Shown piece by piece: positions 1 to 64,000 of a DNA stretch of 64,000 nt. The notes under the pieces are model-generated. The model worked only from the letters and a program-made list of their open reading frames with translations, had not been told where the DNA came from and did not search any database. How positions within the stretch are numbered: the first letter of the stretch is position 1; the number at the start of each line of letters is the position of its first letter. The stretch comes from Amphiscolops sp. MND2022 (taxonomy: Eukaryota). The stretch covers positions 310,001 through 374,000 of the forward strand of contig OZ076410.1 in the NCBI GenBank assembly GCA_964187785.1, read 5' to 3'. Both the position numbers and the translations under genes were made by a program.

Positions 1-1436
1 TAGCTCCAAATTAAATCCGCTGATGGATTTAACGAAATCGTTCAGTCAAATTGGGTTCATCGTTGAATCCGCTGATGGACTAACGATGAACTTTATGAAA
101 GTGTTGTCACGACTACAAGTCCTGAGGCGGGGAGCTAGTAGAAGTTACACATCTCATTACTTTCAATATCTCTCGGTCCAGTCTGACCGGAAAACTTCTC
201 TCCCTTGTCGTGACAAACCAATATTTATGAAATATAGCACATTCAAGGCCATTTGGCAAGATCATTTATGCGGACACCGGAACTAGAGCGCTCAGTATTA
301 AGTAAATATATATAACTCAAACTCATGGGGGGAATGGGGATTAAGTATAAGTAACGTAGGGTTGCTCACAACCATAGATCTTATTATATGACATCATATT
401 GCCCATATCTAAGTACATAAGACATAATATTTACATTACAGATATTTAGTAATCTATTTTTCCATCATGCTGGCATGACACTGACCATACACTGGACCAT
501 ATATTGTTCAGTTTATGATAAACATGTTACCATATATGGCACATATAATGACCAACATGGTTTTATTGAACATTTTAGGCTCACCATAGACTGGACCATA
601 TGAGGTTCGGTTCATGATCCGCCTGGTTCCATAAATAGAAAATTAGCATAACTTACTAGGAATTACTAGATAATCCTCAATCAAAGTTCCAGTAAAATCA
701 TCAAACTGAAAACAAGGTCACAATCATCAATTTTTGACAGCTTTTGCTGCAAAATTGGTGAATGTTCCCAAAAGAACCAAATAACACTGGAAAATGGGTA
801 CTGCTGTAACAAAAGAGTGTTTGATTAACTAAAGGAGTGGTTAAGAACAAATGGTGTGGATATAATTTGTCGTTAAATGCGGTACGAGTTTTACGGAGTT
901 GAGTCCTGCAATGTAACGTTCGAGTTTATAGTTCCAGGCTGACCATACTCTGACTCATATATGATTCCAGATTGATAATGGTAACATCATAGGAAAAATT
1001 TATGATTTGTATGGTGTCATATATAATCAGAGTATGATCAATCTGGTCGGGAAACCCGGGTTCCACAAAAAATTTTGTCTTTGTCAACTTGTCGAAATGA
1101 TGACTGGTGATTTGAAATTGCCTACTACTGGCGGTGGTCACTGATGGTTTGCGGTGGACGGATGTTAACAGGGTACTCTGACCTGTAAACACAAAGTAGA
1201 CGTAGTACTAGATATTCGATAGCTTGTTAATGCATCGAGAAATTAATTTCTGTTGAGACCGCAAGCCGAGACTGAAATGATTTTCGAGATGCGTGAACAA
1301 GCCATCAAAAAATCATTTTGAGCGAAACTTTTGTCTGAACAAACTTTCTAAACAGTGCATTAACAATTTGTTAACGCGCTGTTTTGTCTGTTAATGCACT
1401 GTTTATAGCTAAATCTGTTAATGCATAGTTAAGTTA

Positions 1437-2307
1437 GGTGCCTATTCAATTCGTCGAACATTCAAATCGTCGAAAAATAAAAAGCTATTCAATGCGTCGA
1501 AAGAATTCCATATCAGCGATTAATTTCATTTGGTTATATTTTGTAGCGATTAGCATATTTGTTGTATGGCTCGGTCGCTTCGCTCCCTTCGCCAAGTAGC
1601 AATATTGAGGCATGGCCATATGGCACGTCGCTCCGCTTCGCTTCGCTCCTGCATTTAGGGCACTAGGAGTATGTGAACATATCTAACTACGTTATCGTAA
1701 TTTTGAATGCTCGAATTTGATTGGCCGAAATCAATTCATTCCATTACGTCATATATTGCTCGCTAAAGTAATACGTGTTCGACGGGTACCGTGCAATTGG
1801 CCGACTGTTCAATTGGAAGAATGTGCAACTAGCCGAATGCGTGAATAGAAAATTACGATAACGTAGTCAGATATGTTCACATACTCCTAGTGCCCTAAAT
1901 GCAGGAGCGAAGAGAAGCGGAGCGACGTGCCATACGGCCATGCCTCAATGTTGCTACTTGGCGAAGGGAGCGAAGCGACCGAGCCATACAACAAATATGC
2001 TAACCACTTCAAATAACAACCTGAAATAATCGCTGATATGGAATTTTTCGACGCGTTTTTCGAACGTGGTTTATTTTCCGACAAGATTATGAAATTTCCG
2101 AAACCGTCTCGTATTTCCATTAACCAATCAAATTCTCCGACAAGATGATGAAATTACCGAAACCGTCTCGTATTTCCATTAACCAATCAAATTCAATTTC
2201 ATCATTCAATCAGTCGGTCAGTTGCGCTTTCGTTCAGTTGATCAGTCGGCCAGTTGAAGTAGACTCGTGTTCGACGTATTGAATATTCGACGAATTGAAC
2301 AGTCCCC
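1437..2307. mobile_element. MITE family A (MULE-like, 9-bp TSD), long copy with internal inverted duplication
   Basis: TSD GTTAAGTTA at 1428-1436 and 2308-2316. Imperfect TIRs GGTGCCTATTCAATTCGTCGAA / GGGGACTGTTCAATTCGTCGAA. Homologous to 52851-53257. Confidence 0.8.
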
Positions 2308-2439
2308 GTTAAGTTAACCAATTGACTGTTCACGCACAAGTGTGGCTTAATAACCATGAATGAATGTGATGAGTTTGGTGGCGAACTACTCGCTGCAGTT
2401 TTGTTTGTCTGTTTCAGTCAGCACATTATAGCAGCAGAC

Positions 2440-2638
2440 ATGTTCAGTGAGGGCAGAGAGATTCAGTCCATGATGAATGTGTCGCCCCCTTCCTCCTTCA
2501 ACGTGAATGTGTCTCCCTCTCCCTCGCCCTTAGGGGGGTGTGGCTCAGGGGCGGATGACTCATCAGCAGCCAGCGTGTCCCCCATCGACGTCTTCTTCCC
2601 CATAGCCCAGTTCATCATCAGTGTGATCGGACTCATAG
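2440..2638 (+). CDS. Class A GPCR, exon 1 (N-terminus and TM1)
   Basis: MFSEGREIQSMMNVSPP...FFPIAQFIISVIGLI-G. Two NVS glycosylation sequons, hydrophobic TM1, donor AG|GTACGC at 2639 (phase 1). The start could instead be ATG 2470. Confidence 0.8.
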
Positions 2639-2709
2639 GTACGCAAACACCACCCGACCGACATTCATTAGTTGTATACGAAATCGCGATCGAGATCAGC
2701 TATACAGTT

Positions 2710-3045
2710 AAAATGAGCCTTTTTAAAGGCAGATCATCAGAAATTACCCTTTTTTCCGTACTAAAAGCTAACAATATAAAAATCAATGAACAACTTTTTC
2801 CAATGAAAAATTCATTAGCCAAGTCATGTTCATGAAAAAATAACTATAAAATGAATTATTTATCAGTCAAAGAATTTGTTGATAAATATGGGTTAAGAGA
2901 TGAAGCAAATTCTGATGTAAAGATAACAGAAATCCTTATACAAAATTTTTCTTTGAAAAAACTTGTTCATTGATTTTTATATTGGTGATTTTTAGTAGTG
3001 AAAAAAGGTTGATTTTTAATGATTTGCCCTAAAAAGGGCTTTTTT
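2710..3045. repeat. Imperfect inverted repeat (~105-bp arms, ~130-bp spacer), foldback/MITE-like
   Basis: 2710-2815 is the diverged reverse complement of 2943-3045 (e.g. ATATAAAAATCAATGAACAA / TTGTTCATTGATTTTTATAT). Confidence 0.65.
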
Positions 3046-5920
3046 ATTTGTTTATCTGATCTGGATCGGGAATTGGTATACAACTTCCATTTCAATTACC
3101 GTAGGAGCAAACGACAAAAACGAAATTAGTCCCATTTAACATAGAAATGGAATTAGTTTCATATAACATAAAAATTGAACTAAATACCCAATTAAACAAT
3201 CGAACTCACGAAAAGTTATCTGTAATTATCATACTTTTTTTAGTGAAACTTTTAAATTGTGAATGTTTTTGACCACTAAAAAATCTTATAAAAACTTTAT
3301 TTTTATGTTTCATGAGACTCATTTCGTTTTGATGTTATTTGAAGCTAATTTAGTTTTATATTTTATTTGCTCTTCTGTTATTTCGGAATCCACCATATAC
3401 TCGCCTCAGATCTACTACGTGAAGCATGAAAACGGAACGCATGAAAGTGTTCGAGCTCTCTAAGTTTCAAATATTTGTCAACAAATGTGTGAATACGAAT
3501 CTGAACATTGCAAATCAACTTGTCGTCACTTGTTTACTTTGTCAACTTTTCTTCGAAGCCAGGGAACGTTCACACATCAAAATGGTAAACGAATTGACGT
3601 GTAAAATTGCCTACACTTTTTTTAAAGGTTCGGATCATTTTCTGTTGAAGATTTTACGAAGTAATGAAAGGATGCTTGACAGAGAAAGTGAAGGATTCCC
3701 AGTGTTTACAAAGTTTACGATTTTGAGGAAGGAAGTTTTGTGCGTTCCGTTTTTTTTGGGTTCACCTAGTAATTCGTTGTTCTTTGTAAGCCTAGACACT
3801 AACTATCACTGCTACTGCTATCACTTCTTAGAACAAGCTGTGTACAACTCTTGAACGACGCTAGGTTTTGAACACTTCACCCCTATTCACTCTCGAAGTG
3901 ACCAAAAATGAGTCTAACCTCATTTCAACAAGCCGGGACCGGCCCATATCGGTCTTTTCCGACCTGAAACTCTTTTTCCAAAAAAGTCTCACAATTTTTA
4001 ATGATTTGCCCTTAAAAAGGGCTTTTTCATTTGTTTATCTGATCCGGATCGGGAATTGGTATACAACTTCCATTTCAATTACCGTAGGAGCAAACGACAA
4101 AACGAAATTAGTCCCATTTAACATAGAAATGGAATTAGTTTCATACAACATAAAAATTGAACTAAATACCCAGTTAAACAATCAAACTCAGGAAAAGTTA
4201 TCTGTATCTATCATACTTTTATCAGTGAATCTTTTAAATTGTGAATGTTTTTGACCACTAAAAAATCCTATGAAAACTTTATTTTTATGTTTCATGAGAC
4301 TCATTTCGTTTTGATGTTATTTGAAGCTAATTTAGTTTTATATTTCATTTGCTCTTCTGTTATTTCGGAATCCACCATATACTCGCCTCAGATCTACTAC
4401 GTGAAGCATGAAAACGGAACGCATGAAAGTGTTCGAGCTCTCTAAGTTTCAAATATTTGTCAACAAATGTGTGAATACGAATCTGAACATTGCAAATCAA
4501 CTTGTCGTCACTTATTTACTTTGTCAACTTTTCTTTGAAGCCAGGGAACGTTCACACATCAAAATAATAAACGAATTGACGTGTAAAATTGACTACACTT
4601 TTTTTAAAGTTTCGGATCATTTTCTATTGAAGATTTGATGAAGTAATGAAAGGATGCTTGATAGAGAAAGTGAAGGATTCCCAGTGTTTACAAAGTTTAC
4701 GATTTTGAGGAAGGAAGTTTTGTGCGTTCCGTTTTTTTTTGGGTTCACCTAGTAATTGGTTGTTCTTTGTAAGCCTAGACACTAACTGTCGCTGCTACTG
4801 CTATCACTTCTTAGAACAAGCTGTGTACAACTCTTGAACGACGCTAGGTTTTGAACACTTCACCCCTTTTCACTCTCGAAGTGACCAAAATTGAGTCTAA
4901 CCTCATTTCAACAAGTCGGGAACGGCCCATATCGGTCTATTGCGACCCGAAACTCTTTTTCGAAAAAGGTCTCACAATTTTTAATGATTTGCCCTTAAAA
5001 AGGGCTTTTTCATTTGTTTATCTGATCTGGATCGGGAATTGGTATACAACTTCCATTTCAATTACCGTAGGAGCAAACGACAAAAACGAAATTAGTCCCA
5101 TTTAACATTGAAATGGAACTAGTTTCATATGACATAAAAATTGAACTAAATACCCAGTTAAACAATCGAACTCAGGAAAAGTTATCTGTAATTATCATAC
5201 TTTTATCAGTGAATCTTTTATATTGTGAATGTTTTTGACCACTAAAAAATCTTGTTAAAACTTCATTTTTATATTTCATGAGACTCATTTCGTTTTGATG
5301 TTATTCGAAGCTAATTTAGTTTTATATTTTATTTGCTCTTCTGTTATTTCGGAATCCACCATATACTCGACCCAGATCTACTACGTGAAGCATGAAAACG
5401 GAACGCATGAAAGTGTTCGAGCTCTCTAAGTTTCAAATATTTGTCAACAAATGTGTGAATACGAATCTGAACATTTCAAATCAACTTGTCGTCACTTATT
5501 TACTTTGTCAACTTTTTTACGAAGCCAGGGAACGTTCACACATCAAAATGGTAAACGAATTGACGGGTAAAATTGACTACACTTTTTTTAAAGGTTCGGA
5601 TCATTTTCTGTTGAAAATTTGATGAAGTAATGAAAGGATGCTTGACAGAGAAAGTGAAGGATTCCCAGTGTCTACAAAGTTTACGATTTTGAGGAAGGAG
5701 TTTTTGTGCGTTCCATTTTTTTTGGGTTCACCTAGTAATTGGTTGTTCTTTGTAAGCCTAGACACTAACTATCACTGCTACTGCTATCACTTCTTAGAAC
5801 AAGCTATGTACAACTCTTGAACGACGCTAGGTTTTGAACACTTCACCCCTTTTCACTCTCGAAGTGACCAAAATTGAGTCTAACCTCATTTCAACAAGCC
5901 GGGACCGGCCCATATCGGGC
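3012..5920. repeat. Tandem triplication of a ~983-bp unit
   Basis: Unit starts ATTTTTAATGATTTGCCC at 3012, 3994 and 4977. The ORF-track peptides recur with the same period (3426/4408/5392). Confidence 0.95.
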
Positions 5921-6355
5921 CAAGTCGGAGCCATATCTAAGGCTCAAAAATAGCAAAAGGACTTCAAAGTGTCGATTATTCTCTTCTACAGCACCGAAAC
6001 TCTTTTTCGAAAAAAAGTCTCACAATGCCGAAAAAAACTGAAATGGAGGACCCTTTGGGATTTTTCAACATGCATTCTGTAGCAAAACTCCAAAAAAATG
6101 AAGGGGTACTCTTTGGTGGAAAAAATGTAAAAAAAGTCGCACAGTGCTGGACAAAGTCTAAAGGGTGGACCCTTTGGTCTTGTCCGGTATTGTATGTTAC
6201 GTTATTGTATGTATTATTGAAACCTTTTTGGTTCAGTTCCCTGGGCCAACAGGTAAAATTTGAAATTTTGAAGAAGTTTTGGTAGAACTATTTTGGTCAC
6301 TTCAGGTGGTCTTAAAAAAATCACTGAAATTCAGGAAAAGCGCCGACTGAAAAAG
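5893..6355 (+). mobile_element. Abundant interspersed repeat (ACAAG...GTCGG.GCCATATCTAAGGCTCAAAA family), copy
   Basis: Shared 5' motif, internal GGACCCTTTGGGATTT blocks, 3' end AAAGCGCCGACT plus A-run. Confidence 0.75.
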
Positions 6356-6964
6356 ACAGGCTGTACTCAAAACTGTCTGTAGCATCGTTTTAGAAATTTC
6401 ATTAATTTCTAAAGTTCAGTCAGAATTTAATATTAAAGGGGCCGACCATTGGTACGAATTCGTACCAGTTATTTTCTGCAATTTTCTGAACGAACCAGCT
6501 GACCGTATAATAAAGAAAACTCTTGAATAAGATTTTCAGACGAGACTACATAACACTGCGTGCCTTTTCACGGAATATTGACATGATGAATCCGAAATAA
6601 AGAGAACAGGACCAAAAAATCAAAAACGGAGCGCAGATTTTTGGTTTTGCGTTTCCGTTCATGATCATTTATTCCTCTGGTATCAAGGTTGGGTCAAAGT
6701 TGCCGTAGCATGTTTTTAGACATACTGAATTGCAAGCAGAGACACGAGGCGTGCAAAGTTCTGGCGCAAATTCCGAAACCCCAGCCCTGCAGTTCAAAAT
6801 TTGATTTGAAATGCCTAACTGTCTTCTTTTGAACGGGCAAAAAACGTTTGTCGGACTTGAAAATTTCTGAAGAAATTGCGGTTTAAAGTTTAAGCACCAG
6901 AATTTTGGATGAATCCCGGAATTTCCTGGTCCACTTAGGGTTAACCAAAAAAACTAAAGTTTTT

Positions 6965-7290
6965 TTATTGTGCTCGGGCTAGCATTTTAGTTGTTTTGTG
7001 TCCTAAGAAGAGTTTTAGCATCAATTATGGCAGATTTTGAGCTTTTCAATTATCGTCATGATAAAACGAAGCTATTGAAAGTGTGTAAAATGCAGTGAAT
7101 TTTTAGGATAAGTAATTTTATTCTGTTGGTTTTTGTGCTCGGGCTAGCATTTTAGTTTTTTTTGTGTCCTAAGAAGAGTTTTAGCATCAATTATGGCAGA
7201 TTTTGAGCTTTTCATTTATCGTCATGATAAAACAAAGCCATTGAAAGTGTGTAAAATGCAGTGAATTTTTAGGATAAGGTATTTTATTCT
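6965..7290. repeat. Two ~165-bp tandem units related to the adjacent satellite
   Basis: GTGCTCGGGCTAGC at 6970 and 7135. Shares the GCTATTGAAA.TGTAAAATGCAGTGAAT block with the 118-bp satellite. Confidence 0.85.
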
Positions 7291-9870
7291 GTTTTTCATT
7301 CGTCTTCATGCAACATTTTCGAAATTTCAAAAACTCAGTCAGAATTTAGGAAGGCTATTGAAAAGGTGTAAAATGCAGTAAAAATTGTGTGTTGTGTAAT
7401 TATATTCTGTTGTTTTTTCGTCTACATGCAACATTTTCGAAATTTCAAAAACTCAGTCAGAATTTAAGAAGGCTATTGAAAGGGTGTAAAGTGCAGTGAA
7501 TTTTGTGGGTTGAGTAATTTTATTCTGTTGTTTTTTCGTCTACATGCAACATTTTCGAAATTTCAAAAACTCAGTCAGAATTTAAGAAGGCTATTGAAAA
7601 GGTGTAAAATGCAGTGAATATTGTGAATTGAGTAATTATATTCTGTTGTTTTTTCGTCTACATGCAACTTTTTCGAAATTTCAAAAACTCAGTCAGAATT
7701 TAAGACGGCTATTGAAAGGGTAAAAAATGCAGTGAATTTTGTGGGTTGAGTAATTTTATTCTGTTTTTTTTTCGTCTACATGCAACATTTTCGAAATTTC
7801 AAAAACTCAGTCAGAATTTAAGAAGGCTATTGAAAAGGTGTAAAATGCAGTGATTATTGTGGGTTGAGTAATTTTATTCTGTTGTTTTTTCGTCTGCATG
7901 CAACATTTTCGAAATTTCAAAAACTCAGTCAGAATTTGAGAAGGCTATTGAAAAGGTGTAAAATGCAGTGAATATTGTGAATTGAGTAATTATATTTTGT
8001 TGTTTTTTCGTCTACATGCAACTTTTTCGAAATTTCAAAAACTCAGTCAGAATTTAAGAAGGCTATTGAAAGGGTGTAAAGTGCAGTGAATTTTGTGGGT
8101 TGAGTAATTTTATTCTGTTGTTTTTTCGTCTACATGCAACATTTTCGAAATTTCAAAAACTCAGTCAGAATTTAAGAAGGCTATTGAAAAGGTGTAAAAT
8201 GCAGTGAATATTGTGAATTGAGTAATTATATTCTGTTGTTTTTTCGTCTACATGCAACATTTTCGAAATTTCAAAAACTCAGTCAGAATTTAAGACGGCT
8301 ATTGAAAGGGTGTAAAATGCAGTGAATTTTGTGGGTTGAGTAATTTTATTCTGTTGTTTTTTCGTCTACACGCAACATTTTCGAAATTTCAAAAACTCAG
8401 TCAGAATTTAAGAAGGCTATTGAAAAGGTGTAAAATGCAGTGAATATTGTGGGTTGAGTTATTTTATTCTGTTGTTTTTTCGTCTACATGCAACATTTTC
8501 GAAATTTCAAAAACTCAGTCAGAATTTAAGAAGGCTATTGAAAGGATGTAAAATGCAGTGAATTTTGTGGGTTGAGTAATTTTATTCTGTTTTTCTTTCG
8601 TCTACATGCAACATTTTCGAAATTTCAAAGACTCAGTCAGAATTTAAGAAGGCTATTGAAAGGGTGTAAAATGCAGTGAATATTGTGGGTTGAGTAATTG
8701 TATTCTGTTGTTTTTTCGTCTGCATGCAACATTTTCGAAATTTCAAAAACTCAGTCAGAATTTAAGAAGGCTATTGAAAGGGTGTAAAATGCAGTGAATA
8801 TTGTGGGATGAGTAATTTTATTCTGTTGTTTTTTCGTCTACATGCAACATTTTCGAAATTTCATAAACTTCAGTCAGAACTTAAGAAGGCCATTAAAAGT
8901 GTGTAAAATGCAGTTAATAGTTTGGGATAATTAGTTTTGTTCTGTTTTTTGGGCTGCATGTAACATATTCGAATTTTCATAAATTTAAGTCTGAATTTAA
9001 GAAGGACATTGAAATTGTGTAAAATGCAGTGAATATTGTGGGACGGGTTTTTTTATTTTGTTGTTTTTCGTCTACATGCAACATTTTCGAAATTTCAAAA
9101 ACTCAGTCAGAATTTAAGAAGGCTATTGAAAAGGTGTAAAATGCAGTGAATATTGTGGGTTGAGTTATTTTATTCTGTTGTTTTTTCGTCTACATGCAAC
9201 ATTTTCGAAATTTCAAAAACTCAGTCAGAATTTAAGAAGGCTATTGAAAGGATGTAAAATGCAGTGAATTTTGTGGGTTGAGTAATTTTATTCTGTTTTT
9301 CTTTCGTCTACATGCAACATTTTCGAAATTTCAAAGACTCAGTCAGAATTTAAGAAGGCTATTGAAAGGGTGTAAAATGCAGTGAATATTGTGGGTTGAG
9401 TAATTTTATTCTGTTGTTTTTTCGTCTGCATGCAACATTTTCGAAACTTCAAAAACTCAGTCAGAATTTAAGAAGGCTATTGAAAGGGTGTAAAATGCAG
9501 TGAATATTGTGGGATGAGTAATTTTATTCTGTTGTTTTTTCGTCTACATGCAACATTTTCGAAATTTCATAAACTTCAGTCAGAACTTAAGAAGGCCATT
9601 AAAAGTGTGTAAAATGCAGTTAATAGTTTGGGATAATTAGTTTTGTTCTGTTTTTTGGGCTGCATGTAACATATCCGAATTTTCATAAATTTAAGTCTGA
9701 ATTTAAGAAGGACATTGAAATTGTGTAAAATGCAGTGAATATTGTGGGACGGGTTTTTTTATTTTGTTGTTTTTCGTCTACATGCAACATTTTCAAAATT
9801 TCGTAAACTTCAGTCAGAACTAAGGAAGGCCATTAAAATTGTGTAAAAAGCAGTGAATATTGTGGGATGA
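7290..9870. repeat. 118-bp satellite array (~22 copies) in GPCR intron 1
   Basis: Unit CAGTCAGAATTTAAGAAGGCTATTGAAAAGGTGTAAAATGCAGTGAA...TTTCAAAAACT. Period 118 (7451 to 7569). Confidence 0.97.
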
Positions 9871-9903
9871 GTGAGTGAGTGATTTTGGTTTGTGCTGCTG
9901 CAG

Positions 9904-10124
9904 GCAACAGTCAGATCTGTGTGTTCTACTTGAAGAAGCGGGACAAGACCCCCAGCGAATACATCATACTCAACCTGGGCTGTGTGGACTTCATCTACTG
10001 TCTGTGCAATGTGCTCTTCACCAGCTACAACAAGGCCGTCGAACTCTTCGTCTCCACAGATGACGATTGCGACCCCGCCGCACAAACCAGCCACACACAG
10101 AATGTGCTCACAGGCATCTACAAG
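9904..10124 (+). CDS. Class A GPCR, exon 2 (TM1 end, TM2, ECL1)
   Basis: Acceptor CTGCAG|GC completes the TM1 GN motif with exon 1. LNLGCVDF matches the TM2 LxxxD motif. The 3' end is probably the GC donor AAG|GCACGC; an alternative in-frame GT lies at 10164. Confidence 0.8.
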
Positions 10125-10176
10125 GCACGCGACCAGTGCAAAATACAACTACTGCTGAATTTTGTACGAAAAAAAA

Positions 10177-11134
10177 ACAAGACGAGAACGTCTAAAGTCG
10201 GCGCCATATCTAAGGCTCAAAAAGCGCAAAACATTTTTTTTGGAAAAAAACTTGAAACTTTTGGAAGCATTTTTTTCTTTAAAAAAAAGTCGCATAGTGC
10301 CGAAAAATGTAAAAGGGTGACCCTTCTGGATTTATTAACGTTTATTCCGTTGCAAAATATCAAAAACCTCAAAGGGGGGACCCTTTAGTCACGTCCGGTT
10401 TTCTAGGTTTCCTAAAATGAAAGGGAGGACCTTTTGGACTAAGCTTGCTTTGGCGGGACTTGGCCTTGGGTGGTCTCAGGATTGTTTCTAAAAAGTGGAC
10501 CGATCAGTGTGAGGATTGTAGTCTGAAGAAAAAACAAGACGAGAACGTCTAAAGTCGGCGCCATATCTAAGGCTCAAAAAGCGTAAAACACTTTTCGGAA
10601 AAAAATTGAAATTTTTGGAAGCGTTTTTTTCTTTCAAAAGAAGTCGCATAGTGCCGAAAAATGTAAAAGGGGGGACCCTTCTGGATTTATTAACAAACAT
10701 TCCGTTGCAAAATATCAAAAAACTCAAAGGGGGGACCCTTTGGGGACATTAAAAAATTTTCGAAAAAAAGTCGCAGTGCCGAAAAAAATCCAAAGGGGCG
10801 ACCCTTTGGGCACGTCCGGTTTTGTATGTTTCCTTAAAAAAGTAAAAAATGAAAGGGGGACCCTTTGGAGTAAAGTTTGCCTTGGGCGGACTTGGCCTCA
10901 GGTGCTCTGCTCAGGATTGTAAAAAGTGGACCGATCAGTGTGAGGATTGTAGTCTGAAGAAAAAAAAGGTCACTGCTATAGTCGGGCATTTTTCCTTAAA
11001 AGGAAAACGCGCCGACTAAAAACAGTCACTGCTGTAGTCGGGCATTTTTCCTTAAAAGGATAAAGCGCCGACTAAAAACAGTCACTGCTATAGTCGGGCA
11101 TTTTTCCTTAAAAGGATAAAGCGCCGCCTAAAAA
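10177..11134 (+). mobile_element. ACAAG family, two tandem copies with triplicated 56-bp 3' end
   Basis: Starts at 10177 and 10534. GTCACTGCT...CCGACTAAAAACA units at 10969, 11025 and 11081. Confidence 0.8.
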
Positions 11135-11229
11135 GAACTTACAACTTTTGTGTATGAAAGCAAATTTTTGGATCATGGTTTCCAAACTGTGAAAAACTGT
11201 TCGTGAACTATTCGTGAGAAAAATTGGGA

Positions 11230-12160
11230 CCATGAGTTCAATTCCCCTTCCCCAAGCGGCCGCAGGGGGGAAATAAGACAAAAGGTTCAAATACCATTAT
11301 GTCAACATCATTTGCGTTGGAATTTTGGTCAATAAAATAATTGATGTCGATGGTATGCGAAAAACTCGTCGAAAACAACTCGTCGGAAATACAGGGCGGT
11401 GAACTGGTCGAAAACTAACTGGTCGAATAATAATTGAGTGCAAACTCGTCGAATAATTACAAAATACAAACAAGGAGTATCGAGTCTAATTGTGCTAATT
11501 ATGGATTAATTGTCTTCAATTGATTTTCAGTTTCGCTCATATTATAGTTTTTGCTAGTTTTAAAATTGCTTGAAATATTTCATTTTTATAGTTAACAATG
11601 TAATACTTCATAATAAGATGGAACTTAATAACACAGTACGATGACAAAGTTAGCGGTATATTTGTCTGAGACTATTTTCAGTTCTTGCGACGAGTTTTCC
11701 GCCGGAGAATTTTCGGCGAGTTGCTTTTCAACCAGTTTTCCGCCTAGTATTTTTGGCCAGTTGCTTTCGGGGACTTCTTTTCGTCGAGTTATTTTCGACG
11801 AGTTTTCCTAGATTCGATGTCGACATAATCCTATTGACTACATTGACTGCTCATAAGATTTTATGATGGAGAAACTTTGTGTTGAAACAGAGGCCTTTTT
11901 ATACAATTTTAGTTTGTTCCAAGCGTGAACTTCTGCTATTTTGGACATATTTTTTGATATTATCAAAAAATTAGGGTAAAGTTTTTGCCTGAAGTGCCAA
12001 AACAGTTGCAGAGACAAACCCCTAGGTATATACATTTATATAATAATCTCTTGTCAAGGAAATATTTTTATTCGAAAACAAAATGTTTTCGTGTTAGGGC
12101 GGGGGTGAATTCACAATAAGGTGTACCTGGGGGGGGGGAGAATGGAACAAATGGCCCCAA
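11230..12160 (-). repeat. Interspersed repeat family H (hosts MITE insertions); other copies ~49080-49400 and ~52200-53450 on +
   Basis: Reverse-complement matches such as GGTACA(C/T)CTTATTG.GAATT.ACCCCC, TTTTTGATATTAT and ATTTCAACGCAAATTTTCTC. Confidence 0.7.
11352..11815. mobile_element. MITE family C (TSD 9 bp with one mismatch, or 8 bp perfect)
   Basis: Flanks GATGTCGAT (11343-11351) / GATGTCGAC (11816-11824). Inverted AAAACTCGTCGAAAA subterminal arrays. Empty site at 53305-53313 (- strand). Confidence 0.75.
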
Positions 12161-12381
12161 AATTGGATAGAAAGTGCCTACAAAGAACAAAACCAAATGA
12201 CCAAAATGAAACAAATGAATTTTTGAAACAAACGCGGCCGGCGGCGGAAATGTTTCACTGTGGAGTGATTCGAGAGTTGAATCACTCTCACTGCTGTAAG
12301 ATGAACTGCAGCAGATACAGTATTTATTCTGTTATGACGTCATCATTGCATACTACTGTAGTTTGCACTGTGAACCTGCAG

Positions 12382-12532
12382 GCGAGTCAGTTGGGGCTGT
12401 TCACGTTCGTGACCAACTACTCCTACGCGTGCATTTTAATCATCACCATCAACAGGTACTTCGCCGTCTGCAAGCCCATCACCTACAAAGTCATGTGCAC
12501 GTTCAAGATATCCTACTCCCTCCTCATCACAG
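12382..12532 (+). CDS. Class A GPCR, exon 3 (TM3, ICL2, start of TM4)
   Basis: CTGCAG|GCG phase 0. ...NYSYACILIITINRYFAVCKP is a DRY-like motif followed by xAVCxP, with Ser at 3.39. Donor CAG|GTGGGT, phase 1. Confidence 0.85.
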
Positions 12533-12678
12533 GTGGGTCAGCACCATGGTACACTGCCCTCCTTTCCGTAGGGGGGGGGGTGTTTGTTTGGGGTTGTGAT
12601 CAAAGCAAGCAATGCTTGCATTCAAATTGCTTGAAGCGCTGCTTGACCGAACTGGTTAAGAATGCAGTCTGTAGTGAA

Positions 12679-13153
12679 ACAAGACGGGACCGGCCCAAGT
12701 CCGCTTAGCCCATATCTAAGGCTCAAAAAAAGCACAAGGACTTCAAAGTGTCAAGTATTCTCTTTTACAGCATCCGAAAAAACTTTTTGAAAAAAGTCTC
12801 ACAATGCCAAGAAACTGAAAGGGGGACACTTTGGGATTTTTCAACATCCATTTTGTCGGAAAACTCCAAATAAAATTGAAGGGTGACCCTTTGGGGAAAA
12901 ACGTTTTTCTCCGGGAAAAAGTCACACAAGGCCAAAAAAACTGGAAGGGGGGAGCTTTTGGTCTCGTCTGGTATTGTATGTTACGCGTTTAACATTTTTG
13001 GTTCAGTTCCCTTGGCCAACAGGGGCGTTTATAAATTTTGTAGAACTTTTGGTAGAACTATTTTGGTCACTTCAGGTGTATCGGAAAAAAGCACTGACAA
13101 AAACCATGACTATAGCCGGCTCTTTCCTTGAGAAGAACGCCAACTAAAAAAAA
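12679..13153 (+). mobile_element. ACAAG family copy
   Basis: ACAAGACGGGACCGGCCCAAGTCCG...CATATCTAAGGCTCAAAA start and A-rich end. Confidence 0.75.
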
Positions 13154-14195
13154 ACAAGAGCCTCAGGATTCAAGGCTAATTCAAGAAGCACGATCATTCT
13201 TGTGTGTTGTAAACAGGACCATATATGGACCGTCAAATTTCATAAACTACCATTATTAGCATAACGTAGTCAATCACCAAAAGGTTCGCTTGTTCTAAGT
13301 GTTGCCAACCATGTGCAGCCCACTCAAGCGAAAATCTTGAGACAAAATTGCAGCCACCATTTGGTAACATCCTAATTATTATTTACCCACAGAAAAATTG
13401 GCGCCAGGGCACTCCATTGTATTCCAACGGTCTTCCACTGAAATGAAATCCAGCCGTTGGTTTTGGAGCACTGCAGTCAAAACCCCCATGAATTATGAAC
13501 TCGAACTGGCAATTTTGATCACAAACACAACGTGATCAAAGTTGAAGTTGAATAGTCTTGGTATATAAATCATTGAAAAACTGAAATGTTTAAAAGACCA
13601 AAGACTTTTGCGGAAATGAGAGAACGCTTCTCCGAATTCTTCTTCGCGCTCTCTACATTAATTTAATCAAATTAGCGACTGAGCAAGTCTTTTTTGCCGC
13701 GTTCTTAGTGCATAATATAACATAGGTATAATATATTTATAAATTTTATAATTTTTTTCTAGAAAATCACTGGCTATGCAAGATGGTTTTGTGATTAGAC
13801 CTAATAACTTTTAGTGGCGGTGCGCCTGAAGCAAACGAGATCTGCCCATACCTGCCCGAATATCTTGAAATCGTTTTATGAACATGAAGTGAATGAGAAG
13901 GCATTATTTGACTATAGCGTCAACATTCTCGACATGGTGGTTTTTCCGTTTTCTTTGGTTCCGTTCTCTTAAAATGTGTCATCAACGCGGATACAACACC
14001 AAAACCTTTTCACCTCATACGTTTTAACTATAAGCAGCTGCCCTGAAGCTGCTATCCCTCCAAGACTGGGTGAAAAGGTTTTTTTATCCACCAAAAGAGA
14101 CAATTTGCGTCCTCAGTGTTAACGTTCCGTAGCCTTTCAACAATGAACAATGGATGAAGTGAAATTCTGCTAACTTGATTGTCACATAAATATAA

Positions 14196-14266
14196 GACGA
14201 TTTAACGTAGTGGTAGCATAGTAGCTTTCCGATCGTAAGGTCGTGGGTTCGATTCCCACAAGTCCG
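14196..14266 (+). ncRNA. tRNA-derived (Gly-TCC-like) SINE head or tRNA pseudogene
   Basis: A-box-like TAACGTAGTGG, CTTTCCGA loop, T-arm TGGGTTCGATTCCCA. The acceptor stem does not pair well. Confidence 0.6.
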
Positions 14267-14449
14267 AAATATTTTACTTTTCATTTAAATTCTCTAAAAT
14301 ACTCTCGAAAAGGCCTTGCTATTTAGAATAAAAATGTGAGTCATATCTTTATATTGTGTGATCAAGTTTTGACTTGGCGGTTAATAATAATAATAATAAT
14401 AATAATTTTTCCTCAACTTTCATTGTTATTCTAATTTTTGATTGACAAT

Positions 14450-15950
14450 ACAAACTTTAGTTCTCTAAAGATTTTCAATTAGGTAGGGCTTGGCGGCACG
14501 ATTGAGAAGGCTGTGTGAACGCCATTCTTTCTCAAATGAACGTCACCGCAATGAGCAAACAGCAGAGGAGGATCATATTGTATGTTTATCTCTAATGTGG
14601 TAGTTTTTAACGCCCAATATTCCCAGAAATTTGTCTTCCACTGCGGACCAGAATCCTGTGCTGCTTTGACAAACTCCTTCGTAAGCTTTTTTGAAAGACC
14701 CATATGCGCTCTGGTAGCATTGTCTGAAACTGTCCCAGTGTTGAAGGTTTTTGATAAAATGTAGATTACATCTCGTAAACAAGTAGTTGAGCCCTTCCAA
14801 GGTCACCGTGAAACCATGAAAGATACATAGTTTTGAATTATAAATGAAGATGTTCAAGTATAGCTGCATGATTTGGCCGGAACCCATTGACTCATCAAGC
14901 AGTATGCAAGTTTGACATTTCAATTGGCCGTGGTCAATTACAATGAGAACGAACTGGTCAGACGACAAACGATCTCGGCAAGCTTATCATTACATTCTGA
15001 TATAGTATCTCTTGAAGCTCGTTGGCAAAATCAGGGGATTGCTGAATGTGTGCAACGGGGTACTTTTTAGGAACTGCTTTCTGATGTGCGCGAACTAGTA
15101 AGTTCGCAATTGTCTCCAATAGAGTTGTTTACAACAAGAGTGTGCTGTAATCAAACTGCGTGCGCCTGAGGAAAATGAATTGAAGTTTCGAAACTTGAGA
15201 TCTCTACGTTTTGCACCAGTTTTCAACATGGAATCAACCGTTAAACAATTGTTTGGCTGTCCAATTGCAAAGCAAGCAACACTTGTTACCACCTATACCA
15301 TGGGTTGGCTTCGGCCTTGTTGGAATTAAACACGAAATCGTTTTCCCGATTACCATGCAAATACATCCGAAAACTGTCGGGAAATTGTGGAAAAGCATTG
15401 AACAATTTGCTCAATACCTGTATCGCGAAAAAAAAACAAATCAACCAGTATTACCAGAATGTTCAAAGGATGCCTCTTTCCTCTTTTGAGGATAAGCGCT
15501 ATATAATTGAAGATGACATCTCAACTTGACGCTTTGGCCAAACCACAATTAGGGATCTTCATTTTGCTAAAAACCTGCGGAAGAACCACCTATAGTCTTC
15601 ATGTTTCACAGGACAAAATCAAACAAAAACAAACCCGAAGCTACAATCTCTCAAGGTTTTTTCTGAAAAACGCCCGATGCAGCCAAACACCCCGCTTCCC
15701 CTTCCATAAGCGTGTGAGATGGAGCGACGAGGATCTAATGACATTGAAGCAAGAACCGATGGATGGTTGGTTGATCCTGCACTGTACCAGAATGATTACT
15801 TCGACTATAAGTAGGAGGAAGAAGCCGCCAGTTGAGATGAGTCTTTTCATGAACATGGTCCTCGAAGGAATCCATACATTTGACGAGGTAGTGTAGCATC
15901 TGATGCAGAAGATGAGCTCGCAAACTAGAATGAAGGGTCAGACCCTAATT
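14450..15950. pseudogene. Decayed Polinton/Maverick-like fragment including the pPolB C-terminus (+, ~15300-15550)
   Basis: QRMPLSSFEDKRYIIEDDIST*RFG resembles the LSSFDDKRYILEDGIxTLxFGH end of Polinton protein-primed PolB (recalled motif). A frameshifted divergent ORF of unknown identity lies at 14479-14968 (-). Confidence 0.5.
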
Positions 15951-15973
15951 AATGCCCGGTGGTAGCACAACTC

Positions 15974-18900
15974 ACTGAGAATGAAACAGATGCAAACGAG
16001 GAACTGCTATTACAAATAGACTTTGACAACTCTTTCAGCGGTGTCCTATCTGTGGACCGGATCAAATGAGCACAGAGAAGACGCATGGAAGTTCCGAATG
16101 TCAGAAGTTACGAAAAAAGCTTTACGTTTTGAAACTTAAATGTGATTTCTTGAGGAAAAAGCTAACCTCTATCACGGGGCCCTGAAACTGGCCTGCAACC
16201 AGAAACATATCCACAATTGTGTGAAACGTTCTGATGAATAAAACGGGACTACTCAAAATCGGCGTCTACTCAGAAGATCTCACTATTTTTTTAAACTGGT
16301 CTTGATTCAGAAAAGTTTTCTTCAGGGTGAGATTCGAACACAATATCTCCCTAGCCAGGGACCTTAAAGTGTGTCAAAAACCGATGATTTTTTAAAATAG
16401 AAAAATAAGTATCGATGCATTGCAATACAATACTGTTTTTTTTCTTTGGACATGCTGTCTAACAGAAAATCCCTTGAAAAAGTTGCTCAGATTTTGATCA
16501 GTGTGACAAGATTTTTTTGGTCAAATCGGATCACAATTTGAAAAAGTTTTATCGAATCGTATTTTTGGAGACTTGAATTTTTTCCAAACTTTGTGAAGCA
16601 AAACAAAGTTTTGTCTTATTTCAAAACTACTGGTACGAAAGAAAACCCTTTTTCGATCAATGATCAATTTCGCAGCCTTAACACCATTTTTGACATTCAT
16701 TCTTGACACTTTTTCCTGAAAGTGCGTACTTAAAAAAGAACAGTCAAAGAAGTTATTTTTCCGTCGAAATGTTATTTTTACGGACTGAAAACTGGAACTT
16801 TTTCGATCATTTAGTTGTGTAATTTCTCAAAAAGAGCGTATTCAATCGAAAAAGTTTCAATTTCATAATTTAGAGATCTGAATCGAAAGGAAAACGTTTA
16901 TTGGTGGCTTTTTATTCACAAGCATCTGTTTTGGAGATTTTTACAACAACTCTAGGAAATTGCCAAAAGGCAGGAAGGAATAAGCTAATTGTTATTACAT
17001 TTCGCTAAATTACAATGAAAGTCTTTCTGAGCCTCAAGCGGGGGGGGGGGGGCGTGATTTGGGCTTCTGGTGACTTGTTTGTAATCTTTGTCTCATTCAT
17101 CAAACAACTGTGCACTACGAAATCAGGTATCAGGTTTGTGTTAGCAAACAGTGATGTTATCCCGTTATTCAACAGGAGGGCAGTTTAGAAAAAAGGAGGA
17201 TTGTAGGTGTCAATAACGCTCCAGTAAAAGTAGTTGTTTGTAATTGCAATTAGCTCTCTTCAACTCCTTCAAAAATGTCCCCGAACGGAACTGACCTAAA
17301 GCTTACAGAACAATGGCTCTCAGTAGAAGTTAAATGTGTTTTTGTTGAGGAAGCCTGAAAAGCGAGTTAGCTGATTGAGCGCTTTTATAGTTCCACCAAT
17401 CAAACATCTCTTGTTTGAAAAAGATACCTTTCAGCTGTTTTAGAAGATTCGCATTTCTTTTTGTCCGCTTCTTGTCTTCATTTTTGCTTCCTCTGAGCCT
17501 GCGAGCATTTCCGGTCGATTCTGAAACAGTCTCCTTGCAGATATCCCATTGTTATATCATTGTTATGTAACAATGAACAGTATGGTATTAAGCAGAAAAG
17601 CGTTCCTCTAATGCAATTGCAAGGTTCCATTTTCTATACACTCTTGCTCGCGTCGTGTTTCACTCAATTGTTGTGCACTGAAAGGATGTCTAATGAACTA
17701 GCTTGTTAAAAAACAAACTGAATGGGCTTCCATTTTGGGCATTCCTGAAAAACAACCAGTAGAATAAAGCAAACTATTATCTTGTCAAATTACGAAGTGA
17801 ATCAGTAACAAACTGCTTCTGTTAAAACTGAGAATGAAACAGATGCAAACGAGGAACTGCTATTACAAATAGACTTTGACAACTCTTTCAGCGGTGTCCT
17901 ATCTGTGGACCGGATCAAATGAGCACAGAGAAGACGCATGGAAGTTCCGAATGTCAGAAGTTACGAAAAAAGCTTTACGTTTTGAAACTTAAATGTGATT
18001 TCTTGAGGAAAAAGCTAACCTCTATCACGGGGCCCTGAAACTGGCCTGCAACCAGAAACATATCCACAATTGTGTGAAACGTTCTGATGAATAAAACGGG
18101 ACTACTCAAAATCGGCGTCTACTCAGAAGATCTCACTATTTTTTTAAACTGGTCTTGATTCAGAAAAGTTTTCTTCAGGGTGAGATTCGAACACAATATC
18201 TCCCTAGCCAGGGACCTTAAAGTGTGTCAAAAACCGATGATTTTTTAAAATAGAAAAATAAGTATCGATGCATTGCAATACAATACTGTTTTTTTTTCTT
18301 TGGACATGCTGTCTAACAGAAAATCCCTTGAAAAAGTTGCTCAGATTTTGATCAGTGTGACAAGATTTTTTTGGTCAAATCGGATCACAATTTGAAAAAG
18401 TTTTATCGAATCGTATTTTTGGAGACTTGAATTTTTTCCAAACTTTGTGAAGCAAAACAAAGTTTTTTCTTATTTCAAAACTACTGGTACGAAAGAAAAC
18501 CCTTTTTCGATCAATGATCAATTTCGCAGCCTTAACACCATTTTTGACATTCATTCTTGACACTTTTTCCTGAAAGTGCGTACTTAAAAAAGAACAGTCA
18601 AAGAAGTTATTTTTCCGTCGAAATGTTATTTTTACGGACTGAAAACTGGAACTTTTTCGATCATTTAGTTGTGTAATTTCTCAAAAAGAGCGTATTCAAT
18701 CGAAAAAGTTTCAATTTCATAATTTAGAGATCTGAATCGAAAGGAAAACGTTTATTGGTGGCTTTTTATTCACAAGCATCTGTTTTGGAGATTTTTACAA
18801 CAACTCTAGGAAATTGCCAAAAGGCAGGAAGGAATAAGCTAATTGTTATTACATTTCGCTAAATTACAATGAAAGTCTTTCTGAGCCTCAAGCGGGGGGG

Positions 18901-19678
18901 GGGGCGTGATTTGGGCTTCTGGTGACTTGTTTGTAATCTTTGTCTCATTCATCAAACAACTGTGCACTACGAAATCAGGTATCAGGTTTGTGTTAGCAAA
19001 CAGTGATGTTATCCCGTTATTCAACAGGAGGGCAGTTTAGAAAAAAGGAGGATTGTAGGTGTCAATAACGCTCCAGTAAAAGTAGTTGTTTGTAATTGCA
19101 ATTAGCTCTCTTCAACTCCTTCAAAAATGTCCCCGAACGGAACTGACCTAAAGCTTACAGAACAATGGCTCTCAGTAGAAGTTAAATGTGTTTTTGTTGA
19201 GGAAGCCTGAAAAGCGAGTTAGCTGATTGAGCGCTTTTATAGTTCCACCAATCAAACATCTCTTGTTTGAAAAAGATACCTTTCAGCTGTTTTAGAAGAT
19301 TCGCATTTCTTTTTGTCCGCTTCTTGTCTTCATTTTTGCTTCCTCTGAGCCTGCGAGCATTTCCGGTCGATTCTGAAACAGTCTCCTTGCAGATATCCCA
19401 TTGTTATATCATTGTTATGTAACAATGAACAGTATGGTATTAAGCAGAAAAGCGTTCCTCTAATGCAATTGCAAGGTTCCATTTTCTATACACTCTTGCT
19501 CGCGTCGTGTTTCACTCAATTGTTGTGCACTGAAAGGATGTCTAATGAACTAGCTTGTTAAAAAACAAACTGAATGGGCTTCCATTTTGGGCATTCCTGA
19601 AAAACAACCAGTAGAATAAAGCAAACTATTATCTTGTCAAATTACGAAGTGAATCAGTAACAAACTGCTTCTGTTAAA
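15974..19678. repeat. Near-identical tandem duplication of ~1853 bp
   Basis: ACTGAGAATGAAACAGATG at 15974 and 17827. The differences I saw are one substitution and homopolymer lengths. ACTGA microhomology at the junctions. Confidence 0.95.
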
Positions 19679-20269
19679 ACTGAAGTCAAAAATATCAAAA
19701 GGCGCTTCTTTAGAGGAAGCCTAGTGCAGTGTTTTTGTGATTGCTTAAAAGTCTGATCACACAACTTGAAAATTTGGTTTGGTAATAAAAAGTGATGAAG
19801 TAAGTTTTACGATTGGCACAGTGGAATTTCATGTAGCACCTAGCGGACTTTTTTTAGTTTGGCAAATGTAAATTTCTGGTAATTTTTGGATGTCTAGGAT
19901 CGCCACGAAACTTTTGTAACAGCCTGTTAATATTTGCATGACGTCAAGCGCTGCGTATAACTTTCATTCCAATAACTGTAAACATTTGACACTTTTGTAT
20001 GTTCAAAAACTTTCATTTTCTCTGCTGTTTACAAAAAAACGATACAAATGACATCCACTGAACTGACATCAGACTAAGAAACATTTAGGTGGTTCAGTTA
20101 TCACTTGAAACTGTGATTCGTTCAAAATATGACAGCTATACACCTGAGTTGGAATCCGAACTAAAATCTATCCACTCCAAGCTTCCAAACTGCTCGGAAA
20201 CTTTTCTCCGTCACGGTATATTTGGTAGTCACGTGACTACAGAATGTTGGGTACTGGTCATTCACGTTT

Positions 20270-20800
20270 TTTTAGTCGGCGTTTTCGAGGAAAATCCCGA
20301 CTCTTACAGTGGCTAGTTTTTTTTCGTCAGTTGAACGCGATCGGTCCATTTTTTGTGCATTAATGCACATTTACCAACTTTTACCATATGTACTTAGTAC
20401 TTCACTTTCAACGCATCCAAAGCCTCTAACGTGAGATAAAAAGCCATTCCAAAGCAGAAGGGTCCACTTTTTTGACATTATAAGACTTTCCTCTTTTTTT
20501 TTCGGCACTGTGAGACTGTTCAAATTTCTGATTTTTTCCCGAAATTTTCTTATTGTTCCCCCATCAATTTTTAATATTTTGCAACAGAATGGATGTTCAA
20601 AAAATCCCAAAGGGCCCCCTTTTACATTTTTCGGCACTATGTAACTTACCGGAAAGTTCAAAAAAAATTTAGAAAAATTCGAAAGTTTTTTTTTCAATTA
20701 GTTTTTTGAGAGCTTTTGTTGTCTCCAGTTGTAGAAAAAGTGGTTTTCGAGTCTTTTTGAGCCTTAGATATGGCACCGACTTGGGTCGTTCCCAGCTTGT
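20270..20800 (-). mobile_element. ACAAG family copy (minus strand)
   Basis: TTTTGAGCCTTAGATATGGCACCGACTT...CTTGT at 20755-20800. Confidence 0.7.
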
Positions 20801-22147
20801 TTTAAATACATTTCACTCGAACTTTCCAGGCGATCTTATTGGAGTTTAAGATGCTCGTTTGCTACATTGACTTCGTTTTGGAGCATGACATTACCCTGGT
20901 TGTTAACTGCGTGAACTTTTTATGTTTTTATGTGTTTACCAAGTTAATTTTTCATGATTCTATAAATTTTTTAAGGAACCTTCCATGTAGTGAAACTTCT
21001 CTGGTTCGATTTAATCTTATCAAGCTGCCTGTAAAATGCATCCTAAATTTGACAGCAATTCTGCGCCGCAAAATTTTGCAGGTTTCATTAAAAAGCACTT
21101 CTAATTTTGAAAGCAGCTGAGACCTCATCATTTTTACCGCGATTCCAATGCAAACAAACTTCAGTCACATTATAAGTTTCAAAGTTGCGTCATATTCAGC
21201 GTGCTATTTGACAAACGGTGATTACATAAGGTACTTACTTGAGAAATTTACGCGTGAAAACAAAAAGATCGCGGCTGTGAAGAATTGGAATTGTTTTCAG
21301 TTTTAGTTCAAATTTTGGAGAAATCATTGTAATCCTACAAAATGGGGTAATGATTCAGAAATATGGCATTCTGGTGCTTTTGTACAGATTGAGGAAAAAA
21401 ATTTTCATCATAAGGACAAAAATGAGATTTCCAAACCAGTTCTAAGCATTTTTAATATTCGTTTGACATCTATGTGTCGCTTTTAATGTATTTCCGGTTC
21501 GGTCACTTTTTTCTGCAATCTTCAGATCTGCGCACATTCGCAATTATCGAAAAGTCACGGTTTATTTCAGTCAGAATATGTTTTGGTACTTTCTTTTGCA
21601 TGTAAAATGATTTTGCTGGAAACAGATTTTTTTTTATTTTCCTCCCACATATAATGCGGGAGGAAAATCATAATCTGGCTGCGTTTTTTCCAAATTCTGC
21701 TAAATCGCCACGATCTCCATCCACTCAACTGAAATAGTCAAGTAACCAAGGGACTTGACTATTTTAGTTACTAGTATTTAATATTGCGTTTTACTAAGGG
21801 GAGGGAATTTTTCGATTAAGTGTCTATATCCCGGTGAATAGCCGGCGTCTTGTTTATAAATATATTGCGCAATGCAGTTGGTTGCTAGAATATGAGGTAA
21901 CTAGACGATGGAAATCTATTTTTAATACGAAGGAATACAAAGGAATACACAGACCATAAAATATCTTATCTACCGATCGTATGTCAGTCAAGGCGAGTCA
22001 GAAACACCAAACGGTATGAAAAATTCAATCTTTCAGCAGTATGGTGTTTTATAAATGGTACTGAAAAATGCTGGAGTATTCACAGGAAGTCTTGGGTAGT
22101 TTTGTGAGAAGAATTGCATGTACTTTGCACTGTGTTGTGAATTTTTA

Positions 22148-22580
22148 AAACCAGAGCCGCATATGCGGTAAAGGAGTCGGCTTAGGTCTTTTTCCTTCTG
22201 ACTCGCTCCAATCCCAGTCATACCAATTTATTTGAATTGCACACATAGGACCATGCTATGGTGTAGAAAATGACTGTAGATATTTTCGGTCGAATCGTAT
22301 GAACAGTTTTAGCAAAAACCAAAAAAGTCGAAAAATGACTGTTTTTTGGCCATTTTTGGGCTAATTTTGGCTATGTTTCTCACATCCCAACCATACGATT
22401 TTGATGCCTTTGCGCACGCAGGGGCCCCTTTAGGTGTAGAATGACTGTGCAAAATTTCGTGAAAATCGTATGGACAGTTTTTAAGAAATTTGAAATTTTC
22501 ATGAAAAGGTCGGGAGAAGAAAAAACAACACGATTGCATAAGTAGTCGAAAAATTTTTCCGACTCCTAAAAATTTGGGCA
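22148..22580 (+). repeat. Interspersed repeat; second copy at ~26433-26860
   Basis: AAACCAGAGCCGCATATGCGG.AAAGGAGTCGGCTTAGG start shared by both copies. Internal duplicated GGTGTAGAA(A)ATGACTGT block. Confidence 0.8.
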
Positions 22581-23410
22581 AAAAGTCTCAGTGTCCGTCT
22601 ATATATTGTTCCCGAGTTTCAGCAGAAATTGACGAGAAACGGGAATAAGAAATTACAAAAACTCGAAGTGGAAAATAATTATGTTGTAACTGCAATGGAC
22701 TAAAAAAGCTGTGGCCTGTAACAAAACAGTTTCTCAAGCAACTCTGATTAGCTTCTCAAGCTTTGCAACCGGTTAACTTGCACGTAGAACTAGCTTATAG
22801 CATGTACAAAGTTGCCGGGAGTTCAACTAAAGTGGCATAACTGTGTCGTGAAAAACCGGACCATGTCATCTATACCCCCCCCCCAAACTGCGCCGGGGGA
22901 ATGTATCCGAACGGTATAACAGATATATGGTCATTCTTTAACTTTTTCTGGATAAGAAATTAATAAATAATAATAAATAAATAATTTGAAAATAATTAAA
23001 TAGAAATAAATTATTTCTAAGAAACCTTCCGAATTTATGTCTTGCTTCGACTGTATAAGTTTTCAAGCTATTACCACTTTTCAGAGAAAACAATCCGCGA
23101 TGAATCTGTAGATGAGAAGTATATAAGAAACCAAAACGTGTTGAATGTCACGCGGATGTTGGCGCGTTTTTGATAAAAATTGACTCCTGGTCAACAATTT
23201 CATCAGTTTGAGCGTCCATTGACTACGTTATGCAAATTGGCAAAGTATGGAAACATTTAGGTCATTGCTATCAAACAGTTCTGTTTGATTTGAATGTTTT
23301 TCCCTTGTATGGTGATTATGTGACTGAACTCTTTTCATACATCACCATTTATGACTTTTTAACTTGTTTATGACTTATAACCAAATAACTTTTCATCTTT
23401 TTTTCTGCAG

Positions 23411-23569
23411 CTTTCGTTGTGGCTCTGTTGAGTGGAGTGCTGGACACGTATCTCATCTACTACTTCTTCTTCGTGCGCGAGAGCCAATCAGATTTCGACA
23501 CGTACAACCTGCTCTGGTTCTTCATCCGCCTCGCGTTCACGTCCATTGACGTCATCACCATGGGCATCG
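23411..23569 (+). CDS. Class A GPCR, exon 4 (TM4, short ECL2, TM5)
   Basis: TTTTCTGCAG|CT phase 1 matches exon 3. AFVVALLSGVLDTYLIYYFFF...NLLWFFIRLAFTSIDVITMGI gives two hydrophobic helices. Canonical donor G|GTGAGT. GC3-rich codons like the other exons. Confidence 0.8.
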
Positions 23570-23626
23570 GTGAGTCATTCACTTCCACATTGACACAAAT
23601 CAAATCAAATCTGCCTCGTTGGGAAA

Positions 23627-24543
23627 ACAAGCCGGGAACGCCCCAAGTCGGTGCCATATCTAAGACTCAAAAATAACAGAAGAACTTCAAACGGTCAAGT
23701 ATTCTCCTTTATAGTACCCGAAAAAAATTTTGAAAAAGGTATCACAAGGGGACTCTTTAGTGTCGCCCGGTATTGTATGTTACGCGGGAAAGAAGGAAAA
23801 ACCTTTTTGGTTCAGTTCCCTGCAGGAACCATGGTTCAACAGGTACAGTATGAAATTTTGTAGAACTTTTGGTAGAACTATTTTGGTAGAACTTCAGGTG
23901 TATCGAAAAGCAAGACGAGAACGTCAGAAGTCGGCGCTATATTTAAGGCCTAAAAAGAGCAAAGTTTTTAAAATGTGCCCAGGACGTATTTAAGAAAATC
24001 ACAGAAAACAGTTTAGAGACACCCAAAGGGTGCCTTTCATGCTCGATAAGACACGGAAACCACTTTTTCCCCAAGTGGGAACAAAAAAACATTTCTTGAG
24101 AAAAAAACTTCGGATTTTTTTTCTTTCGGAAAATGTCGCATTGTGCCGTAAAATGTAAAGGAGGAACCCTTTGGGATTTATTAACATACATTCAGTTGCA
24201 AAATATCGTACAGCGGAAAAAATTGTACAGTGCCAAAAAAATCGAAAGGGGAACCTTTAGGAACCTTTAGGCTCGTCAGGTTTGTAAGTTACCTCAAAAT
24301 AGTAAAATATGGAACGGGGGACCTTTTGCACTAAGTTTGCATTGGCCGGCTTTGGCCTTAGTGGTTTCAGGAGTTTCTCTAAAAAGTGGACCGATCGGTG
24401 CGAGCCTGAAGAAAAAAAAGGTCACTGTAAGAGTCGGGAATTTTTCTTTAAAAGGAAAAAGCGCCGACTAAAAAATACTGACGAAAAGCCAGTCAACTAT
24501 AGTCAACTCTTTTCTCAAGAAAAGCGCCGCCTAAAAAGAAAAT
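23627..24543 (+). mobile_element. ACAAG family, compound copy
   Basis: Starts at 23627 and ~23909. Duplicated 3' GCGCCG(A/C)CTAAAA ends. Confidence 0.7.
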
Positions 24544-27079
24544 AATTTTGTTTCATTTTTGGCATCGGTGCTCAAATTATTTTTTTATGGAGCTAAATGA
24601 GGGTGTTTTCATAGGACCCCATGAAAATGCACATTTTGGAACCCTAGGGTAGCAAAAACTTGAACTCAGCGCGAAAATTCTACGAACTCGTAATGTGAAT
24701 GTTGCAGTTTTGTGACCAGAGCCAATTTTCCATATTTTTAATCGGCGCTTCATGAATTGAAACGCGACTATACTAGTGACTCTTTTTTTCAATCCACACG
24801 AACTGACCGAAAAACTTGTTCCGTTTTTCCAGCACAACATACAATACCGGACGATACTAAGGGTCACCCTTCAATTTTTGTGATGTTTTGCGACATGAAT
24901 GTTGAGAATTCCGAAAGGGTTTTCCCTTTTAGCGCGCCAGTTAAGTCCAATTTTGGGTTTATCGGGTACTGTAAAAGAGATTGCTTGACACTTTGAAGTC
25001 CTTTTGCTATTTTTGAGCCTTAGATATGGCGGCGACTTATGCCGTTCCCGGCGTGTTTATTTTCCTGACGCCAATTCTCAATAAAAGTTGGCTTTAAACA
25101 ACAGCAAATTATCATCTACTTTTGTCTCTTGAAGAAGCTATAAAAAACCGAATCCTTTGAATACATTTAACGCTTCTTAAGAATGTAAAATGCCAGGGTC
25201 ACTTACAAGTATTATTATGCTCCATTCATGTGAAAAGGCTTTCTCTGTTTTTCAAGCAAAGCAAAACTTGTAGTCCGACATTTGGCTGCTGTCAGATACA
25301 AAAATCTGGTTGATTTGAGAATTTCCCTCTCCTGGCTTGAAACGGGAAAAGCTATGAGGAAAGATTAGATTGGTAGTCGGCGCTTTTCTAGTGAAAAGTG
25401 CCCGATTATTACAGTGGTTATTTTTTTTTCGTCAGACCAAATAGCTCACCCTGTATCTACCACTTTTTGTGAATTATTCACTTTTACCAAAAGTACTCAG
25501 TACTTGATTTTAAACGCATCCAAAAGCCTTTAACCTGAAATACAAAACCCAGAAGGGTCCCCCTTCCAGTTTTTCGGCACTATGAGACTTTCCCTGCCCC
25601 TTTTTTTGCTCCGTGAGACTTTTTTCGGAATTTTTTAAGGTCTCCAAAGGGTTTACATTTTTTTGGCAATATGAGACTGTTCAAAATTCTAATTTTTTGT
25701 TTTTTTTTCGAAAATTTTTAATTTTTTTTTTGAAAATTTAAAATTTTCTTTTGAGAAAAATTTCTGCACGTCTAATGCTTTAACTTCGCTAACATTAGGT
25801 CATTTCGACAGTTAAAAAAAGAACTTCACTCTTACGGAGTTTCTCAGTTCCGTTGTTCACGCCTCATCTTCATAAAGCATGGCGTCGTTTCAGGTTGCGT
25901 CCGTTTTTCTAGCTTCTCTTTTGAATTTCACTTGCAAGTGAATATCACAACCAATCTCATCGATATTATACGAGACATACGTTGGGCGCCAAATAATGCA
26001 TTTACATCTTCCCTCTTCCATTTACTGAGAATGCGATTCACCATCTGTGAATAAAGAGAAAGGATACTTGAAAAATCAAGATCACTACTTATCAAATTTC
26101 TAATCAGTTCGGCAGACTAGACAACAAAGCATTTGCCAGACTTGAAGGTTCGCGCTTTTCTGGACGTTGAAATTGAAATAACAGGACCGGGTACATTTCA
26201 ATTAGAGAGATGAATGGAAAAGTATTTCAATGGAACGAAATGGGCCTAAAAAGCATTCACTGAAATTGGACAGACGTTCATTTAGAATTATGAATGTATG
26301 CCCCAGTGGATAGCAATTTGTAGCCTTGAATAATTAATTAGAGGTCGATTCTCCTCTATTGAACACGCGCCCTAGACGAATTGATCCAACGGTCGTCTGC
26401 TGATTTCACAATTTACAAAGATCAACCAAACAAACCAGAGCCGCATATGCGGAAAAGGAGTCGGCTTAGGTTTTTTTCTTCTGACTCGCCCCAATCCCAG
26501 TCATACCAATTTATTGGAATTGCACACATAGGACCATACTATGGTGTAGAAAATGACTGTAAAAGTCTTCGGTCGAATCGTATGAACAGTTTTAGCAAAA
26601 GTCAAAAAAAGTCGAAAAATGGCTGTTTTTTGGCCATTTTTGGGTTAATTTTGGCTATGTTTCTCACATCCCAGCCATACAATTTTGATGCCATTGCACT
26701 TATAGGACTCTAATATGGTGTAGAATGACTGTAGAAAATTTCGTTCGAATCGAATGGACAATTTTTGAGAAATTTGAAATTTTCATGAAAAGGTCGGGAG
26801 AAAAAAAACAGCACGATTGCATAAGTAGTCGAAAAATTTTTCCAACTCTTAAAAATTAGAAGCTGTAACTATGTTAATATCTAGAATACATTTTTCACTT
26901 TATTTTTCAAAACATTTTCAAGTTAAAAATTTGGTATATAGATTATAAAATGTAATTATATTTATACAATCAAGGATCTCTTCCGAGTCCAGAAACATGA
27001 TGTGAAGGTCGTGGCAACCGAGGAACAATAAAAACTTTCCAGAAGACGTGCTTGCTTCCGCGAGTAATGAGATGGAACA

Positions 27080-27960
27080 AAATAAAGACATAGTGTTCCT
27101 CAATAGCAATGGTAGTTACTGTGTGAGATACCCGCCACTACAACGATCATCACACCTATGCCCATGTATGATCGTGATCCCACAGCTGTAATCAAGGCAT
27201 GAAAATTGATCAGAGCGCACGATGCAATGGGACATCAGGCATCGGAAACGTCTCGGCTTGAATGCAAGAACGGCAAAGCTGACCAATATGCCAGCCAACG
27301 CATGACTTGCCAAGTCCGCGCCAAACCAGGTGATTTCAGTGTCCATTTGAAGAGTATCCAAAAGTGGTTACTTGAGTGACCTGATTTGCCCATCGATAAA
27401 AAGACTGGAATCTTGGTTATCACTGACCACTCCTCCAACTTTGCCGAGGCATTATCATGCAGTCATGACGAATATGATGCAGCCACAAGCTCACTGCTAC
27501 AATGACTGAATGCAGTTAGACAACACTCCAAACATACCAGTTGACGTCTGAAATGAGTCAATAAAAGCTTCTCAAACAACCAAGATAACATCTATCTCTG
27601 GTTACACTTAAACTCAGGCACTGGTTCGGAGACAAACCCGAACACATTCAGGTTGCTGAAACTGCTAATGGTGTTTTGCTCCAGACACATGTGTTTCTGG
27701 TACAAGAGCCTGGATAATGTGATGGTGCTCACAATACGACTCGTCATGCGACAACCGGTTCTCTCATTGTACATGTTAACGCGGAAAACGAAAAAAATAG
27801 GCACAACTGCCATTGCGCGATGGCTCCGAGCAGACGATCTCTTTGAGGATTTAAATTATTCACAAGGAAAAATAGATTCAAGCTCGTGTCCAGGGATTAT
27901 ATGATCTTTCTTTATATTATGTCAAAGAGCGTTGGCTAGGTCCTTTGTACGAGACGATGT
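27080..27960 (+). pseudogene. Degenerate Ty3/Gypsy-type integrase fragment
   Basis: Across frameshifts and stops: RAHDAMGHQ (zinc-finger His pair), ILVITDHSSNFAEA (first core Asp), LVRRQTRT, GAHNTTRHATTG, RWLGP. Confidence 0.7.
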
Positions 27961-28847
27961 GATTTACTGTATTCTCTGCGGCAGTAGACGCTAGATAAAG
28001 CATTTAACATAAACGGAAATTTTGCAGCTACACAAATGAACTGTCAAGCCCAAATAAGAATAGGTGCTATTGACACAATTACCATTTGGAAGTAGGGATA
28101 CACTACAATTTTACAATTGATCAAAGAAATTGAGAATCGAAAAGTTCTTAGTCTATACCTTTCTCATCAAAATGTCCAGACTTTTTAATTTTCAAACTTG
28201 GACACCTACTCAAGTGTGATATGGGGTGGAACTATCGCTGATACATCAGAAGAGACAAGCGAGAACACAGTCAGGAAATTGTTTAAAACCCTAAAAGTTT
28301 CAGATTTTCAACAATCATTTTCTCAATGACGAATAATTTTAGGATGAAACTTTTACCAGATTGAATATAACATCCCCCAGTGTCAGTTGTTCCTTATAAT
28401 GGGCCGGTTTGACGTGGTTCAAGTAGTGAAATTAACAAAATCATTGAAAACAATAAAGTAATAGGAAAATTCATCCAAATCTAATAAAATCGCGCCGATA
28501 GACAATTTCCGTAGAAATTTTACATTGTCAGAAAAATAATCAATGTTAGTAGTTTTTTTGTATTATTTCGGATAGCTTCGAAACAATGGTTTGTCGGAAA
28601 ATGGCCCTAGCATATACAAATAGGAATGTCAAAATACGCGTAAAAGTTTTTTTCACCGAAAACACCCAAAAAAATTCCAATTTTAATCGCCTTTTTTCAA
28701 CGCCCAGTAATAAAACCTTCAGCCACTGAAATCATGGGTCATGATACGTCAGCTGACGCCTATGTTTGGCCGGTTTGATGTGGTTTATCAACCGAAAATC
28801 GGCAAAAACTTTTGAATTTATCTGAATTTCACGTTTCCGAAGGTTAA

Positions 28848-29381
28848 ACAAGCCGAGAACGGCCAAAGTCGGCGCCATATCTAAGGCTCAAAATTAAAAA
28901 GGGGGACCTTTCGGGCTTTGTGAAACTCCAGCTGGTTGCAAAAACTTTGAAAAAAATCGAAGGGGGGCCCTTTGGACACATGAAAAACTTTCCAAAAAAA
29001 ATTTTTTTGAATGAGATTTTTGAACAGTGTCACAGTGCCGAAAAATGTTAAAGGGGGACCCTTTGCAATTTTTTGACATCCATTGTGTTGCAAAATATCG
29101 AAACAAATGAAGGGGGGACCCTCTGGTGCAATCCAAAAAACTTCAAAAAAAGTGCTGAAAAAAAGTGGGGCTAAGGTGTGTTTTCGAGGTTGTGGACGTC
29201 TGTTTTGTTTTTTCTTTTCGTTTTGGACGCTTCTGAGGTTGGAGTTGTTGAGGTTTGAAGTTGTTGAAGTTTGAGGTTGTTGAACAAATGAACAAAAAAG
29301 TGGACCTTTCGTGTCTAAAAAAAAAAAACTACCCACTGTAATAGTCGGGCACATTTTCTACTAAAATGCGCCGACTAAAAA
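28848..29381 (+). mobile_element. ACAAG family copy
   Basis: ACAAGCCGAGAACGGCCAAAGTCGGCGCCATATCTAAGGCTCAAAA start; end ATAGTCGGGC...GCGCCGACTAAAAA. Confidence 0.75.
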
Positions 29382-31206
29382 TCGCACCGGCCTAAAGATC
29401 TCGGAAAATCTCCGAGAGGGCCCAGGAGTAATGGGTTCTACGGAAGTGCGCTCAAGCACCCCCAATTGCATAAGGCACGTCAAACTACACAGTTTTCGCA
29501 AAAAAACGATTTTTTTTGCAAAAAACACGAACATTATCCGATTTTTTCCCATTTTCTCAACGACCAATGATCGTAGGATAACGAAACATTCATGAGCTTA
29601 GACAAGACATCCTCTTGCGTCGGTCGGTATAAAGTCAACCGGTTCGATGTCGTTTAAAATGCAAAATTGGGCAAAATCTACTATTTGAAATTATTTCCGC
29701 GACAAACCCCAAAAAATTTCTGATTTCATATCGCCATTTCTTTAACGCCCAATAATTGTAAGATAATGAAACTTTCACGAGTTTGAAGATGACATCCTCT
29801 TGTGTCACTTATTTTAAGACTGGTAAAATGTGGTTCAAGTGGTAAAATTACGCATAATTGGAAAAAAAACCCTAAAAATTTTCGCAGAAATCGTGTTTTC
29901 AAAGCTAATAAAATCGACCAGGCGGAAAATTTCCGGAACCTTCTTACATGGCCAGAAAGGGCATTCAGTTGCGGTTCTGGTTTTAAATTTTTCAATTGTC
30001 TCGGAGACTTGAAATAGGCTTGGAGAAAAACAGCCGAAACTTTTACTAATGCAGAGGGATGTCACGTTTTGGCGAAAAAACCCGACGCAAACAATACGGC
30101 ATCTCGCTTCGCTCGTCGCATTAAAAAACAATTCCCTGCCTTGACTGTTCCAAGATTTATTCGCCCGATCATCCAATTCCACAGCGTGAAAAGAGATCAA
30201 GTAATCTTTGAACTGTTACTTTGCAGTACAACAGCACCAAAATTTCAAACACGATCGCGTCATTCGCGCAAATGCCTTTGCCATAAATATCCTCGATGAG
30301 CCAGTAAATACTTTGTCTTGTCACGTAACCAAAGTCAAAGGTGATAGCGTCCTAGGAAACGTTAACAGTACGCAATTAATTTTGAACAAGACGCCCGCTA
30401 AGCGTCGGGATATTTTCGGCCTTCATAGTTGACTATTTTAGATACTTGACTAATTTTGTAGAAGTTTCTTCTTCTTCAAATTCTTTTTCTATTTTAGTTA
30501 CCAGTAACTGAATGCGTCACTATGCGGAATTTACTTGAACGGGCATACGTCACTGTACCTTGGACAGTGGAAAGCTCTTAGAAACACTCGCAAATTAGCA
30601 GCTGCTAAACACTTCTTTAATGCAGTTCAGAGTGCTAATGCGATATTAGTTATAGCAACACCGTATGTAGCGAATACTGCAAAAATGATCTTATCGCTTA
30701 GTTACCTTCATTAAGTACGTAGAGCCTTAGATTCTGAAATGTGCGACTGGCCATGCGATGCTTGGTTGCTGATTATCCTGTGCAGTGGTTGTTTAAGCTT
30801 GTGAGCTGCTGATTTGCTTAGTTTTCCCTCGTGCTTCTGATCAATTGCCCTGGAAATTCATCTTGGCTCCGTTTTTAAAGGCTTTCGAAACGTCAGTCGT
30901 TTCCCCCAAAACGCCCGTTACCTTCAGCAATCACAGTCCGTGACATATTGGAGCATATCTATGTGAAGCGTGGCCCACTCCGGGACAACACCCCCTGGTG
31001 TTAACATGGGTCTAATTGAAGGTGGGAGTCCGTCCCTCTTCAGACCCCCCCCCGCTTGCTAGCTATGGAAAGATACCCGAAAGTTTGTCATTGCATTTGC
31101 AATTGGGATCTACTTGGGATCTTGTCACTCACTTCACTTCAGCAATTTTTACTTAACCGAATTTCGTCTCAAATAAGATTAGAGTGAATTATTAAGAGTG
31201 TTAATC

Positions 31207-31207
<1 letters not shown>

Positions 31208-31251
<44 letters not shown>
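31208..31251. repeat. (AAT)n microsatellite; others at ~14385-14406 and 33528-33572
   Basis: Perfect AAT run. Confidence 0.95.
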
Positions 31252-31252
<1 letters not shown>

Positions 31253-33524
31253 TTTTATTAGACTCTCTATGTACAAATTTTTAATATTATTCAGACTCTC
31301 TGTGACATGCCAGACTCTCTATGTCCTAGCGGAAAAAATTAACTCGCAAATATTTAAAAACAGCAAGAGTTTCGTTTCTCAACAAATACATGCCAACATA
31401 GTTGGGTGTGATAAGATTACAATTGCAATATTTTCCAAATGTCTAACTCTTGATTAACAATTGTTTCAAGGCTGAAAACATTTATCACGTGTTATTTGGT
31501 ATTATTGGATGCTTTTTGTCCGCCCAGCGAGGATTATCGGAGGTCACGTGACCTAATCTTATTCTGACGTCACAGCTTCTCATTCGTTGTTCATTTCATT
31601 CCGCATACTAGACAGCAGTTCTAGCAGCATTCTACAATGTTTCTAATCAATTCTTATGCTACACTTATGGCCTGGTGACGGTCTCAACCTTTTAACTATT
31701 AGACTCTCGATGATTTTGGTTCTTGATTATCAGACAATATATGACTCAAAAACTAATATTATAGGACAATTAATGAATAAAATAGCCCCCATTTGTTTGC
31801 GATTGCTCTTTTTCTGACTCTGTTTCTTTTTAACGGTTTAAAATAGAGCAACAAAACGTATACAAATGTTTACATTGGGTGAAACCTAAACGAAATGTAT
31901 CTTTTGAGTCCAAAATGAGAGTGTCATTTTCAAGTTTGGGTTTGAAATATTTTGAGCACTAATTTTCAGTCCTTACGTGACAAGGGTATTTCTTGCTATA
32001 ACTCTTTTTTATTTGCATTTGTAACCCAATGAAGCTTACTAACATCAATTAAACAACGTTTAGGCATCGTATTATGCAAGTAATGTTCTGTTTTTAGTTT
32101 TTTAAGCATATTTTTCTCGTATTCAACCAATTTTTAATTGTGTGTCATGTAGCAAACGCGAATGTAAATGCTTCCTGATTTCTTTTAAAAACTTCCGATG
32201 AAGTGTCCAGTTATGTTTTTACTGAACTGACTAATTGCGAAATTGATTAGCATGCCAAAACGGCAGTTGGCTCTTGGAAAAATATGAAATGGCATCAAGC
32301 CAAACGCCCTTTGAGAAGACAGATTACGTCAAGACGAGTCCAATAATTATCACTCGTCGATTAAATGTCGAGTAAGTACCGAGTTTCGCCAAAAAAAGAC
32401 ATAAGGAGAATCAAAGTGAATCTCATCTTATTCCTCGACCGACTCTCTGTCTGACCAGTCCTGGGGGTTTCCTTCGCATTAACCGTAGTACCGTGTAATT
32501 TCTAGTTTCTGTTGAACATGTAAGACGCTATATGATTAACATTCACAATAAAAAGAAACAATTTGATGTCATAACATAGCGTTCCCGTCATACTGAAGGT
32601 GCAATTCATTACGACACGTTTCCCTTTCACAACATAATCTGCAATTTCGGGCACCCTGATGTGCTGGCAAAGAAACTCGGCATGTAAAGTCAAAATGGAC
32701 GCTGTTTAAAAAATTACTGTTTTGGTTTCATTACTTCTTTTTCTTTTCCTGTCAGCTTGTTCAGCTTTGGGAGTTGGCACAGAAGTTTTGCTTAATGATG
32801 GAGTTTGCGTTACATGCCCTTAGCTAATATTATTAACCAGTTTTGACGATGGAGTTGCCTCAATTTCCGAGTCGAGTAAATCCAACACCTGCAGTGAACA
32901 ACGGTTTGACTCACAAATGTTGTCAATTAGTGCCTGTGTCGCAGGTCGAAGGCTTGGAAATCCAATCAGTGGAGTGTCCGGGGCAACAACGATGTTTTCT
33001 GAACTCACATCTAGTTTAGATTCCTCTTATAACGCTGGTTTTTCGATCTGAGGCTTAATTGTAATATAAGTGCCATTAATTGTCTAATAATTGCACTTGT
33101 TGAATTTTTGAAACATTAGTAGAAATGTGAAAATAAAAACCGTTGAAGAAAAGATATCAAAAAAACTTAAAATTTAAAAGTGCTCGTTTAAGGTCTCGGA
33201 ATGAAGACAAACATACCTGATTACGCAATTCGTTGAGCGGTAGACAGAATGGCAGCGCAAACGCGTTTCCGGCGTGAAAAAACGACGTCATAGAGTGTCT
33301 TGAGCGGTGGTTGGTTATCACATTAACCAGCGGGCGGAAATTTCCAACTCTTTGCATGCAGCCTTGTATTTGGACACTATTTGATGGTTTATATTTGTTT
33401 TTGCTGCAGTGTGAATATAACTTCCCAACTTGCGAAACTCTCTATGTACACCCGTATTTTGGAGTTCAGACTTCCTATGACACGCCAATTTTGCGTTTTC
33501 TATGTACATAGATGGTCTAATGGT

Positions 33525-33573
<49 letters not shown>

Positions 33574-33781
33574 TGTGGCGTTCATGTCTAGTCAAAACTA
33601 AGTTTTCCAAACACAAAATGTCTGCAAAAAAGAAAAAAAAATGCGTTTCTTCTTAGCCGTGGGCCATAAAGTTTGGATGACCAATTTTCGATGCAGCAAC
33701 ATATCAGGCAAACCACTCCATATGTTTGTTAATACGACCCCAAAGAACTCACTGAATTGCAAAAACCGCCGATTCATTCAT

Positions 33782-34190
33782 TGTTGCTGTGCAATACAAA
33801 TAGAACGGAATTAAAACAAATAATAAGGCCATATAGCCTAGTTGTGTAGAGCACCGGTCTCGAGACCATAAGGTCGCAGGTTCGATCCCCGGAACCGTCA
33901 AATATTTGCGAAATTGCCCAAATATTCAAAATAGCTCTGATTTTTGCAAATATGTATTTCGAATAACCTTGAAAATATGCATAAAAAGGTCTTGCTAGCC
34001 GTTGTTTGTTATTGTTTGATAATATTGATAATTAATTATTGTTCTTTTGCCAACCAAGGTTTAATTTTGAATACTTTCGTAGTATCATTTGCCTCGATTT
34101 GTCAACGATTATGGCCGTATTTGAAAGATATTATTCAACTGCTTCCTTTTTGAACCAAAGTCTATAGTATAGAAACCTTAGACTTTTACA
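33782..34190 (+). repeat. 5' LTR of BEL/Pao element
   Basis: TGTTGCTGTG...CTTTTACA, matches 42448-42856. Confidence 0.97.
33827..33900 (+). ncRNA. tRNA-like Pol III unit inside the 5' LTR (identical copy at 42493-42566)
   Basis: A box TAGCCTAGTTG (33834), B box GGTTCGATCCC (33879) at tRNA-like spacing. The anticodon arm is the perfect palindrome GGTCTCGAGACC. Confidence 0.65.
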
Positions 34191-34207
34191 TGGTGGCAAT
34201 AGAGAGG
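34191..34207 (+). promoter_or_regulatory. Primer binding site of BEL/Pao element
   Basis: TGGTGGCAATAGAGAGG directly after the LTR. TGG pairs with tRNA CCA; the first 8 nt resemble Leu-type PBSs (tentative). Confidence 0.75.
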
Positions 34208-35030
34208 CCCGACTGTTTTGTTATATTTTGGTTAGAAACATATGAGCAGTTGGTTCATTTCCAAAAGCGAAGTGCTTGAACTTTATTCTCTGCTTCTCAC
34301 AAACGTGACTTCTAACACTTGGATTACGAAGAAAAAACATTTCAATACTCATGAAACCTGTCTAACAGCTGCAACTGCGCTGCCCTATTCTTCCCCTTTC
34401 TCGCTGTGACCAACAACCACCGAGCACTGAAGAAGGTGTTAACAGCATCGCCAATACCGCTGCCGCTATCTTTTCTCCTCAACCAGCTAGATTGACACCC
34501 CTGGCTCACAATCCCAACTTTTTCAACAGCTGCAGCAGAAACCCAACTAGAACAGCATCTTCGGATTTCTTCGGCCGCTTCCTCAAGTACGTGTTGTGCC
34601 TCTGAGACATGCACTGCTGTGAACTGGCCTTCCTCAGTTGAAACGTGGCTGAATGAGCAACAGTTCAGCGTCGGTCAGCAAGAATCCAAAGAGCGTCAAC
34701 GATTTCCCGCAAGGAAGACGATCCCCAACCTTTTTTTGCCCCACGATTCTAGAAGCCTTCGGCTGACGAGTCTGACAATTTCGATGACTTCATACCAGCA
34801 AGATCTACCAGGTATTAGTGGTGACAAACCTTAGATGTGTTTTTTCTTTGCTTTGTCCTAAATTTGTGCTAATCAGTGCTAGCAAGACCTGAAAATAGGC
34901 CTTAGGAGTTTTTCCAAGGCGTTCATTCGCAACGCAAATTAGCTCATGTAGACTGATAATCTGAAAAAAAGTTTCATAATTTCCGATAATTTTGGAAAAG
35001 GCAGTGAAAATTGCTACGAAAAAAAACCGA

Positions 35031-35633
35031 ATGGTTCGAATTTTGGCCGCAAGTTCTTTGCACCACGCAATTGAAACTCTAAATCCCGAATATCAAAAGG
35101 CTTTCAAAGAAAAAGTATATTCCATTCCGGGCCTGAGTTTGAACATTAACGCAAAAAATTCTCAAAAAATAGTGCAAAATCTCATTGAAAAAGATTTCGA
35201 AGACGAAAAAGATCTGATAATTTGGCACGACGTCATTAATAACAGTATCTGTAAACATAAAAGCAACTTTTATCGTGCCTTGTCAGTAATTGACTTAGTA
35301 AATGTTCTGAAATCCTATCAACATAGAATCAGGGCTCTTGTGTACTGCCAACGGAATCGAACGCCTGACATTTTCTTGCAATTGAAAGAGACAAACATTC
35401 TTGTACTGAACATTGAAAAAGACTTTCTCTCGCTGCGTAAGCAAAAAGATCTCGATTATTTGCAAAATTTGAAGGCGTTGCACCAGAGTCCTGATCTAGA
35501 ATTGAAACATTTGAATCTAGTTTTGAAATATGAAGATGATTTGTCTCAAATTACTGCCCGAATTCGCCCCAAACGCCCCTCTAAACGAGCCCGCAAAGCA
35601 ATAAAGAACACGTTGCCTGCTGCCAACGATTAA
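35031..35633 (+). CDS. Accessory ORF upstream of gag, putative SGNH/GDSL-hydrolase-like protein (200 aa)
   Basis: Intact ORF MVRILAASSL...SIPGLSL...IIWHDVINNS...KALHQS with a basic C-terminal tail. Motif order resembles SGNH blocks I, II, III and V. Confidence 0.6.
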   Translation: MVRILAASSLHHAIETLNPEYQKAFKEKVYSIPGLSLNINAKNSQKIVQNLIEKDFEDEKDLIIWHDVINNSICKHKSNFYRALSVIDLVNVLKSYQHRIRALVYCQRNRTPDIFLQLKETNILVLNIEKDFLSLRKQKDLDYLQNLKALHQSPDLELKHLNLVLKYEDDLSQITARIRPKRPSKRARKAIKNTLPAAND

Positions 35634-35650
35634 ACTACCCCGCCTCTCGA

Positions 35651-35759
35651 GTTGTAGCTGTGTCCGGACTTAACTGACCGGTTGACGCTGCAACCCGCTT
35701 CCTCCTTTCCTTTCTGTGCTGTGTCCGAGCTTAACTGCTCGGTTGGTGTTCAGAAGGAA
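35651..35759 (+). other. Two similar RNA stem-loops (loop TTAACT) between the accessory ORF and gag
   Basis: Hairpins at 35651-35694 and 35707-35759 share internal and terminal loops, while their stems differ but remain paired. Confidence 0.7.
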
Positions 35760-35864
35760 CTTCCACCCTAAACCGCAGCGTGTTTCTTTTTAATTCTGTC
35801 GTACACCGTGCGACGCATCGTGACTATCTTCTTTTAGCCTAAACAAACAAAAAAAACAGGCAGG

Positions 35865-38800
35865 ATGACAGATTCCCAACACGAAAAAGTTCAAAAACTC
35901 CACGAAAATCGGTTGAAAGCGCAAACCGAATTGAATACTCTCCCACAGAAGATACTCGATTCCATTACAAATGGAGATCGAAGAGTTCTAGTTGAACGTC
36001 TTGTCAAAGAAACCGAAGATGCAATGACGAAAGCTTTCAACAGAAACGAACAGTTGATTACACTTGCATCTAAAACGTCTGACTCGGAAGCAACTCGAGC
36101 CGACTTAGAGAAATGGTTGAGTGAAGTCACTGAGCAAAATGACGAAGTTTTGAGAAAAGCTCGTGATTACATCGACAGTTGCACCGAATCCGATGTGAAG
36201 TCCCACTCATCAGTCGGCACAGTCAACAAAAGCGCATCCAAAAGATCATCAACTTCTGGTAAAACGAAAACATCGAGCCAACGACAAAAAGACCTTCTTT
36301 TAGCAACGCAGCGACGAAAAGAACTAGAACGAAAAAATGCGAATGTCATTCGTTTGGCTAAACAGAAGCAAGAGGTCGCTCGAAAACAATTGAAACGCGA
36401 AAAAGAGCGGTTGGAAGAAGAACAAGCTCTCCGATTGGAAGAACTAGAAGAAGAAAACAGACGAAAACTTGCCGAAGCCAAGCTCACTGAATTGGAATTA
36501 ACAGACGACTTCTCTCAAGTGACCGATGAGTTTCATGAAACTCTGTCTCGGATTAGTAAACACTCGAAGCAAACCACGTCCCAGAGAGTGTCTGATTGGG
36601 TTAATGAAGTCAATGAACCTGATAGTGTTTCAAATCAACCGCAGACTAATACAGTTGATTTAAACAATGTACCTGGATCGTCGAACACAGCAGTCATTCC
36701 TGAATCAAACGATGTTGTTCGAATGCGACAAGCAACGCTAGAAATGAGATCATTAGCTGATGGTAAGATTGGGCCGAGACAAAGCCAGATTCCCCAAATC
36801 GGCATTTTGTCTAATTCTACCATTCTGAGGCCAAACAGTACTCCACCTTCATTTGCTGCGATTAACCTACTGCCCATGTTTCAACTACCAACCGTGAGCA
36901 CCACATCGAACACCGTTTCCTCCATGACAGTACCAGTAGTTAATCAGCAACCTCTGACTATGTTCTCGCAAGTACAACCGTCTGTCGCTCCGGCTACGAC
37001 AAGGACTCAAGTCAACTTTCCAACGAGCCATGTCATACCGAACTTGTCCGCTTGGACTTTTCCGGCTCCGAGTAGCTTCCCCACAGTACATGCTCCAGTT
37101 CCGCTACCAAGCACAACTGCAGCACCAATCGTGACAACAACGGGGATTTTTACACCAGTTGTACCAATTCAAAGCGGAGGTACAACTTTCTATTGTAATC
37201 CGCTTGCGACAACAACCCCATCGATGACTTTCCCGATTCCACCGTCTACAACAGCCCCAGTAAACGTTACTTTTCCGACGTTTCCGCATACAGTTCAGTC
37301 AACCATTCCCCCTGTAACGCCAACTGCAGTTACTATCCAAGATCTTGCACAACTACTGACTGCTGCCAAAAAATACCATCTTCCTGAGTGGAAACTAGAG
37401 CATTATAATGGAGACCCACTGCAATGGCACGAGTGGATTGGACAATTTAGAAGTGCCATTGATTCCGCACCACTCTCGAACGATGTGAAACTCACGTACT
37501 TGAAAACGCTTGTAACTGGCAAGGCCAAGACAGCGATAGCTGAGTTTGCTTATTGCGGCACAATGTATCAAGAAGCACTTAAAACTCTCGAGCGTAAATT
37601 TGGCCAGCCACACGCTGTTGTAAGCGCTCACTTGGACAAATTGAGTGGCTTCCCACCGTTGAAAATGCACAACAGTGAAAACGTGATTGCTTTCTCTGCA
37701 ACGATTTCGGCGTTGGTAGGAGTTTTTCGCTCCTTGAAGTATGAACACGACTTGTCAAGTGCAGCATTTTTGGGCCAAGCAGTACAGAAACTCCCCCCAA
37801 ACATGAAGGAAGCTTGGTCTATGCACACTGTCAAGAAGGATTGGAGCCGGCCAACTCTCTTAGATTTTAACGAATGGTTGAAAGATAAGGCCGAGGCACA
37901 CGAGAGGATGAAAGCCTCAGCCACAAAACCCAAGAACGATGAAAGCGCGCCATCCGTTACTCGAACAAAAACTGGTGCAAAAGTTTTTGCCTCTGCTGCC
38001 TCTAGCGCATCTGCAAACGGAACCGGAACCAAGCCTAACCGAGTGCAACCAAACTGTATCGTGTGCAAAGACAATCATCCACTGTGGCGCTGTCGCGTGT
38101 TTCTTGACAAAACGCCGACCGACAGAGCAAAGATTGTTGCCGAAAACAAACTTTGTTTCTCCTGTCTGAAAGGAAACCATTCTTTCCGACAATGTCCGCA
38201 ACCACGCAAGTGCAACAAAGATGGCTGTAACAGCTCTCACAATACCCTGATACATGGCGCAGAAAGAGTCTTCCAACCAAGAACAACACCGAAACCGTCC
38301 ACTAACCAAGCAACTGGATCACGTAGCCCCAAAACAACTGTGAATAAAGCAGGAGAAAGCTCCGGAGTTTGTTCCGTGAGCGATGTGAAAGGACTTCTTC
38401 AAATAACTGAAGTTGAAGTTCATACTTCAACCACCTCCGTCAAAGTTTTGGCACTGTGTGACTCAGCCTGAAGATCTCGCAACCAAGTTGAACGTAAAGG
38501 GCTTACCGACCAAACTGACCGTTCATGGCATCAACTCGCAACAAGTTGTTGACACTCAAATAGTTGAGCTTAAGTTGACGCCTGTTCATTCGGGTGGCTC
38601 TTGCTCTACTTTTGATGTCAAACCTTACGTCAGAAAAAACTTGCATGTTGGAAACGATGTCATTGATGTTGACCAATTGAAACAACAGTACCCTCACTTG
38701 GAGCCCGTTGCTCTGAGCAAGTACAGCTACGGAGACGTCGAAATGATACTGGGTCAACACGTGTTCCATTCAATCCGCCCATTGGAGTATTTTGAATCCG

Positions 38801-41800
38801 ACCGAAAAAATACTCCAATCGCCGTCCGATTACCGTTGGGTTGGGTTTTGAGTGGGCCATTGCCTTCGACTTCGGGACTTGTCTCGACATGCTTCAAAGC
38901 TGTCACGCAAAATGAAAGTCACTCCAAGTTGGCCGATCAGCTTCGGAGTTGATATGAAATGGAGTCTTTTGCTGCAATGAAACAAGTAGACTCGCGCTCT
39001 GCTGCCGATGCTAGGGCGTCGAAGATTCTACAAGAAACAACATATCATGACGGATGCCGATATCAGGTCGGTATGTTGTGGGCTGATGACGAGAGTAGTC
39101 TCCCGAACAACTATTTTTCAGCCTTAGTGCAGTTGAAATCCCTTGAACGTCGACTCGAAAAATCTCCTGAACTGAAAGCGAGTTACGCTCAGACCATTAA
39201 AGACGACTTCGACAAGGGATACATCGTTCAAGTCGACAAGTCAGACTGTTTCAGAATTGACAACCTGCGTGAGTGGCACCTACCGCACCACCCAGTGTTT
39301 CACCCTCACAAGCCAGGAAAAGTACGCCGCGTACTCAATGGTGCTGCAAAATTTCATGGTGTTTCACTGAACAGCAAACTTTTAACTGGTCCTGACTTGT
39401 TGCAAACGTTAATCCATGTGCTCATGCGATTCCGACAACATCCCTATGCCGTATCCGCTGACATCGAGGGAATGTTTTTACAAGTTGGTGTGATCCCTGA
39501 AGACCGACCGTCTCTTCGTTTTCTGTGGCGGGAGGACCCAGCAACAGATGTCGCTGTGTACCAATACGTACGTCACATTTTCGGTTCTAAGGATTCACCA
39601 ACGTGTGCCAACTACGCGTTGCAACAGACTGCACGTGACAACCGAACCCAATTCCTTGAAGCCGCCAACAGTGTGGAAAACCATTTTTACATGGACGATT
39701 ATCTTGAGTCAAGCCCAACCGTCAACGAAGCAACCAAGAAGGCTCAAGATCTTGTTGAAATGTTAGCAAAAGGCGGTTTCAAACTAACCAAGTTTGTCAG
39801 CAATGTCCCAAGTTTGGTTAACTACGTTGACCCGAGTTCTCAACCGTCTACCGAATCGACCGAGAAAGTCTTAGCAACAGACGAAGAGACATCTCACGTA
39901 TTGGGCTTGAAATGGAACCACGGTCGTGATACTTTGGTTGTCAGCAGAGGCACCACGCCTGACCTGAACCGACCAAATACACAGCGTATTGTTCTTAGCT
40001 TAGTGTCCGCAGTGTATGATCCCATTGGTCTTGTCGCGCCATACACTGTAACTGCCCGCCTTTTGTTGAAAGACATTTGGCGCCTGAGCGGGCAACAATG
40101 GGACAACAACCTACCTGACGACGTTAGCGAAAAGTTCCTTGAATGGGCCGCAGAACTTTCCAAGTTGGGTGAGATAACAATTCCGAGATCCTACTTTCGC
40201 GGAACTATTGAAAATGTCGAGTTACACGTATTCGGAGATAGCTCCCAGGATGTCTTTTCCGCTGTTGCTTTCCTCCGTGCAAGAGTGGACAGCAACGAAG
40301 GGACTGAAACTCAGTTAGCCTTTGTCTTTGGAAAAGCTCGTGTCGCTCCCATGAAAGCGCTAACAATCCCGAAATTGGAACTCCAAGCTGCCCTCTTAGC
40401 AGCCCGACTTAAAGACGAAATCCAACAAGCGCTAACAGTACCGGTTGAAAGAACATTCATGTGGACCGATAGTACAACCGTCCTTCAATCGCTCCATTCC
40501 ATCGACAAGAAACCCGTATTCGTCGCCAACAGAGTTGCCGAAATTCTTGAGTTGACGACGGTTGATGAATGGAACCACGTGCCAACAGCTGACAACCCGG
40601 CAGACGCGGGCACTCGCGGCTTGCCGGCGAACGCCCTTTTGAACAGTCCTTGGCTCAAAGGCCCCAAATTCTTGATGAGTTCTGATTGGCCTTTTCAGCC
40701 GTCAAAAGAAATCTTGAAAACTAAATTGAAGAACTTCGATTCCATTGAAGTCAACACCGAGCCAGTCTACCAAGAGACCACAGCAAATACCGCAAGTGTA
40801 GCTTCTAATGTCCTAACTCTTGAGTGGCAAAAGTACAGCTCGTACGAGAAGCTTTTGCGCATTGTAGCCTACATTTTGCGTATTTCACCGAAGTTTTCTT
40901 GTAACAGAACTAAAACAAAAACCATCACTGATCCTGTCGAGCTTGAAAGTGCTGAGCAGAAACTGTTCTTCTTGGTACAGTCCGAATCGTTCCCGAACGA
41001 AACAAAAAATCTGCTCAAGTCTTGTCCATTGTTCAAGCCTTCAATCATAAAAGATTTCTCCCCCTTCATCGGTCCAAACGGCCTTCTCCGCGCTCAAGGT
41101 CGAACAAAAAACCTGGAAGTTGCCAACTTCGATGTCAAGCACCCTATCTTGCTTGACAGCCGACACCCTGCAGTTCGACTATTTCTGGAACATCTCCATG
41201 AGAAACATTGCCATCAAGGCGTCGAATACTTCAGAGCCTTGATACAGCAAAAGTTTGCCATCGTAAAATTGAGAACAACACTGAGGACTATCCAAACCAG
41301 ATGCGTAACATGTCGCAAACGCAAAGCAGAGACGCTGACCCCGATAATGGCCGACCTGCCAAAAGAACGCCTGGCGTTTGCAGCGCGACCTTTTACAAAC
41401 ACTGGCTTGGACTACTTTGGCCCTTTCTATGTATCTGTTAAACGCTCCACGGAGAAGCGGTGGGGTTTTCTCTTCACATGCCTAACAACACGCGCCGTCC
41501 ATTTCGAAGTTGTGCCATCAATGGACACCAGCAGCTGTGTCATGGGAATTGAGAGCTTTGTTTCCCACCGGGGCATCCCCTCCGTCATCTGGTCAGACAA
41601 TGGGACGAACTTTGTTGCAACAGAGAAAGAACTACTCCAGAACGTCCTCAAGTGGAATCATCAATCAATTGCCGAATCCATGGTAAAGAAAGGTGTCAAC
41701 TGGAAGTTTAATCCTCCTAGTGCCCCACATCATGGCGGTGTCTGGGAAAGACTAGTGAGAAGTTTCAAGCATACTTTCTACGCGATACTCGGTAACAGAC

Positions 41801-42285
41801 GTTTGACTGACGAAATTCTAACCACTGTGTTTTGTCTTGTGGAACAGAGCCTCAACGCTCGTCCGCTGGTTCCAGCAAGCGCAGATGCAACTGACTTGGA
41901 TGCGGTAACGCCCAACCACTTCTTGCTTGGAACAGCTGGCTCATCGCTACCGTCCCATTCTAACTGTGATTTCGATCACCGCAAGCGATATGCACGAGCC
42001 CAAGCCTATTCTGACGCTATCTGGAACAGGTGGCTGAAAGAATACGTGCCAACTTTGAATCGTCGCTCAAAATGGCCCTCACAGTCCGCCAGGGAATTGA
42101 AAACCGGAGATCTTGTCTGAATCGTGGAACCCACAAGCCCGAGAGGCTACTACCCTCTCGCGCGCGTCGTCAAACTCAACTTTGGCAGCGATGCCGTCGC
42201 CCGCTCTGCCGAAATTAAGACCACGTCCGGAAACCTCGTCCGTCCAGCCGTGAAACTAGCCCCAGTCCTTCCTTCCCCCGAATAA
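35865..42285 (+). pseudogene. BEL/Pao gag-pol polyprotein, disrupted
   Basis: Pao gag (LPEWKLEHYNGDPLQW), triple Cys/His knuckles, protease LCDSA, RT FYMDDYL, RNase H LHVFGDSS, integrase HEKHCH/CVTC, GLDYFGP, SDNGTNF, GGVWERLV. Frameshifting deletion at ~38469; TGA stops at 38950 and 42118. Confidence 0.95.
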
Positions 42286-42447
42286 CCTGATTTATTGTAA
42301 CCCGTAACATTTGTAATTAACCTATTAACCACATGTACCTTTAAAACACGTATCACCATATGTATCATGTATTTTTGTATCGAATCGATCATGAAAGAAA
42401 AAAAAATTTTTTTTGTTCCGACAGATCATCTTCTTGGGCCCGAAGGA

Positions 42448-42856
42448 TGTTGCTGTGCAATACAAATAGAACGGAATTAAAACAAATAATAAGGCCATAT
42501 AGCCTAGTTGTGTAGAGCACCGGTCTCGAGACCATAAGGTCGCAGGTTCGATCCCCGGAACCGTCAAATATTTGCGAAATTGCCCAAATATTCAAAATAG
42601 CTCTGATTTTTGCAAATATGTATTTCGAATAACCTTGAAAATATGCATAAAAAGGTCTTGCTAGTTGTTGTTTGTTATTGTTTGATAATATTGATAATTA
42701 ATTTTTGTTCTTTTGCCAACCAAGGTTTAATTTTGAATACTTTCGTAGTATCATTTGCCTCGATTTGTCAACGATTATGGCCGTATTTGAAAGATATTAT
42801 TCAACTGCTTCCTTTTTGAACCAAAGTCTATAGTATAGAAACCTTAGACTTTTACA
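42448..42856 (+). repeat. 3' LTR of BEL/Pao element
   Basis: Preceded by GGGCCCGAAGGA (weak PPT) and followed by TSD TTCAT. Confidence 0.97.
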
Positions 42857-45800
42857 TTCATGTTGTTTTTGGTACCGGCTTCAGATTTTTGAGACTGAGT
42901 TTCTTGAAGTGATTTTTTATACCCTAAACTTTTCTATCTAAATTTTCCAACTGGAAAGGTTTTGTCCAAATGTTTGGCAGAAATGAAAACATTTATCCGG
43001 TCCTCTGCATCTTTGATGTTCAGAGTGAAACCTCGTGTGAAATAACTTTGGAGTTAACCACTGATTTTTCTTGTCGATTGATTACTCGCTCAGATTTTGA
43101 TACGCTTCTTGCCTCGCAAATAACCAAGGCAGTGAAATGTGCTTGAAACAGACAAACATACTCCCGCCTTTCACAAAATGGGAGTTTGAACTCCTGTCTT
43201 ATAACCAGATCTCTCACTTAAGTTATAAAACCTAGAATTTTTTATTACTCTGCCATAACCTCGACAGTACACCGGGAAGTCGAAAATTGACAAAATTTTG
43301 GCAAAATTTTTTTCAAAGCTTCATTTCTCCACAAATAATAGCCGCAGCTCCAATCGGTTTTCTGTTCCTGGAAGCCCTTTACCTAAGCTTTCAAATGCAC
43401 ATTAGTTAGGTCGCGAGTTGGCGCCACTTGTTGGGGTGAGAGCGCCGAGATTTCAAATGCCAATTGTACTCATAACTGAAGCTTCGTTGAAAAAACTTCT
43501 ATATGCATTTTCAATGGTGGCCTACTCTGTTACTAGAGTGGGACAGTAACTTAGCAAACAGTTGCTCAGTTATTGAGAAAAAACGAATTTTCTGAAATGT
43601 ACTTTTTTTCACTTTTTGCAATTTTTCACTTTTTTTCAGTTGCTTTTTAGCCAGTTGCTCGGAAAAAAATCTATATTGACTCAAATAACAATTCACACCA
43701 GACAGTCCAATAGATTGTCGATAAGAAAGACAGTTTTTCGTTTTCTTCTATGCTTTTTGCGTCGTAATTTATTATTGATTGCGAAAAAAAATCGCTGTTC
43801 TCATTTGAGGACGAAATCACTGTCGAGGATAATAAATCCTCCTAAGGCGAACTACAAACGAACACGAAAGTTGTTGTAACTTCTGCAGTGCGAAATATCC
43901 CCCCATTACCCTCACAATTTTACGTTTTTTTATTTCAGTTAGTCAATCGGTCGAATCCAAAACTTAGCTGAGAGAAAACAGGTTTGAGACAACTGAAATG
44001 AGAACGAAAACGTACTTTCCTATCGTCACAAAAGTTTTTTAAATGTACCAAGGTTTCCCTCGCTGACAGATCATTTCCGGCTGATTGACTGCCGATCCAC
44101 ATAATTCCACACAACGCTTATTGATTCAAAATGCAAGTTGCAAACTGAGAAATTTCAACGCGCTTTTTTGAAAAAAAATTATGGACACCTAATTTTCGAG
44201 AGTTCTGTTCACGCCTGGCTGCCTGTTTACGAAGTTGTTCACGACGCTCGACTGACCTAAACGGGAAGTTGGCCATAAATATTCAATAAACTCCAGATAG
44301 AAGAACTTCTTAAAAACGTCAGGAATCATCGGAAGCCATGGCATTGTTTAGATAGCAGCTGGGAAAAGTCGAGCTTCAATAATTTGCGGGGCGTTTGATT
44401 TAATGCGTGGAATTTAGATTGAAGAGATAACATGGATGGATATAATATCATGCCTCTCAGAGTTGAAGCAAGAACTGCGAATGAAAGCTACATGGAAGTT
44501 TCCAGACACCTCCTTTGAGAAATTATGCAAATTTGCCATACCACTTCCACAATTGCAACGAAAAAATGAAAAAATTGGCATTTTTATTGAATCACTTAGT
44601 CTTCCAAATGTCGTTTCTCAACTTCTGCACTCAAGAAATCACAGTCACTCAAATCGCTCGCCAACGGTGACACAAGCTTACAATTGATAAGTGGTTGCAC
44701 AAGTTTTTTTGCATAAAATAAGCGGTAACTTACGGATGAAGATTTTGCTGCTTTCAAAAATTGAACAGATGCGAATTAGGACCTGCAAAGCCTCTTTGTT
44801 TTGAAGTGCCGCCAATTTCAAAATAGCTGTCAAACTAGACAGCAAACGAAGTCTCTGACGCAACAGAGAATTTTAGACATCAAACGAAAAGCCTAACGCA
44901 ATTGGGAATTTTTGACCTTGGAAAATTGGACGGTGTTTTATGAAGCATGATAAAAATAGTTCGTTCAGTGTTCGCAATGTTGATCCAATGGCGTAATGGG
45001 GCGGCGTTGCTCGAAAAATATTTGGTCATCCGAAAGCTGAAAACTACTTCGTGCAAAATGCCTATCCCAAACTGCTGTAACTTTTTACGTGCTGCACACC
45101 TGCTGTAACGGCAAGCGTTAAGCGTTTGTTACGTGACGATAGTGTGGAGGAACTGATATCATGGATATTGTCCGGGACAAACCACCATGCCACCAGCCCA
45201 TTTTACCTCCTAGGGGTTGCCGGTCCCGAGTAGGGGGAACTGTCTTAAAGGATGCTCTCCGGTCTGATCCAGTCTGTAACTGCTGAGAATAACGGGCATC
45301 CGTCTCGGACCTTCGCCTCAGACCACCGTTTAGACAGCCTTTAAAAACAATGCCAAGGATAAACATTGTAAATTTCCATCCTCAGGGTGGTATCGGAATA
45401 AGATCAAAAATTCGGAATAGTATCTAAAATTGCACAAACTAGCACTCGAGCTACTCCAGATGGATAAACCCAGCGAAAATACATCACAGCACACATCAAA
45501 CTGGCAGTCCACGCATCTACAAGTTGAGGCGCAGGGGCTTCAAGCACCAAACAAGAATAATTATGCCAAAAGTCTCATTTCACCGGCAATGAATGCTCCA
45601 ATGGCAATGAAAATTGTAAACACTTTCCATTTCGTCACCGACATGATCACCTTGTATTCACACTTTTTTCCCAACTGCTCATCTGATGTGATCACCGCTT
45701 TTCAGAAAGCACACTAAATAACGCTTAATAGCAGTTAAAGAAGCGGCGGAAGGTATTTTGTATTAAAATGGTGGTAAAACTGATAACAACATTGTTGCAT

Positions 45801-46676
45801 TTTATATTAAAACTGTATCCCCGTGAAACCTGGAAAACTTCAAGGCTCAAATATGTCGCGAAAATTTTCATGCTTCGTTCAAGTAGCTTGATGAAATTCG
45901 AAGATGATAAAATAACCGAGTCTGATTCCTTTTTTTTCAATGTATTTGAAATCGCATTAAAGGAATTAGAAACCGCAACTAGAAAGTTTCACTTGGAGTC
46001 ATCATGCCCAGACCATCAGATTCGAACCCGGAACCTCTCAGTACGGCGTTTGTTTAACGGTATCCTGCCTTGCAAATTAATGCGCTGCAGATCATGACAA
46101 AGACCGTCGGAGAAATCAGAATGAAAGGAAATATCTCATAATTAAAAGGAAATCAGCTTCGTTTCGCTTTTGGCTGAATATTTAGTATTCAACATGAAAA
46201 CTGACGAGAAAGAAACACGCGAAAGATCACCAGATGATAAAAACTTGAGGATATTTCTACAAATGACTTAGTTAGCGGACAACCGTGCAGACTCTTCAGA
46301 CCTATCCACAAATTTGCACCCTTGGAAACAAGTTTGACCCTTTGAGTACCACGGGCGACCATCGGTGAAATTGCAAGGAGGACATTGAGTGTTGAAATGT
46401 CTAACTGTTCATCAAATTTCGGATTGCGTTGATAAGAATCTCTAGTTTTCGTAGAAACGTTGGTATGAATCTGCACAAGGTGGCTCGGCTCTTTTCTGTT
46501 TTCCCCCCACCACCATTTTTTTGGAAATTTAGTGCAAATTGTATAACAAAAAGACTTGGATACAAACCAGAAAGTTTCAGTTTTAAATTTATTCTTCATG
46601 TGACATTTTAGGATTCAGAAACAAATTTTGTTCACACTTTTTCAATGTGTAGTCACGCATTTTTGATGAAGAAATC

Positions 46677-47202
46677 CGTAAAGCGACAATTCGTCCCAAG
46701 CGACAATTCGTCCCAAGCGACAATTCGTCCCAAATTCCAAAAGGCGACAATTCGTCCCAAGCGACAATTCGTCCCATTTTGAAAAGGCGACAATTCGTCC
46801 CAATTATTAAAAGCTGCAATTTGTCCCCAATTTAATTGCCAATAAAGACCTTTGTAATAATGAATCCGGAAAGATTACAATTAAAGGCAGGTGCCAACAA
46901 TTAATTTTAACATTCCACGGCTAGTACGTTAAAACGCAACATTTTCTAATTATTCTCACATGGTTGAATGAATTCATTTGTAGTTGGTTTGATTAATTTT
47001 CTCGTTTCAATCTTCAAAAGGTTGGTAATTAGCTGATCAATTAAACAATTTGGGACGAATTGTCGCTTTTTACAAATGGGACGAATTGTCGCCTTTTCAA
47101 AATGGGACGAATTGACGCTTGGGACGAATTGTCGCCTTTTGAAATTTGTGACGAATTGTCGCTTGGGACGAATTGTCGCTTGGGACGAATTGTCGCCCAA
47201 CC
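46677..47202. mobile_element. MITE family B (MULE-like, 9-bp TSD) with inverted GCGACAATTCGTCCC arrays
   Basis: TSD GAAGAAATC at 46668-46676 and 47203-47211. Empty site in a paralogous repeat at 50851-50859 (-). Confidence 0.9.
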
Positions 47203-50200
47203 GAAGAAATCAACAGCTTCCTGTTTTGAGTCATCAATAAACACTTAATACGAACACAATTATAGTCAAAAAGCGTGAACAATGTTTTGTTCAAGCAAAA
47301 AACTATTTCAATAGACGTTATTTTCCCATTATGAAATAAGGTTTTACTTTCAATTAGGCGAGTCTAAAGTTTTTAAGGATATTTACTTCCAAAAATTTTG
47401 GTGGTGGGGGGGGGACACAAAAGAGCCGGTGGCTCATAAAACCGATGTCTAAAAAACGAGTGAAACTTGTGAAACCTAAAAAATAAAATTGCTGCCAATC
47501 GTCCGATGAAAAATGCAAGCAGCTTAATGAAAGCCGAATACAAAAAAATGCTATTTGCAAAGGTAAACAATAAAACATCCTACCAGTGTTTTGTTTCTTC
47601 AGAAGCTAAAAATTTAGTTTCAGCCATGAAAAACTTTTCTCTATTGCATTTTGCCAATAGCTACAAGAAGCACTCGTTAATGTTTTTTTCCAATTGGTCT
47701 GGTGGTTACCGCGGACTTCTATTAGCGGTGACATTGCCTCTGAGGCAGGAGTAAGAGAGTTCGAGACAATGACTGGACCACTTTTTTCAGTACTTGCCAA
47801 CGTAAAGGAAACAGCGAGGTGTACCTTTGCTTTTCTCTCAGCACTCTGCGGCGGCTTTGGCCTGAGTTTTATAACAAACTAAGGGTCGCCCTTTTAATAT
47901 TAACCAAAACATAGTGTCTTACCAACATACACTGCCCCCTTTAGAGTTTTCAACACTACGCAACTCACGCGAACAAATTGATTTTCGAAAAATGTTGTAG
48001 TTAAAAAGAGTTTTTCAATCGTGAATACAGTACAAATGCATTAAAAAATTGCAATAAAATGATCATTTTTAATTAATTTTTTTATATTGTTGGTATTTCG
48101 AGGTACTTTGGTGGTTTTAAGAGTGTGGGATTAAAGAGAGTTTTCTCAAAAAGTTTACTTTGGCGTAAAAAAACCTCCTCCTTGTTTGGCTCCGACATTT
48201 GTTTCCCAATTCTTCTTTTTAAAAAAATTGTTTGTGACAGAACGTAAATAACGACGAAATTGACCTGCAGTTTTGAATAAATGAACAAATTTTCGAACAA
48301 TTTTCGTGAATGAAGAAATCATGGCAACATATTCTGGTTCAGTTTTATTCGGACTTGTTTCCGAGTTTTGACAGCTTGTATCAACTTAGCGATCACTTTC
48401 CTTTACAAAGTTTCGAGCGAGCAGATTTCACGAAAGTTTTCCCCAAGTGAAGCAAACTTCAATTCACAGGCACCTGTACGTTTGTCCCGAAATTGGACGA
48501 CCCAGTGAGATGTAACTAATTTAAGCTATTTGTCCCACAGTGGCACTTCTAGGGACTAGTTCCAAAATTTTTGGTTTTGTTTCTCTACTCGATTCAGTCC
48601 AGGACTTATTTCAGTTATTTCATGAAATATTGCAGTGCTTTTATTTGGCGCTTTTAGCTAAGTTAGTTAACTTGTTTTTTCAAAAGACCAATACATGCGA
48701 TGTTACGGATAGGGTGGCCGAAATTAAGTTTTTGTTCTATTGTTTGAGTTGACTTTGAGTTTCTCCACTTGTTTGATTTTGTTTCACTTTTTATAAAAAT
48801 GAGGTTTCACGATTTTAAATAGTTTTTTTTTTAAAAAATTGATTTCAAGTGTATCTTTCTGGTGGATATATCAGATACAAAGTATATATTTGATAATCTC
48901 ATGCAATAATTTTAATAATTTTCCAGTGATTTGGAGTCACGTCACGCGGGTTTCAGATCTCATTCCCAGTCTTTCAGGTTTCCCCGACAAATTTTCAGAT
49001 AAGCTTCTATTACTTCCAACTCGCTATCCAGTGTTTTTTCCACGAATGGACAAAATGGAATGGCTTTCATGACAATTTTCCAACGGAAGCCATTGTTCGA
49101 AAAACAGGTTTTGCCAAGACCCGGATTTAATTAACTGGGACCATGTCATCTCCCCCCCAGGTACACCTTGTTGGGAACTTATAAGAACGTAAATTTTTAG
49201 AGGATTGCCTCTGCAACTGTTTGGACACTTGAGGCAAAAAAAACACCCTAATTTTTTGATATTATTCTCCAAAATGGCAAAAATTCACGCTGGGAACAAG
49301 ATGAAATAGTATGAAAAGCCTCTATTTCAACGCAAATTTTCTCCGTGATAAAATCTAAGGAGCAACTTTTAACTCACAGTCAAGTGATTAACTCACAGAA
49401 CATAGGATGCATCTTATAGGCAGCTTGATAAAATTGCATCAGTGAAGTTTTAATGCATGGACGTTTCCTTGAGACTTTTATAAAATCATAAAAAAATAGC
49501 TTGGTAGCCTACAAAAACTTGTAAAAAGCTCAAGCAGTTCCAACCAGGGGTCATATTCAGCGTGCTATTTGGCTACAGGTGTTTACATAAGGTACTTACT
49601 TGAGAAACTTACAAGTGAAAACAAAGTGATCGCGGAGGTGAAGAAAGGAAAATGTTTTCAGTTTTAACTCAAATAGTGAAAGCTGCATAATAATCCTACA
49701 AAATGATTCCATGCATGGTCCCTGAATTTTCCATGTTTAATAAAAAAATAGCCGGCATTTTTTGAACGTGCCTGTAAAATTTCGCGGCAACTTCGACTGG
49801 TGAGGGAAGGGGTTCAGATGTTCTTGGTCGTCCTTTAGACTTTTTTCTCATCAAACCAACTCTCTCTTCAAGCGATCACCACTTTGAAAACATTGCACCC
49901 CGATCAGTGGTGGAAACAAACCACGGAAACCATTGGGGGGAAAACTTGGAATTAAAAAAATAATGCTCTAGTTTCGAACAACTCCAAAGTGCAACATTCT
50001 TCAGTAGTTTTGTACAGTGAAACAGACAATTTACTAGCACGCGTCGTCAAAACGTAAAAAGCTGTAGTGTCTTGTAAGCAGCCAAATGCATGGCTTTCAA
50101 GTACATTGATGCAAGTTTGGTTATCTCCAAGTTTTGATAATCGACCAACAACCGACACAAAATGAGTCATTTGTAGAAATGTTACAGCCGCAAACCAAGT

Positions 50201-52850
50201 GCCCATTCTTGGAACGCATAGGGCCTTGGACTGAAATTAGGGTATTTTCCCACAATACTTTTAGGCACTTTTTCCATAATTAAATACCATAATTTCCATA
50301 ATTTTAGGTTTAATTCTCTACTCACTTAATTCCAGGACTTATTTCAGTGATATCGTAAAATATTGCAGTGATTTTATTTGGCACTTTCAGCTAACTGTTT
50401 TTAAAAAAACGGAGACACGACCCCCTCTTTTTGACTACAATTTTTGGCCATTCAGCTTCCTCTCAAAGTGAATTTTCTCGTCAAATACGAAGCTGAAAAC
50501 TGAACTGAGAAAAATGGTCATCTTTAAAAACTTTGCGTGACACTTTTGTCAAGTTGTTCGAAACCCATTCGGGCCCAAACGCACTTAAAGTCAGCCCGAA
50601 CATGAATTGATTTCATGTCGCTTTTCTCAACTCGGCTTTTTTCTGTTCCCGTCCCCACCACCAAAATTTTTGAAAGTAAGTTTCCCTAAAAACTCTAGAC
50701 TAGCCTATTTAAAAGTAAAACCTTCTTTCATAACGGGAAGTTACCGTCTATTAGAACAGTTTTTTGCTTGAACAAAACACTTTTCACACACTTTAACTGT
50801 GATCATGTGATCATTAAGTGTTTATTTGTGACTCAAAACAGGAAGCTGTGGATTTCTTCATCAAAAATGCGTGACTACTTATTGAAAAAGTGTGAACAAA
50901 GTTTGTATCTGAATCCTAATTTGTCACCTGAGAATAAATTTCAAATTGAACCTTTCTGGTTGGTATTCAAGTCTTTTTGTTGAAGGATTTTCATTAATTT
51001 CCCAAAAAAATTGATGTTGGGGGGGTATTACAGAAAAGAGCCATCTCGGCTCTATCACTGTGCGAATGTTGGCACCAAATTTGGAAGAACTTTTCAAACG
51101 GAGGTGTAATAACGGGGGTGTCATTATTAGCACCATCATTTCCTAATACTTCCTTTTTGGTCACGAGTTACCTCAATTGAGCTCCGCGTACCTTCTTGAT
51201 TGATTGCCGCCACATCCGGCATACACATTACAAGTCCATCAAAAGTGTTGGAAGTTGAAGCAAGGCAGCAAAATTGAAAATGACCCGATTGTTCATTCCT
51301 CATTATGTCCGTCATTTGTTTCTCTGACAAATCATCGTTCTCTAGATTTGCTGTCTTCGTTCCCAGGTCAGCCATTTGTGAAATCATACTATTTGCGAGT
51401 TGCATAACAAGTTGTAGCTTCCCAGAACAGGAGTTTATTACACATTGAATATGATCTCAGTCTGAATTGAATGCTAAGGATGTCGGTAACTTTAGCCGCT
51501 CGGTAATATAACCGAATGGTAATATAGAAGAAATTACATGCATTCCCTGGGTGAAACTTCTTGAACTTTTTGCATGTACTTTAATGTTGCCAGCAACTTT
51601 TATTATGATTTTCTAAAACTCTTAAGGAAACTTTAATGCAAAAATATTTACCTGTTGTATTCGACTTTTATCAAGCTGCTTGAAAGATTCATCAAAGTTT
51701 TGGCGGCAATTTTAAGCCTTGAAGTTTTGCAGGTTTCATTAAGAAGCAGTTCTAATTTTGAAAGCAAATAAATTGCTCTCAGTTCAACAGCCATTTTAAT
51801 GCAAAATAACTTCAGTCACGTAATAAACTGCAAAGTAGCGTCATGTTTAGCGTCCTATTTGAAAAACGGTGATCACATCAGATGAGTTGTTGAGAAAACA
51901 AAGTGTAAATACAAAGTGGTCGTGTCGGTGATGGCGTTGTATTTATTTTCAAATTTAATTGCAGTAGTGGAAAATGCAGTGTAATTCTACAAGATTTACC
52001 GCCTGAAATGTCACTGAATTTTCTAGGTTTTATAAAAAATTACCCTGCATGCAGGCCTGCAGCATGTAAAAAGTTACTGCAGTCTCAACTAAGGTTGACT
52101 TTCATTTACTCTGGTCGACAGGACAGTGATCTTTAAATGATGAAACTATATATAACTTTGCAACCGAATAATCGCACTTTAGAATTCAATTCGTGGACCA
52201 TGTGTTCAATAAGCCCCCCCCCTCAGGTACATCTTATTGGGAATTACCCCCCCCCCCCCCAACACGAAAGAACATTTTGTTCTTGAATAAAACTATTTAA
52301 CTAATAAGAGAATATGCGAATATGAGAATATTATATGAATGTAAATACTTGAGGGTAGAGGATTGTCTCTAGAACTGTTTTGACACTTCAGGCAAAAAAA
52401 ATTACCCCTAATTTTTTGATATTATTGTCCAAAAAAGCAAACGTTCACTGTTGGAACAAGATATGGACCTCTTTCACTATATCCCCCCCTACAGCAAAAA
52501 GGGGGGACATAGTGAAACGCTATTAAATACATGTATTGCACATTCTAATAGCGCAGATCTGCTCTTATCTAACAACGCTTCTGATTGGCTGAGTGGGGAT
52601 TTTGATAATAAGAACCAATAAAAAGTGTCGTTAGTTATGACGAGATCAATTGATTGACAGAATATCATGAGATTAGCCAATAGAAGATAAATATAAATGA
52701 GCCACAAACATTCTTTCTCTCTAGGGGGGACATAGTGTAACGAGTGATATAGGGGGGGTGGTGGACATAGTGAAAGAGATTCCAAGATATATGAGTATAA
52801 AAAGGCCCCCATTTCAACGCAAATTTTCTCTGTGATAGAACCTAATGAGC

Positions 52851-53257
52851 GGGGACTGTTCATTTCTTCGAACATTCAATTCGTCGAACGCGTATTAATT
52901 TAGCGAGCATAGCAATTGACGTAATGGAATGAATTGAATTCGGCCAATCAATTTTGAGCATTCAAAATTACGATAACGTAGTCAGCTATGTTCTCGTACT
53001 TCTAGTGCCCTAAATGCAGGAGCGAAGCGAAGCGGAGCGACGTGCCATATGGTCATGCCTCAATATTGCTACTTGGCGAAGGAAGCGGAGCGACTGAGCC
53101 ATACAACAAATATGCTAATCGTCACAAAATATATCCAAATGAAAATAATCGCTGAAATGGAATTCTTTCGGCGCATTGAATAGCTTTTCATTTTTCGACG
53201 ATTTGAAGATTTGACGAATTGTTAACGTCTAAATGTTAGACGAATTGAAGTTGCACC
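52851..53257. mobile_element. MITE family A, short copy (opposite orientation to 1437-2307)
   Basis: TSD CTAATGAGC at 52842-52850 and 53258-53266. Empty site CTAAGGAGC at 49355-49363. Confidence 0.9.
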
Positions 53258-53777
53258 CTAATGAGCAACTTTTAACTGACAGTCAATGTAATGGATAGGA
53301 TTATGTCGACATCAATAATTCTATTGGACCAAAATTTCAACGCAAACGATGTCGACATAATGGCATTTGAACCTTGTGCCTTATTTCCTCCCTGCGACCA
53401 CTTGGGGGCGGGGGCACGGGAATGGATCACATGGTCCCAATTCGTTTCTGCTATAAATTGTTTCTGCATTATCATCGAGCGGCTATACTTTCTATCAGCA
53501 AGGAGTATAGCTAATACCCAGAACTTGTCCGAAAGCTGGCAAGTTGAAGTTGCGCTATGATCTAAGCGTTCGACCGGTTCCTTCAGTTTATTTCTACTTG
53601 AACTTTTCTGCAGTCAAGAGTTCATTGGGAGAATTAGGGCTAGCTAATAATCTCGGTCAGATTCTGAGCAATTTCGAAGTCAATGTATTCGTGAAGTTTT
53701 GTCGAGGCTACCAATAATAAATTTCACATTTGGTGAGAGAACTTTCTTGTTATTGCGTTTTCTTTTAATACTTCTGT

Positions 53778-56700
53778 TGTTGTAACTTTATGGTACAAGA
53801 ATTTACTTTCTATCAAGACTGTATTTTATCTCAAAGCTATTGTTTCTCAACGAACTTTAGTATGATAAAGATAATACAGTATAGGCAGGTACTTCAGACT
53901 AATTAAATAACAATAAGAACAATAGTGTCTGAGATATAAAGTTTGTCCTCTAGCTTATTCAGCTATGCCACATTCCCCCCTCTTTGATTGGAAGTAGCTT
54001 AGCCAATGGGGAGTGTGTTTTCTATTGTTGAGGCGGTCTTCCGTCCAAAGCTGTTGTTGTTCACGGTGTTCCGTGTACTTCCTTCTTTTGTGGTCCGGTT
54101 GTCAGGATGTTCTTCCGGAGCGGTCCATTTAGTTTGTTGGGTTAGTTGTTGTCCATATTGTCCTCGGTGTCCGGTGTGTTTTCCCGGCCATTCAGTCTTT
54201 TGACGGTGTTTCCTATAATCAGAAGGTACTGGATTATTAAGCCTGATTATTGGGTTGGTTTTTGTCAAGCGGTTCGATCTACGTAAATTATGTTCTTTTG
54301 TTTCTTGTTCAATTTCGGTACTTGAGCTGAGATTGCTAAGTAATTCTAGTTCTGAGGTGTCTTGTTCGGTATAACTATTTTCTACATTGTCTTCTTCCCC
54401 TCCTTTGGGGGATTGGTAGTTATTTTGAATTACCTTACCGTTATTGTCTTTGAGGTGTAGTTCTGTGTTTGCCCTTCTGGCATCCTCAATGACACGGTCT
54501 ATTTCCGCGTCCGTCATGTTCTCCGTTACTACTGTTAACGGTCCAATGTTTGATTGTTGTTCCGGGTTGGTGTGAGTTTCTCCCGGAGAGCCAGAGTTTT
54601 GGCGGTTTCTGACTAGCTTTGGTCGTCCCCTGCCAATTGTGCTGTGTTTTGGGGGCGGTGTTGTGTGCTCTCCAAATGTTGTAGTTGCTGTGGCGGTCAC
54701 TACCGGTGAGGCTTCTCCATGGTCGCTGTCTGAGTCTGGGACATTGACTATCCTCGGTGATTTGGTAAAGCGGCCATCTGGTCCTCGTGGTCCGATGCCC
54801 CGATTGGTGTTGTTTTCCTGTACAATTTCAGAAATGGGTTTAATAATATGTTTTCTGTGCAAGATTTTATTATCCGACGTTGTTATTGTATGTTTGGTGC
54901 CCGATATGGCTGTCTGTGTTTTATCGGAATATGCACTTTCAAACTTCGGTTTATTTATTTTCTTTTCAAAGAAAAGGAACGGATATTTACTAACTCCTTT
55001 TTCTCCTTTCTTCTGCTTCATCGGTAGTTGGTCGGAGGCACCGCCAGCTCCGCTGAATGAGTACACCTGTAAGGTGTCTGGTTTTGCTGAAATACAACTT
55101 TTTGTAATAGACTTTAAAGCGTCTAGGTTTAACATATTGCTTATTTCCGTGTTCGGTTCGCGTTCGTAGTGTAGCTCAAATGCTGACCTTTTTAATCTCG
55201 TATGGGGTGTTTTCCGCATGATTTCCAGAGCTATGTCTAAAGCTTTACCGAATTTCTCTCCGGCCTTGATATTGGTTAGTAATGTTTCTTTCAATATTCT
55301 TACGCCGCGTTCAACCAATCCTGTCGGTGTATGGATATACGGTGTCCCGTATATTAATTTTATCTGGTGAGTTTTGCAAAAGTCTCCAAATGTACGGCCC
55401 GTGAACGCGGTAGCTTTATCCGTTCTAATGGTTTTCGGGATGCCGTTCAGATTTATGTACTGTTCTAGGAATTTAGTCGCCGTTTGTCCGTCCGTGGTTT
55501 TACATAAGCTGGCTGCGGGTCATTTGCTAAATCGGTCCATTGAAAGTAAAATGTAGAATTTTTGGTTCTTTTCGCTTATGGGGCCGATGAAATCCATTTG
55601 GATTTCTTCGTTCGGTTTATTTACGGTTGGTAATTGACTTACTTCCGTACTAGAGATGTTAGGTTTAATGCTCTTACCGGACATTTTGCACGGTACACAG
55701 CCGTCGCACTTTTTCTGGATAGCTTCCGTCAACTTTGGCCACCAGAAGTGTCTCGCTGCCATCGACATCTTGTTAATGGCGGGGTGTCCCTTGTGAAGGA
55801 GGCTAATTATTGTGTTCCGTAGGTTCTTCGGGACAATTATTCTATCTTCGAAGAATTCCAATCCGTATCTGGTGGAGAGCTTTTTCTTGTACATGGTGTA
55901 TTCCTCGGGCATGTTGTCATGTTGCTGGCGTTCCAGACATACCAGCGTTTTTAGGAGGCTAGGGTCGTTTGTGGTCTCCGACATAAGTAACTGGAGATCT
56001 GTGGAGAAATTCTTTTCAGTTTCTCTGACGGCGTTCCCCAGGTCCCAACTGTTTTGTTCCTCTGAGTCTACTCTGGGAGCGTGGCCCATCTTTATGTACT
56101 GGACGCTTTTGACGTCCACGTATTTGGCCCAATTGATGGCCGGAACTTCTAGGACGGACGGGTCCTGATCGGTATCTGATCCGATTTCGCCTTCTTCCAT
56201 TGGGGCGTACAGTGTGATCGGAGATGATGTCCCGGGTTGCTCTTGTGGTCGCTGTGGGCGATCTAGTTCCCAGAATGGGTCAAAGGTCCATTGTTCATTT
56301 AGCCGTTGTTGTGGCTGAAATCCCTGCGGTTGTTGTTGTTGTCCCGGTAAGTTTTGTATGGCTAATTGTAGGCGTTCTTCTATCTATTATTTTCCGTTCG
56401 TTCCGGAGAAATTTTGGCTCGTGGTATTTCTTCCAACGGCCACCGGATTGTCTGTAAATGCCCGGTTTTACTATGTCTCTCCATCGGGCTATCAGTTGTC
56501 TGGTTTCTGCAGACGAGTCTGCGGCTTCAAGGTTATCTATGGTTCTAGCGTCCATAGTTAAGTTGTTCGAATTTGTGATAGAATTGATGCAACTTTCTGG
56601 CGGTCGATTAAGGCAAGCAATGGCAGTTTGTTCACGCGTTTTGGAATGTTTCGATTCACTAATCCGAGTCGCGTCGTGTGATTGGTTAAAGTGGTTGCTA

Positions 56701-59621
56701 TGGCAACCGTATTTGACTACGAATTTGTAGTGCGGGACGATGTTGTTGATTACGTATTCTTCGTCGTATGCGTCATCCGCTTGCGGTGGTGCTGACGGAT
56801 TACGACTGAGATAATCCGTGAGCGCTAAGTGTTTACCATCAATATGGCTTACGTTGATTGAAAAGTGAGCTAATCGGTCGAGCCATCTAGTTAGCCGTGC
56901 GCTGTATGTTTTGTTTGAACGGTTTCGTTTAATTAATGGTTCTAGAGCTTGGTGATCCGTAAGTAATTTTATCGGTTTTCCGTATATGTATAAACGGAAG
57001 TGTTCAAGCCCCCATACCACCGCTAATAGCTCCAGTTCGTTAATGGCGTATTTCTTTTCCGTGTCTGAAAGAAAGCGACTGGCAAATCCGATCGGTTTTA
57101 GTTTACCGTCCGGTTGTTCTTGCCATAGTGTAGCCCCAAGGCCTTTTGTGCTGGCGTCTGTGGTGATTATGTTTGGGTAATTAGAATTGTAGTGCGCCAG
57201 ACACGGTATTTCCGTGATTTTTTGTTTTAAATTTTCGAATGCTTCCGTGTGTTCCTCGGTCCAAATCCAGTCATTATCCTTTTTTAGCAGTTGTCTTAAA
57301 ACGTCCGTTTGTGCTGAGAGATTTTCTTTGTACTTTGACAAATATTGGATTGCTCCGAGGAATGATTTAAGTTCCTTTTCATTCTCCGGTTTCTTCAAGT
57401 TTTTAATCGCCAGTAACTTGTCCTGTAACGGTCTAATTCCGTTTTGCTCAATTTTATGTCCAATCCATTCAATTTCGGTTTTGAACAGCTCCGATTTGCT
57501 TTCGCTCAGTCTGTAACCGGCGTTTTCCAGTTTTGATAGTACGTCGGTTAATTCCTCCAAATGTTTTTGTTTGGAGCCTTTTGTTACGACTATGATGTCG
57601 TCTAGCCATGCTGGGTGTTTGTTTTCCAGTGTTTGGTCAATTTTCTCTTGGAATATCGTCGGGATGTCGGCTAGCCCGTAAAAGCCTTTTAAAAATCGGT
57701 AATAACCGGTAAAGTTTCCCCCGGTTACTGCGAAGATACATAAGTCCATTGCCTTTTTTGATAATCTAAGTTGACCGTATGCATAATCTAAATCGAACTT
57801 CGAGATCCAGATTTCGTCCGCCGGTCCGTCTGCAATTTTTCTGGAGATTCTTGATATTAATTCCTCCATATTGGGCATTTGTGCCTTTCTTTTATTGTTA
57901 TTTCGTTTAGTTTTCTTGAGTCCAGTGCAATTTTTACCGACTTGTCTTTTTTATGGTGATTACCGCTGGGCTTACGAAACAATTTTCGTCAATATTTTCA
58001 GCTTTTTCGATGTGGCCCAATTTTTTCAATTTTTCGATTTCTTTACCCACTGCTTGTTGCAAATGGATAGGAAAGGGTCTACCTTTTTGTTGGATTAGTT
58101 TTGCGTCGTCTTTTAATTGTATATCAACTTCCACGTTTTCTACCGTGTGGTTTGTTGAAAATAATTTGTGGAACTTACTTTTCAGTGCTGTTATTTCACG
58201 TTCCGAGTTGCGGCTGATTTGGTTCGGTTTGTCGGTGATGTGTTTTATTGTTTGGGTGTTATTGTCCGTGATCAGTGTGATTCCGAGTTTTTCCATCCAG
58301 TCTAATCCGAGTAGTGGGTGTGTTTGTTTAGTTGTTACCAGTAATTCCAGTTGTCTCTCTTTACCATCTATTCTTATGTTGGCGGTTGTTTTCCCTTCAA
58401 ATTTTATTTTGTTGTCGTTCACGTCCCGGTAGTCTGTAGTTACCGGCTTCATTGTTGTAATATTGTTGAATTTTGATTTTGGAATTAGAGTTATTGGTGA
58501 GCCTGTATCAACGATGAATTTGATTGGTCGGTTATTGACCAATAACGTTTTGGTGTAGAACGGTAGTCCGTTCTTACTTCCATTGCCCAGTGAGTTGATT
58601 TTTTGTTGAATTGAGTGTATTCTGTCTGGTGTCCACTCGTCTTCGTCTGTTTCTGGAGATTCATTTAGTTTTTCATACATGTACTCATGTATTGCCTCTG
58701 TGATAGCCTCCACTGACATGTCACTTTTTCTAATTTTCTTTTTTAATTCGTAGTCGCCTGTGGATTTCCCGATGAGCGATAAGAATTTTGAGGCCAAGAG
58801 TTCGGCTGCCGTAATGGTTTCGAACTCGCAGTTTTTTTCCACCTCCAGTTTTCTCTTCCAGACGTCTGCGGCCGTTTCGTTTGATTCTCTTTTCAAATCG
58901 AAAAAATCGGCCCTGCTGTGTTGCACGTTCCGTTCTGGAGTGAAATGTAGTCGGAATAGGCTGTATAGTCTATGTAACGGTAGAGTGTTGGGTTCTCGTT
59001 CTCTCACCGTTTTTGTCATTTCTGATAGGGCACTTTGTCCAATTGCCCAAAGAAACGTGTCTTTGATTTCTAGTTCCAGTTGATCGCGGAATTGTGGCAG
59101 GATTTCTTTTGGATTTACCATTTGTGATAAATCGATGTCTTTTGTCATTTTAATATATTGGACAAATTTTCGCCACCACAAATTTGCGCTGGAGCTGTCG
59201 TGTTTTTCTATGCTGGGAATGGTCAATTTCTGGGTACATGTCCGTTCTCCCGCTCTTGTTGTTGTTTCATTGGGTATCAACTGGCTGCTGGATGATTGAT
59301 CGGTTGCCCGGTCATGCTGTTCCCCCATTGGACGGGTGGTGTTCGTGTCTTCCATTCTTTGGTAATTGATGGGCTGATCACGAATGTTTATGGTGAATGT
59401 CAGTTATACTGACACTGACTGCGCCATGTTGTAACTTTATGGTACAAGAATTTACTTTTTATCAAGACTGTATTTTATCTCAAAGCTATTGTTTCTCAAC
59501 GAACTTTAGTATGATAAAGATAATACAGTATAGGCAGGTACTTCAGACTAATTAAATAACAATAAGAACAATAGTGTCTGAGATATAAAGTTTGTCCTCT
59601 AGCTTATTCAGCTATGCCACA
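53778..59621 (-). mobile_element. Ty3/Gypsy LTR retrotransposon with both LTRs, 5-bp TSD TCTGT
   Basis: 195-bp LTRs (53778-53972, 59427-59621) differing by 1 substitution. TSD at 53773-53777 and 59622-59626. PBS TGGCGCAGTC on - after the 5' LTR; PPT CAAAGAGGGGGGAA before the 3' LTR. Confidence 0.97.
53999..59355 (-). pseudogene. Gypsy gag-pol polyprotein, disrupted
   Basis: Gag; protease FIVDTGS; RT SKFDLDYAY and WLDDII; RNase H TTDAS, NELELLAV, TDHQAL; integrase HKGH/CDGC, MDFIGP, RTDKATAF, GLVERGV. Frameshifts near 57945 and ~56380; TGA stop at 55520. Confidence 0.93.
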
Positions 59622-59674
59622 TCTGTACAAGTAATCGGGTTCTGTGAATAACATCAAATTAGCTGGTGCAAGAA

Positions 59675-60125
59675 ACAAGACGGGAACGTCTAAAGTCGGC
59701 GCCATATCTAAAGCTCAAAAAGCTCAGGTTTGAAATATGCGTAGGACGTTTTCATGAAAAACTCCTGTTTTCGGACCTCTGCCCTCTCCTTACAAAAACG
59801 CAAAATAGTTCGGATATAACGTCAAAAGTTCGGACATAGCGTTTTACTCTGGATATTACGAGCGCGGACATCAATAAAGGGGGGACCCTTTAAAGACAAA
59901 TTTTTTTTCGAAAAAAGTCTCACAGCGCCGAAAAAAATGAAAGGAAGGCCTTTTAGTGTCATCCGAATTTGTATGTTACGTTTAAAAAGTAAAAACTGAA
60001 AGGGGGACCCTTTGCGGTAGCTTAGATGCGTTTCCCAGGTATTCGTTGAACAAACTGAACAAAAGTTTCGTCGCAAAGAGTCCGTCTTGAAAAAAAACGA
60101 GCAAAATAAAAAGCGCCGACTAAAA
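59675..60125 (+). mobile_element. ACAAG family copy
   Basis: ACAAGACGGGAACGTCTAAAGTCGGCGCCATATCTAAAGCTCAAAA start; end AAAGCGCCGACTAAAAA. Confidence 0.75.
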
Positions 60126-63091
60126 ACACCGGGAGACGTTCCGTTTTTATCAGTAGACAAAAAGAATTACTTCCAGTTTTTACCCAACCTATCAAGTTAC
60201 AACCATATTGCAGCACCCAGAGATTTATACAAGTTAAAACATTTGGATAAACGTTGAATTGACCAAGTCAAGAAGTCTATTTGCAGATGATTGCGTTTTT
60301 TTTTCTCAAAAATCCATTCTCACTACAAGTCAAAGGAAACAGAAGAAACGATTTTGAGCCTGATTAGATAAAATGCCACAAAAGTACTGAAGCTTTCACG
60401 TAAATCTCTGTTTTGGTATATTATTAATATTATAATCCATTTTCCTGGATTTTTTCCCGGTAAGACTGACTGTCCTTGGAATTTCATCCACTGCTGGAGA
60501 CATCCAATAGTTGGCTTCTTCTTGTTTGAACAGGAAATTGCCCACAGCCTTAAATGTCGCAATGCTCATTAAGGACCAACGGGCATCTTTTCCGCCGAAA
60601 TGTTTCGAAGTTGTAGACTTGTGTTATTGGAATGTGCGAGTCAAATGCCCTTCCATTATTTCCATTCCCATATCCTGACTGTTCAAAGTGTAGAGCCACC
60701 ACCGCAGCAGTAGTCTCAATGCCTGTAGCCTCAAAGCTACCTGGAACATTTCGACATTTTCATGAGGAGACACGTCGAATGTGTCAGAATTGTCTAACAT
60801 TCTCCCTGCAAGTTCGAGTTCGCTTGTTGGAGGAATCAGTGGAAAAGTTTGATTTGTAATTCCCACATCATGCTTCCTTGCTGAATAGGCGACACTGAAA
60901 AACAAGATCGGAAGCCTTACAATAAATTGCCATGAGTTGTCTTCACAAATTATAGAGTTTTGGTTCAGCAAAAAACTCTCCCGAAAACTCCGAGTCGACA
61001 GAAGCTCAATTTTTGTCCGCTTTTCTAAATGGCGCCGTCATTCTGTGACCTCTTGTGTAGTTTTGTTGTAAATCACGTTGTAGTGAACAGTGTTGTTCCA
61101 CAAAATTCGACATTTTGGGACCCTACACCGAATTTCCATCCAACGGTTTACTGAACCAAAGATATTACTATTGAACGTTGAGACTTTAGAAGCAGTAACA
61201 AAAACGCGACGCCCGCTAAGCATTAAGATAACTTCCGCCCTGACCCATTTCTGCTACGACATATTCTTAGCATTCTTATCGCGAGCATTGCCAATAAACT
61301 ACGATTTTCCGAGACCCTTCGAAAGGAGTGGGGAATATCGACAAGTTTCGATTCATTTGATACATGTTTTTCAGGAAAAAAACAAAAAGCATAATTCTCT
61401 ATGCAAGAGGATGCTGAGTAGCTACGTAAAATTTTGCTGAAAACCGTGAACAATCATACTTACAAAAAATCCGAAAACTAGACAATATACAGCAAATGTT
61501 TGAAAAAATCTTTTTGTTGTATTTGACTTTATCAAGCTGCTTGAAAATGGCATCATTAACTTGGCCGCAATTTGAAGCACCGAAGTTTCGAAGGATTCAT
61601 TAAGAAGCAGTTCTATTTGAAATGCAGCTAAGTTTTTATGACTTTCATAGCAAAAAATTTCCACAGTATAACGCAAAATAACTTCAGTCACTTTATCAAC
61701 AGCAATTCAGCGTGATCTAAATTGTGGTATTTGAAAAGTGGTGATTACATCGGACGAGTAGTTGAGAAATTAAAGTGTGGATACTGAGTGATCGTGTCGG
61801 TAATGAAGTGGAAAACATTTCCAGTTTTAAGTTTAATTTGAAACGTAATTACAAAATTTACGTCTGAAAGCTCACCGAATTTTCTAGGCATTATAATGTT
61901 TTACCCTGCATGCAGCGTGCAACTAGTTCCTACAGATTCGAGTAGTGTTGCCATTTTTTCTTGAAACTCCGAATTGTGAGGTTTTGTATCTTTTTTAGTC
62001 TGCGTTTTGTTTTCTTGGAAAGAACATACTATATTAGTCTTTTTAAAAAATTAATGTAATGAGTATCCACTATGTTCTAAGCCGATAACACCAGATATCC
62101 GGTAGTTGTTCAGAGGAGCAGTCCCATGTATCTTCATCGAAAACGCCTTAAAGCATTTCAAAAAAGATATATGCAGAAAATTCAATTATTAATGGATTAC
62201 CCGCATTTTACTACTTAGAGGGTATTGTCCTAGCACGAATCTCCTATTTCGCATCCACATGAAACGAGTTCGATCCCTGGATGAGCCAAATTGTTTCTCT
62301 CATCCTCATTAACTATCTGCAACAAAATTTAATTCGAATATAACGTTTTCTTCCCTCAAATAACGTTATCGAGTTTTTGACAACTTTTCACCTAAATCGC
62401 GTCTGATGAAAAGCTTTAGGGTCTGGTTTTTGGTACTATTGGACGTTTTTGGTCGTTTCAAGTTGAGCAATTGCTGGGAAAAACACATTTTTAACCTCAA
62501 TCACCAGAGCAATTTGTTTTAATTAGACTTGCAAATGTAGCCGGGACACCTGAATTGCCAAATTTGGGTTTTTTCGGCACTATCGGATTTTTTGCAATCG
62601 AAGTGCTTCCATGATTTTTAGCAGAAACGAAGCGTTTTGCGATTACAGTTACTTCAGAGCTTAGACGTTTTCGGAGGAAATGCATGAAAATCAGAAAAAA
62701 ATGGGTTTTTTGACCCACTATTTTTAGGTTTCGTGCGAGAAAAATCTTTTTCTGAGGTTTAAGGGTAACCTCTCTGGTTATTGTTTGGTCCTGTGGGACT
62801 GTTGAGAGGTTTCTCAATACTCAATAATGGTGGTGAAGCCCTACGGTTTTTTCGGCACTGTGGAATTTTTTCCGGAACTTTTTTTGTTTGTTCAAAGGGT
62901 ATCGCTCCTTCAATGTTTTCGGACTGAAAAAAAGTTTGGCGAAAAAGCGTTTTTTAGTCACTGTGAGAAGACTTTGTTCCGCCAGAAAAAAACTAAAAGT
63001 ATCAAGTTTGAAAAAAAACAGATCTTCAATGTTTTCAGTTGGGAAAAAGTGATTTAGGACTTCATAGGTGAACTTTCGGGTCTTTGCGAGT

Positions 63092-63245
63092 ACTGTAGTC
63101 TTGATAACTGTAGTCTTGATAACTGTAGTCTTGATAACTGTAGTCTTGATAACTGTAGTCTTGATAACATAGTTGATAACTGTAGTCTTGATAACTGTAG
63201 TCTTGATAACATAGTGGTCTTGATAACATAACTGTAGTCTTGATA
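63092..63245. repeat. 15-bp minisatellite (AACTGTAGTCTTGAT)n, about 9-10 units with interruptions
   Basis: Directly visible tandem units. Confidence 0.95.
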
Positions 63246-63551
63246 CAATAGTGTCCCTTTGTATATTCACAAAACTGGCAATCAATTTGTGAACCTTGAA
63301 CGTTCCCGACTTGTTTCTCCATCGTTTGATCCCCTGTTGACGACTAATCATGCAATTGAATCTTTGTTTGCTTTTATTTGATTTGGTGGTCATTTTCGAA
63401 GTACTGCAACTAGTGAATTACACAAGCAAAACTAGTTCTTTGAAAGAGTGATTCGTGTGGCATGTTGTAAAATGGACATATACAGGTTCCAACTGCAATG
63501 CAAGACGCCCGCTAAGCACCAGGATATTTTCCGCCTTTTCAAAAAAGTCAG

Positions 63552-63622
63552 GTGAATGCGAGATTCGAACCCACAATCTACTGCCTGATAGGCGGATGCA
63601 CTACCAACCGAGCCAAAGTAAC
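63552..63622 (-). ncRNA. tRNA-derived (Asp-like) SINE head or tRNA pseudogene
   Basis: Reverse complement: TTGGCTCGGTTGGTAG (A box), CCGCCTATCAGGC arm, GGGTTCGAATC (B box). Confidence 0.55.
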
Positions 63623-64000
63623 TAAATTAGGTATTAACTGAAGTTCGCGGAGATCGTGGAGATTTGGCAGAATTGGTTAAAAACACTACACAGATTATGA
63701 TTTCCTCCCCCATTCACAAATAATATTGTGGGGGCGGAAAATAATACTGTTATAAATCTCTCGTTACAATATCAGTTGAAGGTATATGAGGGACATAAGA
63801 CAAGTCAACCCAACAGTATGCTTCGAGCAATAACCCGTATCACTGTTTAATATGATTTGCCCTAGTCATTTTTGATTTTACTTACTTCAGGAAACACCCA
63901 TCACGCTATGAGACACTTCATCATTTACTTCGTTTTCCTAAGAGGCTTGCCAAAACCTTTTCGAATATCTTTGAAAACAACAACAACGTAGAAATCTCCC

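Follow-up and report, generated by a model that had tools for sequence, protein, structure and literature searches.

The two LTRs of a BEL/Pao retrotransposon of 9,075 bp in the window (the whole 64-kb stretch of DNA analysed here) carry a tRNA-derived unit with an A box and a B box, and hundreds of LTRs from 9-kb coding elements retain these boxes. The Pol III promoters known in LTRs belong to the short, non-coding Cassandra, Helenus and Ajax elements, where they presumably make the replicating RNA, and to foamy viruses, where they make small RNAs. On the sequence comparisons set out below, the unit is best read as a selected, dispensable Pol III/TFIIIC module of the LTR. The features of the element, in window coordinates, are as follows.

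33777-33781 and 42857-42861: 5-bp target duplication TTCAT, flanking the element
33782..34190, plus strand: 5' LTR, 409 bp, with TG...CA ends and 3 differences from the 3' LTR
33827..33900, plus strand: tRNA-derived unit of the 5' LTR, 74 nt, not a tRNA gene
33834..33844, plus strand: A box, with T8, R9, G10 and A14 present and GG at tRNA positions 18-19 absent
33856..33867, no strand: 12-nt palindrome, restricted to the window's unit type
33879..33889, plus strand: canonical B box, the best-conserved stretch of the LTR
33941..33945, plus strand: T5 run, predicted Pol III terminator, 41 nt past the unit (predicted RNA ~118 nt)
33983..33997, plus strand: conserved LTR motif, retained also by the unit-less subfamily
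34191..34208, plus strand: primer-binding site, complementary to the 3' end of host tRNA-Ile(AAT), with one mismatch in this copy
35838..38471, plus strand: gag-region frame with DUF1759 (Pfam match)
38407..42120, plus strand: pol region with RT, Pao peptidase PF05380, integrase zinc finger and core, and the start of DUF5641
42426..42447, plus strand: conserved stretch preceding the 3' LTR, with a polypurine-tract-like site at its end
42448..42856, plus strand: 3' LTR, 409 bp
42493..42566, plus strand: tRNA-derived unit of the 3' LTR, identical to the 5' copy

The element is assigned to BEL/Pao on the basis of DUF1759, RT, PF05380, integrase and DUF5641, found in this order between TG...CA LTRs, and the tRNA primer site, polypurine-tract site and short target duplication expected of a member are all present. 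Its pol region overlaps the gag frame, and stops lie at 38950-38952 and 42118-42120. The conserved motif at 33983..33997 is a candidate Pol II promoter or 3'-end signal. Host tRNA-Ile(AAT) genes form a tandem array and their 3' end pairs with the primer site, so there is no need to invoke the unit as a self-primer. At L020, L029, L160, L188, L189 and L191, the primer sites are longer than 18 nt by several bases, which reach into the T loop of tRNA-Ile, and this suggests that reverse transcription went further into the primer. The leader of the window's element (34209-35837) holds a 217-codon frame (34980-35633) without a Pfam match. Elements that are 90–99% alike in their LTRs and 3' ends cannot be aligned over the 300 nt past the primer site (~0.5 identity), and the leader seems to be a swappable module too, like the 5' half of the unit described below. 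The last 75 nt of the LTR (34116-34190 in the window) likewise exist in several versions, which assort independently from the remaining LTR.

The unit begins 46 nt inside each LTR. The first-pass annotation had reported an identical tRNA-like segment with both boxes in the two LTRs, and we confirmed that 33827-33900 and 42493-42566 are identical. The likeness to a tRNA holds for the canonical B box and for an A...B arrangement beyond chance, and is incomplete in the A box: GG at positions 18-19 is missing in the window's subfamily and present in older relatives of the same unit type. A functional tRNA gene was rejected for the window's unit, as ARAGORN detected no tRNA anywhere in the window, Rfam (RF00005 included, up to E=10) gave neither a tRNA nor a 5S match for the unit, the 74 nt fold no better than their shuffles (z -0.45) and the stems have decayed. 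Two other unit types, L272 and L273, do exceed the Rfam tRNA cut-off. Such LTRs can inflate tRNA annotation, two Rfam tRNA matches being LTR units.

So that LTRs were not selected for carrying the unit, the genome was searched with the LTR end and primer site rather than with the unit, and all 86 matches were read. A B box was present in 75 of these 86 LTRs anchored on the primer-binding site, mostly 94–112 nt from the LTR start, while the 11 LTRs without one comprised eight from a single unit-less subfamily (334-bp LTR) and three that are 5'-truncated. With a second anchor, the polypurine tract and the start of the 3' LTR, we retrieved 296 LTRs with a B box 84–113 nt in. At least 63 of the first 100 places in an independent list belong to those 296 LTRs, and the other 37 include units with altered boxes and several apparently unit-less lineages (judged on 80 bases each). 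Direct searches for the unit returned 40 scored matches (74 candidates), 39 of which lie in an LTR context by coordinates or flanks. The sole non-LTR match (L080, G000:C3:91757907-91757958) is a free-standing relative with its own T-run, in an intron-like setting adjoining an apparent exon end. Other BEL families, about eight by eye, showed no B box in the 3' LTR among the best 30 of 150 listed DUF5641 matches; one of these 30 loci has a B-box match 1,022 nt downstream, outside the LTR. That the unit travels with the element, as first suggested, is borne out by its identity in both LTRs and by the B box in 75 of 86 family LTRs.

The 75 units were grouped into 19 clusters and then 16 types, with L130 (truncated), L140 (internal deletion) and L008 (the window's type) dropped. 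Across the 16 types, column conservation was 0.97 in the B box, 0.64 over the whole A box, 0.60 in the anticodon arm and 0.57–0.75 in most other parts of the LTR. All five A-box features were found in 13 of 16 types, and the full A-box...B-box pattern occurred in 13 of 16 types compared with 1 of 32,000 shuffled LTRs; a strict version of the pattern was passed by 56 of the 75 units, the quality of the A box being variable. Every type (16/16) has a run of four or more Ts no more than 60 nt past the B box, compared with 34% of shuffles of that stretch, although the types share ancestry and are not independent, and T4 runs occur in 56% of other 55-nt segments of the LTR. No such run was found inside any of the 71 units that could be parsed. 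The distance separating the two boxes is conserved as well. Among 35 pairs of close subfamilies, identity was 0.98 in the B box, 0.56 in the 5' half of the unit, 0.84–0.85 in the downstream LTR and 0.92 in the pol protein, and within types (128 pairs) divergence was 0.005 in the B box, 0.015 in the 5' half and 0.027–0.058 in the flanks. Base pairing has fared differently: pairs outside the boxes are kept in 18 of 48 cases in the T stem, 30 of 80 in the anticodon stem and 56 of 112 in the acceptor stem (fixed register), and the sequence between the boxes is poorly conserved across types. Because the boxes are kept while the stems and cloverleaf are lost, we infer that selection acts on the DNA boxes rather than on RNA shape, with the proviso that the types share ancestry. 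The first-pass annotation had proposed a family-wide comparison of LTRs and their boxes, and its outcome favours the unit, most LTRs (75 of 86) carrying the segment with boxes better kept than their surroundings. A passive SINE insertion in one sublineage was rejected, since 39 of 40 matches are LTR-bound, the boxes outlast their flanks and metagenome relatives carry the unit too.

Representatives of most unit types are 7.6–9.3 kb long, with pol and 5-bp duplications, and many of their LTR pairs are >98% identical; the exceptions are L229, which has no pol, and L231 and L235, which are decayed. The pol of unit-bearing elements is 63–97% identical to that of the window's element. Phylogenetic analysis of pol (FastTree, 39 of 40 rows, L229 being left out for want of a pol match) placed the unit-less subfamily nested beside the window's group (support 0.98), and this nesting makes its absence of the unit a secondary loss. 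The subfamily counts eight copies, five of which have LTR pairs 98.5–99.7% identical. The unit is dispensable, as this nested subfamily spread without it, and close subfamilies with different unit versions and without a unit constitute a natural experiment.

Relatives were also recovered from metagenomes, at 80 loci of which 43 have at least 500 nt past the match. In an integrase tree (FastTree, 79 of 80 loci, L368 left out), ten metagenome loci form one clade with the elements of this genome (support 0.99), and eight of the ten show LTR-side sequence. Four of these relatives, all in the supported clade and with integrases 56–70% identical, show the unit: in L299 and L316 both boxes are complete and accompanied by a T-run, while in L295 and L296 the A box is present and the contig stops at the B box. 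No unit was seen in the LTR-side sequence of L293 and L294, nor within the <200 nt of such sequence in L298 and L300. Of the loci outside the clade, L357 carries a B box in the LTR and L371 an ambiguous tRNA-like piece, and 12 others with a detected LTR start have no unit, the start having escaped automatic detection in 52 of the 80 loci.

The 5' half of the unit varies blockwise between subfamilies, in discrete versions that resemble different host tRNAs. Its identity of 0.56 between subfamilies, set against a divergence of 0.015 within a type, indicates block replacement and not a raised mutation rate. The unit types were compared with tRNA genes of the host, in eight sets. Counted from T8, L273 agrees with Lys(TTT) at 26 of 26 bases and L272 at 25; L128 has 17 exact bases in common with Gly(TCC), its best run with any other tRNA set being 9; L144 and L378 have 16–17 exact bases in common with Ser; and the 13 exact bases that L111 has in common with Asp are weak, since the background reaches 12. 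Many unit types have no clear donor among the eight sets, and the true donors could be tRNAs with similar D arms outside them. For the window's type, Ile (17.5 of 26) and Lys (18 of 26) are not separable as donors. An origin of the window's unit from the element's own primer tRNA-Ile was rejected on these scores and on the longest run common to unit and tRNA-Ile, which at 11 is under the Ile–Lys background of 14. New 5' halves would be picked up by a reverse transcriptase that changes template to a co-packaged tRNA or 5' tRNA half, and captured halves would then be reshuffled between subfamilies through recombination. The match of L273 to Lys stops at the anticodon loop, which fits the capture of a 5' half by template switching, and exchange among old versions within the family appears to contribute, given that the window's unit type sits on two separate pol lineages. 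Host tRNA genes of a single type stand together in tandem arrays that reach hundreds of copies, many of them degenerate, with units of ~190–220 bp. Such arrays were seen at G000:C3:50.90-50.96 Mb, C7:5.23-5.34 Mb, C8:36.02-36.06 Mb, C2:20.86-20.91 Mb and C9:19.09 Mb, and the units of the Arg array on C8 measure ~300 bp.

Our preferred reading, in which we have about even confidence, is that the unit acts at the level of DNA, as a TFIIIC/Pol III site protecting or opening the LTR. When bound at the unit, TFIIIC/Pol III would yield no more than a short RNA that stops at the T-run past the unit, and would keep the edge of the inserted copy open or block spreading silencing. An open edge would in turn help a Pol II promoter lying deeper in the LTR, and the genomic RNA would presumably be made by Pol II. 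Precedent comes from fission yeast, where tRNA genes are Pol III-dependent heterochromatin barriers (PMC2040200, in its accessible part), and more widely from tRNA genes and tRNA-derived repeats that can bound chromatin (accessible parts of PMC2040200 and PMC8136502). Those barriers are host genes or free SINEs and are not built into LTRs, and the effect of B2 is linked to CTCF in what is accessible of PMC8136502. By analogy, the unit of the window's clade may have barrier activity, and in this way it would benefit the element.

TFIIIC binding alone needs less than an intact A box. An A box kept intact beyond TFIIIC's needs is fitted equally well if it is the short Pol III RNA (~80–125 nt) that matters and not the site, the RNA serving as a decoy or small-RNA precursor in the manner of foamy virus cassettes. 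Changing the 5' half would then alter targets or evade host small RNAs, and discrete, diverged 5' halves fit such diversifying selection. All three signals, A box, B box and terminator, have been retained, with no T4 inside 71 of 71 units, and they are what the foamy virus LTR Pol III RNAs require (PMC3993851, the portion available). Foamy viruses resemble the window's element in having short A-box/B-box/terminator units in the LTR while the long RNA is made by Pol II (same portion of PMC3993851), and at the level of sequence the window's LTR does hold an A box, a B box and a terminator. However, foamy viruses are retroviruses whose products have been experimentally shown to be hairpin miRNA precursors (available portion of PMC3993851), whereas the unit of the window's clade is tRNA-derived and no conserved hairpin was found among the RNAs predicted for the 16 types. 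These RNAs, 78–126 nt long, lack a common fold (z < -2 in 2 of 16), and the inter-box sequence is not conserved. We regard a role of the short RNA itself as rather unlikely, if well worth weighing.

It is improbable that the unit is mostly a neutral passenger, an old tRNA or SINE piece whose boxes are restored by recombination with abundant tRNAs or gene arrays. Unit-less lineages have still amplified, some 5' halves are near-exact tRNA copies and A-box quality is variable, all of which a passenger would explain. The B box, however, lies in the 3' part common to the types, independent of donors, yet is the best kept (0.98 between types), and within types it has diverged far less than its flanks. 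In addition, the stems decayed and the boxes did not, and the unit persists in relatives from other samples.

Still less probable, in our judgement, is that the unit promotes the replicating RNA from the tRNA +1 position, through Pol III or a hand-over to Pol II, as in Cassandra or Helenus. The closest known kind of element is Helenus/TRIMp3 (Kojima 2024, PMC10886601), for which copying from a Pol III RNA has been proposed (PMC10886601). The anatomy of its LTRs is equal to that seen here (PMC10886601), and a short U3 would allow for the position of the unit close to the 5' end of the LTR. Common to both are tRNA-derived sequences in the two LTRs that are conserved at boxes A and B without being functional tRNAs, and a separate tRNA primer site, the tRNA-derived sequence not priming. 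Helenus elements are non-coding and 311–1263 bp long, and are mobilized by Gypsy (in animals, with a 4-bp duplication) or Copia (PMC10886601); in contrast, the window's element belongs to BEL/Pao, measures 9 kb, encodes gag and pol, has 5-bp duplications and carries a T-run right past the unit. It therefore has the A/B-box LTR sequence of Helenus and is neither short, non-coding nor non-autonomous. Cassandra TRIMs also keep a Pol III promoter and terminator inside the LTR (PMC7215508, as far as accessible), and their transcripts start in the 5S part of the 5' LTR and end in that of the 3' LTR (PMC10886601 and the accessible part of PMC7215508). They are plant, non-coding elements with a 5S-derived type 1 promoter (same sources), unlike the coding element with a tRNA-type unit studied here, in whose LTR Rfam, up to E=10, revealed no 5S rRNA-derived sequence of the Cassandra/Ajax kind. 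The analogy to Cassandra drawn at the outset consequently stands for the Pol III-type boxes in the LTR and fails for the rest, as the window's element is coding and 9 kb long, with a T5 run 41 nt past the unit and 58 T4+ runs in its interior.

An RNA for replication would have to span ~8.7 kb and be translated, and the element interior contains 58 T4+ and 19 T5+ runs. The T5 run at 33941, the 58 T4+ runs, the need for translation and the replication of unit-less lineages make it unlikely that Pol III transcribes the genomic RNA, and Kojima 2024 (PMC10886601) contends that it must be Pol II that serves autonomous partners. Positions 1–320 of the LTR co-track the 3' internal end (rho 0.51–0.69) more closely than do its last 90 nt (0.36–0.44), the leaders being unalignable, and this weakly suggests that the unit lies in U3, against a start at the tRNA +1. 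With Pol III an unlikely source of the replicating RNA, the boxes, if selected, must do something else.

The 12-nt palindrome in the anticodon arm, perfect at 33856-33867 as first noted, had been suggested to serve RNA dimerization. It occurs in 7 of the 86 LTRs anchored on the primer-binding site, all of one unit type, and is perfect in 17 of the 22 LTRs closest to the window's and in none of the eight of the next-closest set. Shuffling the unit 3000 times yielded a perfect 12-nt palindrome in 67 cases (~2%), and shuffling the LTR 3000 times yielded one in 461 (~15%), so that the palindrome is weak by itself. Although the palindrome is perfect in the window and most of its closest relatives and some variants retain G-U pairing, its restriction to one unit type, the shuffle frequencies and its explanation as an anticodon-stem remnant make a dimerization signal highly improbable, and as a clade-wide role it was rejected.

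A broader scenario, which we offer tentatively and hold to be doubtful as a whole, would combine the preferred anti-silencing role with the renewal of 5' halves. In it, an old, cross-species lineage of autonomous BEL/Pao elements would keep an anti-silencing Pol III module at the LTR edge and renew its A-box half by capturing 5' halves from different host tRNAs during reverse transcription. The result would be a hypervariable cassette with which the element races against silencing by host small RNAs or chromatin. Helenus-type elements might have originated by internal deletion of such coding elements. Searches of the openly readable literature, Repbase apart, retrieved no report of conserved A/B boxes in the LTRs of coding BEL/Pao elements, and the accessible part of the oyster genome paper (PMC9679248) contains nothing on tRNA units in LTRs. 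Prior cataloguing is possible, as 'not a few' Repbase LTRs resemble parts of tRNAs according to Kojima 2024, who analysed only short ones (PMC10886601).

Several other repeats were observed. An unrelated second repeat of ~14 kb, from L291:236 to L292:7567 (G000:C1:26075235-26089566) and also at L281 and L284-L290, has AGTAGT...ACTACT ends, a 6-bp target duplication and inverted repeats of 4.7 kb. We take its ends to be Polinton-like. Pfam searches in five frames detected no polymerase or integrase in it, only a ribosomal S5 fragment. Another tRNA-like A/B-box unit, pointing outward, lies ~100–170 nt from each of its ends, and these outward units account for ~45 of the first 100 places listed. 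Within the window, a broken Gypsy-type element occupies 53999-59403 on the minus strand, with pieces of aspartyl protease, RT, RNase H and integrase, and two tandem repeats are present, an array of ~22 copies of 118 bp at 7065-9868 and a triplication of ~983 bp at 3027-6015.

Follow-up and report, generated by a model that had tools for sequence, protein, structure and literature searches.

ORF0, a 200-aa reading frame in front of gag of a BEL/Pao retrotransposon, very probably represents a family of stand-alone accessory genes that are kept by selection, sit 5' of gag or ORF1 in BEL/Pao, Gypsy, and LINE elements, and have been exchanged among these classes more than once. Its product is predicted to be a divergent SGNH-fold domain of the alpha/beta, flavodoxin-like type, with a Ser-His pair and a basic tail. 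Why retrotransposons carry SGNH esterases has been asked ever since the ZfL2-1 structure was solved (PMC3905857) and ORF3 was surveyed in rotifers (PMC5408684). ORF0 extends the BEL/Pao plan by a 5' accessory gene; it is a free, well-predicted, and selected domain present in young copies of three element classes. The exchange of a gene between LTR and non-LTR elements implies a common cellular step.

The element carrying ORF0 lies on the plus strand of a 64-kb window, the whole stretch of DNA that was analyzed and to which all coordinates refer. It measures 9,075 bp, is LTR bounded, and has the 5-bp target-site duplication TTCAT on both sides (positions 33777 to 33781 and 42857 to 42861). Comparison of the 5' LTR (33782 to 34190) with the 3' LTR (42448 to 42856), each 409 bp long with TG..CA ends, revealed differences at 3 of 409 positions; the element is young. 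The 5' LTR is abutted by an 18-nt primer-binding site (34191 to 34208), recovered by exact-pattern match in 26 of 30 loci, whose length is that of Belpaoviridae sites for tRNA-Arg or tRNA-Gly, which are candidate primers only. Then follow a leader (34209 to 35030), ORF0 (35031 to 35633, ATG to TAA with no internal stop), and a 231-bp spacer (35634 to 35864). The gag frame (35865 to 38471), which starts with the ATG at 35865 and matches DUF1759 in Pfam, is interrupted close to its end by a change of frame. A protease-region piece (38407 to 38952) closes at an in-frame stop; it has no Pfam match of its own and shares 74 to 80% identity with its counterpart in subfamily-2 elements. Reverse transcriptase, RNase H (Peptidase_A17), integrase, and DUF5641 were located by Pfam in the segment from 38953 to 42120, which ends in a premature stop. 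A purine-rich tract at the polypurine tract (PPT) position (42436 to 42447) precedes the 3' LTR, and relatives have a similar one.

The Pfam matches of gag-pol (DUF1759, RVT_1, Peptidase_A17, Integrase_H2C2, and DUF5641) identify the element as BEL/Pao. It shares the Belpaoviridae plan (PMC8742986; PMC3118150) in its primer-binding site and PPT, LTRs within 0.2 to 1.2 kb and with TG..CA ends, target-site duplication, length of 9.1 kb within a range of 4.2 to 10 kb, Gag with DUF1759, and the pol order PR-RT-RH-IN with a Pao-type Peptidase_A17. The initial annotation, made from the sequence alone, had described an uninterrupted 200-aa ORF between the primer-binding site and gag of an LTR-bounded element and three lesions in gag-pol. 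Both descriptions were accurate, the lesions being the frame change near 38,470 and the in-frame stops ending at 38,952 and 42,120. Several sibling elements have gag-pol as a single frame of about 2,140 to 2,180 codons. A tRNA-like stretch with A-box- and B-box-like motifs is present in both LTRs (33827 to 33900 and 42493 to 42566); the B-box motif recurs in 29 of 30 sibling loci, and the surrounding sequence varies between subfamilies (L001 to L030). Neither ARAGORN nor Rfam called it as a tRNA. Its first bases are those with which the primer tRNA would be expected to begin, and the stretch is possibly a Pol III/TFIIIC site.

At least 150 matches to ORF0 were found in its own genome of 1.07 Gb (150 scored of 3,503 candidates). 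All of the best 30 loci continued downstream into the same spacer and gag start, and an LTR match lay upstream in 28. At about 60% identity, BEL gag, protease, and pol were located downstream in each of the 20 loci fetched; two of 20 short loci (L053 and L059) had no gag match and were left unclassified. Reciprocally, when loci were chosen by the gag N terminus, ORF0 was detected upstream in 29 of 30. ORF0 is therefore an integral 5' accessory ORF and not a nested insertion, as had been proposed, given that the context was the same in 30 of 30 loci, BEL in 20 of 20, and retained in 29 of 30 in the reciprocal test.

Selection was estimated by pairwise Nei-Gojobori dN/dS, which yields whole-gene averages over pairs that are not independent; for ORF0, 287 of 300 pairs with dS above 0.03 were used. 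Five ORF0 copies and one gag copy with stops, as well as one copy without a located gag start, were omitted. This comparison among copies, which the initial annotation had suggested, gave a dN/dS of 0.15 for ORF0 in 25 stop-free copies, compared to 0.14 for gag; reading ORF0 in its two shifted frames gave 0.92 and 2.43. The corresponding ORF0 values were 0.12 in a second subfamily (18 copies) and 0.41 in nine young Gypsy copies. ORF0 is under purifying selection on a par with gag. In public data, 660 clusters of the family were found at 50% identity (E ≤ 0.001), and the 150 listed were 74 to 282 aa long, mostly about 200 aa. Genome matches, frame-specific dN/dS, and these clusters together establish ORF0 as a real gene and not a chance ORF. 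The best matches in the own genome of two public relatives were only 48% and about 40 to 43% identical; therefore, the family is probably present in species beyond this host. Despite the 660 clusters, it has no Pfam model and is consequently missed by standard annotation.

All 89 ORF0-selected loci with a readable context were in retroelements: 72 in BEL, 1 in Gypsy, and 16 in LINE elements, with the class assigned by Pfam for selected loci and by sequence match to those for the others. The divergent loci were picked by hand, not at random, to span subfamilies; L086, in which the cut missed the ORF, was left out of the counts. The first divergent set (19 usable loci) comprised, by Pfam, 15 BEL elements, 1 Gypsy-type LTR element, and 3 APE-RT LINEs, and pol of these BEL elements was 30 to 79% identical to that of the window element. 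The second set (20 loci) comprised 7 BEL and 13 LINE elements, 7 loci being classified by Pfam and the others by sequence match. Members of the family precede the first ORF in elements of several BEL lineages, one Gypsy family, and three LINE groups. In each divergent locus ORF0 preceded gag or ORF1, and it had its own ATG and stop in intact copies. ORF0 lies inside the mobile unit of the LINE and Gypsy elements. For all 11 further LINE copies, the match to the reference started 130 to 210 bp before ORF0 (nine share one edge), and flanks were unrelated except for two copies with a common flank. For 10 of 11 further Gypsy copies, a single match ran from the LTR edge through the primer-binding site and ORF0 into gag; the 11th was in two pieces. 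The ORF0-bearing LINE family has 12 copies at 98 to 100%, and the Gypsy family has about 40 full-length copies above 83%.

A tree was built from 48 own-genome proteins trimmed to the ORF (L036 with an extra tail). It contains five label changes for BEL and six for LINE; the Gypsy ORF groups with a LINE ORF (100/99), as does one BEL group with two LINE groups (96/94). AU tests rejected a single LINE clade (P = 2e-5) and a single BEL clade (P = 9e-4), which speaks for exchange of ORF0 between element classes. The best cross-class identities were 40 to 48%, and with its long branches and weak backbone the tree does not fix the number and direction of transfers. The initial annotation had suggested an undescribed BEL/Pao lineage marked by a 5' SGNH gene and had wondered whether homologues always sit upstream of Pao gag. 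The gene holds up as an accessory of BEL/Pao (72 of 89 loci), but it marks no single lineage, since 16 loci are LINEs from three groups, 1 is Gypsy, and the BEL copies are not one clade. Homologues mostly in LINEs or at scattered loci and missing from sibling BEL copies had been named as signs of a one-off insertion. LINE homologues do exist (16 of 89), whereas 29 of 30 siblings carry ORF0, so that the original finding is widened and not refuted.

Twenty BEL loci selected by DUF1759 alone served as a control limited to BEL, in which about 2.6 kb upstream of the gag frame was searched. Two had a member of the ORF0 family, three had another, canonical SGNH ORF in the same place (one of them broken), and 15, of which 10 represent one family, were without an SGNH ORF within this distance. 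ORF0 is accordingly dispensable for BEL elements in general. The canonical ORFs, termed type B, occupy the slot 5' of gag at L172 (1190 to 1822, minus strand), L176 (1890 to 2492, plus strand), and, in broken form, L168. They contain the motifs xDS, PG, GGN, and DxxH, have a weak Pfam match to Lipase_GDSL_2 below the cutoff (E = 4.5e-4), and in the ESM Atlas have neighbors at 0.93 to 0.94 among eukaryotic GDSL clusters. A PDB sequence search with type B gave no matches, and a single-sequence fold prediction (pLDDT, 41) was discarded. With 150 of 946 candidates scored, the genome yielded at least 152 type-B matches. The 5'-of-gag slot in BEL elements is thus optional and filled by two SGNH families. 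Their use of the same slot suggests that ORF0 and type B may be interchangeable, and they may have a common origin; a profile comparison of type A (ORF0) with two single type-B sequences gave no match. Related BEL families that have ORF0, a canonical SGNH ORF, or neither lend themselves naturally to comparative tests of lipid binding, catalysis, and partners. Many type-B matches of about 45% identity occur in the genome as same-strand pairs about 8 kb apart (C2:55485396 and C2:55493731, C7:59190497 and C7:59198420, and C12:27191924 and C12:27199848), a spacing that would fit an ORF located within the terminal repeats of some other element.

The leader upstream of ORF0 is hypervariable. Among L001 to L030 it was 748 to 1,120 nt long with 3 to 11 ATGs and short internal repeats, whereas ORF0 and gag were about 90% or more identical between the same copies. 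With so many ATGs in so variable a leader, scanning from the cap to ORF0 would be unlikely. All 30 leaders contain an acceptor-like island 91 to 259 nt upstream of the ORF0 ATG (34880 to 34889 in the window copy), and 23 of 30 have a loosely defined donor-like site 40 to 130 nt upstream of the island; the window copy has a donor-like GT at 34812. A second acceptor-like site, a pyrimidine tract with AG that ends at 35837 in the window spacer, precedes gag in 29 of 29 loci with a located gag start. From these motifs, the template for ORF0 translation is probably an RNA processed by splicing at the leader acceptor-like site. Only 13 of 30 copies, the window copy not among them, have no other ATG between the island and that of ORF0; splicing is put forward as a hypothesis for this reason.

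Two further motifs were observed around the end of ORF0. Counted with a pattern defined post hoc, 11 of 29 representatives (L080, L082 to L084, L148, L149, L151, L154, L159, L160, and L163) have a splice-donor-like motif no more than 22 nt from the ORF0 stop, compared to 80 of 1,814 background windows; the window's own clade lacks the motif. The LINE spacer between ORF0 and ORF1 has a recurrent short motif flanked by complementary bases (L083, L146, L148, L149, L084, and L159), a possible hairpin for reinitiation.

The four SGNH-like motifs of ORF0 named in the initial annotation are present in the order given there, and its proposal of an SGNH fold agrees with the structure predictions. An AlphaFold2 model from a 100-sequence alignment reached a pLDDT of 95.7 and a pTM of 0.89. 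Foldseek ranked SGNH/GDSL esterases first, with a probability of 0.99 to 1.00, a TM score of about 0.48, and a best E value of 3.1e-3, all E values being above 0.001. A full VIA search matched the model to acetylxylan esterase, OatA, and an acyltransferase at Z up to 10.5 with 139 to 153 residues aligned at an rmsd of 3.3 to 3.7 (best match: Z, 10.5; rmsd, 3.7; 153 residues). In total, 31 chains had a Z of at least 8, and the matches listed were mostly titled as GDSL or SGNH-type enzymes. SGNH/GDSL enzymes headed both PDB fold-match lists. The domain-swapped ZfL2-1 esterase structure 4C1B was outside the top 50 of both VIA lists; this absence is no sign of difference. Among BFVD viral structures, the model matched SGNH-like phage domains, none at an E value of ≤0.001. 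By sequence, Pfam assigned no SGNH family to ORF0 and 100 relatives, with just scattered subthreshold matches, and a PDB search with the ORF0 profile gave no matches. An ESM Atlas match to bacterial solute-binding fragments (best, 0.82) was dismissed as noise.

In the 100-sequence alignment, the Ser, Gly, Asn, and His of SGNH blocks I, II, III, and V occur in order, each at the expected secondary-structure position. Conservation was 91% for A7, 93% for S8, 91% for G34, 94% each for W65, H66, and D67, 80% for N70, 92% for N71, 93% for H151, and 88% for E157; N70 or N71 is the candidate oxyanion residue. The canonical Ser-His-Asp triad is incomplete. As was pointed out originally, the Asp of block V is absent: its DxxH slot, position 148, is variable (R, 18%; K, 17%; Q, 14%; S, 11%) and not Asp. 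The Asp ahead of the block I serine is missing as well. The conserved D67 and E157 are candidates for an alternative catalytic acid. A main-chain oxygen serves as the acid in 5 of 30 SGNH structures (PMC10792757, section 2.4.3), and the missing Asp is thus compatible with catalysis. With S8 and H151 each kept at 93%, the catalytic alteration considered in the initial annotation is a possibility only. The family has a median pI of 10.4 and an Arg/Lys-rich C-terminal tail (about residues 176 to 192), with at least 6 Lys or Arg within 12 tail residues in 58 of 66 sequences.

It is already known that LTR elements can contain an SGNH ORF and that such ORFs are shared across classes (PMC5408684). 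The nearest precedent, not cited in the initial annotation, is the bdelloid GDSL/SGNH ORF3 of Vesta LTR retrotransposons, also found in Athena Penelope-like elements (PMC5408684); the rotifer cases are restated in PMC6431247. Like ORF0, ORF3 is a stand-alone SGNH ORF of an LTR element, crosses classes in one genome, and is present in some families only. As described in PMC5408684, however, it follows pol as a third ORF in LTR clades of rotifers, has intact invariant residues, and evolves near neutrality within genomes, whereas ORF0 precedes gag or ORF1, belongs to BEL/Pao, Gypsy, and APE-LINE elements, is without the DxxH Asp and a Pfam match, and is under purifying selection. The second relevant system is the esterase domain in ORF1p of CR1/L2/RTEX LINEs, with the ZfL2-1 structure (PDB 4C1B; PMC3905857). 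ORF0 resembles it in its predicted SGNH fold, basic charge, location in the 5' part of the element, and Arg-rich motif beside the domain. The ZfL2-1 motifs are GDSIV, FPGARV, HVGTND, and D-x-LHPS (PMC10792757), and the transposon-specific residues of these esterases are His191 and Ser228 (PMC3905857). With the motif register set by eye and not by superposition, H66-x3-N70 of ORF0 falls on the transposon-specific H191-x3-N195, of which N195 is catalytic (PMC3905857; PMC10792757). In contrast to the LINE esterase, which is the C-terminal domain of ORF1p behind a coiled coil and has a full Ser-His-Asp triad (PMC3905857), ORF0 is a separate ORF of about 200 aa with a stop before a distinct ORF1 or gag, is not fused to a coiled coil, and has its basic motif at the C terminus. 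ORF1 behind ORF0 is of PHD or zinc-knuckle type in L089 and L160, and no fused form of 495 aa or more was found, which is weak evidence. The ICTV profile of Belpaoviridae lists gag, pol, and env only (PMC8742986); a term search found no "esterase" in PMC3118150 and no "esterase," "SGNH," or "GDSL" in PMC13524379. The literature covered, outside which were Repbase Reports and most subscription journals, yielded neither a stand-alone 5' SGNH cistron in BEL/Pao nor a single SGNH family common to BEL, Gypsy, and LINEs; prior database annotation of the cistron is possible.

By analogy with ZfL2-1, we give an even chance to a role of ORF0 in tethering retroelement particles to membranes. The ZfL2-1 esterase is basic, hydrolyzes p-nitrophenyl acetate, and binds anionic lipids but not oligo(A) RNA, and docking of the RNP on membranes with single-turnover release has been proposed for it (PMC3905857). 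ORF0, probably made from RNA spliced at the conserved acceptor-like site in the leader, would work like this module of ORF1p. Its basic surface and tail would bind the RNA-protein particle of the element and anionic phospholipid, and the SGNH pocket would hold an acyl chain and hydrolyze it slowly or once. This would dock the particle on membranes, where it could be assembled or transported. Such a docking or transport step, shared by LTR and non-LTR particles alike, would account for the exchange of ORF0 and also for its apparent substitution by a canonical esterase. A broader reading, which we hold only tentatively, is that in this host lineage BEL, Gypsy, and non-LTR elements share an "ORF0" slot with its own RNA-processing signal. 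Two SGNH families would occupy this slot and move between classes on account of a function that does not depend on class, such as entry into germ line or stem cells via membranes or evasion of host silencing. The protein would then be an env substitute or general helper with a noncanonical Ser-His site.

An unlikely alternative is that ORF0 is a trans-acting counterdefense protein, guided by its tail to the nucleus or RNA granules, that acts on a host silencing factor by deacylating or sequestering it. Such a protein would be of use to any retroelement, which would account for the spread across classes. The protein is indeed encoded separately from Gag and ORF1p (subject to the weak evidence on fused forms), is common to elements with unrelated particle proteins, has an NLS-like Arg/Lys tail, and is optional among BEL families. 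However, dN/dS values of 0.12 to 0.41, although whole-gene averages only, resemble structural constraint and not an arms race, and a benefit purely in trans would be open to cheaters, yet 29 of 30 siblings retain ORF0. No SGNH antisilencing protein was found in the literature covered.

We consider it distinctly unlikely that ORF0 is a nonenzymatic RNA-binding domain resembling OSK of Oskar, acting as a chaperone of element RNA or bringing it to germ line granules. OSK (5a4a) matches the ORF0 model (Z, 8.3; rmsd, 3.9; 145 residues aligned) and also has an incomplete triad, and the missing Asp and high pI of ORF0 would fit such a role. In OSK, however, a host germ plasm protein, Asp replaces the nucleophile serine and the triad is lost (PMC10792757), whereas ORF0, found only in retroelements, retains S8 and H151, each conserved at 93%. 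Enzymes outscore OSK in VIA (Z of 10.5 versus 8.3), the acid can come from the main chain as noted above, and the ZfL2-1 esterase did not bind oligo(A) RNA although it is basic. There is next to no chance that ORF0 is a passenger, inserted once or captured from the host without a role for the element: the hypervariable leader around it and its absence from many BEL families would fit, but it lies inside the element ends, keeps its position in elements with pol only about 30% identical to that of the window element, was retained in the reciprocal test, and is under purifying selection equal to that on gag.

No type-A or type-B SGNH ORF besides ORF0 was detected in the 64-kb window. A broken Gypsy-like element on the minus strand (53999 to 59403) has pieces of gag, protease, RT-RNase H, and integrase recognizable by eye. 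Three plus-strand frames (2326 to 2835, 9879 to 10388, and 12109 to 12708) have, by eye, helix-1, helix-2, and "INRY" motifs, and we take them to resemble exons of a G-protein-coupled receptor gene. An inverted array of about 17-bp repeats at 46656 to 47196 is probably a foldback or MITE-type DNA element.
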